A stretch of 63,638 bases of DNA, filler included, from Folioceros fuciformis (lineage: Eukaryota), in NCBI GenBank assembly GCA_049999805.1. It is 4 parts of 3 records of this genome, joined end to end, with 100 filler letters (N's around TTAATTAATTAA, not from the genome) between each part and the next. Parts side by side here need not be neighbours in the genome. Positions count along the whole stretch, not along the records: positions 62,011 to 63,638 come from JBNGIO010006227.1; 3 more parts are not named here. One strand, 5' to 3'. Below, piece after piece: positions 1-63,638 of the stretch. Numbering within the stretch: position 1 is the first letter of the stretch; the number at the start of each line of letters is the position of its first letter. Both the position numbers and the translations under genes were made by a program. The notes beneath the pieces are model-generated. The model was not told the DNA's origin. It did no database searches and saw only the letters and a list, made by a program, of their open reading frames with translations.

Positions 1-125
1 CCGCCAGGCCATTGTGGACTACTGCGCAGGCAGGTCGCCTGCTGTGCTCAAAGTCATCAAGATCCAGCCGCTCTGATTCCGCCGTGCCTTCCTGCGCACC
101 TCAGTACAAGACCATGAGGCCGCGC

Positions 126-3100
126 ATGGCCAACCTGTCTGCTCTCCTCCAGGACTTAGCGGATCGAATTGCGAGCAAGGATGACGGGCCTCATGGCTGC
201 ACGCAGTTGGATGATGACGACCCCGTTGTCGCTCGATTTCGCTCCATTCTTCCCACTCTTCTGCAAGGATACTTAGCGCCCTCCAAAGGTTCGTGTGTGC
301 AATGTGTGTGTGTTGCGTTGCGCCCGCCTTGGCCACCATTGCGCTCGCCTCTTCCCTGTCCTCTCACCTTGTCATCCACCTGTGTGCAGTCAAGGAGCGG
401 GAATCCATGGCCATTCTTAAGCTCCTCTGCCATACCGTCACGCACTATCCTGCAGTTTTCCACCATGGCAAGGGGCATGGCGTGCTCCCTGTTCTCGGTC
501 GGATTGTGCCTCTTCTGTCCCAACACACCATCAGGTGCCCCTCCCCCTGCCTCTTCTTGAAGTCAGCCTTCGCTGTTTGATTTGTCCCGGAGCTCCACGT
601 CTTTCGGGGACCAATGTCGCTCGCGTTTGTAATCTGCAGTTCCACTCATGCACTTCTTTTTGACACCCTTTGCGCATTGATTTCCATCCTGCGTGATGGA
701 GATAAAGACATTTATAGACTCTTCTTCTCTGGCGCACTTCTACTTGTCCAAGGTTAGTACCAATTCTGTCCTTTTTACGGGCCGTGCCTCGTGCCTTGTG
801 GATGTTTGCTTTCACGGAATCTCGGCCCTTTTCAACAGCTGCACTTCTGCCGCTGGACAGATCTTGTGTCAGTGGCCACCTTCTTTTCATCTGCTACCCA
901 CTTCACCTCGTCCACGTCTCTATCTCTGCAATGCTACAGTGCAGCATACGAGATGGTTTACGACGCCAATGTTGCAGTTCAGATTCCTTTATGTCAGCTC
1001 CCATCACAGTGGACGCCACTTCAGGGCCATGGACTTCTCATTCATGTCACAGGGGCATGTCAGTGGCTTCCGCTTGCCTCATGGACGTTGAGACTAATAA
1101 ATCATTGCCTTGGTGAGGGAGCTCTTCTCGTCGAAGGTCTACTGACCTTCACCTTCCTGGAGGCAGTTGGTGTTCTGCTGTGCTACGGTGATTCTGACTT
1201 GCACAAGGTATGTGGGACAAGATCAGTCATTTTCTTCCGCTTTTGGTGTCATGATCTCTCATTATCCAACTGCCTGACTTTTGTCTGTGCTCGGAAGGCG
1301 TCTTTCGAACTCGTCCGGGTGGCAGCTTCCATCATGGATCCTGAGCTGATACCAAGTGACAAACTTATCATGTCCCTATTGTCTTTACTCGTTGAAAGTG
1401 CTGGCCTGTTGCTACCATTCAGGTATGCTTGTTAGCTTCCGACCTGGCAATGTCGTGTTCATGCTTCCATGTTGCGGAAAGGCTGTAGTGTTCCTTTGAA
1501 TGCCTCAACTGGTGTGGAAGGTATTCGGAGGAGAACTCCTACCTTGATTTGGTCAGATCTCTTGTGCATGATGGACATCACTTTTGTCTTATTCCAGGAA
1601 CAACACCTATGATTCAGCCCTTGCCTCCTGCCTGGTTGCCCTCTTTTCAACAAGTCACGCTGATGTCATTGAGTGCACAGCGCAAACATTCATGGAGGTC
1701 TTCCCAAGTGCAATCAGCAGGACAACAAGCAGTGAGTTAAGGGTAAGCCTCGTCTGGGGTTATATACATGTGTATGTACATTCGCAAGCAACTGAGTGTA
1801 ACGCCTGCGCTGACTTGTCCAGGTGGCCTTATCTGAAACCTTCTGTGTTATCATTAAGCATTGTCCCTGGTATGCCAACCACCTGGGATCTTTGCTACAG
1901 TTGGCTTTCAATCCGGAACTATGTCCAAGTCTCAGTCACTGTATTCAGCTGGCCGTAGAAGTTCTTGGGCTCGACGTGGTCACTGGCTGTGCCTCAAAGG
2001 CAGAATGCATAACCCCCAACAACCGGGCAGCCCAAGGTGTTGGATATCTTCAACAGTTTTGTGATCACTGCGGCAAATGGCAGGTCAAGGACGTGGATAA
2101 CAAACTCTTGAAACGTCAGAAGCTGAGTTCTGGGCTGCATGGGTGCAAAAAGGTGAATTGCAAAGCGATGTCAGTGGGCCCTGGTGATTCTCATACCAGG
2201 TTCAGCAATGCAATTCTTCCAGACAATGAAGAGAAGATGGTTAACGTGTACTTCCACAACTTGTTCCTGAAGACAATAGCTGAATTAGAGCCACATGTTA
2301 CAAGCCACAACGTTGACAATATGCTGGCAGCCTTGTCAACCCTCGCTCGGGTTTGCGCGCACTTCCCTGGTGCAGCTTGTAGCAACAGTCTGGTGCAGCA
2401 ATTGCAGCTATGGATTCCCTGGTTACTGGACAAGGTACGTCAACACATTATCGGGTTATTTTGGTTTTGAAGCAGTGTTGGTTCATCAAGTTTATTGGTC
2501 ATTAATAGTCCGAACTGATCTGGACTCACACAAGGAACGGGAAGGGACCCTGACTGTAGCACAGCTGTCGATGTTTCTTGAAGCCACTGAGAAGTTGATC
2601 TCAGGTCAAGGTAAAGACGGTGCTTATACGTTGTGCCATAATACATTAGGTGGAGGATGAGGAATATTTTTAAGACGCTGACCCTGTGGCTGTGCTTGGA
2701 ATCTTTTCAATACATCCAGGAACTTCTGGGGGACTAGACATGCAACTTGTCTCAGCTTCCTCTAGCCGGGACAACCTTAACTTCCTGAATCAGTGCTCAC
2801 TTAGTGAAAGTGCCATCCTGGATGTCTTGGTACTACCATGGTCACTTTTGCCGACGTCAAAGACAGAATCCCCAAGTCGGATGAAGTGTCGAGCTTTGAG
2901 CATAGTAGTAAAACTGGCTTCACATACTGACGCTGCTGGTGTTAAAATTGTTCTTGAACATGCATTCAAGGATGATGATGTTGCCGTCCGAGCTGCAGCT
3001 GTTAGAACTGTTCCTCAGTTGGCTGCCTGGTCCTCACCTGAAATCATCCGAGACTTTTGTACACGATTCTGGTAAGCCCTAAGCTACAATCTCACCAGAT

Positions 3101-6100
3101 GCCTTCTCGTACCCAAGTTCATTTTCTGCATATTGACATTTCAATTTCTTTGTGCAGTGATTTGAGAATGGATGGGGCTGAGCAAGTCCGATACACTGTG
3201 GCAGAAACTATCGGGCTAGTTGTTTGTGCATGGTACTGCCGTTACGTAAAACAGGAAAGGTCGGGAGAGCCGTCCCTCCATCAGTCAAGCTGCATGTGTC
3301 CAATCTGGGAAGCTGGGGATTATTCAAGCATGCAAACGAGTGCAGATGTTCCCAGCTCACCTGATATGGATAAGCCTTTCATTGTTAAGGGCCCAGCTTG
3401 TCTGTTTGCCTTGGATTTGTGGCGATCTTGCTTTGAACAGCTTCTTTTCCAAGAGACTTCAGAAAACGTTCAGGTAGCATTCGTAGAAAGTATGTCACGC
3501 ATCTTGCGTCACATGAGTATTGCTGAGCTAGAGCTGACAAGAGCTGACTGGTTGAAGTGCCTAGATGTCCTGCCTTTGCATGATCATAGGGCTGTTAGAG
3601 AAGCATTTAGTGTTCAGATACATTGTTTCACTGAAGATAAAGTGCTGGAAGGGATTTTTGGCATTTCTGATGACAGCAATACCAGCAATAGAGACCTTCA
3701 AATGCTTGGGAAATTGAAGCATGCCCTGGATGTGTCCAACAACCCTGCAGTCATTGAGACCTTACTGGAATCGGTCGCTGAAGTTGCCCAAGCTGCTCGA
3801 CATCGTCGTCAGTTGCTTTTCTTCTCTCTTGTGTTGCTCGTAGAACATGTGGATAGTGCAACTGTGTCAGTTCAGGTGGCGAGCGTGAGGCTTCTCCACA
3901 AAATTGCTGCTGTTGGATGGCCTGCAGCAAAGTCTCCACCTGTGCAGTTGATGGTGAGCAGTGTTCAGGAAGAGCTTTTTGAGTATCTTTGTAAACGACT
4001 CATTACTCGCCCATCAATGCTCACACAGGTGTCTGAGGCAGTTATGTCTATGGAAACATCAGAATTTTTGACTCTGATAATACCTGTTGTTCTTCCTAAG
4101 CTCATTCTGGAGCAGCAGCAGAATCCACAAGCTCTTTGCATATTGCATGAACTTTCAAGACTTCGAGACACTCAGTTACCGTTGCTTTTAGTGGAGTTTT
4201 GTCACCAAATTCTGTCAGTTCTACTCTTAAGAGCTGATGGGAATGAGCTCTTAGCAGCTTTGCAATTCTATGAAGCGCAAACAGGCTCCGAAACACGAGA
4301 CCTTTTTGCAGCTGTCTTGCCAGCGCTCCTAGATGAACTTGTACGGTTCCTTGGCGATGATACTGGAGATGCGTTGAAGAGGTGTGTAATTTTCTGCACT
4401 GTTACTCCTCTTGTTCTGCTTTAGATGGGTTTGCTGATGCGTCAACGGCTGGTTTCAGGTCTGCACGGGTGGCGCTAATGATCCAAGAAGTTGCTAGCAT
4501 TGTCACAGGATCAGATGATCTACCTAGCTTCTTGAGGACACACTTCGTTGGCCTCTTGAATAGCATTGATAGGAAGTTGCTACGAGCTAATGATCTAACG
4601 TCTCAAAAGCAGGCATTGAGATGCATTGAGCGTCTCCTGGACATGATTGGACAGCATCTTAGTGCCTTTGTGCCAAAGATAATGGCACTACTGACTCGTG
4701 CCCTACAAGAGAGATCTTTGCAATCAGATGGGTTGGCTGTGTGGCTGTTTTTTGTACAGACTCTTGCACGTGTAGCCCCAACAGCTTTGAAGCACATAGC
4801 CAGTCAGATTGTAGTAGCGCTGATGGCATGCTTGGAGGCTCATTTGGAGGAGGAAACTCCAAATCTGAGTGCGGTTGTTTGTGTTCTAGAGGAGTTGATC
4901 ATCAGAAACAGGACAGTGTTGGATGATCAGATTCGTGAATTACCTCTCCTACCAAGTCATCCGAAGCTGGCAAAGGTGAATGACGTGCTGCATGAGGCGA
5001 GGGGCCTTTTGAGCTTGCGCGATCAGCTGCAGCAAGCAGCAGATGGGCTTGGTCATGAAAGTTTGAGTGTCCGTTACACTACGGCCAGGGAGCTAAGCAA
5101 GTGGATGCGGACAAAGAGGAAGGATATTACTTGCATGATACTAGGTGAGATGTCACTGGATGCCACTGTAATCAACAACTTAACTACTGCCCTCCTGCGT
5201 GGATGTGGCGAGGAATCACGGACTGTTATGAGTCAGAGGTTAAAAATGGCATGTGCTGAATGTCTGGGAGAACTTGGGGCTATTGACCCTGCAAAATTAC
5301 ATGTGGATCTTCGACATCGATCAAGCATTGAGAGAAGTGATGAAGATCTTGTCTTTGAATTGATCAATGAGCACCTTGCGAAGGTACTCAGAGCTGCAGG
5401 TGATACAGATGTACAGGATGCAGCAGCTCTTGCGATACAGGAGCTCCTGAAGTATAGCGGGTGTCGTGAAGACCTGCTTGGTGGACGACTAACCCGGCCA
5501 TCAGGGTCAAAGGCAAAGTCAAAATTGAACAAGTCTGAGGTCCTGGAAGCTTCGAAAAGGACCCCAAGTATGTCATTCGACAATGTCTCTTCCACTGAGG
5601 CTGGTGAACAACTTTGGAGAAGGTTCTCAGAGGATGTGAAAGAAATCATAACTCCCTGCCTCACATCGAAGTATCACTTGAAAGATTCAGGTGCAGCTAT
5701 ACCTGATGGTCCCATTTTTGGCTCGGGGCTCTCGTTTAGGAGGTGGATATATTTGTGGATTAGAAGGCTGGTTTCACAAGCCACAGGTGCCAGAGCCCAT
5801 ATATTTATTGCTTGCCGAGGTGTAGTTAGGCATGATATGGGTACTGCCCTCTACCTTCTTCCTTATCTGGTTCTGAATGTGATCTGTTATGGCTCAACTG
5901 AGGCACGAGACTCCGTGACAAAAGAAATACTTGCGGTGCTTGCAAAAGCAGACTCCTCCAACACTGACTCTGTCACCCCCCTAGATGTGCCTATTGGTAA
6001 TGTCTCACGTAGTTGGTCTGGGCCTGGTGAAATGAGCACACAATCAGTGTTTGCGTTGCTGGACAATTTGGGACAGTGGCTGGATGACAGTAAAATAGTC

Positions 6101-9100
6101 ATCAGCCCGGCTACCCAGGTTACGAAAGGTGCAGGAGCTCATGCCCACATGCATGATCAGCCGCAAGTGGATCTGTCACTGCAGCACAAACATGCAGCGG
6201 AGCTGTTGGATGCAATCCCTAAGCAGGCTCTTGCTGGGGCCTCATTCAGGTGTCAGGCTTATGCACGGGCTTTGTTGTACTTTGAGTCGCACATCAGGGC
6301 TAGTTCAGGAGCGTTGAACCCTGCTGCAGGGATCAACGGGGATTTCAAAGATGAGGATCTAACTCTTCTGCTTGAGATTTATAGTGGTCTGGATGAGCCT
6401 GACGGGCTTACTGGGCTCTCTAGATTGAGAAAGTCGATGAGCTTGCAGGACCAGATCCTAATCAATGAAAAAGCAGGTAACTGGGCTGAAGCACTAACAT
6501 GTTGTGAACAGGCTTTGCAGCTGGAGCCCACCAGTGTCCCAAGGCATTGTGGAGTTCTAAACTGCTTGTTGAACATGGGTCACCTTCGCGCTTTAGTGAC
6601 TCATGTTGATGGACTTGTTTTGAGACTGCCAGATAATACTAAGGATTGGAGCTCCCGAGGTGTACAAGCTGCATGGCGACTTGGGCAGTGGAATCTGCTG
6701 GACGAATATGTAGAAGGCGCTGACATAGATGGGCCCTTGTCTGCTCCTGTAGATAGCAACACCGCTTTTGACATAAGCTTAGCTAGAATATTGCAGGCTC
6801 TTCAGAAAGGTGATCGGGTAGCATTTCGTGAAAGGTTGGCACAGTGCAGGCAGTCTCTGCTTGCACCTCTGGCAGCTGCAAGCATGGAATCATACACCCG
6901 TGCGTATCCTCTCATTGTAAAATTGCATATGCTAAAAGAATTGGAGGATTTCAGTGCCCTGACCTGCCAGGATGGAAATACCAGAGAAGAGAACAGAGAT
7001 GGGTCTAATACTGACTTGACGATTCTCAATGTCATTGCACATTGGGAAGATAGATTGCACATGACTCAGCAATCCTTGTGGACAAGGGAACCCATCTTGG
7101 CTTTACGAAGGCTTGTATTTAAGGCTATTGATATGCCTGCTGAGGTCGGCACTTGTTGGCTCCAATATGCCAAACTTTGTCGTACTGCAGGCCATTACGA
7201 AACAGCCAGGTGTGCCATTCTGGAGGCACAATCAGCTGGGGCTGCGAATGTACATGTGGAGATGGCCAAGCTGCTGTGGAACACGCAGAAAGGCCATCAA
7301 GCAATACTTGAACTCCAGCAGGCCATCCCACCTGCATATCTTGAGAAGATAAGTGCTGCTGCGGGCACCAGCGTGTCTGAGACTGGCCAGGTAATGAAGC
7401 TGCCTAAACCAGCAGAAGCCAAGAGGTCGATGACTTCTATGGATGCCAGTCAACTTAGGAGAGATGAACATCGTAATGCAGCCAAAACACTGCTCCTGCT
7501 TGCACGATGGGGTCATCATACAGGGCAAAAGCATAAAGAGGAAATCCTAAAGTTGTTTTATAACGTCAGGGAACTTCAGCCAAGGTGGGAGAAAGGGTTC
7601 TTCTATGTGGCCAAGTACTACGATGATTTGCTTGTTGATGCTCGCAGACGGCAGGAAGAAGGTCAGGACACCAATGTCAACCTCATTGGCGCGGCCAATC
7701 AACGGCAGAAGGCCTCCTCGAGTGTTGTAGCTGATGACAAACCGTGGTGGACTTACCTTTCAGACGCGATTCTTTATTACGCCAAAGCGCTACATAGGGG
7801 CCACAGACGCCTCTTCCAAGCTTTGCCCCGTTTGCTGACCTTGTGGTTTGAATTTGGAAGTGTATATCGAGACGACACTTGGGCATCGGTCAAGGGTGTG
7901 AAGACTGTACATGTAAAAGTAAGTACAAATGCTTCCTTCCTGCTGCACATTTCCTGAGACCTTCATGTTTCCTGGATTTGTTTGTAGCTGCGATATATGG
8001 GCCTGCCTTAGGCTTGACAGTATTTGGATTGCAGTTGATGAATATCATGAGGGGCTGCTTGAAGGAGCTTCCTTCCTATCAATGGCTTACCGCACTCTCT
8101 CAGCTGGTCTCAAGAATAGGCCATCCAAATGATGACGTTGTGAAGCTGGTGAAGGTTATGATCACGACAGTAATTCGTGCTCATCCCCAGCAGGCCCTGT
8201 GGACCATGGCTGCTGTGTCCAAGTCCACAGTCCAAGCGAGACGCGAGGCGGCTGCGGAAGTCCTTAAACTAGCAGCAAGCGGGGAATCTGACAAGCTACT
8301 GTTTACACAGTTCACACTCTTTATCGAGCATATGATCAAGCTCTGCTTCTATGGTGGGCATCCCAAGGCCAAGTTTCTCAGCATTGCAACAGATTTTGGC
8401 ACGTTGAAGAGAATGATGCCTGTCAGAGTGATCATGCCTATTCAACAGGCCTTGACAGTCGCCCTGCCAGCAGATGGCCTCACAAATAACACCTTCAATC
8501 CATTCTCGGCATTGGAAAACTCTACCATTCACAGCATCAAGGATGAAGTGGAAGTTCTGGCTTCGTTGCAACGGCCCAAGAAGGTAAGGCACTGAGCCTA
8601 GGCACACATTTTCACGCTGTTACTTTTCATGCAAAGGTTGTTTTCTCTTATTAGTTGGTGTGCAGGTGGTGCTTGTGTCTAGCGATGGCATAGAGCACCC
8701 ATTCCTGTGCAAACCCAAGGATGACCTCCGCAAGGATGCACGGATGATGGAGTTCACGACCATGATAAATCGTTTACTCTCTAAAGATCCAAAAAGTAGG
8801 AAAAGGAAGTTATACATTCGTACCTTCGCTGTCATTCCGCTTACCGAGGAAAGCGGAATGATCGAGTGGGTTCTGCACACTCGAGGGCTGCGGCACATAT
8901 TGCAGGATTTGTATGTGGCAGCAGGGAACTTCGACCGCAAGTCCACGAACAACAGCATCAAGCAGATATACGATCAGCACTTGGGGCAAAAGGCTGGTGG
9001 CGAGATGTTGCGAACGAAAATTTTGCCGATGTTCCCACCAATTTTTCATCGTTGGTTCTTAAATACGTTTCCAGAGCCTGCAGCTTGGTTCCGTGCGCGG

Positions 9101-9867
9101 ATTGCATATGCTCACACTAGTGCAGTGTGGTCGATGGTTGGGCACATATTGGGGCTTGGTGACAGGCACGGCGAGAACATTCTCTTTGACTCCATGACGG
9201 GGGACTGCGTGCATGTGGACTTCAGCTGTCTGTTTGACAAGGGGTTGACACTTGAGAAGCCAGAGCTGGTTCCTTTCAGGTTGACACAGGTACTCGTAGT
9301 GCACATAGATTGCATTCTGTGAGGAGGGTAATGAATGTTTGAGTTATGGGTTGCTATCTCGAGCAGGGCATTGCCAGAGTAACCATGTTTTACTGGTTCT
9401 GCAGAACATGGTAGACGGATTAGGAATCACTGGATACGAGGGGACTTTTACCCGAACTTGTGAAACCACACTGTGTATCCTCAGGGCTCACCGGGAAACT
9501 CTTATGAGCGTGTTGGAAACCTTCATTCACGATCCCCTGGTGGAGTGGACAAAAATGCACAAGTCAAGCGGAGTGGAGGTTCAGAACCCCCACGCGCAGG
9601 TATTTTTAGTGCAACGTGCAGTTGGTGCATTTGGTGCATTTGGTGCATTTGGAGGTGGACTTTAGGTTCATTTTGTTTGTGTTATGCGTTTGTGTTTAGC
9701 GCGCCATTGCCAACATTGAAGCTCGGCTACAAGGAGTTGTTGTGGGCGTCGGAGCGGCCCCGTCGTTGCCTCTGTCCGTCGAAGGCCAGGCGCATCGACT
9801 GATCAGCGAGGCTGTTTCGCATGAAAATCTGGAAAAGATGTACATCTGGTGGATGGCTTGGTTTTGA
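126..9867 (+). CDS. ATR: Serine/threonine-protein kinase ATR (PIKK family), multi-exon
   Basis: Starts MANLSALLQDLADRIAS, resembling the plant ATR N-terminus. Large exons encode HEAT/UME and FAT regions (AGASFRCQAYARALLYFE). The kinase domain has LCKPKDDLRKD, GLGDRHGENIL and VHVDFSCLFDKG. The FATC end is ENLEKMYIWWMAWF* (TGA 9865-9867). Short GT-AG introns; not every exon boundary was resolved. Confidence 0.97.
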
Positions 9868-10184
9868 CGTTGCATGAGCGTCGGCTAAGGGGAAGAAAGT
9901 GTACAGATAAATATTCTGCAAATTAGTCTTCCAAATTGGAAAACCGGAACAAGGGCGGGGCCGGGCCGGGCCGGGATGTCTCACTATGCAACATCCAGTA
10001 CAAGGTGGACTGCGTGGAATTTCGATTGGCAAATGCGATGGAGGTAGTGGCCAAATACTCTTCATTCGCTCAACTGCATGGTTGGGCCACTACCTCGAGG
10101 ACAATCCTGGATGCGAGGCGCTGGACATGCCCGGCTCCACCGCCACAATGTAGCTACTCACGCAAACTGATTTGCGGGCAAGGG

Positions 10185-11155
10185 ATGGCTACGGTTAGGT
10201 GGCAGGGTGTGAAGATGAAGAGATGGATGGCAATATCTGTGACAGCGGCTGCGGATGTCTCGACAGGTAGACAGCCCGCCCTCCCAACCCCCTGCGTACT
10301 AGTGTGATGTTCCCTGGTGTTGCTGTGCAGAAGAGGATGTAGAGACCGACGGTAGTCCGACGTTAAGTCTGCCGGAGGAGGAGAGTGTAAGGCAAAGCGT
10401 GGCTCTTTTGAAGCTGGCAGCGAAAACAAGGAAAGTGGCTGGCGAGGAGGTGTTCGCAGCGATTTCCACCCTGGAAAAGGCCAAACTGGATCCGTCCAAC
10501 TTCCTTGCCTACATAGGAGGAACTGAGTCCCCGGGCAGGACATGGATGCTAATTTTCACAAGCGGGGCGAAAGTGGTACGTGCATGTGAGCTACTGACTT
10601 GCAAAATGGACATGTACGGAATGGGGTGGAATGACATGAAAATGCGAGGCGTCCTCACCTGACACAGGTGCGGGAGGCTCTGAAGGGCAGACCGGGAGGC
10701 GGCCAGTATGTGCCCGTCACGGCGGTGCAGAATTTCGATGCAGCTGTGAGTACCTACCTAGTTTGTAGGACGTTGGCAAGGGAGAGTGAATTTAGTTTTG
10801 TTCATTCTAAGACTGATGTGGAGGACTGGCTTGAGGTGCCCTTACCCTGCGGCAGGACAATCGGATCGAGAACGGCGTGTATCTGGGAGCGGTGGGATAT
10901 GTGGCATTCCAAGGCAAGTTTTCGTGGAAGAAGCGAATTTTGGCTTTCACCTTCACGACCGTGAGCTTCAAGGTTGGAAGTCTGGGGCCCTTCAACGTGA
11001 AGATCAGCAAGGAGGAGCGGGTGCCCTCGCAAAAGGATCCTTTTTTCATATGGTTCTACGCAGATGATGAGATCATTGTGGCCAAGGGCCGAGGTGGCGG
11101 GGTGGCCTTATGGTGTCGATGCGCGCGAGTGGAGTCCCTGGCAAGCAAGGCCTGA
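10185..11155 (+). CDS. Plastid-type fibrillin/PAP-like lipocalin-fold protein (At1g18060-like), spliced
   Basis: Exons encode AAKTRKVAGEEVFAAISTLEKAKLDPS...GGTESPGRTWMLIFT, GQYVPVTAVQNFDAA and RIENGVYLG...DPFFIWFYADDEIIVAKGRGGGVALW. Putative ATG at 10185 with a transit-peptide-like start; first intron about 10268-10330. Confidence 0.75.
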
Positions 11156-12189
11156 CTCGTTGGATCCACGAGACCACGTCTCACTACAATTATGGCTTGA
11201 TTTGAGTTTAACATCGGGGTTTGCGTAGTACGTGTGTCTGCGTGTTGTGGTTTAGGTGTTGGCTCCCTAAGATTTGGTTTGGTTTTACGGAGACTAGTAT
11301 CCACCGTCCTCCGACCCTGTCCGTCCGTGGTCATCCGTGCACGGTGCAAGTGCTCTTGGTCCACATGATGTCATCGCCATATTATTGCAACATGCAACAC
11401 CCATCATAGATTACAGTTGTGGCTGGTACATGACTCGAGAGAGACAGGGCTGTGAGCTGGAACACACGAATGGCTGGCTGTTATGTGTGGCTGGTCCGAA
11501 GCGTCCGTCCGTTTAGTTCCCGTTGGAGTGGGGCGCCGGATCTGGCGGGGCTTGGTGGCTTCATGTTTGTGGCAGCGTACTACTCCACCTGAGCGAGCTA
11601 GCGATACACACAATTGCGCAGCATGCGTGCGATGTGATTTGATGTTTACCGTGCTCTTCCCAACGGATCCTTGCACGCGTTCCGCAGCGTCGCAGAGCAG
11701 ATGCAGTCGGCAGTGCACGAGCTGTGAGCTATCACAGGGTTCTGATGACTCTGATGAGTCTGTGCAATGCAAATTTTCTATGTACGGGGTGTGGGTGCAT
11801 AGATTAGGCAGCGGCAGCGGCAGCGGCAGCAGCAGCGGGGCCCAGGCGACCGGGCCCAGACCTGGACTATTGAAGCTGTGCAGTCTGCTTGCTGTTCCTG
11901 CTCCTGCCCGTCTCGTTCGCCGTGGGCCCCCACAATCTGAGAAGGACGAGGCGGAGGAGGCCTAAGGAGCAAGCAAGCCTTCTCTGCTTCTCGCATTCTT
12001 CACGTCTCATTTCCCTTGACCCACCCATGACTTGACCTCGCCATCGGGCTCACTCACGAGTCTCCACCGAACAGGGCTCTCCCAACCTCTGCCGCTCTAC
12101 CCCCCCTTGCACCATCACCGGCGGTTGTCAGAGGTCGCAGCGTCGCCCGCCTGCCCCTGCCTCAATTCTTCCCAACTTCCACCACAGCG

Positions 12190-13121
12190 ATGGCTGATTC
12201 CATGGATTGGCTCATGAACGAGGTGAGTGCCACCCTGCTGGCTTGGGCGAGGATTCATACCTGTTTCTCGTCATTTCACGGGACTTGCTGATGCGCAGTT
12301 TTTCTACGGCACCCGAGAGCACACATGGCCCACGAGATACAAGGATCCTCCGCCCGAGCCCGACAAGCCGAAGGAAGGCGAGAAATCGAAGGACGGGGAG
12401 AAGGGAAAGGAAGGAGACAAGCCCAAAGATGGCGACAAAGCGAAAGAAGGTGGCGACAAGTCCAAGGATGGGGACAAGCCTAAGGAGGGAGACAAGCCCA
12501 AAGAAGGCGAGAAGGCGAAGGAAGGGGACAAGCCCAAGGACGGTGAAAAACCCAAGGAGGATGAAAAGCCCAAAGATCCCCCTCCCCCAAAGGTTTGCAC
12601 AATCACTCACCAGGTCATTGCGGTCTCGTACTCTCTGTTTACTGCACACCTTCTCACCACCAATCTTGTGATTGGGACCTTCTTTCCATTGGCAATTGGC
12701 AGACGGTGGAGATCAAGATCAACGTATGCTGCGAAGGATGTGACAGGAAAGTGAGGAGGGTCATCACCAACCTTGCAGGTACCCACCCAGGGCGCGCTGC
12801 GCTCTACACAGACAGCTTTTGTGTTCCTGTGTTTTGTGCATTCTGTCTTGTGTCTCGCCCCAACCCTTCGCTCGCTATACCCCGCACTGGCACGCTTGCA
12901 CAGGGATTGATGGCATCAAGTACGAGTGGCCTAAGCGCAAGATTACCATCACCAGCGAGACAGTGAAAGCCGAAGACATTCTGAAAAAATGCAACAAGGG
13001 AAAGGAGCGAGTCGAGATATGGCCGGAGGAGAAAAAGCCGGACGAGAAAAAGGGGGACGAGAAAAAGACGGAGGAGAAAAAACCGGAGGAGAAAAAACAA
13101 GAGGAGAAAAAGTCGGAGTGA
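12190..13121 (+). CDS. Heavy-metal-associated (HMA) domain protein with Lys/Glu/Asp/Pro-rich repeats (HPP/HIPP-like, no terminal CaaX)
   Basis: In-frame exons 12190-12222, 12299-12592, 12703-12778 and 12904-13121 with GT-AG introns. HMA motif TVEIKINVCCEGCDRKV...KITIT...RVEIWP. KEGDKP repeats upstream and EEKKP repeats downstream. Confidence 0.85.
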
Positions 13122-13298
13122 CAGGAAGGCTGATGAGGAGGACAAAGCTTGCGGACCGCCAGAGTGATCAGTTTTGAACGACATGGCTCTACTACGACAA
13201 TTACGGGTGGCTCAAACCCAAGATTACTACTGTCACCATATGTGTGACAGCCAAAGCGGAGAAGAAAACGGTCTGAAAGGAGGCAGGCAGCAAGGTGG

Positions 13299-13471
13299 CG
13301 AGGCGAGGAGAGTCCAGTCCAGGCGAGTAGAGTCCAGTCCAGTCCAGTCCAGTCGAGGCGAGGCGAGTCCAGTCCAGGCGAGGCGAGTCCAGTCCAGGCG
13401 AGTCGAGTCCAGGCCAGGCGAGGCGAGGCGAGGAGAGTCCAGGCGAGTCGAGTCCAGGCGACTGAGTCGAG
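13299..13471. repeat. Mosaic pentanucleotide simple repeat (AGTCC/AGGCG/AGTCG units)
   Basis: Directly visible run such as aggcg-agtcc-agtcc-aggcg-agtcg, downstream of the HMA stop codon. Confidence 0.9.
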
Positions 13472-14358
13472 GTATGATGTGAGGAGCAAAGGGCGGAGGA
13501 GTCAAAGGGGGACGACAAAACAAGGGTCCATGGCAAGAAATCGAACGACGAAGGGCCTACAAGCAGCAGCAGGAAGCGCCCCCCACAAATCCCACCCTTG
13601 CAAATGTATGTATTCCTATTACACGAACCCTTATGCTTGCCTAAATTGTCCGTTAGTAGTAATGTAATGTAATCCAAACAAAGAAACCAGTATGTCTAGT
13701 ATTTTTTTATATCTTTATTTCATTATTTTACAGAGTTACTATAGGCTAATCATTTTGAGAGGGGCATAACTTAGTATGGCCGCCCTTCGGTTTGACATTT
13801 TTTTGGGCTTATTATTTTTTTAGTGATTCAAATATAATAGTGAGTTTAAAATTTTAATGAATAGATGATCCATTTATATTATCTTTAGTATTCAAGAGAG
13901 GTTCTTTCATGTTTGGTATTTGGTTGTATGATATGCATGATGAGAAGGAATATATATATATATATATATATTATAATAATAATATGCTGCTTTCCTTGTT
14001 TCAATCCTTTTTTTTACATATTTCTTTATCCAACATTCTACTTTATTAGACTGGACAAGTTTTTTATTTGTTCTTTAACAAAGACATTTTGGACAAGATT
14101 TTCCAACACATCTACACATCAATATTACCTTTTCTTTTTTGTCTTCAAGACTTTGTAGGTGAGCTACCTAAAACACGTATGTATGTAGGGCTCCATTTCC
14201 TCAGCAAAGTGTTGAAAAAATAAGGGCATGGTTATATATGCTAGAGGGTCACAAAGAGCAAACACAAAACCTTTGTTCACATAGCTGCAATTGTAAAACA
14301 AGGAGAGCCCAAAATCAAGTTCTTATCCATTGGCCTACCTACTTCTTCTAAGATTCAT

Positions 14359-14602
14359 ACACCCATACCTAAGTAGAAATGATTCATAGAGGAAGTGACT
14401 TTATGTTGTAGTGTGATTTGGGCTGATTGTTAAATGCCCTAAATTATTGCTCATGCTCAAAACTCTACTATGATGGCATAACACCCATACCTAAGTAGAA
14501 ATGATTCATAGAGGAAGTGACTTTATGTTGTAGTCTGATTTGGGCTGATTGTTAAATGCCCTAAATTATTGCTCATGCTCAAAACTCTACTATGATAGCA
14601 TA
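14359..14602. repeat. Direct tandem duplication, about 122-bp unit x2, in AT-rich intergenic DNA
   Basis: acacccatacctaagtagaaatgattcatagagg...ctctactatgat occurs at 14359 and 14481 with few mismatches. Confidence 0.9.
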
Positions 14603-15462
14603 AAAGCCTTGCCAAGAGAGGGTCTACCTCTTTCTAAAGGTAGTAAGTAAGTATTGGCTTAAAGTGTAGACTAGCTCATGTTGGCCTATTAGTGCACATA
14701 AGTGAACTTGCAAGAAATGTTGGGTTTTGAATTTGAAATTCAAATTTTGGACTCTAGATACCTTCAAGATTGCAATGCAATTCTAGTGGCTCCTACAAGT
14801 TGAAGGTTGTCCCACAAGTTTTGTGATATATTGAAAGAATTGGCAAGACACTCGTAGCAAATAATGAAAAGTGAGTCAACTATGTTTGTCCTCCAAAGAG
14901 GTCTCACCTTGTTTGTTATAGATTGCTTGAGCTAATCTCTTGGCAAGGTTTCTTTTTGCATTTCACACTTCAAGCTTGGGCTCCATCCGTTTGGCCTTCT
15001 TCCACATACCCTAGTCATTTAGGGGTCAATTAAATATCTATACCTTACAAACGTATATAACCTACCTTGTGTTGCTTACTTACGGTACTGAAGTCGACCG
15101 GGGGAAGAAATCTGTTTTATAAACTCGTTCACTAGCCCCACTTCACTGACTGTATCAGCCAGCCCTTGCCCTCGCGCTCTCTCTTTGGCTTCTGCAGATC
15201 TAAAAACTGTCGGCCCGGAAGCTACTGATCTTCTCTTCCCATCCCCTCCACCTGACATGTGGAGCGGGAGTCACTGTAGCCGCACGCCACCTCCCCTCTT
15301 ACACACATTGTGCGCGTGGTGAGGACGCTCAGGCTGGTTTTTCCCTGTCAGCTGCATCCGCTGCGACCCAAACACAATTTCTCGCCCCTTCCTTTCCTCT
15401 CCCTTCCTTTGCATCCAAGTGCTCAACCGTCTATGGGCTAGACATTGGGGTGGTGCCCTTTC

Positions 15463-18400
15463 ATGGGAGAAGACGACGAACAAGGGCTTCCACCTTCGAA
15501 GCGCTTGAGGCGTTCTTCGCTCCTGACAACGTACCCGCAGTTTGGCCCATCTCATCTTTCAGGAGCGGAGGACGCCAGCAGCACCCACATGGCAGCGCGC
15601 TTGGCCGCCGCAGATGGAGAGACTGTGGGCTCCAGAGGTCAGATAAGAAAGGTTGAGTTCGTGAGGATAATTACTCAGGCTCTTTACTCTCTGGGATACC
15701 ACAAGGCTGCAGTGATTCTTGAGGAGGAGTCCGGAATTCCCTTGCAGTCGTCCGTCGTGACCGATTTCCGTGACCAAATTCTTGCGGGTCGATGGGATCA
15801 AAGTGTGGGACTCCTGCAAAATGTTGGACCATTAGACCTATCTACTTCCAAGGCCGCCTCTTTTCTTATTTTACAGCAAAAGTTCCTGGAATCGCTGCAC
15901 ATGGGTGATATTGCTGGGGCCCTTAAGACATTGAGGACGGAAATATCGCCCCTAGATATCAACATTCAGCGAGTACATGAGCTTGCTAGTTGTGTAGTTT
16001 GTCCCTCCAGGGAGGAGCTGCTCCAGAAGGCTGGTTGGAGGGGTCCAGGTGCAGTCTCCAGGTCAGGCCTGCTCTGCGAACTTCAGGAGCTTTTGCCACC
16101 CTCTGTCATGATACCTGAGAAACGACTCGAGCATTTAGTGGAGCAAGCTCTCGAAGTCCAGAAGGAAGCTTGCACTTTTCACAACACCTCTGACAATGCT
16201 CTATCGCTATACGTAGATCATCGTTGTGGTCGTGATCAGATACCTACCCGGACTCTGCAGGTACTCTTCTAATTTACACTCCCGTGAGCATTCGTGTGGG
16301 GCAATATCTGACATAGCCGCTGTTTGTGTGTGGGGAGAGGGTCTATGGGTGTGTGATCAGTTTTGGCCAAGCGGCCAGTCCGCTACATAGTCTACTGTGG
16401 GCTTCACTCAGGTGTGCATTGCCAGCGAGTCTGTTGGGGGTGGGATGATGTGCATGTCAGCTAAGCTGTTCAGCGAATTTCGTACTCAACTCCACAGGGA
16501 TGCAACTCAACCCAGCTATCCTGATGTTTAGTTCCCTCTGCCAGCAGGCCCTTTCGTTATGTATTTAGGAGCACGGCAGTGTCTGCCATACTGCCGTGTA
16601 CGCGATTTACTGCAGGAGTGAGAAATTGTAAGCTGTTGTTGCAGTTTTCCTGTCTCAGGGGGTGCAAGAAATCAGAGCAGTGAGAAAGCGGAGGCCACTT
16701 GTACAATTTTTTTGTGCATGCCAATGTAGATTATCACAAGTCGCTTACCTAGGGCTTTCGTGCACTAGTTTCAACCCCCTTCCTGTAGCTTTCAAAGAGA
16801 AAGTACTCTTTGTTGGAGTGGGTGATCGTTTTGGGGAATGTGTCTTGCGTAGGAGAAACCGAATTTGTATTTCGCTTGCCTTTTGTACCTTTTAGTCAGC
16901 AAATTTTGTGCACTTGTGCAGTTGCGAGGTATTTTTTGGCTGATTTGGCAATCTTACGTGGTGGATCTCCTTCCAGGTTTTAGAAGTCCATGACGATGAA
17001 GTATGGTTTCTGCAATTTTCGCATGATGGAAGGCATCTTGCTTCAGCTTCAAAGGACTGCAATGCAATTATCTGGGAGGTTTGTATTCTTCTTGTTGTTC
17101 CTTGTACCTGCTGATGCTGCACATCTGGTTTACCGTTTGTCATGAGGGCACGAAAGTCTGGGTTGTATCCGCTGTGGGTAAGGATCCAGTTAGTGACACC
17201 GATATTGTAGATGGCTAGCTGACTGGTTGGTGGTATGTGCCGAAGTGCGGTGGGTCTGGACTACGTTTTGTGTCTGTGAGTTTGACATTGAAAGACAGGT
17301 GTAAACTGTGAACTGTGAACGGAATCTTACACAGGGTGGGTCCTCCCTGGTGACGTCTACGACTGGAACAGTTGTTGAATATTGTTGTGGAACTCCAAAG
17401 TCAAGCTGCATGCTTCTGCTGCACATTGCTCGACAGGAGACTCAATTGCTAATGGGACGCTATGTGATACGCAGGTTGTCGATGAAGCCTATGTGAAGTT
17501 GAAGCACACTCTAACGGGTCATAAGAAGCCTGTCTCGTTTGTGGCATGGAGCCCAGATGATAGTATGCTTCTCACATGCGGAAACGACGAGGTTTTAAAG
17601 TTGTGGAATGCGCAAACAGGAGAATGCAGACACACTTATGACAAGCCTAGTGGTTGTTTCGCTTCATGTGCATGGTTTCCAGATGGTCAAAGGTTTGTGT
17701 CCGGTGGAAATGACAAGTGCATCTACATGTGGGACTTAGAAGGGAAAGAATTGGAGTCTTGGAAGGGCATAAGGATGCCTCGCATCAATGATCTTGCCAT
17801 CACACTGGATGGCAATCACATGGTGAGCTTGTGTGGAGACTCTGACATTCGGATATATAATTTGAATGAAAAGACAGAACGAGTAATTCAAGAGGAAAAG
17901 TGTATTACTTCTTTATCGGTGTCAAAGGATGGGAGATACTTGCTGGTTAATGTTGTGAGTCAGGAAATCCACCTGTGGGACATTTCTGCCAACTCTAAGT
18001 CACCATTCAAGTACAAGGGACACAGGCAGGGGCGATACGTGATCAGGTCATGTTTTGGTGGATCGGACCATGCTTTTATCGTCAGTGGGAGTGAAGACTC
18101 CCAGGTTGGTCATCTAGGCTGCAATGAATTTTGCTCGTGTCTGGTTTCTCTGGGAGTTGTTGGGCTACACCTCGCTGTCCTATGACCGTCATCGTTTTTT
18201 TTTGCATTCACAGGTGTACATATGGCATCGGCGGAACGGGGAACTTCTCGAAGTGCTACCTGGTCACTCTGGCACTGTGAACTGTGTAAGCTGGAATCCT
18301 AGCAATCCTCACATGTTTGCATCTGCTAGTGACGATCATACTATACGAATTTGGGGTTTGGGCAGGACACCTCAAGCTCATGATGCAGACACCAGCAATG

Positions 18401-18468
18401 GCATAGGTCATCTAGTGAACGGTGGAACCAGTGATCTCATGGAGAATCTAAGACCCTTCGGATTATGA
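15463..18468 (+). CDS. WDR26: WD repeat-containing protein 26 homolog (LisH-CTLH-WD40; GID/CTLH complex subunit)
   Basis: LisH ([15 protein letters not shown]) and CTLH ([12 protein letters not shown]...[10 protein letters not shown]) domains, [14 protein letters not shown], and WD40 exons ([51 protein letters not shown]...[12 protein letters not shown]). Confidence 0.95.
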
Positions 18469-21400
18469 GCTACGAGGCCCGTCCCCCGCCCGTCGAACTC
18501 TGTTGTCCAGCTTCTCGGGTTCTGGTGTTGAGGTTTCCGTTGTAGTTGAAATGTGCAAGCTTATTGGGCAAGTTCAGGGACCCAAAGCTGTATAGGAGCT
18601 AATTGATGTATGTTTCAAATTGGTTTCACGTTACTCGTAGTGCTTCCTGTAGTTTCGTTGTAATAGTTGGGCACGTTGTTACATACTATATTACTTGGGG
18701 ACAGATGTCCACGTGAGCTGCCAGACACCTGACCTTCATGCGGGAGAGTTTCCAGTCGCAGCTTCACCAATAAAAAGATGGATGGAATGCCGGGGTTCGT
18801 GATGATTCCGTTGGTACATGACTTCGCAGCATGCACGGCGGCGTTCGGCTAGGGTAATGCAACTGCTGTGCTCCTCAGTTTGCAGTTCTCGTCAAGAGTC
18901 ATTCTTACATCCCTGTTTGTTGTGAAGGCGGCAAACGATTCGAAAAATGTGGATGATGGAGGAACAGGTAATCTGACTCGCAGAGCTAGGTTTTGGCTAG
19001 GGGTTTGCCATAGCTTCAAGCTCGCAATGAAAACAACGGGACCTGTGGTTTTTTGTGTTTACAGTGGTGGCGTGTTTTGCTAGTTTGTAAATGTCTCACC
19101 GTGTCATGAGTAATTTTTATATGTAACTGACCTCCTATTGGTCTGTTCTGTGTATTCAAGTAGAATTATTTGACACCTAGAAAAAAAATGATGCCATAGG
19201 ATTTTGCCATTGTGGTATGTTGGTCTTATCACTTTGTCTCTTCCTTGTACTTGTTTTCTTGGCCTAAGGTCACTTCCTAACATTTAGTAGCTTTTCTTGG
19301 CCTAAGGTCACTTCCTAACATTTAGTAGCTGCCTTTTTCCTTTGGCTCATTTTTGGGTTGTATACTTCAAGTGTTCCTTATAATGAAAGGGTAATTTTTA
19401 ATTTAATTTATTCTTTTTTTAATTGGAGGGTTTTTAATCTAAGGAGGTAATCTTGATGCTAAATTCTATGGGCTCTTAACAGTCGCTCATCCTGGTCTAA
19501 CCTCTTCTTCAGGTGAAGGAGCAAGTTTATAATCAAAGTGAGTTCATAATTGTTTGCCTAACCTTGCATCAAGGTTTTTCCAAATCACACAAACCTCGAT
19601 TTTTATCGTTTGCACAATCTTATTTTTCATCATTTATATTAATTTTATTTTTTACTATAATAAGATTTTGTTTACACATGGTATAGTCTTTGGCCTATCC
19701 TCCCTAGGTTTGTACCTCTCTGGAGGCTTGCAACGACTGGAATGACTTAAACTTTTAAGTTGTGGAATGACTTAAAAACTTTCTTTGTTTGTTACATTGT
19801 ATGTGGCAACATGTTACTACATACGCGAATAACGATATAGTGGCATTTACTGAAGTGAAAGGTCTCTTTCCTTTCCTTGTGGCATTTACTGAAGTGAAAG
19901 GTCTCTTTCCTTTCCTTGCATAGAGAGTCTTTACAATACTCCACCCCAAGGCGTGTGTTCTGTAAGGGTTGACTCTTGTCTTGCTAAGGAAATGAATTTT
20001 CTATTGCAAATATAGTTCACTTATCAACCTAGAGATTAGAGTAATGAACACATCACCCTTAATCCTCCTCCATTGCCCTATAATGACAAGTCTCTACAAA
20101 ACAAGATAGCAAAGCTCTTAGTACAAGATAGCAAAGCTCTTAGTCCAGGCCTAGAAGAGATCTAGGCATGAAGATGAGTGCGTTTGGATTTAGTGTTTGT
20201 TTTTCGATATTACTATTCAATCCATGTTTATTTATCATTATAATCTATTTTCACACCATCCTATAGAGCTCGTTAAGCTCTATAAGGATGAAAAGTGTTT
20301 TTATCTTCTTTGCAAAGTGATTGTACTATTGATGGCAAATTTGCAAGGGCATTTAGTCCAATTCTGTACATAATTATGGTACGATTTTGCAACCATCTTG
20401 AAGAGCTTCTCAAGGGCTATTAGATGGTCCTAGGAATCACCTACTTTGCTAGGAATTTCGTACATGAGGTACCTTGATTTTAAAAAGAGTTGGCAAACTA
20501 TCATAGGAATTCATTCTTATTTTATGCATCCTTTGATTATCTTTGCACCATCTTGTAGAACTCACCAAGTTCTATAAGGAGGTATTCTTTTTCTATCTGA
20601 ACAATGTTTGTATCGCACGCCAAGGGATGCTAGAGTTTGGATCAAAAGATTAAAAATATGCGTTCAATTGTCAATGCGATTTCGTCTTTTGTTTTGTCTT
20701 GGTTTGCACGCCAAGGGATGCTAGAGTTTGGATCAAAAGATTAAAAATTTGCGTTCAATTGTCAATGCGATTTCGTCTTTTGTTTTGTCTTGGTTTGCNN
20801 NNNNNNNNNNNNNNNNNNNNNNNNNNNNNNNNNNNNNNNNNNNNNNNNNNNNNNNNNNNNNNNNNNNNNNNNNNNNNNNNNNNNNNNNNNNNNNNNNNGT
20901 CTTGGTTTGCGCCAAAGTTGAAGAAGAGCTTGGTATTGAATGTTTGCTAAGGGCTTTGAAGGCATCCTCACCCGCACTTGTCAAGGTTACTAGTTTGTCA
21001 TGTGGTAAGGGAAACTTATTTAAATATTATTGTAATAGATTCAATTTTTCAACCAAATTAAAAAAACTATGCTACACAAAATAAACAGCTACTATCTTCA
21101 CAACATCTTGCACATGGACTTTAAGGTTTTTAAGGATGCTCCACCTTCAGCAAGAAGAATGCATTCTCAATAATCACTCTTCCAGAGCAGAACCATAAAT
21201 TGAAGCCCATTTGTAGGTGTCTTGAAACTCTTCATGAGAAAAGGTCACAAGGAATATGTGGAATCACAAATTATGTATGAAGAAAGAGGTACTATCTCAG
21301 CTTGAATAATCAATCTTAAGAATACGACATCATTTGAACCTCCTTAGCTGTATGCACACTTGACCATAAACATCTTTCAATTATTACATACAACTTGAAG

Positions 21401-22052
21401 CACCATACAATGCATGTTGTACAACTTGCAATGATAAGGCTAACGAAGTGTTGCTGAAGTGTACTACTTAAGTAGCTCACTTGCAAACTTGATGAAAAAT
21501 CCATCTATAACACCAACAATCACCAACAATGTTAGGCAATAAGGTCCACTCCTCAAAAGCTTATGATATCTCAATCTGCCATTAAGCTGATGGAATAGTC
21601 ACAAATGTAGAACATAATTAAGCTGATGAAATAGTCACAAATATAGAATATAATTAAACTGATGAAATAGTCATAAATGTAGAATATAATTTTGCAGTAT
21701 TGCTTAAGATCGAAACTACATAAGGGGTGAAGCTTAACTAAGTCCTAAAGTTAACAGGAACCAAAGCCTTTCATAGGAAATATAGCCTTTGCATAGGAAA
21801 CATAACCTTGGCATAGGAAGCATGACCTCTACACATGATACATAGTCTTCACACATATAAAATGTCAAATAATGTACTTATCCCGTTGGAATGGTAAGCT
21901 TTCACGGAACGGAGAATGTTTACGGAGATTGCCTGTCAGGAGATAGGCGATCCGTTTCAATAGTGGTAATTTCCCGATCAGGAATTTGAGGGGCAAACAC
22001 TTGCCTCCGGAGCTCGACGAAGGGGGTCTGCTTGAAGGTCGAGTTGGACGTG

Positions 22053-25000
22053 ATGGGGAGTCAGGTGGTGGAGGAGAAAGTGTTGACTTACCTCAAGTCC
22101 AATTCCGAAATCCCAAACTCTGAGGTCTGGGCGGAGGAGGAAGGTATAGATCATGCCGCTCTTGCGGATGTGATCAGAAGCTTGAACGGGTTTAGCTTCG
22201 TTGAGGTGCAGGTAAGATTGGCCAGAAGTGCAACGCACTGACTTCTTTGGGCTGGTTCTAAGCAGCTGCTAAACCTCGGGCGGGGTTTTGGGCAGGACAT
22301 TGAGAAGAAGACATGGGTGTTGACCTCTGAGGGAGCTGATTACGCTGTGAATGGATCTCCGGAGTATCAGGTGTTCGCTGCTGTTCCTGAGGAAGGCTTA
22401 TCTCGGAATGACTTACAGGTATGCTGGTATTCGAATGTTGCAACTTTCGTGGTACTGGAATGCTTTGGTGCTTTCAAGCATTCATGATACGAGCCGCACT
22501 TTGCATGTATGCAGGAGCGAGTCGGTGCTGCGGTGTTTAAGATTGGATTTAATAAGGCTATGGCCAGCAAATGGCTGGAGGCNNNNNNNNNNTTTAAGAT
22601 TGGATTTAATAAGGCTATGGCCAGCAAATGGCTGGAGGCTAAACCTAAAGTTTCGCGGAAGGTCTTGGCAAAATCATTGACCTGTTTCGAACGCATCTAT
22701 GGCACTTTCCCTAGATTTTGAACCTCACCATGCATTCAATGACCAGGTTGTTGAAGTGGAGGATGTTGTCCAGCGGCAGCTTGTCGCTGTAAAGAATGGC
22801 GAGGTAAAGGATAGCTCTGCATATTGTCCCCATCATCATGGTCTAGATCGCTGTCTTACGTGTTGTGACTCTGGAGCCGGAAAATGGGGCTGATCGGGGT
22901 TTTTGAGATGTTGAGATCGTAGAAGTAAATGGTCACCACGTCGTAGTAATTCTGATCTGTTGCCACCTTGAAGATGAACTTAATTGTCGACTTGTCTCCA
23001 TCAGGTGAAAGCAGTTTCTGATGCAGATATCGTAGAATTGAAGAAGAGGAAGTTGATTGAACTTAGGTACTGATGCCGTAGAATCCTGGTGTGCTGTGTA
23101 CTGTGGATTCAGCGGCATCTGCAATTTGCTCTTGCTGCGTTGTGCGCTGCCACTCCTTGACTAAGGTGGTCAACGACTGGATCTGGTCATGCAGAATCTC
23201 CAAGTGCTACTCACTGCAGAAAGGTATTAAGTATGCACCAGTGAGGCAGAAGTTTGCGACTGATTTGACCCGCGATATGCTGCACAGGTAGATTCTGTTG
23301 TTTTGCAACTTTCCCAAGTTGTCCCATTGCTATCATCCACAGCCAGATCATTTTCGTTCTTCAGATGGTGAAGAGGGTATTTGTTGTGCGCAGTAATCAG
23401 TGGCAAAACGTGGAGTTCAAACCTTACAACCTGAACGCATTGGGTCAACCTACGGATGGTGGGCATTTGCACCCACTATTGAAGGTGTGGCCTTCTGCAC
23501 CTCCTGGAAGACTCATCTCATCCATCTTAGGATGAAACCACCGTGTCTTGTCTGGGAACCTGTTGACGTAGCTTTACTCAGTGTGCAGGCTGTCATGTGT
23601 CCAATGGCTTTCCTACGTCAACTGTTGCTCTGGGTGTTGACTGATGTTTTCATTTCTGACATGGCAGGTGAGGGCTCAGTTCCGGCAAATATTTCTCGAA
23701 ATGGGGTATGTAGTCATAGAAACAAGTTACTGATAAAGAATATTGCACGTGTTCATTTCAATGTGTCCACTGCTTGATGAGATACCATTCATGACTTCTC
23801 ATACCGTGCAAACATGCATAGGTTCGAAGAGATGCCCACCAATAATTTTGTGGAGAGCAGGTATTTAATCATGAAGCCTGTCGTCTGTGCCCTCAGCCTG
23901 TGAATGGAACTTATTGAAGGAGCCTCACTGTTTCTTGCATTCAAGCAGTTAGATTTTGCTTCAAGATGTCTAATGTGGTCATTCAGATTGCAGTTTTTGG
24001 AATTTTGATGCTCTGTTTCAGCCACAGCAGCATCCAGCTCGAGATTCCCATGATACCTTCTTCTTGAAAGGTTTATGACCCACGTGTCTTATTTGTGACT
24101 TGTTCTATTTCCTATGCAGGCTATCTGATCTTTGTCTTTGAACCGCAGAGCCAGCAAAGGCTCGGACGTTCCCTGAGGAGTACTTGCAGAGAGTGAAGAT
24201 AATGCATGAATCAGGAGGGCATGGATCCATGGGGTATGTATGCCTTCAAGCATGCACGCTGCCCAGGTCTCTGGCTTGCTCGATGATGCATTGAACTGAG
24301 TTCACTGAAACAGTTACAACTATGACTGGAAGAGGGACGAGGCAGAGAAGAATTTGTTGCGGACACACACCACTGCTGTATCTTCCCGAATGCTCTACAA
24401 ACTTGCCCAGGTACTTAAAGTGCTGATTTTAAGGTGACTCTCTTGGGGTACTGCATCTGCTGAGGATATGGATGCACGTGATGTCAGAAAGAGTTTGTAC
24501 CCAAAAGATACTTTTCGATAGATCGCGTTTTCCGGAATGAAGCTGTGGATCGCACTCATCTGGCTGAATTTCACCAAATTGAAGGCGAGTAGAAGGTCTT
24601 GTTCCTTGATTTTTCTCTCGAATTAGGGTGCTTCTCTGCGCGTATCTCTTCCAAATCGGCAAGGATAAACATTTGAAAGAGTATTTCTCTTATGGATTTG
24701 CAGGACTCATTTGCGACAGAGGTCTTACTCTGGGTGACTTGATTGGCGTCCTCAACGAGTTTTTTTCTCGACTTGGTGAGTCAAAGCTCTCTGTTGCCTG
24801 ATTCCCAAACCATTGGAGATGAAACTGCCATGGCACGATGCACCCGTGTACAACTACTGAGGCAGTTGCTCGTTGACTGCAATCCTGCGTAGGCATAAAA
24901 GAGCTTCGTTTCAAGCCAGCCTACAATCCTTACACGGAACCTAGCATGGAGATTTTCAGGTTGCTTTGTGTATTCAGCTAAATGAATGTTGAGTGTTTGT

Positions 25001-25480
25001 CCAATTGTTGATCCGATTCTCATGCCTTGTGCTGTACCGGCTGACCAGCTACCATGACGGGCTGAAGAAGTGGGTTGAGGTTGGCAATTCGGGCATGTTT
25101 AGACCAGAGATGCTTTTGCCCATGTGCCTTCCGGAGGATGTATCTGTTATTGCTTGGGGCTTGTCTCTGGAGAGGTCAGTTCCCCGTCACCGAAACGCGT
25201 GCTCGCACTGAAGTACGTTCACTTCTATGATGTGTAATTAACTAAGCTCCTGCTGTTTGCAGACCCACCATGATTTTGTACCACATCGATAACATTCGTG
25301 ACCTGTTTGGACACAAGGTGAATGAAGTCAACTTTGTTCACGAAATATAATCAGGATTTGATTACTGTGTGTCTGACTCCAGTCTCCTGTTGTCTGCAGG
25401 TGGATTTGAAACTCATCAAGAGCAACCCAGTTTGTCGTCTGGGCATACAGTTTGAGAGCGCTGAAAGTGCTGCTGTTTGA
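22053..25480 (+). CDS. FARSA: Cytosolic phenylalanine--tRNA ligase alpha subunit, many short exons
   Basis: Exons encode [53 protein letters not shown] motif 2, [42 protein letters not shown] and C-terminal [11 protein letters not shown] 10-N gap with duplicated flanks lies at 22583-22592. Confidence 0.96.
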
Positions 25481-25949
25481 CGTTCTGGGGACCTCGAATC
25501 GCTCACCGCGTTGCACTAATCAGGCCATTGAAGGACCAATTTTGTCCAGGGTTACCATATTTCTATTCATTTTTACGCAGTCGAAGACTCATGACATCAG
25601 ATTCTTATTGAATTGCTTTCTTCATAGAACATCGGCATTGCGAGGAAGAAAACACAATAAGCGGTCACGAACGAGATACTGTGCTAAGTAGCGGATTACT
25701 TGTCCAATTTGTGAACTCCATGAACAATCAAATGATATTGCCGTGCACACGCCAATTAATTCACGTTCTAACTCAATGCCAACCAGAGAAAGAAGGCGTC
25801 GTCGGCGGTACAAAGATTAAGTGCGGGATCCATAACTACACCACGTTTGTGATGGCAGCTGCATCCGACGTCGGCAACATGGAGACGTACACAGCGTAGA
25901 CTTGGAGTACAGTAGGGATCGTTCAAGTGTGCAGATCGCTGAAACCCGC

Positions 25950-26831
25950 ATGTCCATGGCGCCATCTTTGACGCCCTCTGCAGGTATGTCATGTCTGTCG
26001 TCCTTGTGCGTGGCAATTTGCTTGGAGTCCGAATGAGTTCCTGAAAGTGCACATTGGGGTATGGTGAGGTGAAGCGGGATGCTCAAGCACAACGTCCATT
26101 AGGCTTGCCTTGGAGCAATGTAGAGAACTGCATACATATTGGTTCTCTTCCCAGCTAGCAACCAGACCTGGAGTCGTGCTCTCGCCCCGTTGCTCGAGCC
26201 AGATGCTGCGTCTAGGGTTGGGGATGGGGCTCTCCGGCGGCCTGCAATCTTTGCCGAACTGATTGCCATGCTTTGTGAGGCAGAGGAAGAAGGCCCTCAG
26301 CTAGGACTGGTCACAGCGGAGCTCCTGTACACTCACATCTCGGATGCCCCCAGCCACGCAAGCGATGAAGATCCCTCGGGCTCTGATGGCTACGAGCCTC
26401 TGGAGAGCGGGGCTGTGGGCTACGGGGCTACTGCAGTTGTGAGCAGCCAGCCTCTGCCGGGAGGTAGAGTGATCAGTGTGAATGGCATGGACTTTCACGT
26501 GTATGGCAATGCGAGCGGGTTGGAGCTCCTGGACCAGGCTGGCAACCATGACGAGTCCCTTTTTGTGGACAGTGAAGATGAACAAGAGGAGGAGCGAAAG
26601 AGAAATGAGGCTGAAAGGGCAATTCAGGAGGCTGATCGTGCAGATGCTGCAAGAAGGTCTGCCCCCCTCCCTCCTGAACGTTGTAGGGCTATCGTTGATG
26701 CCATGAGGGGAATTACTTTGGGTGGGATTAGCCCTGATTGGGATCGATCTCTTCCTGAAGAGCAGTGGTTGAGTCTGTTGCCAAGCAGGGGACATCCTGG
26801 AGATGGTAATCGGCCTCAAGGTTCCACCTGA
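25950..26831 (+). CDS. MEA1 (male-enhanced antigen 1)-like acidic protein
   Basis: Short first exon (ATG 25950 or 25956) splices in frame via a GT-AG intron at 25984-26154. Acidic middle; C-terminal RRSAPLPPERCRAIVDAMRGITLGG..PDW...LPEEQW resembles plant MEA1-family proteins. Confidence 0.7.
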
Positions 26832-27684
26832 TTGGGATCTATTAGTGGTTTGGGTTGATTGCCAAGTCGGTGAAAGGCTCCCCATCGAATGCTGGACTGA
26901 GTACCTGTTAGCGTGAGTGCTAGAATGCATGGCTTGTGAAACTGCGGTTCACCTAGGTCGTTCAATACCAAGTCTTTCAGGCTGTGTCGAATCGCAATCT
27001 CAAATCTTTTAAGCTCTGTAGAATTGCAATCCAAACTTGAGGCTAGTTTATGTCTGTGTGAGTGTACGCAACATCAGTCCTTCCAACAGTTTAAGGCGAC
27101 AATTATGACCACGACTCCAGGCCTTTAAACGGTGAGGGACAAACTTGAAACATCAACAATAGGCCTCAAGGGTCCTCAAGGGGCTGCAAGTTGTCCCTCC
27201 ACTAATGCTGGTGTCTGAAAGTTGTCCCTCCACCTAATCCTGGTGTACGCAAGTTGTCCTTCCAGCCCACCTAGTGCTGATGTCTCCAAGGAATGACTCT
27301 CGAGGACTACGGCGTACTTGGAGGTTCGAGTTAATGTAGATGGGCCCTTGGAACTTACATGGAATTTAGAGTTAATGTGGATAGCGCCTTGGAAGAAGCC
27401 ATGTGTGGCAGGACACATTTTGTTCTGGGGTATCTTTCCGGATGTGCTTCCAGTTTTCCCTGTTTAAGGCTGTCCATTTCGGTGTAATTTCAGGTTGTCC
27501 CCTTTAGTGCAATTTCAGGTTGTTGGTGCAACCAACCCGACCATTTATCATCTCAATCATGCGAGCTCCTCCTGGGCTCTGACCGCCTGTGGGCGGTGTA
27601 CAGCGATTGTTCTTTCAGGTTTGGGGTTTAGCATCCATTGGCATGCAGGTAGGTTTGGGGTTTAGCATTGTGCGACCTACGATC

Positions 27685-28030
27685 TGGTTTGCATTGTCTA
27701 GGTTTTGGATCGGGCTTGCACTGTCTAGGTTTCGGATCGGGCTTGCACTGTCTAGGTTTCGGATCGGGCTTGCACTGTCTNNNNNNNNNNNNNNNNNNNN
27801 NNNNNNNNNNNNNNNNNNNNNNNNTTAATTAATTAANNNNNNNNNNNNNNNNNNNNNNNNNNNNNNNNNNNNNNNNNNNNGAATCAATCTGGTCGCGAGG
27901 CGCTGGGATCAATCCAAAGCCGCGGGCGCCGAATCAATCCGACCAAGAGGTGCTGAGATCAATCCAAAGCCGCGAGCACCGAATCAATCCGGCCGCGAGG
28001 CGTTGGGATCAATCCTAAGCCGCGGGCAGC
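27685..28030. repeat. Short tandem repeats flanking a scaffold gap (27-bp unit on the left, about 50-bp composite unit on the right)
   Basis: gggcttgcactgtctaggtttcggatc repeated before the gap; gaatcaatcc...gatcaatccaaagccgcg repeated after it. Confidence 0.8.
27781..27880. other. Artificial scaffold linker (N44-TTAATTAATTAA-N44)
   Basis: 100-bp gap with a six-frame-stop 12-mer; the same construct occurs at 49378-49477 and 61911-62010. Confidence 0.95.
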
Positions 28031-28193
28031 CAAATTTTGATCGGAGATTGGGACACTCCAGTTGTGAGCAGTCGAGGTCTACAAATTGTGGACAGCCAAT
28101 TCGGAACAAGGCGTGAGGGTAACTATCAAAATCTACATTACATTCCTACCGTTTTCAACTAGGCTTTTGCTTGATTTGCATCGATTTTGAATC

Positions 28194-31100
28194 ATGACGT
28201 CATTAGAAAACGTCATGTTCAATATCGAGAAGTTAGAGGGTACTAACTTCCCATTCTGGAAAGAACAAGTGTATGTTCTAGTGTAGAAGAAGCAGATCAA
28301 GCCCATAAAGTTGCTAGGAGTGAACCCTATTAGCATGTCTCAGGATGAGTGGCAGGATCTAGATGAGCTTGCTAGATTTACCATCATGCTAACATTGTTG
28401 AAGTCGGTCTACTTCAATGTGAAAGACAAGACCACAAGTTACGAGCTATGGCACAAGTTGTGTGACCTGTATGAGAAGCAAAGTGCGGCTTCTCAAGTGT
28501 ACTGGTTGAAACAACTAGTGGACTTGAAGATGAAGGAAGGGACGAGGATGCCCGATCATCTGAATGTGTTCAAAACCATTTTGAGCCAGCTCTCATATCA
28601 AGGTATCTCGTTCCCAGATTCCGTGAGATCTATGTTTCTGTTGGTCACATTACCAGAGAGTTGGGACACCTTTTATACACCTCTGAATAATTCCTCTCCT
28701 GCCAGTGGTCTTACCATTATAAATGTAGAAGGTAGCCTGTTAAGAAGAGAGGTGAACAGGAAGAATATGGAACCTTCGAAAGGTTCCAATGCCCTCATGG
28801 TGAGAGGAAGGTCCACTTCAAAGGGGAAGTACAAGGAGCAAAGTCTTTCCTATAGCAAATCTTGTAGTTGTAACAATGTTGAGTGTTACCATTGTCACAA
28901 AAAGGGTCACATCAAAAGGGACTGTGAGAAGTTTAAGAAGTACAAAGGAAAGGAGAAGAAGCAGAGCGACAACAAGGCAAGCTCAAGTATCAAGCCTAAC
29001 AAGGTGAATTCTATTGATGATGGAGANNNNNNNNNNNNNNNNNNNNNNNNNNNNNNNNNNNNNNNNNNNNNNNNNNNNNNNNNNNNNNNNNNNNNNNNNN
29101 NNNNNNNNNNNNNNNNNNNNNNNNNNACAAGGTGAATTCTATTGATGATGGAGATGTTCTTATCTCTTCTTCCTTCGATTCTGCACAATTGACAGCCGAG
29201 GATAGTCACTTATTCTCTAATTTGATAATTGACTCTAGAGCATCTTTCCATGTTACTCTGCATAGGGAGTGGTTTAACACCTATGATGCTACTAGGAAAG
29301 GATGTGTTTGGCTTGGAAATAACTACACATGCGAGATTGCAGGCATTGGTGATGTGCAGCTGAAGTTTGACAACGGATCTTCATTCATACCGAAGAATGA
29401 TAGGCATGTTCCGAAGTTGACAAAAATCATGATTAGCGTAGGACAGTTGGATGACGTTGGCTACCACTATTGGTTTGGGGATCATTCTTGGAAGATCTCC
29501 AAAGGTTCTCTTGTGTTAGTTGGCTACCACTATTGGTTTGGGGATCATTCTTGGAAGATCTCCAAAGGTTCTCTTGTGTTAGCTCGGGGATCGAAGTGTG
29601 GCACTTTGTGTCAATAGGATCGACTCCAATCTACGTGCAAGTGTAGGAGAGGAGAGGAGAGAAGAGAGGGTGGTATTGGTGATCACAACCATGAAAACAA
29701 TACACATCACCACTGTCTTACTATGGAGGTCCGAGGTCTCCATTTAAGTAGTACATTTAGGGCTACACAACTTCCAGGTTCAATATGGGATAATCTACAC
29801 TATCCTAAGTTCACTAATAACTAGAACTAGTCTAGTATGAACCCAACTGGGATAACTAACACCACATGAGTTTAGCTCATATAGAGCTCGATAACTCAAC
29901 ACTTTGTACTCACTTCAGGTAACCACTGTCAAGGATCATGTGATTTGTGTAACGGAACAGCCAAGTGTTTCCTTGTGGCATTGTCGGTTAGGACATATGT
30001 TTCAAAAAGGAATGAAGATCTTATCTCGTTTTGGTTATGTCCCTGCTTTCGACTTCTCCGACTTTTTCCGTGTGAAAGCACTGTTTGTATGGAAAACAAA
30101 CGAAATTGCCACATGGACAAACAATGGTGGAGAGTATGGAGTGTGGAGTGCGGAGTGTGGAGTGCCTAAGGATAGACAATGGTGGAGAGTATGTTTCGAA
30201 GGCTTTCCAGTCATTATGTGATTCCAAGGGAATCAAGAGAGAATTGACTGCCCCGTATACTACTCCCCAAATCGGTGTGGCTGAACGGATGAACAGGACC
30301 ATTCAGAAGAGGATGCGTAGTTTGTTGTCAAACTCTGGATTGCCTAATGGATTTTGAGCAGAAGCAGTGGCTACTGCGGTGCATCTTATTAACACATCTC
30401 CTAATGAGGCTGTGGATGAGCAGGTTCTAGAGGATATGTGGTCTGGAAAGAAGCCGTCATACAAGCATCTACGAGTGTTTGGTTGTGAGTCATACTACCA
30501 TGTTCCAAAGGAGTTTCGGGACAAGTTGGCACCCAAGTCCAAGAAATGTATTTTTCTTAGCTATGGTGAATTTGGTGAGATGGGATACCATTTGTGGGAT
30601 CCAGAAGCTAAGAGGGTTATTCGCAGCAATGACGTGCTGTTCAATGAGACCAAGATGCACAAGAAGCCTACTCCAACTGTGGAGGTGCGACGGGTGGTCG
30701 TCCAAGAAGATGGACTTGACCGTCCCGCGCAGGTTGAACGTCGTGATGTGCAGGAACTCGCTCCTCCACTTGTAGAAGAAGAGAGAGTGCAACTAGCTCC
30801 GGTCGAGGTACCTGTGCTTCGTAGGTCAGGAAGGATTTCACGTCCTCCTGACAGGTATGTTGCATCTCTTGATTATGTCATGCTGACGGATTGTGGGGAG
30901 TCCTCTTGTTATCAAGAGGCCATGTTAGTGACTGACAAGGACAAGTGGGAGAAGGTAATGCACTTGCAGATGGATTCGCTCCATAAGAACCAAACTTGGG
31001 AGTTGGTTCGGTTGCCTAGGGGCAAGAAGACATTGCCATGCAAATGGGTGTATAAGATGAAAGACATACCCCATTATGGCAAACCCAAGTACAAGACACG

Positions 31101-32789
31101 ATTGGTTACTAAGGGTTTTAAGCAACAGTAAGGTATTGACTTTGATGAGACTTTCTCACCAGTGGTCAACATGACCACCTTGCGATGTGTTCTTGCTCTA
31201 GTTGCGAGGAATGACATGGAACTTGTCCAGATGAATGTGAAGTTGGCATTTCTGCATAGTGATCTCTAGGAAGAGGATACATGCAGCAACCAGAGGGTTT
31301 CATTGAGAAGGGCAAAGAGAATCTAGTGTGTGCAGGTTAAAGAAGAGCCTTTATGGTTTGAAACAGGTACCCAGGGAGTGGTATTACAAGTTCCACTCAT
31401 TTCTGCTTTCTCAAGATTACAAACGTAGCGATGAGGATCATTGCCTCTATACAAAGCAAGCTAAGGATGGAAGCTTGCTCATTCTGGTCCTCTATGTGGA
31501 TGATATGCTAATTGCTGGGACTAACAGTGATGAGATTTCAGCGTTGAAGTCAAAGTTGAATGCTCGCTTTGACATGATAGACTTGGGAGAGGCAAGCCAT
31601 ATTCTTGGCATGCGTATTCGTCGAGACAGACATAAGCATTTGCTTTACTTGTCTTAGACTGAATACTTTAACAAGGTGCTTCAACATTTCAACATGGAGA
31701 AGAGGAAGATATTGAGTACTCCGATGCCTCCATATGTGAAACTTTCAAGCAAGGATTGCCCACAAGGTCTGTGGAGGACAAAGCTGAAATGGAGAAGGTT
31801 CCATACACATTAGCTATACGGAGTTTGATGTATGCAATGATTGCTACACGTCCTAACATTGCTTTTGCAGTGGGAGTGGTTAGCAGGTTTATGTCAAACC
31901 CTGGCAGGAAGCAATGGGAGGCAGTGAAAGGAGTTATGAGGTACTTAAATGGTACAAAAGCTTTGTGCATATGTTTTGGTAGTGAAGATGCATTTGTCGT
32001 GGGATATACGGATGCTGATTATGTAGGGGATATGGACAAAAGGAGGTCCACATCAGGTTATGTCTTCATGTGCACTAGAGGGGCAGTCTCATGGCGATCT
32101 CGGTTGCAATCGTGCATAACGCTATCTACCATAGAGGCCGAGTATGTTGTAATGGCTGAGGCTTGCAAGGAAGCCACGTAGCTTGCTCGTTTAGTGGGAG
32201 ATTTGGGGATCAAGGTTGAGCTGCCAGTGTTGCATTGTGATAGCCAGAGTGCTATCCAGTTGGCGAAGAATCTATTGTTTCATGCGAAGACCAAACATGT
32301 GGAAGTAAAGTATCACTTCATTCGAGAGGTGTTGAAAGACAAGAGGGTGTAGCTTATCAAAGTTCACACCAGTCAGAACCCTACAGATATTCTTACCAAG
32401 GGGCTCTCTTCGGAGCAATTCACATAAGCTCGGACACTCATGGGCATGAGGTAGACCACTCTCCTATGAAGGTAAATTGGCCTCTAAGTGGGAGGTTGTA
32501 GGGTTATTAAAGCCCAATGTGCTTAGACTAATGTGTTTAGTCTAAGATTAGTGTCTAGTTAAGTACCATTAATTTAGATTAGCTTAAGCTAATCTGTCGG
32601 AAGCTTCTTGCGCAGCTTTCCTATGCGCTTCTTGTGAAGCTTCCTAGGGAGCTCTTCTAGAGGGTATAAATACCCCCTTTTGCTCCCTTGCATATTGAGA
32701 CTCTATGTGAGGGTGTGACCTCTCTTTCTCCTCTCCTCCTTGCTTCCTCTTCTCCTCCTTCACCATGTGGCTCCTCTAGGGATCCTTCA
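28194..32789 (+). mobile_element. Degenerate Ty1/copia LTR retrotransposon (gag-PR-INT-RT-RH plus 3' LTR)
   Basis: gag (IEKLEGTNFPFWK, zinc knuckle CYHCHKKGHIKRDC), protease (IIDSRASFH), GAG-pre-integrase (LWHCRLGH), integrase (LRIDNGGEY, GVAERMNRT), RT (LKKSLYGLKQ, LYVDDMLI) and RNase H (YTDADY...RRSTSGY) in copia order, with stops and frameshifts. Polypurine tract aagtgggagg precedes an LTR at 32497-~32789 (TG...CA, TATAAA at about 32665). Confidence 0.93.
29609..29901. mobile_element. Solo LTR (293 bp) nested in copia pol
   Basis: Begins TGTCAA and ends CTCAACA; exact 5-bp TSD CTTTG at 29604-29608 and 29902-29906. Removing it restores host frame GSKCGTL-YSLQV. Confidence 0.88.
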
Positions 32790-32852
32790 TATACCTTGAT
32801 TGGCCTTATGTTAACCATATTCTTGAGCAAGGATGCATAGTCAAAGCAACAT

Positions 32853-35190
32853 TTGATTTCTTTTCGTCAGAGCTCTCCAAGGTGGGGTTCAGGGCTAAGT
32901 TGTCTAAATATAGGATTTGGTCCCCTTCAGGCATCACTCCCCCCTCCCCCTTCAATATCCAGGGGAGATATCACCGCTTCGCAGGGACTTCGAGTCTTGG
33001 GTGTTCCTATGGGACCTCCTAACTTTATTCATAGGGTTGTGGATGTAGCGTTGGATGAAGATTTGGCTTGTATCATGGAAAGTCTCAAGAAGTTAGGCAA
33101 TCAAGTTATGTAGGCTCTTGGGGACATCATATGTCCCGACACATTTGAGTGTGCCGTCGGTGATTTGGCTCAAAAGCAAGCTTCCTTGCCTGTCGCCTTT
33201 GGAGGGGTTGGCCTTTTGGCCATGGAGGCCTTTCCCCCAACTACTTTTCTTGTTAGCTAGTGTGGAGTGAAATTGTGTGTCCGAGGACATAATGAGGCCC
33301 ACATTCACCCTCTATGTCGTTATAGTCCTAGGATTCCATCCCAAGGGAATGGTTCGTGTCAAGTTGTTCTAAATTTATGACTTCTAGACTATCCATTGTC
33401 AGTTCCTATCCAGATGTACTCCACCACCATACTTGAGTTTACCAGCTTCGTCCCTAACTTTGCCATCGTAGGGAGTTCTGCAACCGTGGTAGTGGATTCA
33501 GCCACCATGGTAGTGGATTCTGTTACCATGGTGGGACCCACCCGTTCGGCGCACGTGCACGTTGCGGCACCTGGAGGACATGGGGTTTCTGGCCGCGCCC
33601 GTGAGGGAGCTACAGCATGAGCAGGCTAATTCTTATGCACACCCAGCCATTCTTTCGTTATTCTACAACCATATCTCATTGGTAGATGCAGATTAGGGCC
33701 AGCCACACTGCAGCGCCTCTTTGCATCTCCGATTCTTACTGATTTCACCACTCAATCTATCAGCAATCTTTCTCTGCACTTCTCAATCTCAATCATACAC
33801 ACTTCTCACACTCTCAATCTCCACTCAATACTCCTCCTTAAGCCACACAGACTCCTCAACACGATCTAGGTAGGCAGCGGGTTGAGAAAGGGCAAAATAA
33901 TAGTTGGACGGCTCACAAGAGTTTCACGAAACTCATCGTAGAAACTACATGTTTCTCTCTGTAGCTGGTTCCATGACGGCAGCTCCAACTACATGTAGGC
34001 TACGGCTCATGTGGCTAGAGCCACCGCAGTTACTAATCCCCTAACCCTCTTCGGCCTGCATGTTTCTCTCTTCACCCTGGCCCTAGCCTCATCCCTCACC
34101 CGCTTATACACTTGCGCCTGAAATTCTTCAGCATGGCAGCGCATGCTACTCCTCCCAACTACCACAACGGTCACACCCAATTGCCGAATCTCCACTTTCC
34201 CTGGCTTGGGCTTGTACATTCCCTATTCAACCACGGTTGTGGAATGGGCCACCTGCCTGCTACTCTGCACAACTATTGCTAATGAATGACCCCCCCTCCT
34301 TACATAGACAATTTCTATTCTAAAAATCCTAAGGCCCAAGGGCCTTCTAGCCTGGCCTTACATTCGCAATTCATGGCCCAAGAACTAATTATTTGCAAAA
34401 GGAAAAACAAACCAAATGCTAAGGAGTGGTATTACCATAGGCCAAGGACACTTTTAGTATAAAAGGCCTTGCCTTGGCAGTACTTGAACACTTTATCACT
34501 CAAAACACACACCCAAACAAAAAAATCATTCAAACCAACAATGTAGGGGAGGGTTATTGCACATGTGGTCTTCCACAGCTGGGCTTCCTCGGCTCCAATT
34601 TTGGCCTCTCATTTTTTGTTGCAAGATTCTTCTCTTCTTGAAGGTTTCATCTTAGGTGTTGAGAGCATTTTCTATTTACAAGTATTTCTTAGATAAGCAA
34701 GGGACTCTTTATCTTTCGAGATTCATGATGCTCGACGTCCTTTCATCTCCTTTTCTAAGGAAGGGTTAAGGGGTCTCTAGGCTTCCCTCTTAAATGGCCA
34801 AGCACTAAGAGCTCTTCTTTCATACTCTTCCATCCCTAGGTCAACTCAGGCTCGTATTTGCTCTTGTACTTTGTGCAATGGGGTTACACTTAGAGTCGAC
34901 CTTTTTTCACTAGGGGAACAAGTTTGTGTCGTTAATGTGGTTATTACAAATCCCACTAGCACATATCATCAACCCCTTGGATGGACGGCAGAGGGCTATG
35001 CAAGCCCCAAAGTCCATAAATATTTTCCTCTACAAGATAGGCATACTTCCATCCCCTTTCCCCTTTGTTCTTAAGTCTCATGGGGCTATGGGCAAGGACT
35101 TTTCAAAGTCCATCAAGGAGTACGCCAAGGTTTATGAGAGTCATGGGAATGGGGTTCTCTCTCTTTCCTTTATGGTGGCCTTCTTTTGAC
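32853..35190 (+). mobile_element. Decayed non-LTR retrotransposon with RT thumb and C-terminal restriction-like endonuclease remnants, interrupted by an LTR-like insert
   Basis: GLRVLGVPMG (RT domain 7 type) at about 32985, QASLPVAFGGVGL at about 33175, and RVDL...VVITNPT...KVHKY...PF..SHGAMG at 34890-35095. Confidence 0.6.
33315..34540 (-). mobile_element. Possible solo LTR / LTR-like insert within the LINE remnant
   Basis: Non-coding block with TG...CA ends (tgtcg... / ...aaaccaaca) separating the two halves of the LINE. Flanks ctcta/atgta match only 3 of 5, so the boundaries are uncertain. Confidence 0.35.
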
Positions 35191-35205
35191 CACATTTATC
35201 AATTG

Positions 35206-35397
35206 CTTTGCAAGCATTGGCTAATGTAGTTTTTAAAACAACAAGAAATGCAGGTCAACCAACTTCTTTGCAAGCATTGGCTAATATAGTTTTTAAAACA
35301 ACAATAAATACAGGTCAAGCAACTTCTTTGCAAGCATTGGTTAATATAGTTTTTAAAACAACAATAAATACAGGTCAAGCAACTTCTTTGCAAGCAT
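35206..35397. repeat. 60-bp tandem repeat, 3 units plus a partial unit
   Basis: ctttgcaagcattggctaatatagtttttaaaacaacaataaatacaggtcaagcaactt repeats at a 60-bp period. Confidence 0.92.
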
Positions 35398-35760
35398 GTG
35401 GTAGGTAAGCCATTTATTATTTGCACATGATGACATTTTGAAAACGATAATGATGTTGAATGGGGCTAGTTCTTGCTTTGGCCCGGCTTTGGGTTGTTCG
35501 ATCTCTTTTCACTTTTCATCTGTTTTTTATAATAAAGAGTAATGGTTCTATGGACTTCACAAACTGGGCTCAGAATAAGAGATACGTATGTGAGAGCTCC
35601 GGAGAAAATCCAAGAGACTTTGGCGACGATAGGTACAAACGTCTTACAGTGCCGAGAGCAGCCGTGATCGGCCTCGCGCACAATGTCAGGGCTCTATGGC
35701 TCACTGGCCACGAATTTGCCTCTCGTCGTCCCGACAGGTTGAGCTCATTTGCTCCCAGAC

Positions 35761-38139
35761 ATGGCTTCGCCAGCGCGACGCCTTTGCTCAAGATTGGGTG
35801 TTCGGGCTCACCCCACTTCAGGTTGTGAAGTCCTGGCGAGCAAAGCCTCCAGGTGCAGCAGTGCAGGGAGCCCAGCCTTTCCACAATCGAGCGAAATTGT
35901 GGGTGGGGACGGGCTTTCCACCGATGGTCTTCGCCCGGAGAGGGAAATGGAGCAGGAGTACTTGTGCCAAGAAGCTTTTCTGGACCCTACCGTGTGGTGG
36001 AACAACAAAAGAAAAAAGACGAGGTCCCGGTCTCCTCAATTCCGACGTAAGGGATCCGGTGAGGTGCTGTGGTTAGACTCTACGTTCAAGCCACCACCTT
36101 GGGTTCATGAGCAGCTTGTTTCCTTGGACATGCACAAGGCCCATGGCGCATCTCCTTCCGAATCGATCTCTCCCGTCAAGCCTCAGCCTGGCAGGCGCGC
36201 GGGATGGGAAATGGAAAGGGGCGTCGTAACGGCTGGAACCGTGAGGATGTTGTGTCAGCAGGGGAAGCTTTCTGACGCCGTTGGAGCCCTGGAATCCCTA
36301 GTGCATACAGATTTGATTATTTCTCAGTCTCTGTTTTACTCCGTGATCAAATTGTGTACAGCTAGGAAGGATTTGGTTGTGGGGCGGCGAGTTCATGATC
36401 TCACTTCCAAGCTTGGGTACGAGTCGAGTGCGTTCTTGGGGAACCATATCTTGCGCATGTATGCATGTGGAGGCAGTCTTCAGGAGGCCATGGATGTGTT
36501 CACCAGGGTGGGCAAGCCAGATATCTTCATGTGGTTTTCCATCATATCTGCCTATGCTAAGCACGGGAAGCCTAATGAAGCCATACAGCTCTACCATGAC
36601 ATGCGCAGGTCCGGAATGAAGGCGAATGGCCACGTGTTTGTAGCTGCCCTCCAGGCTTGTGCATTTGCTGCCGACCTGGAATCTGGCAGGAAATTGCACT
36701 GCGATGTGGTCCAGAGTGGCATTCCGATTAACTTGTTTATTGGCAACTGCCTGGTGGATATGTATGCCAAATGTGGCGAACTGAAAGATGCACGCCAGGT
36801 TTTTGACAGCATGGTCACGAAGGATGTGGTGACAGGGACTGTGCTGATTGCTGGGTATGCAAAATTTGGTGAACTGAAAGATGCACGCCAGGTTTTTGAT
36901 AGCTTGGCCACCAAGGATGTGGTGACATGGAATGCCCTGATTGGTGGGTATGCACAGCAAGGACTTGGGCATGAGGCACTTGTTGTGTATAGACAAATGG
37001 AGGAGGCGGGCCTCTTTTTGGCTGACGATGTTACTTTCGCTTGCCTCCTGAATGCCTGTGGAAGCACTGGCGCCTTACAGAAGGGCAGGCAACTGCACAC
37101 GCAGATTGTGGAAAGAGGACTGCTGGGAAACGTAGTGCTATGCACCTGCTTGGTGGACATGTATGCAAAATGTGGTGAACTGAAGGATGCACGCCAGGTT
37201 TTTGACAGCATGGCCACGAAGGATGTGGTGACGTGGACGGCCCTGATATCTGGGTATGGTACTTGTGATGATGGTCACAAGGCATTATCTTGCTTTGACG
37301 AGATGTTAGTTGCCGGTATTCAGCCTAATGATGCTACTTTTACTTGCCTTTTAGTAGCATGCAGTCATGAGGGACTTGTCCACGAGGGTCTCAAGCACTT
37401 TGATTCCATGACTAAAGAGCATGGCGTCAAACCTACTCTTGAGCACTACAATTGTATGATTGATCTTCTTGGGCGTGCAGGCCATCTAGAGAAAGCTGAG
37501 AAGATGCTATTGTCATATGAGGGACAAAGTGATGTAGTGGGGTTGACATCTCTGCTGAATGCCTGCAGAACCCATGGGGATATAGTGAGGGCCACGTGGT
37601 GCTTTGAAAGCATTGTTAGGCTGGACCCGCAGCGGGCACACGCATATGTGCTAATGGCCAATGTCTATGCCGATGCAGGCAGGTGGACGGATGTAGACAG
37701 GATTGAAACGCAGAGGAGGGTGGCAGGAGCTAATAAGAAGCCTGCGGTGGCGACCATAGAGGTGAATAAGGAGGTCCATAGATTTGTGGTAGGAGAAAGG
37801 AGAGAGGATATTGCGCTTAAGGTGGAGAGCACGAATGCACGTCTGAGGCAGGAAGGAGGCCATGTACCTCACACAAAGTTGGTGCTGAAGCCACTGTGTG
37901 ACAAGGAAAAGGAAGATCTGCTGTGCGGGCATGCTGAGAAGTTAGCTCTGGCGTTCGGCCTCTTGAACACTCCGAGTGGGACACCTCTGGTGGTAACGAA
38001 GAATCTTCTCATGTGCAGTGACTGCCACAGTTCCACGGAGATCATGTCAAGGCTCGAACAGAGGGACATTGTTGTACGGGATGGGCACCGAGTGCATCGT
38101 TTTGCAGCTGGTTGTTGCAGTTGTATGGGCCGAGCGTGA
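35761..38139 (+). CDS. PLS-class PPR protein with E1/E2 and DYW:KP-type deaminase-like domain (candidate organellar U-to-C RNA editing factor), with N-terminal PDF-like motif
   Basis: Single-exon ORF with P-L-S repeats (LVDMYAKCGELKDARQVFD...KDVVTW) and E motifs. DYW domain begins KKPAVATIEV, has HAEKLA and CSDCH zinc ligands, and ends CSCMGRA. Confidence 0.93.
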   Translation: MASPARRLCSRLGVRAHPTSGCEVLASKASRCSSAGSPAFPQSSEIVGGDGLSTDGLRPEREMEQEYLCQEAFLDPTVWWNNKRKKTRSRSPQFRRKGSGEVLWLDSTFKPPPWVHEQLVSLDMHKAHGASPSESISPVKPQPGRRAGWEMERGVVTAGTVRMLCQQGKLSDAVGALESLVHTDLIISQSLFYSVIKLCTARKDLVVGRRVHDLTSKLGYESSAFLGNHILRMYACGGSLQEAMDVFTRVGKPDIFMWFSIISAYAKHGKPNEAIQLYHDMRRSGMKANGHVFVAALQACAFAADLESGRKLHCDVVQSGIPINLFIGNCLVDMYAKCGELKDARQVFDSMVTKDVVTGTVLIAGYAKFGELKDARQVFDSLATKDVVTWNALIGGYAQQGLGHEALVVYRQMEEAGLFLADDVTFACLLNACGSTGALQKGRQLHTQIVERGLLGNVVLCTCLVDMYAKCGELKDARQVFDSMATKDVVTWTALISGYGTCDDGHKALSCFDEMLVAGIQPNDATFTCLLVACSHEGLVHEGLKHFDSMTKEHGVKPTLEHYNCMIDLLGRAGHLEKAEKMLLSYEGQSDVVGLTSLLNACRTHGDIVRATWCFESIVRLDPQRAHAYVLMANVYADAGRWTDVDRIETQRRVAGANKKPAVATIEVNKEVHRFVVGERREDIALKVESTNARLRQEGGHVPHTKLVLKPLCDKEKEDLLCGHAEKLALAFGLLNTPSGTPLVVTKNLLMCSDCHSSTEIMSRLEQRDIVVRDGHRVHRFAAGCCSCMGRA

Positions 38140-39824
38140 GAATATTGCTTTTGGGGTGAAGAGGTAATCTGAATCATACCTCGTGTAACACCCTCTAACC
38201 ATGACGAAAGTCATACCCTTCCCCTCGGAGAGCAGACACCCTCACCAGTTGCTGACATCACGGTGGTTACTGAGCGTTCCCCGAAATCAGGGATTGCAAA
38301 CTGCACCTGTCAATGCTGCTGAACTCTGACCGTTTGGAACTGTCTGGCTGTTCAGGTTACGGACAGACTACCATGGGAGCACATTCAAGACTTTGACCTG
38401 GAAGCAGCAGGAACGAAGTTCTTAGGAAATCTTGCAAGGTCCTCTTATGTCCGTGGCATAAAGGTAAACCATCTTTTGGTTGCGCTTATTTTGGCGGATC
38501 TTTTACCTGTGCAAAATTCAAGGTGGAGTGATGTGGTTCTCAGGTGAAAGGAACGCCGAATCGAAAAACCAGGAGAACAAAGGAATGTGGACCTGCCTCC
38601 AACCTAGAAGAAGAGGTCTATCATAGTTCGTTAAGGACGAATCTCGTCAACTTGTACTACGGCGAACCTAGCTACTTCCACCGCCAAAGAGCAGCCTTCG
38701 ATGCCCAGATGTTTAACCAAGGTATTCTTACAAATGTGCACAAAATGTGCGTCCAAGCTCAGATGTTTAATCAAGGTGTTCTTACAAATAAATGTGTCCA
38801 TTTGGTTTAAGCCATAGTTATCTCAGAGTTCCATCTAACAAAAAGCGTGCGAAACAAGTTTTGCGAGTTGATTTATGACCTTTCATGCCCCTGGTCCCCG
38901 AGGTTTGTGTTCTCGCCTCTCGACCCCACCCCAATAAGGAGGCGACGGCACACTGCCGTCGCCTGTTCTTCACCAACATCTTCACCCACAGGTAATGAGA
39001 TTAAATGGGAAAGACGGCCGGCTTCGATGTCGAGGTCACGACCGTGCGGCAGTCTCTCTCTCTAGCGTAGTACCACGTAGCATGGCACTACGTATGGCCT
39101 CCGTGTGCCATACGGAGTACCATGCTACCATTCCACCCCTTTCCCATTCGCCGCGACCTGCCATGCTACCATCTCCCCGTTTTCCGTTCGACGCGACTTG
39201 CATACCCCCATACCCGCACCCACGGGCCGTACCCATGCAGAAAGTCTGGACTACGTATCCACATCAGTTTAGGCATTTGAGCATATAGATACGGTCCATC
39301 ATATATATATATATACAAGTAGTGTTTACATTGCGTTTGTGCATTCTTCGTCCGTCTCCCATATATCGGATCACCCTGTTTTTTAGGTGGTCCGTCAGCA
39401 ATAGCCGCAGACCGAAACATCCGTCTTCGGCTATTGTCGATAGATCGTTTACCATTTCAGTAAGTCTTATTTATTATGACCGTTTTACATATTGAGTTGG
39501 TCTTCCCAGCATGGGAACACCGCCATATGTTCACGAGTATCAGGCAGTCTTTCACAAGAAAGCTCGCCTCCATTCCAACCCGCCTTCATCACAACCTGTC
39601 TTTTTTTGCAGCCCGCCTCGATTGCCGTCTTACGAGAATTGCATTGCTCACACTATTGTTTGCAGGCCATCCTTTCTCGCAAGCTGTCCTCTCCACAGGA
39701 CGGTTGCCTCGCTTGCGGCTTGAACAATTCTCACTTGCAGCTTAGACAACTCTCACTTGCAGCTTGGGCTTGGGCCTATTACTATTCCTCCTTGTTTAGG
39801 TTCAATTTTTTTCATTGAAGAACA

Positions 39825-40628
39825 ATGGACCTCCTGAACTTGCTAGACTCTTCTATTTCTTCTTCTCAATATACTACACTGTCTTCTCAACCCCCTCTAC
39901 TACTCGTAGCACAAGCTCCAGCACCTATGGTTATCACTAAGCCAAAGGTCAACCTTGCAGCATGGACAATCAACAACACTTTTGCCTTGATTGCAGCTTT
40001 TGAAGACATCTACATGGAGCACCTTCAGCAGGGGAATTGGGAAGCCCACCACTATGACAACATTGCCATGCTAATTTCTCCTTTGTGTCAAGGTTTTCAG
40101 CCAATGGGAATTCAATGCAAGAACAAGATGGATAGTTTGAAGCGGCAATATAAAGCGGAGGCCAGGAAGCTCACAACCAAGGTGTATGCCTCGGAATGGG
40201 TATTTTGGAAGGCCATGGATGCGTTCATGAATGACAATCTTAAGGTAGTTGGAATTCCGAACTCTCATGACCTTGGGCTTGTTGATTTGATGACTTCAAA
40301 TTGCTACTCTGAGCAACCTGCTCTTCCTCTCAACACTGCTAAAGACCGCTTTGTTTTTATGGTGGACCCTCCACTTGTGGCTACTATTTCACCAAGCTTG
40401 CTAGCCTCTTCACCACTGGAAGAAGAATGTGGTGAATCTCCTTCAACAAAGGTAACCAAGTTGAAGGGTATAACAGCTAAAAAAGCAAAGATTGGAAAGC
40501 ATAGGTCTGAAGAATCGGGGCCTGATAGAATAGCTAATAGTATTTCTAGTTTTGCTGAGATCTTTGCGAAGATTGGGACAGCAAAGTTAGAGTGCATGCA
40601 AGCTACGGAGAAGAGTAGATTAGAATAG
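39825..40628 (+). CDS. Harbinger-associated Myb/SANT-like (trihelix) DNA-binding protein
   Basis: WTINNTFALIAAF...W...QCKNKMDSLKRQYK...WVFWKAMD followed by a C-terminal coiled-coil. The stop at 40628 may be premature. Confidence 0.75.
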   Translation: MDLLNLLDSSISSSQYTTLSSQPPLLLVAQAPAPMVITKPKVNLAAWTINNTFALIAAFEDIYMEHLQQGNWEAHHYDNIAMLISPLCQGFQPMGIQCKNKMDSLKRQYKAEARKLTTKVYASEWVFWKAMDAFMNDNLKVVGIPNSHDLGLVDLMTSNCYSEQPALPLNTAKDRFVFMVDPPLVATISPSLLASSPLEEECGESPSTKVTKLKGITAKKAKIGKHRSEESGPDRIANSISSFAEIFAKIGTAKLECMQATEKSRLE

Positions 40629-41199
40629 AGCTTAAAAATCTCAGTGCTGCAACAATACACTCAACTAGAGGTTGCAAACATGCTGGTACAGTCTTCTAAA
40701 AGAGCAAGGAGCAGCTTCCCTTCAAACTAGTTGCAAGTGTTGTTCGTGTTACAAGAAATGCTCAAAAACTGTGAATGTGAATTTTTGACTTCGATCTTCA
40801 TGAAAAAAAAAATACAAACAAGCAACTCATAGAAAGCTTGTTTCAAGTGCTTTACAATGATGCATAGCACGTTTCATTTGGACAAGTGTGCTATTCGAAA
40901 CAAAGCCTGAAAGTAACGGGATTGTTGTTTGTGTAGTGTGAAAGCATAGAAACTAGAAACCACCATATCTCACTTTGGTCATGATGAAAAAAATACAAGT
41001 GAGCACTTCAAAGAAAGCGCGTTTCAAGCGCTTCACAATGATGCATGGCACGTTTCATTTGGACAAGTGCATAGTCCGGAATGTAGCCTGAAAGCAACGG
41101 GAACTAACCTGAAAATAACAAAGCTAGACAACATGCACATTACACTTGTATGCTACAAAGGACTTATGCATGCCCGTTTGACCGAGCATTTCTCCAATG

Positions 41200-42481
41200 T
41201 CTGATTAAGGCAGCATTCTGCACTTCTGTTTGACTCTTCAAGGCCTTTTTTTGAGCATTTGTTAGTGAGATATTCATTGATGTGAGAGTCTATGCTCATC
41301 CACGTATCGACTATCAAGATCCATTTCCCCAGCAATTATGCAAAAGTTGTGAAGCACACAATTGGCTGCTATCGTACTAGCAGGATATTCAATATGGATA
41401 TTGAGGTTTTTCAAAACTCTCCACCAGCTCTTCAACCTTGAGAATGCATTCTTTATGACCACACGACAAGATGAGAACCAAGAGTTGAAGGACCACTGCT
41501 CTTCATTTATTGGATTTTAAAATCCTTTCATGAGAAAGAGCCGTAACGGATATGGTGCGTCTCCAATAATGTATGGAGGTACTGAAGCACCTTCCACCAT
41601 GACAATGGGCTTTCTGAATATGTTTTTCCCGATAAGGTGCTGTCATAAACTACTATTCCGCAAAATTCTAGCATCATTAGATCCTCCAGGACTATTGACA
41701 CATATGTCTAAAAACAGACATTGATTGTCACATAGGCCTGTAGAACAATATAGTGCATGTTGTAAAGCTTGTAATAATATGCTACTGGCATGTACCTTGG
41801 TGGCGGCTTAGCAGTGAACTTGATCAAAGAGCCATCGATAGCAACTACAATGTTAAGTAGTAGAGTTTACTCCTCAAACTTTGCAGGAACAACTTGCTAA
41901 CGCTGTTTTGATGGAATGCCGATGAAAGATGAGTATAATTTTCTGGGATTACTTAAGATGGCCACCACAGCCTTGGTGTATTGCACCACTATTGCCACAC
42001 CTACACCATATTTCATGGCCACTTCATACAAGGGCAACCCTCTTCCAAGCCGACACAATACCATTGCAACAGCTTTCTCAAGTTCAATTGAAGCTCTCGG
42101 AGAGCTACGAACAAGAAAGGGGCGAAGTTGCTCAACCAAAACCATGAAAGTTGTATAAGTCATACGATATTGCCACATCCACTTCTCATCCCACACGGAA
42201 GGTGAAAGCATTTGCCATGTTTGCATATGCAACCTCTCCCAAAGACCTTGCTGACTTGGAGCTTTCTACCAAACCCTCGAAACACTAGGTCTTGTAGGTC
42301 TTGTAGCCTCAACCGTCGAACTCCCTGCTACAGCCATGACCAACAATATGAAAGAACTCATTACATTACTCGATAAAATATCATCACTATATATGCTAGG
42401 GCATTGTCTTAGAAAATCATCTTGAGAATATCTCGACGGAAAGGCTAAGAGCAAGAAAACCCTAATTTCATCGATAACCAA
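41200..42481 (-). pseudogene. PIF/Harbinger (DDE_Tnp_4 / HARBI1-like) transposase pseudogene
   Basis: Minus-strand motifs WQYRMTYTTF..L, EKAVAMVLCRLG, VVAIDGSLI (about 41850-41822), PGGSNDARIL, IIGDAPYPL and RVVIKNAFSRLK...CVLHNFC, broken by stops and frameshifts. Confidence 0.88.
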
Positions 42482-43404
42482 AAACTCAAGAAACCAAGGA
42501 GCGACAACCTAAGAGAGAAGACGAGCATACAAGAATGCTAAAAGTTCTTGTGAACCAAAGTTCTAGTAGCCCAAAATGCCGGGAAGCCTTGGACGATCTT
42601 GGGCTTGACCCAGCATGTGGATTCACCTTCCGGTGGGTCCAACAGCCCCGAGTTAAAATCGCTGACAAGGTCCGTCCATCACCCGCTATACACGGGCTTG
42701 CCGACGGACTGAGGGGCTTTTCAATGTAAACAGTTCTACAAAAACCACCCCCGTCCTCCACGGCCGCCCCAACTTCTCAACCCACAATCAAACATTGCAC
42801 AGGATCTTATGAAGTGCAAGTGTTTGGGTCTTTGTTCTTATCACATATTTCCCCTACCCAAGGCCCGGGAAGTGAAGCTCTTCTTCTTTCTTGCTGGATG
42901 TGACTATTGCATATTATTGCTATATTCTTCAAGTGTAGTATGTTATGTAGGCTTCTGTAAAGGCAAGAAGCGGTGTGGAGGACAAAGCAAAGCCCGCTTC
43001 ATTAACCTCCTTTCCTTCCAAGTTCCTCACAGGCATCCCCATGACCCATGACAAAAACGCAAGCTGAGGAGCACCCGTTACTTTCATCACCCAGTATTCA
43101 AGTTCATGGGTGAGAGGAGGATTCCCCAAAATTAGTCGTCCCACCACCAAGCACGGAGCTAAGCATCCGTCTTTTGAAATAGTTTTTTTTCACCACTCTC
43201 CTCACCCATCATACCGCACCACGCTCTGCTGACCATTCACCGCCCTCCCCACCCATCATACCGCATCGCGCTCTCCCTCTCCCCCTACTCCCCCTTGCGC
43301 CACCACTTGTCCGTACACCACGGACATTGTTACATTGATTCTTTATAAATGGCCACCATGGGACCAGCTCCGCGGGTTTCTGAGGTTGAAAAGTTATGGT
43401 CCGA

Positions 43405-44183
43405 TGTAGTAACACCCCCTTCAATGGGGTGGGGCAGAACCACGCAGTTAGAAGCCAAAGCAAGGGTCAGTAATTAGACACCGGACACAGCACTAGGCCT
43501 CCAAGTAGCCGCCCTCCTCTTCTAGGAGGACTCGCAGCCAGCACCCTTACTGCTGCTCTTTATTCAAACCATGAGTCAACAAGAACATACAGAGCTGGAG
43601 AGCTAGAGAGAACTCCCAATCTTTGCCTAAGATAGGAGCTTAGCTCTCCCTTCTCTTAACCTCCTCCCACAACTCCTTCACAACACACCTCTCATGTGCT
43701 TAGCCCAAGCAACACATGCTCTCAAGGCGTAGCCCAAGCACCCAGTGCTCTCAAGGCGTAGCCCAAGCACCCAGTGCTCTCAAGGCTTTGAGGAGATACT
43801 GATCTCAACTCAACTGTACTGAACTGTCCTTAGCCCTTGGCTAGGTCCCCTTTTATACACAGTTCTAATCACTAACTTAGCAACTACTTACTTAAGCACT
43901 TACTTAAGCCTTAAACTATTATTCACTACCACACACTTTTCCTAGGGCTGCATGCTTCTCATGCTCTTAGTACTCTGCTCATGCTCTTAGTACTCTACTC
44001 TACTAAACATGCCTATGCATGGAGCTTACTTGCTTGGCACTCTACTAAACATGCCTCTACATGGAGCTTACTTGCTTAGCACTCAACCAGCTAAACATGC
44101 CTCTACATGGAGCTTACTTGCTTAGCACTCAACCAGCAGCATTGTTACTGGTGTGGTACTTTGGTTTTCTTCATGACATAACA
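43405..44183 (-). mobile_element. Solo LTR-like element with internal tandem repeats
   Basis: On the minus strand it starts TGTTATG and ends GGGGGTGTTACTACA, with a TATA-like gtataaaagg near 43850. Internal 27-45-bp tandem duplications. No matching TSD seen. Confidence 0.55.
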
Positions 44184-45489
44184 TATCCATTGTGGGATTT
44201 TAGTTTTTTATGATGATCATGATTTTTACTTAAAGTTGGACTACTGTTGATATAAAGTCGAGGGACACCTTCAGCCTGTGTGGTATGCCATGGCCAACAT
44301 GTATAACACAATTGGCCAAGATTAAGCTCATTGTTCCACTAATTACTACGCTATTCCTTGGGACGAGCAACAACCCCGGCTCTTTCAGACGCAGCTGGAA
44401 ATCTTACCACCTGCCGTTCACTACCCAAAAATGTAAAAAGAAAAAGAACATACATGCTACCGTCTACGTCCCCATCGCAAACGCAACGAAATCTGTGCCT
44501 CAGTCCAGACTACCACGCTTCAAAATGCCAGCGTCGTTGCCGTACTGTCGACTGGATTTCAGAAGCATGGCTCCCACAGGCCGAACTACAACTCCTCTAG
44601 CAGTCTATCCCAGCAAAGATGCGAGTCTGGCAGTGGACTAGAGTTCCGGCACAGGTACAACAGGGCAGCAGTTTGTCTCCGAGAGTGATCCCCACAAGAG
44701 ACCGAAAGAAAGCAGGCAAAAGTCCACCTAACAGCACGTGTGACAGGACAGACAGGAGGAGAGGCCCGCACCCGTGGGCTATAGGCCTAATCTCGGTCAT
44801 GGACTAAAAATCAAAGAACCACGCATCGTATGTCTAGCTGGATTGTTAGTGGGACGTGGCCCCGTCCACAACCAAGCCGGAGAGAGAGCCGAGCCTGCGG
44901 CTCGCCAGGGCCCTTGGCAGACCGGGAGCGTGGACGGTCTGCGAAGGTAGGAAGCCATGTCACTAAGCGGACCTTGAGATAAGCTCAGGAAGGTTACATC
45001 GAACCACTCCCTGTTCTCAGGGACACAACGCAACAACGTCTAGTTGGTTGCCAGCCCTTCAACGAAGACACACGTCAGTACCACTGATGAGAAAGGTGCA
45101 ATCAACGAAACCAAACATGTCAAAAGCAAAGCACCTTCCTAGTTATTTACACGGGTGTGCAAAGGGTGTCAAGCTGCACAGCACAAGGTCCCTTTCAGGG
45201 CCATAGCCAACTTCCAGACATTCCCTGCAAGCCAAAAAATAGGCCTGTGTCAATGCAATTACCCAAAACCACGCCGTCCAACCACACAATATGGTACAAC
45301 AAGGGTCACAAATACAGCACAGAGTTCTCTTAATATAATCCAAACAGATGTGACTTGTTGCCCTGACATCTTCAGCCAAGTCCAGCTTCTGAGGAAGCCA
45401 ATCTACAACATTATGTGGGAACCTTAGCGGATTATGTTACCACCTACGTCAACAGTCCTACACAACCAAAATCTTCCCCCAATAAGAAA

Positions 45490-48400
45490 TTACAAGACAG
45501 AATACTTCCCAGGTTGGGTAGAGCCAGGGAGAGAGATGGAGGCAGATGTGGACTCCTCAAGGATTCGCTTGATCTCAGCCTTTGCCTTTTTCACTGAAGC
45601 TTCCGTGGGGCCTTCAATGAACAAAAACAACTTCCTCTCCCCTGGTGCAGGGTTCTTTCCCGTAGGAAAGTACTGCCCACGAGTTGTTATGGCAGCTCCT
45701 GTCCATTCACTAATCTGCCCCAAAGCATCCTTGTGAGTCACTTTCCAGCGCGCATGTTGAGGAAAATCATTGATTTCTAACTCTGCTTCATAATGCTCTG
45801 TCATCGCATCTGCCTGGATCTTGGCCAGATTGTGTTGCAAATTAAGTGCTGCTGCATACGCAGCAGCCCTCGCTGCTCCGTCTCCCATCGCACTTGCAGA
45901 AGGATTCGGTACACCCATACCATTCGGAAAACCTGTCAGACCGAGACTTGTTATTGCTGTCATGCCTGTAAGCCCTTGCATTCCCACCAGACCACCCATC
46001 ATGCCTGCCATGTTCATGCCCGCAACACCCGTCAGACCTGTCAGACCTGGTATGCCTGACATCATGCCTGGCAAACTATTTGCTTGAAGACTTCTGCTCG
46101 CAGCAGCCTGGGCGGCTAAGAGAGCTGCCTGGAACTGTGGATTGGTTGTAGATGGCTGGCCAGCTTTGGTAGCAGCCGCAAGAGCAGCAGCCTGAGCAGC
46201 TTGAGCTGCTGCCTCTGAAAGATCACCTCCTTGTTTACGAATGCTGCCATCATCTGAATCGGAATCTGACTTGTCTTCATCCTCTTCAAACCCATATTCT
46301 TTGGCCTGAGCTTTCTTTGCAGCCTTCAGAGCCTCATCCTCTTCTTCATTAAACTTAAACCCACTTCCACCATAGCCACTGCCATGTGCTTGCTCTGTAC
46401 CCTGACTGACCTTGGCCAGAAAGTCATCGGCAAGTTTTTTCAAGTCATCAGGAACAGGCTGTTCCGAGAGCTCCAGTGCCTTCACCAAATCAGGTGCATA
46501 TCGCTCTTCATCCACGGAAATAAAAGTCACTGCAACACCCTTCCTACCAGCCCTTCCTGTGCGGCCCACACGATGTACATAATCTTCGTAGTGATTAGGA
46601 ACATCATAATTCACGACTAGCTCCAATTCCTTCACATCCAGGCCCCGGGCAGCCACACTGGTGGCAATCATCAAATTGCACACATTGGTCTTGAAATCTG
46701 CTAACGTTGATTCCCTATCAGTCTGGTCTTTAGCACCATGCAGTGACAAGCAAGGATAACCAGCTTTGAGCAGGTCTCTGAACAGGCTGTCACACTTCTC
46801 CTGCGAGTGCACAAAGATCAAGATTTTCCCCTTCTCATACCACTCACCAAGAAGCTCCAACAACCGGAGAAACCTCTCACTGTCAGGCCGAACCTCTACC
46901 GTTTGTGTGATATCCCTGTTCACGACACTCCGACCACCCACCTGAATCTCAATGGGCTTGGTAAGAACCTTCCGTGCCAACACCTCAACCTGGCGAGGAA
47001 ATGTGGCAGAGAAAAGCACAGTCTGCCGATCTGGCCTGGTGTTCTGCACAATCCTGGTGATTTGAGGTTCAAACCCCATGTCGAACATGCGATCAGCTTC
47101 ATCCATCACGAAGTATGTGACCCTGCGAAGGTTTGTGATCTTGCCAGCACTGGTGCACAGGATGTCAATCATTCTCCCAGGTGTGCACACCACTATCTCC
47201 GTCCCTCGTTTCAAATCACTGATTTGCTGTGCAACGCCAGAGCCTCCATAAACAGGAACACAGCTAAGGCCAAGCACTTTTGAGAACCTTTTGATATCAT
47301 TGTATATTTGCTGGACGAGCTCACGGGTTGGGGCCATGATGAGGCCAATAGGTCCATCTCCTTGGACCAGAGGAGGCTGATCCATAATGTGCCTCAGCAT
47401 GGGCAACACAAAGGCAAGGGTCTTACCTGAACCGGTTTTCGCTATTCCAATGCAGTCTCGACCACTCATGATAATGGGAAGCGCTTGGGCCTGGATGGGC
47501 ATTGGCTTTTCAAACCCTAATTTCTTGATGACGTCTAACACCTTGCTGCTCAAACCAGTTTGATTCCAAGTCTTGACAGCCCGTGGCACATCTTTCCCTC
47601 TAATTTTCAGCTCTAGTTCTTTCCTGGATGCTGCAACCTCCTCTTGTTCCATTCTTGCAATTTCCTTCACTTCAATGTAGAAGTTCTTTCTGAACGGTGG
47701 ATAATGAATCTTAGAGTGATCGACAGGTGCTAGCTTATCGGCCTTGGTCTTCTTGACCCGCTTCAAAAAGTCATCATCCTCTTCATCACCAACAGCGCCA
47801 TCCCCTTCCTCTCTGTCATCCTCCGATGCTGAGTCCTCTCCTGGAATGATCCTCCCTGTTGCATTCCGTGGGTTTCTCTTGGAATATCGTCCAGTATCAG
47901 CCACTCTTCGGTCCTTGAGAGGACGGACAGGTTCCTTCTCAGGCTTAGGCACCTCAGGCACATAGGACTCCATATTATTCAGTTTCTCCACCTCGGGTAT
48001 GACCATAGCATTCATGAATGCATCTAAGGGGTCTATTTCCTCCTCCTGTTCTTCCATTGGCTTTGCATCTGCAGCAGACTCACCGTCAGTGCCCACTTTC
48101 CCCTGCAGTTCTGCATTCTGTGGTGCTGGCACAGCATCTTGCAGCGCCCCTGTCTGTCCAACTGCGGCCACAACTGTCCCCGCTGCAGCATCCGCCTCCC
48201 CCATCACAAGGTCCCCACTGTCTTGGGAAGCCACCTTGGAGTTTTCCTCCCCATCAATTTTCACTGTATCTTCAACTTTGGGAAGGTCCTCATCATCTGA
48301 CTCCTCTCCCTCCAACGTCCATGCCTTCTTTGCATTGTTATCCAGCTCCAGGATTTCCTCTGCATCACCTCTCTTTTTCCGTTCCTCCTCCTCCTTCCTG

Positions 48401-49377
48401 CGACGCAATTCTTGCCACTCTTGCACACGTCTTCTGCGTTTTTCCATTTCCTCGTCCAACTTTCTCTGTTCTTCGTCTGCATCCTCCTCCTCCACATCCT
48501 TCTTCAGTTTCCCTTCACCTTTGTCAGCCTCGTCCTCCCGCCTTTTCCTTTTCCTATCCTTCTCCTGACCATCCTCCTCCGTTTTGTCTCGATCCTTTGG
48601 CCTGTCCCGTTCTCTATCTTTGAGATCCACCACTTCCTCCCTCTTCCTGCGCTTTCTGTCCCGATCCCTATCATCGTCTTCATCCCTCTCCCGTTCCCTA
48701 TCCTTCTGCCTTTCCCGCTCCTTGTCACGATCTCTCCGCTTCTTCTCCTTATCTTTCTCCTTCTCCTTCACCTTCTCCCTTTCCCTGTCGGTTTGTTTAT
48801 CCTTGTCACGCTCCTTAGCTCTGTCCCGATCTCTTTCCTCCCGGTGTCTATCCTTGTCCTTTTTCTCTCTGTCCCTTCCCCTGTCTCCTCGCCCGAGTTC
48901 ATCAACATCAAGTTCCCGTTCCCTGTCCTCTCGGAACTTGTCCTTATCCCTAGCGCGTTCGTCCTTAAGCTTCTCTTTCTCCAGTCTCCTTTCCCTTTCC
49001 TTCTCCTCTCTCAGCTTCTCCTTCTCCCGTTCACGCTCTTCCTTCTCCTTCTTCTCCCTCTCCAGTTCCATCCGAACCCTTTCCCTCTCGCGTTCTTCAT
49101 CTCTCAACCTCTGCTCCTCTCTCTCCCTCTCCAGCTGCTCCCTGAGCTCCCGCTCTCTCTCCTCTCGCAGCTCCCTCTCCTTCTGTTCCCTTTCCTGCTG
49201 CTCCTTCTCTGCTCGGAGCCTTTCCCTCTCCCGCTCCTCCCTCAACCTCTCCCTCTCCCTCTGCTCCTTCTCCTCCCTCAACCTCTCCCTCTCCCTCTGC
49301 TCCTTTTCCTCCCTCAACCTTTCCCTCTCCCTCTGCTCCTTCTCCTCCCTCAACCTCTCCCTCTCCCTCTGCTCCTT
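45490..49377 (-). CDS. DDX46: DEAD-box RNA helicase 42 / Prp5 / DDX46; 5' end lost in assembly gap
   Basis: Uninterrupted ORF with Q motif (GFEKPMPIQ), AKTGSGKT, PTREL, DEAD, SAT, HRVGRTGRAG, DPLDAFM and C-terminal KH-like ELEINDFPQ..RWKVT. RE/RD-rich N-terminus runs into the N gap. Confidence 0.96.
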   Translation of the reverse strand, partial: KEQRERERLREEKEQRERERLREEKEQRERERLREEKEQRERERLREERERERLRAEKEQQEREQKERELREERERELREQLEREREEQRLRDEERERERVRMELEREKKEKEEREREKEKLREEKERERRLEKEKLKDERARDKDKFREDRERELDVDELGRGDRGRDREKKDKDRHREERDRDRAKERDKDKQTDREREKVKEKEKDKEKKRRDRDKERERQKDRERERDEDDDRDRDRKRRKREEVVDLKDRERDRPKDRDKTEEDGQEKDRKRKRREDEADKGEGKLKKDVEEEDADEEQRKLDEEMEKRRRRVQEWQELRRRKEEEERKKRGDAEEILELDNNAKKAWTLEGEESDDEDLPKVEDTVKIDGEENSKVASQDSGDLVMGEADAAAGTVVAAVGQTGALQDAVPAPQNAELQGKVGTDGESAADAKPMEEQEEEIDPLDAFMNAMVIPEVEKLNNMESYVPEVPKPEKEPVRPLKDRRVADTGRYSKRNPRNATGRIIPGEDSASEDDREEGDGAVGDEEDDDFLKRVKKTKADKLAPVDHSKIHYPPFRKNFYIEVKEIARMEQEEVAASRKELELKIRGKDVPRAVKTWNQTGLSSKVLDVIKKLGFEKPMPIQAQALPIIMSGRDCIGIAKTGSGKTLAFVLPMLRHIMDQPPLVQGDGPIGLIMAPTRELVQQIYNDIKRFSKVLGLSCVPVYGGSGVAQQISDLKRGTEIVVCTPGRMIDILCTSAGKITNLRRVTYFVMDEADRMFDMGFEPQITRIVQNTRPDRQTVLFSATFPRQVEVLARKVLTKPIEIQVGGRSVVNRDITQTVEVRPDSERFLRLLELLGEWYEKGKILIFVHSQEKCDSLFRDLLKAGYPCLSLHGAKDQTDRESTLADFKTNVCNLMIATSVAARGLDVKELELVVNYDVPNHYEDYVHRVGRTGRAGRKGVAVTFISVDEERYAPDLVKALELSEQPVPDDLKKLADDFLAKVSQGTEQAHGSGYGGSGFKFNEEEDEALKAAKKAQAKEYGFEEDEDKSDSDSDDGSIRKQGGDLSEAAAQAAQAAALAAATKAGQPSTTNPQFQAALLAAQAAASRSLQANSLPGMMSGIPGLTGLTGVAGMNMAGMMGGLVGMQGLTGMTAITSLGLTGFPNGMGVPNPSASAMGDGAARAAAYAAALNLQHNLAKIQADAMTEHYEAELEINDFPQHARWKVTHKDALGQISEWTGAAITTRGQYFPTGKNPAPGERKLFLFIEGPTEASVKKAKAEIKRILEESTSASISLPGSTQPGKYSVL

Positions 49378-49477
49378 NNNNNNNNNNNNNNNNNNNNNNN
49401 NNNNNNNNNNNNNNNNNNNNNTTAATTAATTAANNNNNNNNNNNNNNNNNNNNNNNNNNNNNNNNNNNNNNNNNNNN
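49378..49477. other. Artificial scaffold linker (N-TTAATTAATTAA-N)
   Basis: Same linker; truncates the DDX46 5' end. Confidence 0.95.
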
Positions 49478-49682
49478 CCGGCGGGCTGGCTGCAGCAGCA
49501 GAACGGCTAGGCGCAGGTAGGCGACCCAGCAGAGCATGCAAATAAATAGAGGTTGACGGATGTAGGCCATTCGGGCGTCGGCATGATCTAGCTGCAGGCA
49601 GGCTGGTGGTTGAGATCTGGCAAGGGGGGTTTACTGGCTGGAGGTGGTGGCTGAGGGGTCTAGCCAGCGGCCCAGCCCGCCC

Positions 49683-49880
49683 CAGCTGCGAGCAGACAGC
49701 GGGTTAGCCTGTGGGCGGCCTGCCTGGCTAGATCTGGGAGGCCAGGCCGGCCGGCAGGCGGCCCGGAGGATGGCCGGGCCAGCAGCTCCCCAACTGCGAG
49801 CAGACAGCGGGTGAGCCTGTGGGCGGCCTGCCTGGCTAGATCTGGGAGGCCAGGCTTGCAAGTAGGCGGCCCGGAGGATT
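49683..49880. repeat. GC-rich direct duplication (about 110-bp unit x2), probably within an LTR/retroelement
   Basis: ctgcgagcagacagcggg...gcctgtgggcggcctgcctggctagatctgggaggccagg occurs twice. Confidence 0.75.
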
Positions 49881-50297
49881 GCAGGGCTGTGGGCCGAGGG
49901 GGCCATCCAGCCTGGGTCTGCACATCCCTACCTCAAGGGCCGCAAGTGAAGGGCTGCTGTGTTTGAAATCCAAGAGTGAGACATGGTGGTGAAGGACTGA
50001 AGTGTTGGAGTGCTGGAGTAGAGAGCCGTTGTGCTGGAGTGGGGGCTGAAGATGATGCTGAGCCCTCGTTTAGCTAAGGTGGTAGTTGTTATTGGAGACG
50101 AGGTTCTGATCTTTTTGCTGTAGTGTGGTTAGGTCTAGGGACCGGTTGATAGTTAGGGTCAAATTAGGGCAGAGTGGGGGAAGTTGTAGAAAACCTTGAC
50201 ACTGGTTCACTCCCTTGGGAGCGAACCCTAGTACTACGACGATAACCAGGGGGAAGTGTGGCCCTTGGTGGTTCTTGGGTGCAAGTTCCACTCCACA

Positions 50298-53200
50298 AAA
50301 CCCCTTGGCACACAATCTTGCTTTGTAACGGGCTATGTGCCCGTCATCATTTAGCTTGTGTTTAAACACCCATTTACAGGTGATAGCCTTCCTATTTGCA
50401 GGTCGAGGAACTTGACGCCAAGTGCCATTTTTTATGAGACTATTATACTCATCATCGACAGCAAATTTCCATTTAGCTTTGTCTGGGCCTGTCAAGGCCT
50501 CAGCAAGAGTAGCGGGTTTGAGAGGAAGTGCTGGAGGGGAGGAGACAATTGAAGCTGTATGTCGTTGAAAGTCAATGCTAGCATATGGAGGTTCCCTCCA
50601 GTCGGAAGGTGGAGGTCTGTGACGAGAAGAACGACGAAGTCCAGCGTCTTCATCTTGAGGAGGGTCATGGGCAACAGCAACGGCAGGTATATACAAGTCA
50701 TCAGTAGCTGGTAAGTCAGCTGGCAAATTGTCTGGGACGTTTTCAATGTCCATTTCTGCATCGGCAAATAAGCCATTGAGCCCAAATGGATCAGGATCTA
50801 AGATCAGTTCTTCTACTGCAACGGGTTGTGTAGGATCCTGGTCCTCGTCAACAGCAGGTAGATACTGATGCTGGGCAGGGTTGACACCAACAGGGTCAAA
50901 GGCATTGTTATGGTTCTAGTTCTTTGCTGGTAAGTCAAGGATAGGCATAGCTGGCCCGTCAGCATCCACATGATATAAGGACAGAAGACCTATGGAGCCT
51001 TCTACATCACTGGCTTCTTCTGGAGTGGATGGTTGCTCAAGGGAATTATTCTGAATAGCAATGTGAGCAAATTGCAAAGACTCCAAGAAAGTGACACTCC
51101 GTGCCAGAACTAGTTGTCGGGTAGCAGGGTCAATAAGCTTGTAGGCTTTCATAGTTTCACTATAGCCAACAAAAACTAATTGTCTTGATCGTTTGTCTAA
51201 TTTCATGCGTTTCTTTGCAGGAACATAAGCATAGGCTTTTGAACCAAAGATTCTGAGATGAAGCAGGCTGAGCTTCCGCTTCCAGAAAATCTCAAAAGGA
51301 GTCATAGCAGCAAGAGAACTTATGGGCAGTCTGTTAAGGATGTAAGTAGCAGTAACTACGGCTTCTGCCCAATATGGAGACGAGAGGCCTGACCACAACA
51401 ACATAGCACGCGTCATTCCCATCAAGGTTTGGTTTTTGTGTTCGGCAACACCATTTTGCTGTTGCATATAGGGCACAATTAGTTGGTGAATTATGCCCTG
51501 CTCAGAGAATAGGTTAGAGAATGACTAATTAGCGAATTCTGTGCCATTATCAGATCTGAAGATTTTAAGCAAGCAGCCTGTTTGATGCTGTGCGGTAATG
51601 AGCCAGTCTTGAAACAAGTCAAAGGTTTTGTTCTTTCTCTTCATGGGAAAAGTCCAAGCAAACCTGTTGTACTCATCTGTGATGGTAAAGTAGTAATCTG
51701 CCCCTCCAAGTGAAGAAACCTAAAGGCAGGCAAATATGTCAGCATGCACCAGGTCTAGGAGTTGTGAAGATTGATGAGCTGGGGCTGTGGGAAAGGGGAG
51801 CTCCTTCTGCTTGGCTAGAGCAAAAGTCTCACAAAGGGGCAACTCCTTCAAACATTTAGGTAATGGCTCACGATAACAACCTTCTTTGCTAAGGGATGCC
51901 TAGGTGTGTCTGTTAACATGACCCAATCGGGCATGCCATAGAATAGATTGTTGGACAGCCGTCACGTTGCGTACACTAGTAGAATAGGCATGAGTTCTGC
52001 TGCCAAGAAGACAAGGAAAGTCTAAATGATACAGGTCGTTGTAGAGGAAAAAAACTTTAGACACTTCCATTTTGAGTGACAGAATGAGCAGGCTGCGATT
52101 TTTTTGTGAAGGAACTAGCAAATCGGCTTAGTATGTGAATAAGATAGGGGTATTTATACCCAAAACTGTCCTTGGCCTTTGGGTGTTTGGGATATCGAAG
52201 ACCGAGATCTGGAAGTGGGTGAGCAAGGGTGTCCTTGGCCCTTGGTGGTTCGGGGACACTGAGGTGTCTATATANNNNNNNNNNNNNNNNNNNNNNNNNN
52301 NNNNNNNNNNNNNNNNNNNNNNNNNNNNNNNNNNNNNNNNNNNNNNNNNNNNNNNNNNNNNNNNNNNNNNNNNNGGGCTAGCTAGTTGTGGACTTTGGCA
52401 AAAAAAGGATGGGTTGAGGTGACAGGGCGACGGTAGCCAGTGGGGCAACTGTCGTGGAAGGGCGACCGGTGGTAGTCCAACTGGCAGTAGTGAGAGAAAA
52501 AAACGGCCAGTATATAAATCCTAAGGGGAAGTCTAGAGGGGAACTAAGTCAGTATTCGAAACGTGAGGGGAAGTAACCCGGGAGCGTGACGATGGCTGGA
52601 AGAGAAGCAGACACTGAGGCAACAGGACGGGCCGAGTCGAGAAGTGAGCTCAGCGAGAGAGGAGGGAACCGCAGAAGCCGAAGCGCGAGGAGGAGGAGGT
52701 TGGCAGGATGAGGTCGCGCCCTGAACAGCTGCCTGGAGTGACAGTACCCGAGCAGGAGGGGGAACCTCCTGTCCCCCGGATTGACATGCTCATGTGGCCC
52801 AACATGGAGCATTGGCGGGTTAGGGCAGGAGGGCTGGCGGGCGAGTTGGGTCTGGGTTTCATGACCTAGAAGCGGAACCACGCAGCACCACAGTTGGTCA
52901 GGGAGTGCGCCCTAAGGTTGAGGGAGCCTGTCCGTGAGGAGGGGATCAGAGGCAGACCGTAGGAGTAGAACTTGGAGCTGGTGAGGAGGGTGTATGGCCG
53001 TCACCAACGAGAAGAGGGAGGACTGGTGCTGGAGTCCCTGAAGAAACGGGGAGGCACAGGAGACGCTGAAGGATTGCTCAAACCAGGCACAAAGAAGGAG
53101 GCTAACGGGTGGTTGGTTCGCGACATGGTGAGCCCGCAGCTAATGGGTCTAGCCAGGTGGTTTCTTAGTTTTTTCCAGGTTCGCAAACAGGATTATCTAT

Positions 53201-56200
53201 CTGACCAGATGCTCCTGTTTGTGCATAAGGTAGTGAAGGGGACCAGGATTGATTGGGGAAGAATTCTGTATGCCAGGATGGAAGAGGAGAGGCAGAATTT
53301 GACCCTGCCCTCTCCTCAGCCCTCGATGATTTTCCCGTTTCTAGTTCATATTTATAACTATGCTAACCTGGTGTTGGAAATGGAGGTGTTGGCCTCACTG
53401 CACATGTGGAGGCCAATCAGGGATGTAAAATGGAAGCTTGCTAAGCCAGTGAAGGCCGACTCCAGTAGTTGGGAGTCGGGGAGTGGGGACAGCTTGGAGA
53501 AGGAGGTTCCCGTCAGGCCTAAGAAGACGACAGCAACTCAGAGGAAGACCCCTGCCAAGGGCAGACGGGTCAGCGGACAGAGCACAAGAGGAGGAAGTAG
53601 GCCGGAGACATCGAAGACAGCCCTGGAGCGAACTGAAGGTCAGATAGAGGAGCGGGTTGTACAGGAACAGGAGGCAGAGCTCCCAGAGTAGGCGAAGGAC
53701 CAGCCCTGGGGACCAAGGAAGAAACAGCGGAGGCGCCTGTGCCTAGGCGCTCCAGGAGAGTGACCCGCACCAGAAAGACAGAGCCGGAGGAGGCAACAGT
53801 GGGACGGGTGGAGGACCTTCAAGTACCCCAGAAAGATGGGGAGCAGACAGCCCAATGTAGCCCAAGGGAGGAAGGGGTAAGCACCTCCTTTATGAAAGAA
53901 GGTCGGGTTGTGCTGTAGTATAAGGAGGAGGCCTCCTATGTGCCAGGTCTTTATGTGGAAGGGGCCAGAGTTTTTAAATTGTTTCTGTATGTACATATGG
54001 GTATAAGAGGGACGCGGGGCTACGGCCTGCAACTGAGGACCCGCAAGGGACTCTCCCACTACAGCTGGTGGATGACAAGCCTGCCCCATTGCTATGCGGA
54101 GGCAGTCCTGGAGGAGCTAACGGAAGAAGAGGCCCAACGATGGGTGGAACGGGAGCCTGTTGCCATCCTCAGTAACCAAAGGAGGAGGGGGGACAGTGGT
54201 TCTCATTGGCGGGACCCACCTGCGCCGCCGCTAGAAAGGTCCAGCAGCAGTAGTGACGTGTAGAGGTCCTGTGGGAAGATCTGCCCAATCAGCGGAGGGG
54301 CGGGAGAGCGAGGAGGACCAGTAAGAGGAGGCGCGCGAAGACCCAGGGGAAGGCGCCAACGGCGTGGAGAGAGGCAATAGTAATTGCAGGCTAGAATAGT
54401 ATTTTTTTAGAATGCTTTTACTTGGACCTAAGTCGCTCGGAATTTAAGAGTGCCGACTGACCCCTGACAGACTTTATGGCGGAAAGACCGCCACCATCGT
54501 GTATAAGAGGCTGGTTTGAGTCCCTGGAACATTAGCAAAAATCAGCCCAACCACCCAACCTTGTAGGAGTCTAGCGATTGTCGTTGCTGGACAGGAGGTC
54601 CAGGCAAGCGAGCGCACGCAACAATCTGGGGGTGTGGGTGCAGGTGGTGGATGCTCCGTGATCGAGCTAGGGGACAAATTGGGAGGAGGAACCTCGCTGA
54701 GTGGGAGATGAGCTCGCCACCTATCCTCGGGGCGATCAGGTGGAGTGGTGAAGACGTCGGAGCCGAATCCGCGAGTTTGGAGTGGAAGTGAGTATCCCTT
54801 CCCTTAGCCCCAATGTTTTAGCATTCCTTAATTCCATAGGAGAAGGCCCGGAGAGGTAGGACCGAGTGTGAAGTCGAGAAAATGTGAACAAGTGAAGAAG
54901 CAAGATTGAGAGAGACAGCCAGTGTGAGTGCGTGATGTTGAACAGTTGTCAAGACAGGACCACGCGACTGGGGGTGTGTATGTGAGAAGTAAAGAGTGGT
55001 GGCACAAATACGAGATGGCTGCATGGTGGAAGCGGCTGAAACCCATGTGAGGGAGGAGTGGACTGGAGACTATAATTAAAAAGGGGGATTTTGGAGGCGT
55101 CGCGGAGGGGGCGCTGCGAACCAAGGGCAAGTGCCCAGAGTGTGAGGGAAAGAGGAACCATGAAAGAGGAGTCGCTGAGTCGGAGAGATCGAGCGCCGAC
55201 AAGACCCTGGCGCGTGTGTAGCTGAAAGACAATTGAGAGCAAAACGGCCTGGGTTCGGGCTTGGGTTGCGTGAATAGATTGGGGATTGTACTGCGAGAGG
55301 TCCCTTCACGACTTTCTGAGTGCAGATGTGTGCACGACGAACGCTGGTGCGTTTCAGTCGAGGCGCTGGAGAACTGGCAAGTAAGGGCGGAGGTCTGTGA
55401 GTTCGCCGGTGAGCGCGACTAGAGGTAAGTTGCTGGCGGTTCGGAAGGCAAGGATTGGTAAAGTAAGTATTAGAGGGTAAACCCAGGTTAGAGGAGAGAG
55501 GGAGAGACTTAGAGAGAGTGAAGGAGAGAGAAAGTGGGACCCATTGAGGTAGCCAGATGGGCGACTGTTACCCGGAAGGGAACGGGAGTTGTTCAAAGGG
55601 AAACGGTAGTCCTGAGCAGAAGTAGTCGTAGGGGCGACGGAGTGATCGAGGCGATTGAAAGAGTGGCCAGAACTGGGGTCGTCAAGAAGACAGGAAGGGT
55701 AGAGGCATCCGGGTGTGACTTGGGTAGCTGGGACGTGAGGAAGCAAGGGTCCTAAGGGGCTAGGTACCCCTTAGGTAGTAACTGATTTTGAGAGAGAACC
55801 TGTTTAGTGTGGACCTTAACCCTTAACTGATTTTGAGAGAGAACCTGTTTGTGTGGACCTTGCGGTACCACCGGGTACAATATTTCACCCCACAGTCATC
55901 CTCTGGTAGTGCTTTAAAAACACAATTAGAGGGCAAATTTGGCCTAACAAAGCAGCAAGATCCCTCATGAGCTGTCAATAGGAAACCATGTTGCTTGAGC
56001 AACCGACTCAAGGACAGCACGTTCTTTGCCATTCTGGGGACGTACATAACATCTGCTAGGGTTAAGGTGGAGCCATCAGTGAGTCTAAAATTGCATGAAC
56101 CTTGGCCTAGAATTTGTAGACTAGTGGAATTTTGTTCATCCCCGAGGTACACCCCATCAACGTCAGAAGTAGGGGTAAGAGATGCAAATAGAGATTCATC

Positions 56201-57940
56201 CTGACAAATATGGGCAGTCACCCCAGAATCTAGGTACCAAGCTGCCTTATCACCTGCTAAGGTTGAAAGACAGACTGTTAATATTTTAACCACTTGCTTG
56301 TTGGATTCTGAAGGCTTGTCCCTAACTACAACATTGGTAGTAGGTCGGGATGGTTTACGAGGCTCTCCGGCCTTCTTTTTTCTACACTCATTGGCCCAAT
56401 GGCCAGGTTTACCACACCAGTTACAGTTACCAAGGCGTTTGGAAGAAGGGCCAGCATCGCTGCATTGTCCTTCATTACGGGGACCCTAGTTGAAGCCCTG
56501 ATGTGGCTGTATCCGCATTTTTTCTTTTTGTGCCCGTCGTCCAGGGAAACCAGTCCGTACTCTGTCAGCTTTGGTTTTCCCAGACCCTGACAAGAGCCTA
56601 CTTTGCTCTTCCTGGAAGAGAGCCCCTATCACCTCGTCTAAGTTGAGAGTAATTTGTCGTCCTGCAACTCCAGCAGCCCTAGTCTGTCGGATGGGGACAT
56701 TGTCTGCACATACAAAGTTCTGGTAACTGGGCGGAGGGCTGGTGAGCAATTGTGCGATCACGTCCACCTCGTCCATAATAGTACTTAGAGAGGTAAGTTG
56801 TGCCCTAAGATGTCTAAGCTTGCTGGTGTGAGCAAGTACTTTGTCTCCTTCCCACATTTGAAGTCCATAGAATTCCATACGCAAAGTACAGAGTGTAAGG
56901 ACATTGTTTATTCTGTACTGACCTTCCAATTGTGCCCAGATTTCATTGGCCTTGGTGAGAAATTCGATCTGTGGAATAAGATCTTCAGTCAAGCCAGAGA
57001 CAAGAAGGGCATTACCAATGCTATTCGCATGAGCCCACTTGTCTTTTTCTCTTGTGAGGGCTGTAACAGGGGGCTCTGGAATAGACCCATCTACTCTGGA
57101 ATAGACCCATCTACCTAAACCCAGGGTTGGAAGATACAATCCCACGGCTGGCTGCACCATGGACAAGGGTTCAGGATGATCAGTAGCTGGAATTCCCTGA
57201 GAAGAAGCTCCTGGCGCTCACCAATATGATCCAGTTGTCCATTGATTTGATCAATTTTTGCAATTACAGTTGAATTTTGTTGCACAATTTGTGCGTCCTT
57301 CATAAGGAGCACATTAGTCAACTGGTCCTGCAAATTGTTAGCGCGCCAAAGCAGGTAATCATTTTCTACAACATCATCCAATTTGTGAATTCCTGGAACA
57401 ACAGATCCTTGCTGTAATTCAAGCAAATTAGGCTGATGTGAGTGTCGTTTTTGTGCGGATATATCTGTAGAGTTACGGCGACTACGCCTGCGATGAGGCA
57501 TGCTGCAGAAGACGTGCAACAATCATATTTGACATTATTCAGACATTGTGACTGACAGTTGTGTGCAGGAGGAGCAATCCGGGCTTGAGCATAGTTCCTA
57601 AATTATTTAGAAATAATTGTGTGACTTTGTTGAAGTTCCTATTGCTCTTCCTCTACAAAAGTGTTAACATTTGTTCTCTTAATAAAATGAGTCATTGGAA
57701 TTACTGGGATTCCATATATAATTTCGTGAGAAATCTCTCATGCTCCTACGCAGCGGAATTTAACAGGATCGGAGGTTGAAATCTAGATCTCTCCAGAATC
57801 TCGATATGAGGTCCATCCTTTGTGATGATTTTAATGGCAACATAATTATAGTTACCATCAAATGTAGGATGATGTCAGTCCATTCATGGAACTGATTACC
57901 ATCCATACATAATCATAACAAGCCTTGCTCTAATACCATG
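50298..57940 (-). mobile_element. Degenerate Ty1/copia element, split by a nested insertion and truncated in RT by another LTR end
   Basis: Minus strand: PBS tggtattagagc (tRNA-iMet-like; plus-strand gctctaatacca 57927-57938) next to an LTR CA end; gag; zinc knuckle CNWCGKPGHWANEC; protease WYLDSGVTAH; LWHARLGH; integrase QQNGVAEHKNQT; RT start KWVFKHK...RYKARLCAKGF. Confidence 0.85.
52040..55894 (+). mobile_element. Nested LTR-type insertion (TG...CA) carrying a decayed non-gag/pol ORF
   Basis: TSD gtcgt (52035-52039) / gtcat (55895-55899). Removing it rejoins host copia as KALPEDD-LYHLD. Contains broken ORF segments 52593-54263 and an N gap. Confidence 0.72.
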
Positions 57941-58284
57941 ATATAAATGGAGAGCAAGATAGATGAATAACCATAAGGCAAATAGAAACAATAATAATAC
58001 AAAGTAAAGTAAAGAGTGTATATTATCTATACTAGGCACCCCTTCGCTAAGGTGACCCTTGAATAATCAAACTAAACTTAACTAACCACAACTAACCAGG
58101 GGTAACCCCTAAGCAAGTGAGGTTACCCCGTGAACAGGAAGGGTGGTCACGCTGGAAGCTGAAGTGAAGGAGGCAAGAGGAGGCAAGGAGGTGAGCGCGG
58201 TGGCAGGGGGCGTGACAGAAATTTCAGCGGAGGAATTTGTATAAGCAACGGCTACGGCAGTGAAGAAGCCAGAGGGAGCGAAGG

Positions 58285-59569
58285 GTGAGAGGTGAGGCAG
58301 AGCTTTTGCCGGTGATTCAGGAAGGAGGTGAGGCGAGTGGTGAAGGTAGGACCAACTTGGTACTTCAGAGTGCTGGGGAGGAGATGTTTAAGGTGCAACT
58401 GTCTGCCCTGACGGTAGCGTCAACAGAGTGTTGGGAGACAAGCGCTGTGAGTGGAAGGTCTAGCTCGCCAGCAAGTCTACCTCCAGCAAAACTCAAGAAG
58501 GAGGACGTCGAGAGCGGGAAAGCGGGTTCGTCGGTGGGCAGAGTTTCAGCAGAGTGCCAAGAACAGGAGGAAGGAAAGGCGGTGGCAGGAGAAGACAGGA
58601 TGGGCAAGAGGGAAGGTGAGAAAGAAAAGGGGAGTGACGCGCAAGCTGGAGGGGAGCGACAACTTTCTGTGGTTTTGGGCATAGGAGAGGGTTCGCCATT
58701 GACAGATCAATTGGAGGAAGCGGCCGTGTTTGTGCCCATGCTCAAGCGTGGGCAGTTATTTTTGTTTAGTTCTTCTTTGCAGGAGGAAAACGATTCAGGG
58801 GAGAAACCGGACAGCGAACCAGCAGAAGTTGAAAAACCACCTGGTGAAGAAACTGAAGGCAAGGTTGCGAGAGAGGAAGAAGAGGTGGAAAGCGAAGGGT
58901 TGAGAGGACACCTTCTTGAGAGAGGTGCCAAGGAGCTAAAGGTTGACATCGAGTTGCGGTGGAGTCTTGTGGAGGCTCACAAGTTCTCTAGAGAAGATTT
59001 GGCTCAATTACGGGCTAAGGCAGAGGAGAACGTGGACAGACTTAAAGTGGAAATTGTGGCGCGAGCTGTTGAGAGAGCTCAGCTTGCGAAAACACTGAAG
59101 AATCTACGAGCTGAAGAAAGAGTAGCGGCGTTCTTTAGAGGAGATTATTTCCACGGAGCTGTTGCGAGGGGAAGGGGCTACTGCTGTTTTTGGCACTCTT
59201 AAAGGCAAGCAGTTCGATGTGGCATACCAAGTCATAACGCAATAGTATCAACAACTCAAGCGAGGAGAACAAGTGCAGACAGATGGCGGTGCTGGAAGCA
59301 AACGGAAGGGCGAGGAAGGGCCAAGGAGCGTGGAGGACTACCACAAAAGGGATCCTCCCAAAAGAAGTTCCTATTACCAAGCAGGGAGAGGAAGAGCTTA
59401 TCGACAGGGTTTCACGAGATGGAAGGTTGGTGAGGGTGTCGTGACAGGGGATCTTCCGGTTAGAAGGTCCAATAGGCTAAACTTAGAAAAGTTTTCTTCT
59501 GGACCTGCTCCCACTGGGGCTGATATAGAAGTGGTGAGCAGCAGTAGTGAGGAGGATGCAGTAGCGTGA
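58285..59569 (+). pseudogene. Glu-rich / coiled-coil ORF remnants, probably a retroelement accessory ORF
   Basis: 305-aa and 98-aa frameshifted ORFs, purine-rich, with no recognisable catalytic motif, lying among TE sequence. Confidence 0.4.
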
Positions 59570-60192
59570 AACAATTTGGTTAGCAAATATAGCTGAAGTT
59601 GTCCTAAAGTGGGTGAGATGGGAAAACAGCTTATAATGAAGTGTGATTAAAGTTTGTTTGTGAAAATTGTTTAAGACCAATAAGCGAGTTTATCATTATT
59701 AGTTTGTTTCTAGATGTTGAAAAGTAGTCGGTGAAATGCTGTGAAAATAAGTGTGGAAGAAGCTGGGCAGGAAAAACTCAATAGGGTGAGGAGNNNNNNN
59801 NNNNNNNNNNNNNNNNNNNNNNNNNNNNNNNNNNNNNNNNNNNNNNNNNNNNNNNNNNNNNNNNNNNNNNNNNNNNNNNNNNNNNNNNNNNNNCCTTATA
59901 ATAGGGTGTTCCAGACCGAGTAGTTGGAGTCAACTTAAAGTATTTTGTGATGACCTGATAGTGCTTGGAAGACACTTTTCAGATTTGAAAACCTTAGTGG
60001 CGTGTTTAGAAAGAAAAGAGGAAGAAGTGAACTTAGTGTGGAATGCTACAAGGCGTCCAATTTTTGAGCTAGTATATTCTACACTGTTTCCGTGTTGGTT
60101 TGGATACAACCTAGTGTAAGACTTTATTAGCTGTAAAAGTTATTAGACTCTAGCGTGATAATTCTCGTTTGAATTGGTGCTGAACTTTAAAC

Positions 60193-61910
60193 ATGAGGAG
60201 ACCTATGACCAAAGGTGTCAGGGTGACGCGGGTGAGTGTCAAGCGGGCTGGTGTGCTACCTAAGTCGAGAAGTGGGACTGATAGTGTAAAAATTGGAAGA
60301 GTTGAAAAGAGAGTGATGGAAGATAAGAGTTCGAACAGAGGATTTAAGAAAAAGGCTGGGAGGCCAAAAATAAATAGTAAAGGAGGAAACATCAAGGGTC
60401 TGGGGGGGAGTTATATCTCATGCGGTGCGTTGGATGAGGAAGCAGGAAATTCGCATAGGGCGAGTGTTTTAGGTAGAGAGATGGAGGGAGAAGTTGGAAA
60501 TGCAAATCTTAGCAGGGACATAGATAAGAGATATAAAACATCTGTAGGAGTAGAAGCAAGAGAAGGGAGACTACAACTGTCTGACGAGGAGTGGAGGCAT
60601 GTGTGCAAGGAAAGAGGGTTTGTGATCAAACATAAAGAACTTGTTATAGACGTACAAAACCGGACCGTGGAGCCTATGGAAGTGAAAGGACAACCAGGAG
60701 AAGTAAATGACGTGGGGAAGTTGGTGAGAAGACCAGAAAGCCAAATGTTGAGCTTGTCGACTAAGAAACTTTTGGATTGGAAAGAAAGGGCAGAGGGGGA
60801 GTAGTATTGCCTGCGAAAAGTGAGAAGTATTCTGGGCATCCCAAGTCATCGGTGTCTATTAATCAGTTAATGTGCATGTTTTATATGATTAAGTTGCAGG
60901 AGTGTGGAGGTGAGAACATTGAATTAGATCCTAGATATGAATTTACTTTGTTAGGGAACTTGTTGTGTGGAGATGCTTACAAGTTTTATTTGTGAAGTTT
61001 CAAGGATTTGGTGGTGACCAATAAGCATGTTGAGCCAGTAAAAGAATTCTTTATTCGGTTGGAAATGAGATTTCCATCGGTTAATGCTATGAGGATAGAA
61101 GAGTTAGCAAACTTGAGGAGAAAGCAAACTTGAGGAGAAAGCCTGATGAAACGTCACTTATGTTTTGTAATCGGACTAGCCAATTGATGACAGATACGGG
61201 GATGCACAATGAGATGGAAGTGTGTTTTAAATACATTTGCAATCTGGATGAGGATATCAAGGAGGATGTCTTTAGAGAGTTGATGGTGCTATATCGTAAA
61301 ACATATACGTTGGATCAAGTATTCCCAATTGCAGAGAAACATGAGCAGGCGAGAGCATTACTAAAGACTATGGAAAGAAAAGTTGGGACAAACAGAAGAG
61401 GAGGCGCATTTTCAGCGTGAACGATTGTGGTGAGAAGATGCATGGCAGAGCAGTGAAGGTGATGGAACAGCAAGTGAGTAAGAGAACGCAGGTGTCTCAA
61501 AATGATTTGATTGGTTGTATCCGAAGTGTGTTAAAGTTGGGAGTCAAGGTGGGGGTGAGCGAAGCAAAAATTTGAGAACTTTTGCAGGACGTGATGGTGG
61601 AGTGGCCTGATGCAAGTAAAAGCTGAGCAAGACACTTTCATTTTGTCTTGATAGTAATATGCAAAATAATGACGACAAAGCAAAAGGTAGACCAGGAATT
61701 GCATTTTTGGACAATGGTGGATGTGAATTTTTGATAGAAGTTTTTGCACCGAAAAAGGTATTGATAGATTCGGGAGCGCAACCTACGTTAATTCATTTCA
61801 ACACAGCGTATGCTATGGGATTGAGAAAGGGGGATATACATGAGACAAGATGAAAGATAAGGATGGCCAATGGAGGTTTGGAGGTAGTGATGGGAGAGAC
61901 TAAGGAAAAA
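60193..61910 (+). pseudogene. Decayed retrotransposon gag and aspartic protease
   Basis: Gag-like segment EPVKEFFIRLEMRFP...LRRKPDETSLMFCNR and protease KVLIDSGAQPTLI, with multiple stops and frameshifts. Confidence 0.7.
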
Positions 61911-62010
61911 NNNNNNNNNNNNNNNNNNNNNNNNNNNNNNNNNNNNNNNNNNNNTTAATTAATTAANNNNNNNNNNNNNNNNNNNNNNNNNNNNNNNNNN
62001 NNNNNNNNNN
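61911..62010. other. Artificial scaffold linker (N-TTAATTAATTAA-N)
   Basis: Same linker; separates the decayed gag/protease from the protease-DNMT ORF. Confidence 0.95.
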
Positions 62011-63638
62011 AGAATAGAGCAGAGGATTTTGTTCTCTGACTCTGATGATGATGAGGCGTTTGGCATGATGGCGGTGCGCAAGAAAAAGAAAAAGGCTGTT
62101 GCTGACTTTGGTGAAGGCGTCACTGCGAAGGGAGTGCTGGAACGGGAATCGACCAAGATGCCGGAGAGTTTCCGGCAGGTCGAGGGAAACTCCACGACAC
62201 AGAAGGTGTCAAGATCAGGTCGAGACGTTGAGGCGTTGCTGGACAAGGCCATGGAGGTGCCTGCAGTAAGTCTTGTGGATCTGGGAGTGAAGGGCAACAA
62301 CTTCAAAAACATCATGCGAGAATGGCTGAGAAAGGAGCTTGAATCCGCAGGATCTCTCCCTAGTATGGCCAGTTTGTGTGGCGAGCATCTGATGCCAGAG
62401 GCGCGAGGTGGAGGAGGTGTTGCCATGATTGATAACACGGGACGGCACGTGACCTTTGATGGCTATGCTCCAGTAAACGTACTTGTAGACACAGGAGCGG
62501 ATCCGGTACTGCTGGGAGCACGGGTGCAGGAGGCACTAAAGCTGTACGGACACAAGCTCGTTCCGAGCGACGTGAACATCACCACCTCTGCAGGTACCAA
62601 GGAACAGGTACTGGGAATGACGAGGAGGCCCGTGAAGATTGAATTGAAGCCTGGCACGAAGGATGCCAGCATCGTTGAAGTGAGATGTTTGGTCACCAGT
62701 GCGAAGACATATGATGTCTTGCTGGGGTCGGACAGAACTCACCGTCCTGCCATGGGGGTTGATCCCTTGCACGCTGAAGCTTTCTACAGACCATTCTGGT
62801 GGAGAGGAGATTTCACGCATGTTGCACGAATTCCTCTAAGGATGAATAGGAGTGGTGGCAAGAGCAGGACGAGGATGACAGGCAGCACCATGATTGCCCA
62901 CAGTGCTCAGAGTGAACATCGACATGAGATGTGGGAGGAAACGCAGGAGTTATCCTCTCTGGAGATGCCAAAGCCAAGAGAGCAGAAGGGTGTGCTTAAG
63001 GTGGTGCGCTCAGAATATTTGGATCAAGCGAGGGTTCGAGAGAACCAGCGAAGGAAGGAGGATCGACCGTGGAATCTCACAGACACATGTCCTGAGAGGT
63101 CGATCCCAGGTATGGGGCCTGCCAAGTCGGGAGATCGACGCATCGACAATGCTCTAGTACGATGGAAGGTGGGCCCTCAAGGCATCCATTTGTTGGAGCT
63201 CTGCTCGGGAATCAGCAGTGGCCTGGAAGCGGTGTTGCAGTGTGGCGTCAAGATACGGCAATATACCTGCGTGGAGAAGGATGAGAAGATTCGAGCTGTC
63301 GCTAGGGGTCGAATCCTCAGGTTCTGCAAACAGTATCCAACACTACTGAGCGAGGAAGCAGTTCGAGGCTGTCAGAGCAGGCTGCCCACAGACGTGAACC
63401 TGGTTGGGAAGCGGCAGCTACAAGCCTTGTCAAGCCCAGTGGATATGCTGATCGCGGGATGGGAATGCAAGACATTTTCGACAGCAGGCAGAGGCAACGG
63501 TGAAGGCGTTTCGTTGGCTGCTGAGCTCGCACGAATCACGCGAGAAGTCCAGATTGCGAATCCACGATGTTGGTACATTCTGGAGAATGTGTGTGCAGCC
63601 ATGGACAAACGTCCAGCTGTTAGGGCCCTGTATGAAGA
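62011..63638 (+). CDS. Retrotransposon polyprotein fragment: retropepsin-type aspartic protease fused in frame to a C5 cytosine DNA methyltransferase domain (open at both ends)
   Basis: Manual frame-1 translation has no stop from 62011 to the window end. Protease VLVDTGAD (Asp codon 62488) and YDVLLGSD. DNMT motif I LLELCSGISSG (63190-63222), II VEKD, III LPTDV, IV DMLIAGWECKTFSTAG (Cys codon 63466), VI YILENV (63574-63591). Confidence 0.88.

Follow-up and report, generated by a model that had tools for sequence, protein, structure and literature searches.

The window, by which we mean the whole stretch of 63,638 nucleotides that was analysed, is made of four contigs joined via spacers of 44 N, TTAATTAATTAA and a further 44 N, and no nucleotide similarity was found between the four. 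The sequence at 62011-63638 is a separate contig of 1628 bp, an orphan without flanks, and because 62011 is its first base the window DNA upstream of that position is not physically linked to the reading frame described here. The contig (62011..63638; like all the features given below, on the plus strand) translates in frame +1 into 542 residues with zero stops, in agreement with the unbroken frame of more than 540 codons that a preliminary description of this DNA had reported; the remaining five frames contain 7-29 stops each. When the 1628 bases were shuffled 2000 times, the longest open frame had a mean length of 136 codons and a maximum of 328. The 542-codon frame is far beyond chance, and a chance ORF was rejected as its origin. 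The frame is open on either side since it runs off the contig, and a loose run sequence adds, in the 30 letters past 63638, nine further codons in frame with no stop, as read by eye. From its boundaries, its translation and the shuffles, the contig was annotated as a fragment of a gag-pol-type polyprotein.

The first 140 residues (62011..62430) are rich in lysine and acidic residues, match no Pfam family and presumably form the C-terminal portion of gag; the alignments of the relatives P0002 and P0003 to the window protein begin at about residues 48-84. A zinc knuckle is absent from the 1628-bp contig, though relatives have a zf-CCHC upstream of the protease. The retropepsin, an aspartic protease, occupies residues 141-235 (62431..62715), where Pfam Asp_protease_2 passes its cut-off (30.1 bits against 24.3, E 8.3e-07). 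Both of the motifs by which this domain had first been noticed (VLVDTGAD and YDVLLGSD) are in place: the catalytic D160-T161-G162-A163 is present, with the codon for D160 at 62488-62490, and YDVLLGSD, a motif of the flap/hhG type, spans Y234-D241 (residues 234-241). The family profile A2, which includes the window protein, matches DDI1-like retropepsin domains in the PDB at E 1.4e-4, and the protease part was matched by 53 of the 155 relatives examined. Downstream of the protease the A2 alignment consensus defines an extension with a YRPxW block, conserved to about residue 281, and then a linker to residue 377 (62716..63141 for the two together). Relatives align through residues 281-304 of the window protein; the linker up to residue 377 is poorly conserved, and it is gapped against the Calypogeia and Klebsormidium proteins. 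A diverged, stop-interrupted retropepsin fragment from a related element was also detected by tblastn at the end of a neighbouring contig, c3 (61668..61904), with 32-42% identity to P0002, P0005, P0012, P0030 and the window protein (E 1.4e-4 to 5e-9) and a stop codon at 61851-61853; this fragment is not physically joined to the 62011-63638 contig.

Residues 378-542 (63142..63636), which are cut by the contig end, were assigned by hhalign and by matches of family profiles to the PDB as the N-terminal half of a DNMT3-like C5 cytosine methyltransferase. Motif alignment places motif I (LELCSGISSG, residues 395-404) at 63193-63222, motif IV (AGWECKTFS, residues 482-490) at 63454-63480, with Cys486 at 63466-63468, and motif VI (ENV, residues 525-527) at 63583-63591; VEKD and DV stand between motifs I and IV, and the order of motifs given in the preliminary description therefore stands. 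In motif IV, Glu replaces the Pro of the canonical Pro-Cys. Motif IV also has Lys at a position occupied by Gln in all 13 of the 13 relatives that cover the motif in a 22-row alignment. The catalytic competence of the predicted enzyme is uncertain because of this Glu-Cys, and because of the Lys that stands for Gln. A regex search found motif IV in 124 of 176 relatives, in the form (W/F)EC in 69, xPC in 49 and WSC in 6; since 69 of the 124 have (W/F)EC, Glu is a trait of the family and not a lesion of the window copy.

The methyltransferase assignment draws on the family more than on the single sequence. The half domain of the window fails the Pfam DNA_methylase profile PF00145 (20.1 bits against a gathering cut-off of 22, E 4.7e-4), although the same profile passes in relatives with fuller domains (56.7 bits in P0030, 58.4 bits in P0032), and a PDB search with the window protein as a single sequence returned nothing at E<=1, so that profiles were needed. 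Aligned by hhalign with profile A1, which comprises 26 relatives, residues 378-541 gave a probability of 99.9 and E 9e-35. Profile A1 in turn matched DNMT3A (1.1e-25), DNMT3B (8.5e-23), M.HhaI (5.6e-16), DRM (6.9e-12) and DNMT2 (5.8e-07) in the PDB, and A2 matched DNMT3A at E 4.8e-20. The stronger evidence for the predicted methyltransferase is thus indirect and comes through the family profile rather than through Pfam. The profile check that had been proposed for this domain gave a divided answer, being negative for PF00145 at its cut-off and positive along the route that leads from the family profile to DNMT3A.

An exhaustive scan of 1.84 billion representatives with the window protein found 532 relatives at E<=1e-3, of which 134 reach E<=1e-10. 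Searches of word-indexed proteins with the same query gave no match at 'longer' or 'near' lengths, which is weak evidence; in the ESM Atlas a homologue used as query matched only low-score DNA_methylase clusters without taxa, and two scans of JGI metagenomes for the DNA context of relatives confirmed no locus. Both parts, protease and methyltransferase, were present in 35 of the 155 relatives examined, with the protease upstream in 35 of 35. In two of the more distant relatives, P0028 and P0172, a single ORF encodes zf-CCHC, protease, DNMT, reverse transcriptase (RT), RNase H and integrase; the P0028 RT matches that of Ty3 at E 2.3e-91. For P0005 and P0012, the long relatives nearest to the window protein, neither RT nor integrase was found in the same ORF. 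The earlier proposal of a Gypsy-like element with a DNMT between protease and RT is supported by P0028 and P0172, which share the order of the window and continue to RT, RNase H and integrase. Judged by these sequence comparisons, the contig is a fragment of a putative retroelement polyprotein in which a DNMT lies downstream of the protease. The description of it as an intact copy is not supported: the contig is only 1.6 kb long, and the window has no RT, RNase H, integrase, LTRs or DNMT motifs VIII-X. An Rfam scan of the window gave zero matches.

The closest relatives of the window protein are P0002 (43% identity) and P0003 (61% over residues 84-281), neither of which bears on the question of the host, and in a phylogenetic tree the window copy forms a clade with P0002 and P0007 (SH-aLRT 93). 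Relatives with the same collinear arrangement of protease and then DNMT occur in named streptophytes. They include GAQ93235.1 of Klebsormidium nitens (E 4e-24), which has zf-CCHC, protease and DNMT, is collinear with the window from the protease to motif VI and may differ from the copies annotated in PMC5890265, and also proteins of Closterium NIES-53/54/68, Mesostigma viride and Coleochaete scutata. The liverwort Calypogeia fissa has a collinear protein too (CAM6085511.1, E 3e-28), which is encoded on a 46.8-Mb contig. To every named algal relative the window copy has only 25-29% identity, and it stands outside their clades. The predicted element of the window belongs to the Gypsy-DNMT3 family, which is known from Klebsormidium nitens (PMC5890265).

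The contig's words were found in six of nine listed sequencing runs, four of them from one organism (three studies) and two from a second organism. Fifty contigs of run X1 align with it, 9 at 99% identity or above, 8 at 95-99%, 14 at 90-95% and 19 below 90%; exact pieces over 62782-63490 have a word depth of 383-473 in that run and diverged pieces one of 5-12, values that are not a calibrated copy number. Three near-identical pieces remain in X5, a skim assembly of 5 Mb. The element is multi-copy, and its copies show graded divergence. Among 40 listed differences between copies (39 more exist), 23 are at third codon positions (binomial p 0.0014) and 20 are synonymous and 20 not; the third-position excess fits copies that have diverged under purifying selection. 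CG sites, which hold 19% of the cytosines, account for 10 of the 19 listed C>T/G>A differences, and this excess fits a CG-methylated repeat. No RNA run was among those listed with the contig's words, X3 being RNA only by guess.

These data bear on two readings in which the contig would not be a piece of a transposable element with this layout, and we regard both as very improbable. According to the first, the sequence is a gene of the host or a single-copy protease-DNMT3 fusion that has been domesticated. Such a gene would have an intact frame, as the 542 codons here are, and an excess of third-position differences is to be expected in any gene under selection; but there are dozens of diverged copies, with exact pieces at the depth given above, introns are absent, and the ORF of relatives has gag zinc knuckles, RT, RNase H and integrase. 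According to the second, the protease and DNMT halves come from two different repeats fused by mis-assembly. The summed depth in X1 is 0-95 over 62011-62780 and 407-809 in the 3' part, although filtered records can leave holes, which makes the copy number of the form with the protease uncertain. This step at about 62781 would suit a false join, as would one diverged X1 contig in which 62048 is followed directly by 62808, leaving out the protease. However, the step is not seen in X3, X4 or X5, and it is crossed both by a contig of X3, from a different study, that spans 62668-63361 and so the stretch from protease to DNMT, and by an X4 contig from the other organism (62655-62827). The frame is continuous, the order of protease and then DNMT is kept in all 35 relatives that have both, and the Calypogeia and Klebsormidium alignments are collinear. 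An assembly chimera was rejected on these grounds. A further X3 contig reaches 1384 bases past 63638.

The remainder of the window is land-plant DNA, as had been supposed: ATR (4361-7957), a PPR-DYW gene and RH42 (45490-49377) lie on the other contigs, and full-length alignments of RH42 with its liverwort and moss orthologues show 76-81% identity. This DNA is bryophyte-like and possibly from a hornwort. When prokaryote genomes were scanned for the window protein, 14 pattern matches came up, none of which was confirmed; that scan thus gave no sign of a bacterial origin, and bacterial contamination was rejected. Epiphytes are common on bryophyte samples, and the contig could be a genuine Gypsy-DNMT3 fragment from a contaminating or associated organism, for example an unsequenced streptophyte alga living alongside the plant. 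The orphan 1.6-kb contig has no linkage to plant DNA, streptophyte algae are the source of 11 of the 12 relatives that have an organism name, and both the GC content (0.537 against 0.47-0.49) and the CpG observed/expected ratio (0.72 against 0.51-0.60) somewhat exceed the values of the other three contigs. The second organism, moreover, has 99%-identical pieces at depth 3-4 within the same study, which could be library carry-over. We nevertheless consider this origin unlikely, since 99-100% identical sequence is present in the runs of one organism from three studies (2017, 2023 and 2025), since the depth in X1 and the pieces in the 5-Mb skim would be hard to obtain from a minor contaminant, and since the window copy is distant from all the named algal relatives. 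The GC3 of the frame (0.57) also resembles that of the plant genes (PPR 0.55, RH42 0.54), and the collinear relative in Calypogeia fissa is on a chromosome-scale contig, so the family can reside in land-plant genomes. The element in the window probably extends the Gypsy-DNMT3 family into the embryophytes.

Taken together, the evidence makes it probable that the contig is a piece of a Ty3/Gypsy-type 'Gypsy-DNMT3' LTR retrotransposon, from a multi-copy family that resides, in all likelihood, in the nuclear genome of a bryophyte-grade plant, possibly a hornwort. It would cover the end of gag, the retropepsin, the linker and the first half of a DNMT3-like enzyme, and the element would continue, as its fuller relatives suggest, with the remaining DNMT and then RT, RNase H and integrase. 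In the mechanism that we propose, the protease that the element encodes would cleave the polyprotein, and the DNMT may act during or shortly after reverse transcription, with the result that the element's cDNA or new insertion would be methylated de novo at CG sites. For the DNMT3s of algal retrotransposons, PMC5890265 proposes de novo action at CG and demonstrates it in part. We put forward only tentatively a wider reading in which the family is young, high in copy number and still under selection in a hornwort-like bryophyte. Along with the liverwort copy, it would then indicate that DNMT3 enzymes borne by retrotransposons, most of them with an unusual Glu-Cys motif, were carried or repeatedly transferred across the streptophytes, from Mesostigma-grade algae to land plants. 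In land-plant nuclei these enzymes would be an additional supply, encoded by TEs, of de novo cytosine methylation.

Retrotransposons that bear a DNMT are known from charophyte algae and dinoflagellates, as the preliminary description had stated, the examples in PMC5890265 being from Klebsormidium and Symbiodinium. In the account of de Mendoza et al. (2018, PMC5890265), KnitGypsy-Dnmt3 of Klebsormidium nitens has an intron-less DNMT3 within the Gypsy polyprotein ORF. Set beside that account, the window element is alike in having a DNMT3-type C5 methyltransferase in a polyprotein ORF without introns, in being multi-copy, and in showing signs of purifying selection between copies, namely Ka/Ks <0.2 in Klebsormidium (PMC5890265) and the third-position excess in the window. 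It differs in its sequence, which has only 25% identity and falls in a separate clade, in motif IV (WEC in the window, FPC in Klebsormidium) and in its host, which is probably an embryophyte and not a charophyte alga. The Symbiodinium retrotransposons that encode DNMTs, SymbioDIRS-Dnmt3 and SymbioLINE-Dnmt, are regarded in PMC5890265 as an independent acquisition; as presented there, they are DIRS and LINE elements rather than Gypsy elements and are without the retropepsin-DNMT arrangement. The DIRS DNMT3 of Symbiodinium methylates CG de novo in yeast according to the same source, and this result is, by analogy and as far as that account extends, the only experimental support for the mechanism proposed here. 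The window DNMT can also be compared with the host enzymes DNMT3A/3B and plant DNMT3/DRM2. It shares their motif order and, by the matches of the family profile, their predicted catalytic fold, with no domain rearrangement in the window family, and it differs from them in being without PWWP/ADD or plant companion domains, in its fusion to a retropepsin in a TE polyprotein, and in the Glu for Pro of motif IV.

A retrotransposon that bears the enzyme by which its host usually silences it is a striking turn in the conflict between hosts and transposons. Land-plant Gypsy-DNMT3 was not found in the literature searched, and the supplements of PMC5890265 and PMC12344493 may list more hosts. Within the green lineage, going by what is described in PMC5890265, DNMT-bearing retrotransposons have been published only for a charophyte alga; the relevant part of a 2026 preprint lists just 'streptophytes (Gypsy-DNMT3)' and cites PMC5890265 (10.64898/2026.05.21.726589). 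If the host attribution is true, the bryophyte family and its Calypogeia fissa relative would push the published boundary into the embryophytes and would offer land-plant systems, some of them transformable, for testing the function of a TE-encoded DNMT3, and the family would be far wider in streptophytes (Mesostigma, Coleochaete, Closterium) than its single published host. A different arrangement is found in three metagenome-derived proteins, P0034, P0036 and P0057, whose DNMT module (E 1.1e-14 to 2.8e-17) and protease are both homologous to those of the window. Their order is protease, RT, RNase H, DNMT, integrase and PHD, the DNMT being placed between RNase H and integrase, unlike in the window family, where it is between protease and RT; two of the three have the PHD finger after the integrase.

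The window consists of four contigs, at 1-27780, 27881-49377, 49478-61910 and 62011-63638, separated by spacers (27781-27880, 49378-49477 and 61911-62010, each made of 44 N, TTAATTAATTAA and a further 44 N), so features lying across a spacer from one another are not genomic neighbours and the methyltransferase finding amounts to the entire 1628-bp fourth contig, here called the orphan contig. We found no nucleotide similarity among the four contigs. Frame +1 of the orphan contig is open in 542 of 542 codons and each of its other five frames has 7-29 stops. The longest open frame in 2000 shuffles of the contig averaged 136 codons with a maximum of 328, which upholds the unbroken frame of more than 540 codons claimed in the preliminary description. 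The protein encoded by this frame (the window protein, numbered from 62011) contains a retropepsin at residues 141-235 (Pfam Asp_protease_2, E 8.3e-07, over the cut-off) whose catalytic motif, D-T-G-A, is at residues 160-163. A Pfam search thus bore out the protease half of the claimed protease-methyltransferase fusion, whereas the methyltransferase half fell short: the DNA_methylase match at residues 455-527 is weak (E 4.7e-4), with a score of 20.1 bits where the cut-off is 22.

Stronger evidence that this second half is a C5 methyltransferase comes from its relatives, and from profiles built on them, than from the Pfam match. An exhaustive phmmer scan of the window protein against 1.84 billion representatives returned 532 relatives at E<=1e-3. 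Residues 378-541 aligned to a first family profile, built from 26 of these relatives with the window protein left out, with an hhalign probability of 99.9 (E 9e-35). When compared with the PDB, the same profile matched DNMT3A (1.1e-25), DNMT3B (8.5e-23), M.HhaI (5.6e-16), tobacco DRM (6.9e-12) and DNMT2 (5.8e-07); no DNMT1 entry was present among its 57 matches at E<=0.1. A second profile that included the window protein matched both DNMT3A (4.8e-20) and a DDI1-type retropepsin (1.4e-4). The C5 methyltransferase motifs I, II, III, IV and VI reported earlier were all confirmed in their places, and the contig stops 15 residues past the ENV, so motifs VIII-X fall outside it. What the sequence shows directly is the domain order, the protease's catalytic residues and, in the DNMT, motifs I, IV (with its Cys) and VI.

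Motif IV reads AGWECKTFS, in which Glu replaces the Pro of the C5 methyltransferase Pro-Cys. The motif was recognised in 124 of 176 stored relatives by a regular-expression scan, as (W/F)EC in 69, xPC in 49 and WSC in 6. Because Glu-Cys occurs in 69 of the 124, Glu characterises a large share of the family and is not damage in the window copy; the change, which lies in the catalytic loop, is kept across Closterium, Mesostigma and relatives that bear a reverse transcriptase (RT), whereas Klebsormidium has FPC where the window has WEC. The Lys that follows the Cys is peculiar to the window: Gln is found there in 13 of the 13 relatives that cover the motif in a 22-row alignment.

Among 155 stored relatives the methyltransferase part was matched by 137, the protease part by 53 and both by 35, with the protease upstream in all 35. 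One relative, P0028, carries zf-CCHC, protease, DNMT, RT, RNase H and integrase domains, and its RT matches that of yeast Ty3 (E 2.3e-91); another, P0172, has the same domains, its protease being recognised via similarity to the window protease. A second architecture, in P0034, P0036 and P0057 from ENA and JGI contigs, runs protease, RT, RNase H, DNMT and integrase, followed in two of these relatives by a PHD finger; it suggests that the DNMT module has changed place within Gypsy polyproteins or been passed between them. Relatives with named organisms come from Mesostigma viride, Klebsormidium nitens (GAQ93235.1), Closterium (NIES-53, NIES-54 and NIES-68), Coleochaete scutata and the leafy liverwort Calypogeia fissa (CAM6085511.1, encoded on a 46.8-Mb contig). 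The window protein is collinear from protease through DNMT with the Calypogeia protein (E 3e-28, 27% identity) and with that of Klebsormidium (E 4e-24, 25% identity). A rapid maximum-likelihood tree was built on 38 rows that run from the protease to the DNMT, with 8 rows of the second architecture left out; in it the window protein clustered with the relatives P0002 and P0007 (SH-aLRT 93) and fell outside the clades of Closterium, Klebsormidium and Mesostigma, on a weak backbone.

Retrotransposons with DNMT3 are an already known kind, and the orphan contig holds about one third of such an element, the other two thirds lying outside. Its published counterpart, in the relevant passages of PMC5890265, is KnitGypsy-Dnmt3, in which DNMT3 lies within the Pol ORF of a K. 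nitens Gypsy element. In those passages a Symbiodinium retrotransposon DNMT3 performs de novo CG methylation in yeast, and the authors of the paper propose that cDNA is methylated upon reverse transcription. The window polyprotein would be cut by its own protease and, by analogy with these cases, its DNMT may act on the cDNA or new insertions of the element. No land-plant host of a Gypsy element of this type was found in the literature searched, although supplements may give wider host lists; one opinion paper (PMC6338049) states that land plants 'such as tracheophytes' lack such transposons.

The contigs other than the orphan carry an ATR kinase gene (3042-9322, plus strand; UME, M-HEAT, FAT, HEAT_ATR and PI3_PI4_kinase domains), an RH42/PRP5 helicase gene and Copia elements. 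The ATR gene has an unusually long unbroken exon of 1198 codons. The best full-length, organism-named matches of the helicase come from liverworts and mosses, with 76-81% identity, 81% being the ceiling among matches that cover the query; a lycophyte and a fern follow at 76%. An intron-less PPR-E-DYW gene (35743-38139, plus strand, 798 aa) encodes a deaminase domain that starts with KPAVATIEV in place of the PG box and ends in CSCMGRA, not DYW; we take it to be of the DYW:KP type. That form is typical of plants whose RNA editing includes U-to-C changes (hornworts, lycophytes and ferns) and makes a hornwort host plausible.

Words of the orphan contig occur in runs of two organisms: four of a first labelled organism, spread over three studies (shares 0.83, 0.81, 0.58 and 0.33), and two of a second organism, from one of those studies. 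In run X1, 50 assembled pieces match it, 9 at 99% identity or more, 8 at 95-99%, 14 at 90-95% and 19 below 90%; word depth is 383-473 for exact pieces over 62782-63490 and 5-12 for diverged ones. Run X5, a 5.2-Mb skim assembly, has three pieces with 0-3 differences each, and run X3, from another study, has a 694-base contig (62668-63361) spanning the end of the protease into the DNMT and a second contig extending 1384 bases past the window end. GC3 of the orphan frame (0.574) is close to that of the PPR (0.55) and RH42 (0.54) genes; overall GC and CpG observed/expected are somewhat above those of the other three contigs. It is possible that the orphan contig belongs to an alga travelling with the plant, but the indirect evidence of runs, matched contigs and composition, taken together, favours a resident multi-copy plant repeat as the best reading.

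Variation between copies was assessed on 40 listed of 79 differences. Third codon positions account for 23 of these 40 (binomial p 0.0014), and 20 of the 40 are synonymous. C>T or G>A changes number 19, with 10 of them at CG sites, which make up 162 of the contig's 873 cytosines. The third-position excess and the CG bias fit copies that are CG-methylated and whose divergence took place while coding capacity mattered, as hints from a partial sample. Summed depth in X1, in profiles where filtered records leave holes, rises from 0-95 to 407-809 at about 62781. This step, roughly 50-fold in word depth, was not seen in X3, X4 or X5. One diverged X1 contig links 62048 to 62808; the skip of 759 bases keeps the reading frame and deletes the protease. 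Either most X1 copies are different before 62782, or the protease part is broken into pieces that fall below the filter.

Copia-type remains lie at 50070-57217 on the minus strand of the third contig (Retrotran_gag_2, zf-CCHC, Pol_BBD, SH3_retrovirus and RVT_2) and a Copia-type gag at 28287-29026 on the plus strand of the second; the two have no nucleotide similarity. The third contig ends in, and cuts, a diverged retropepsin fragment (61668-61904, plus strand), upstream of which the ORFs 60193-60804 and 61130-61420 have no Pfam family. The fragment is broken by a stop at 61851-61853; it is akin to the protease family of the orphan contig, being 32-42% identical to the window protein and its relatives P0002, P0005, P0012 and P0030.
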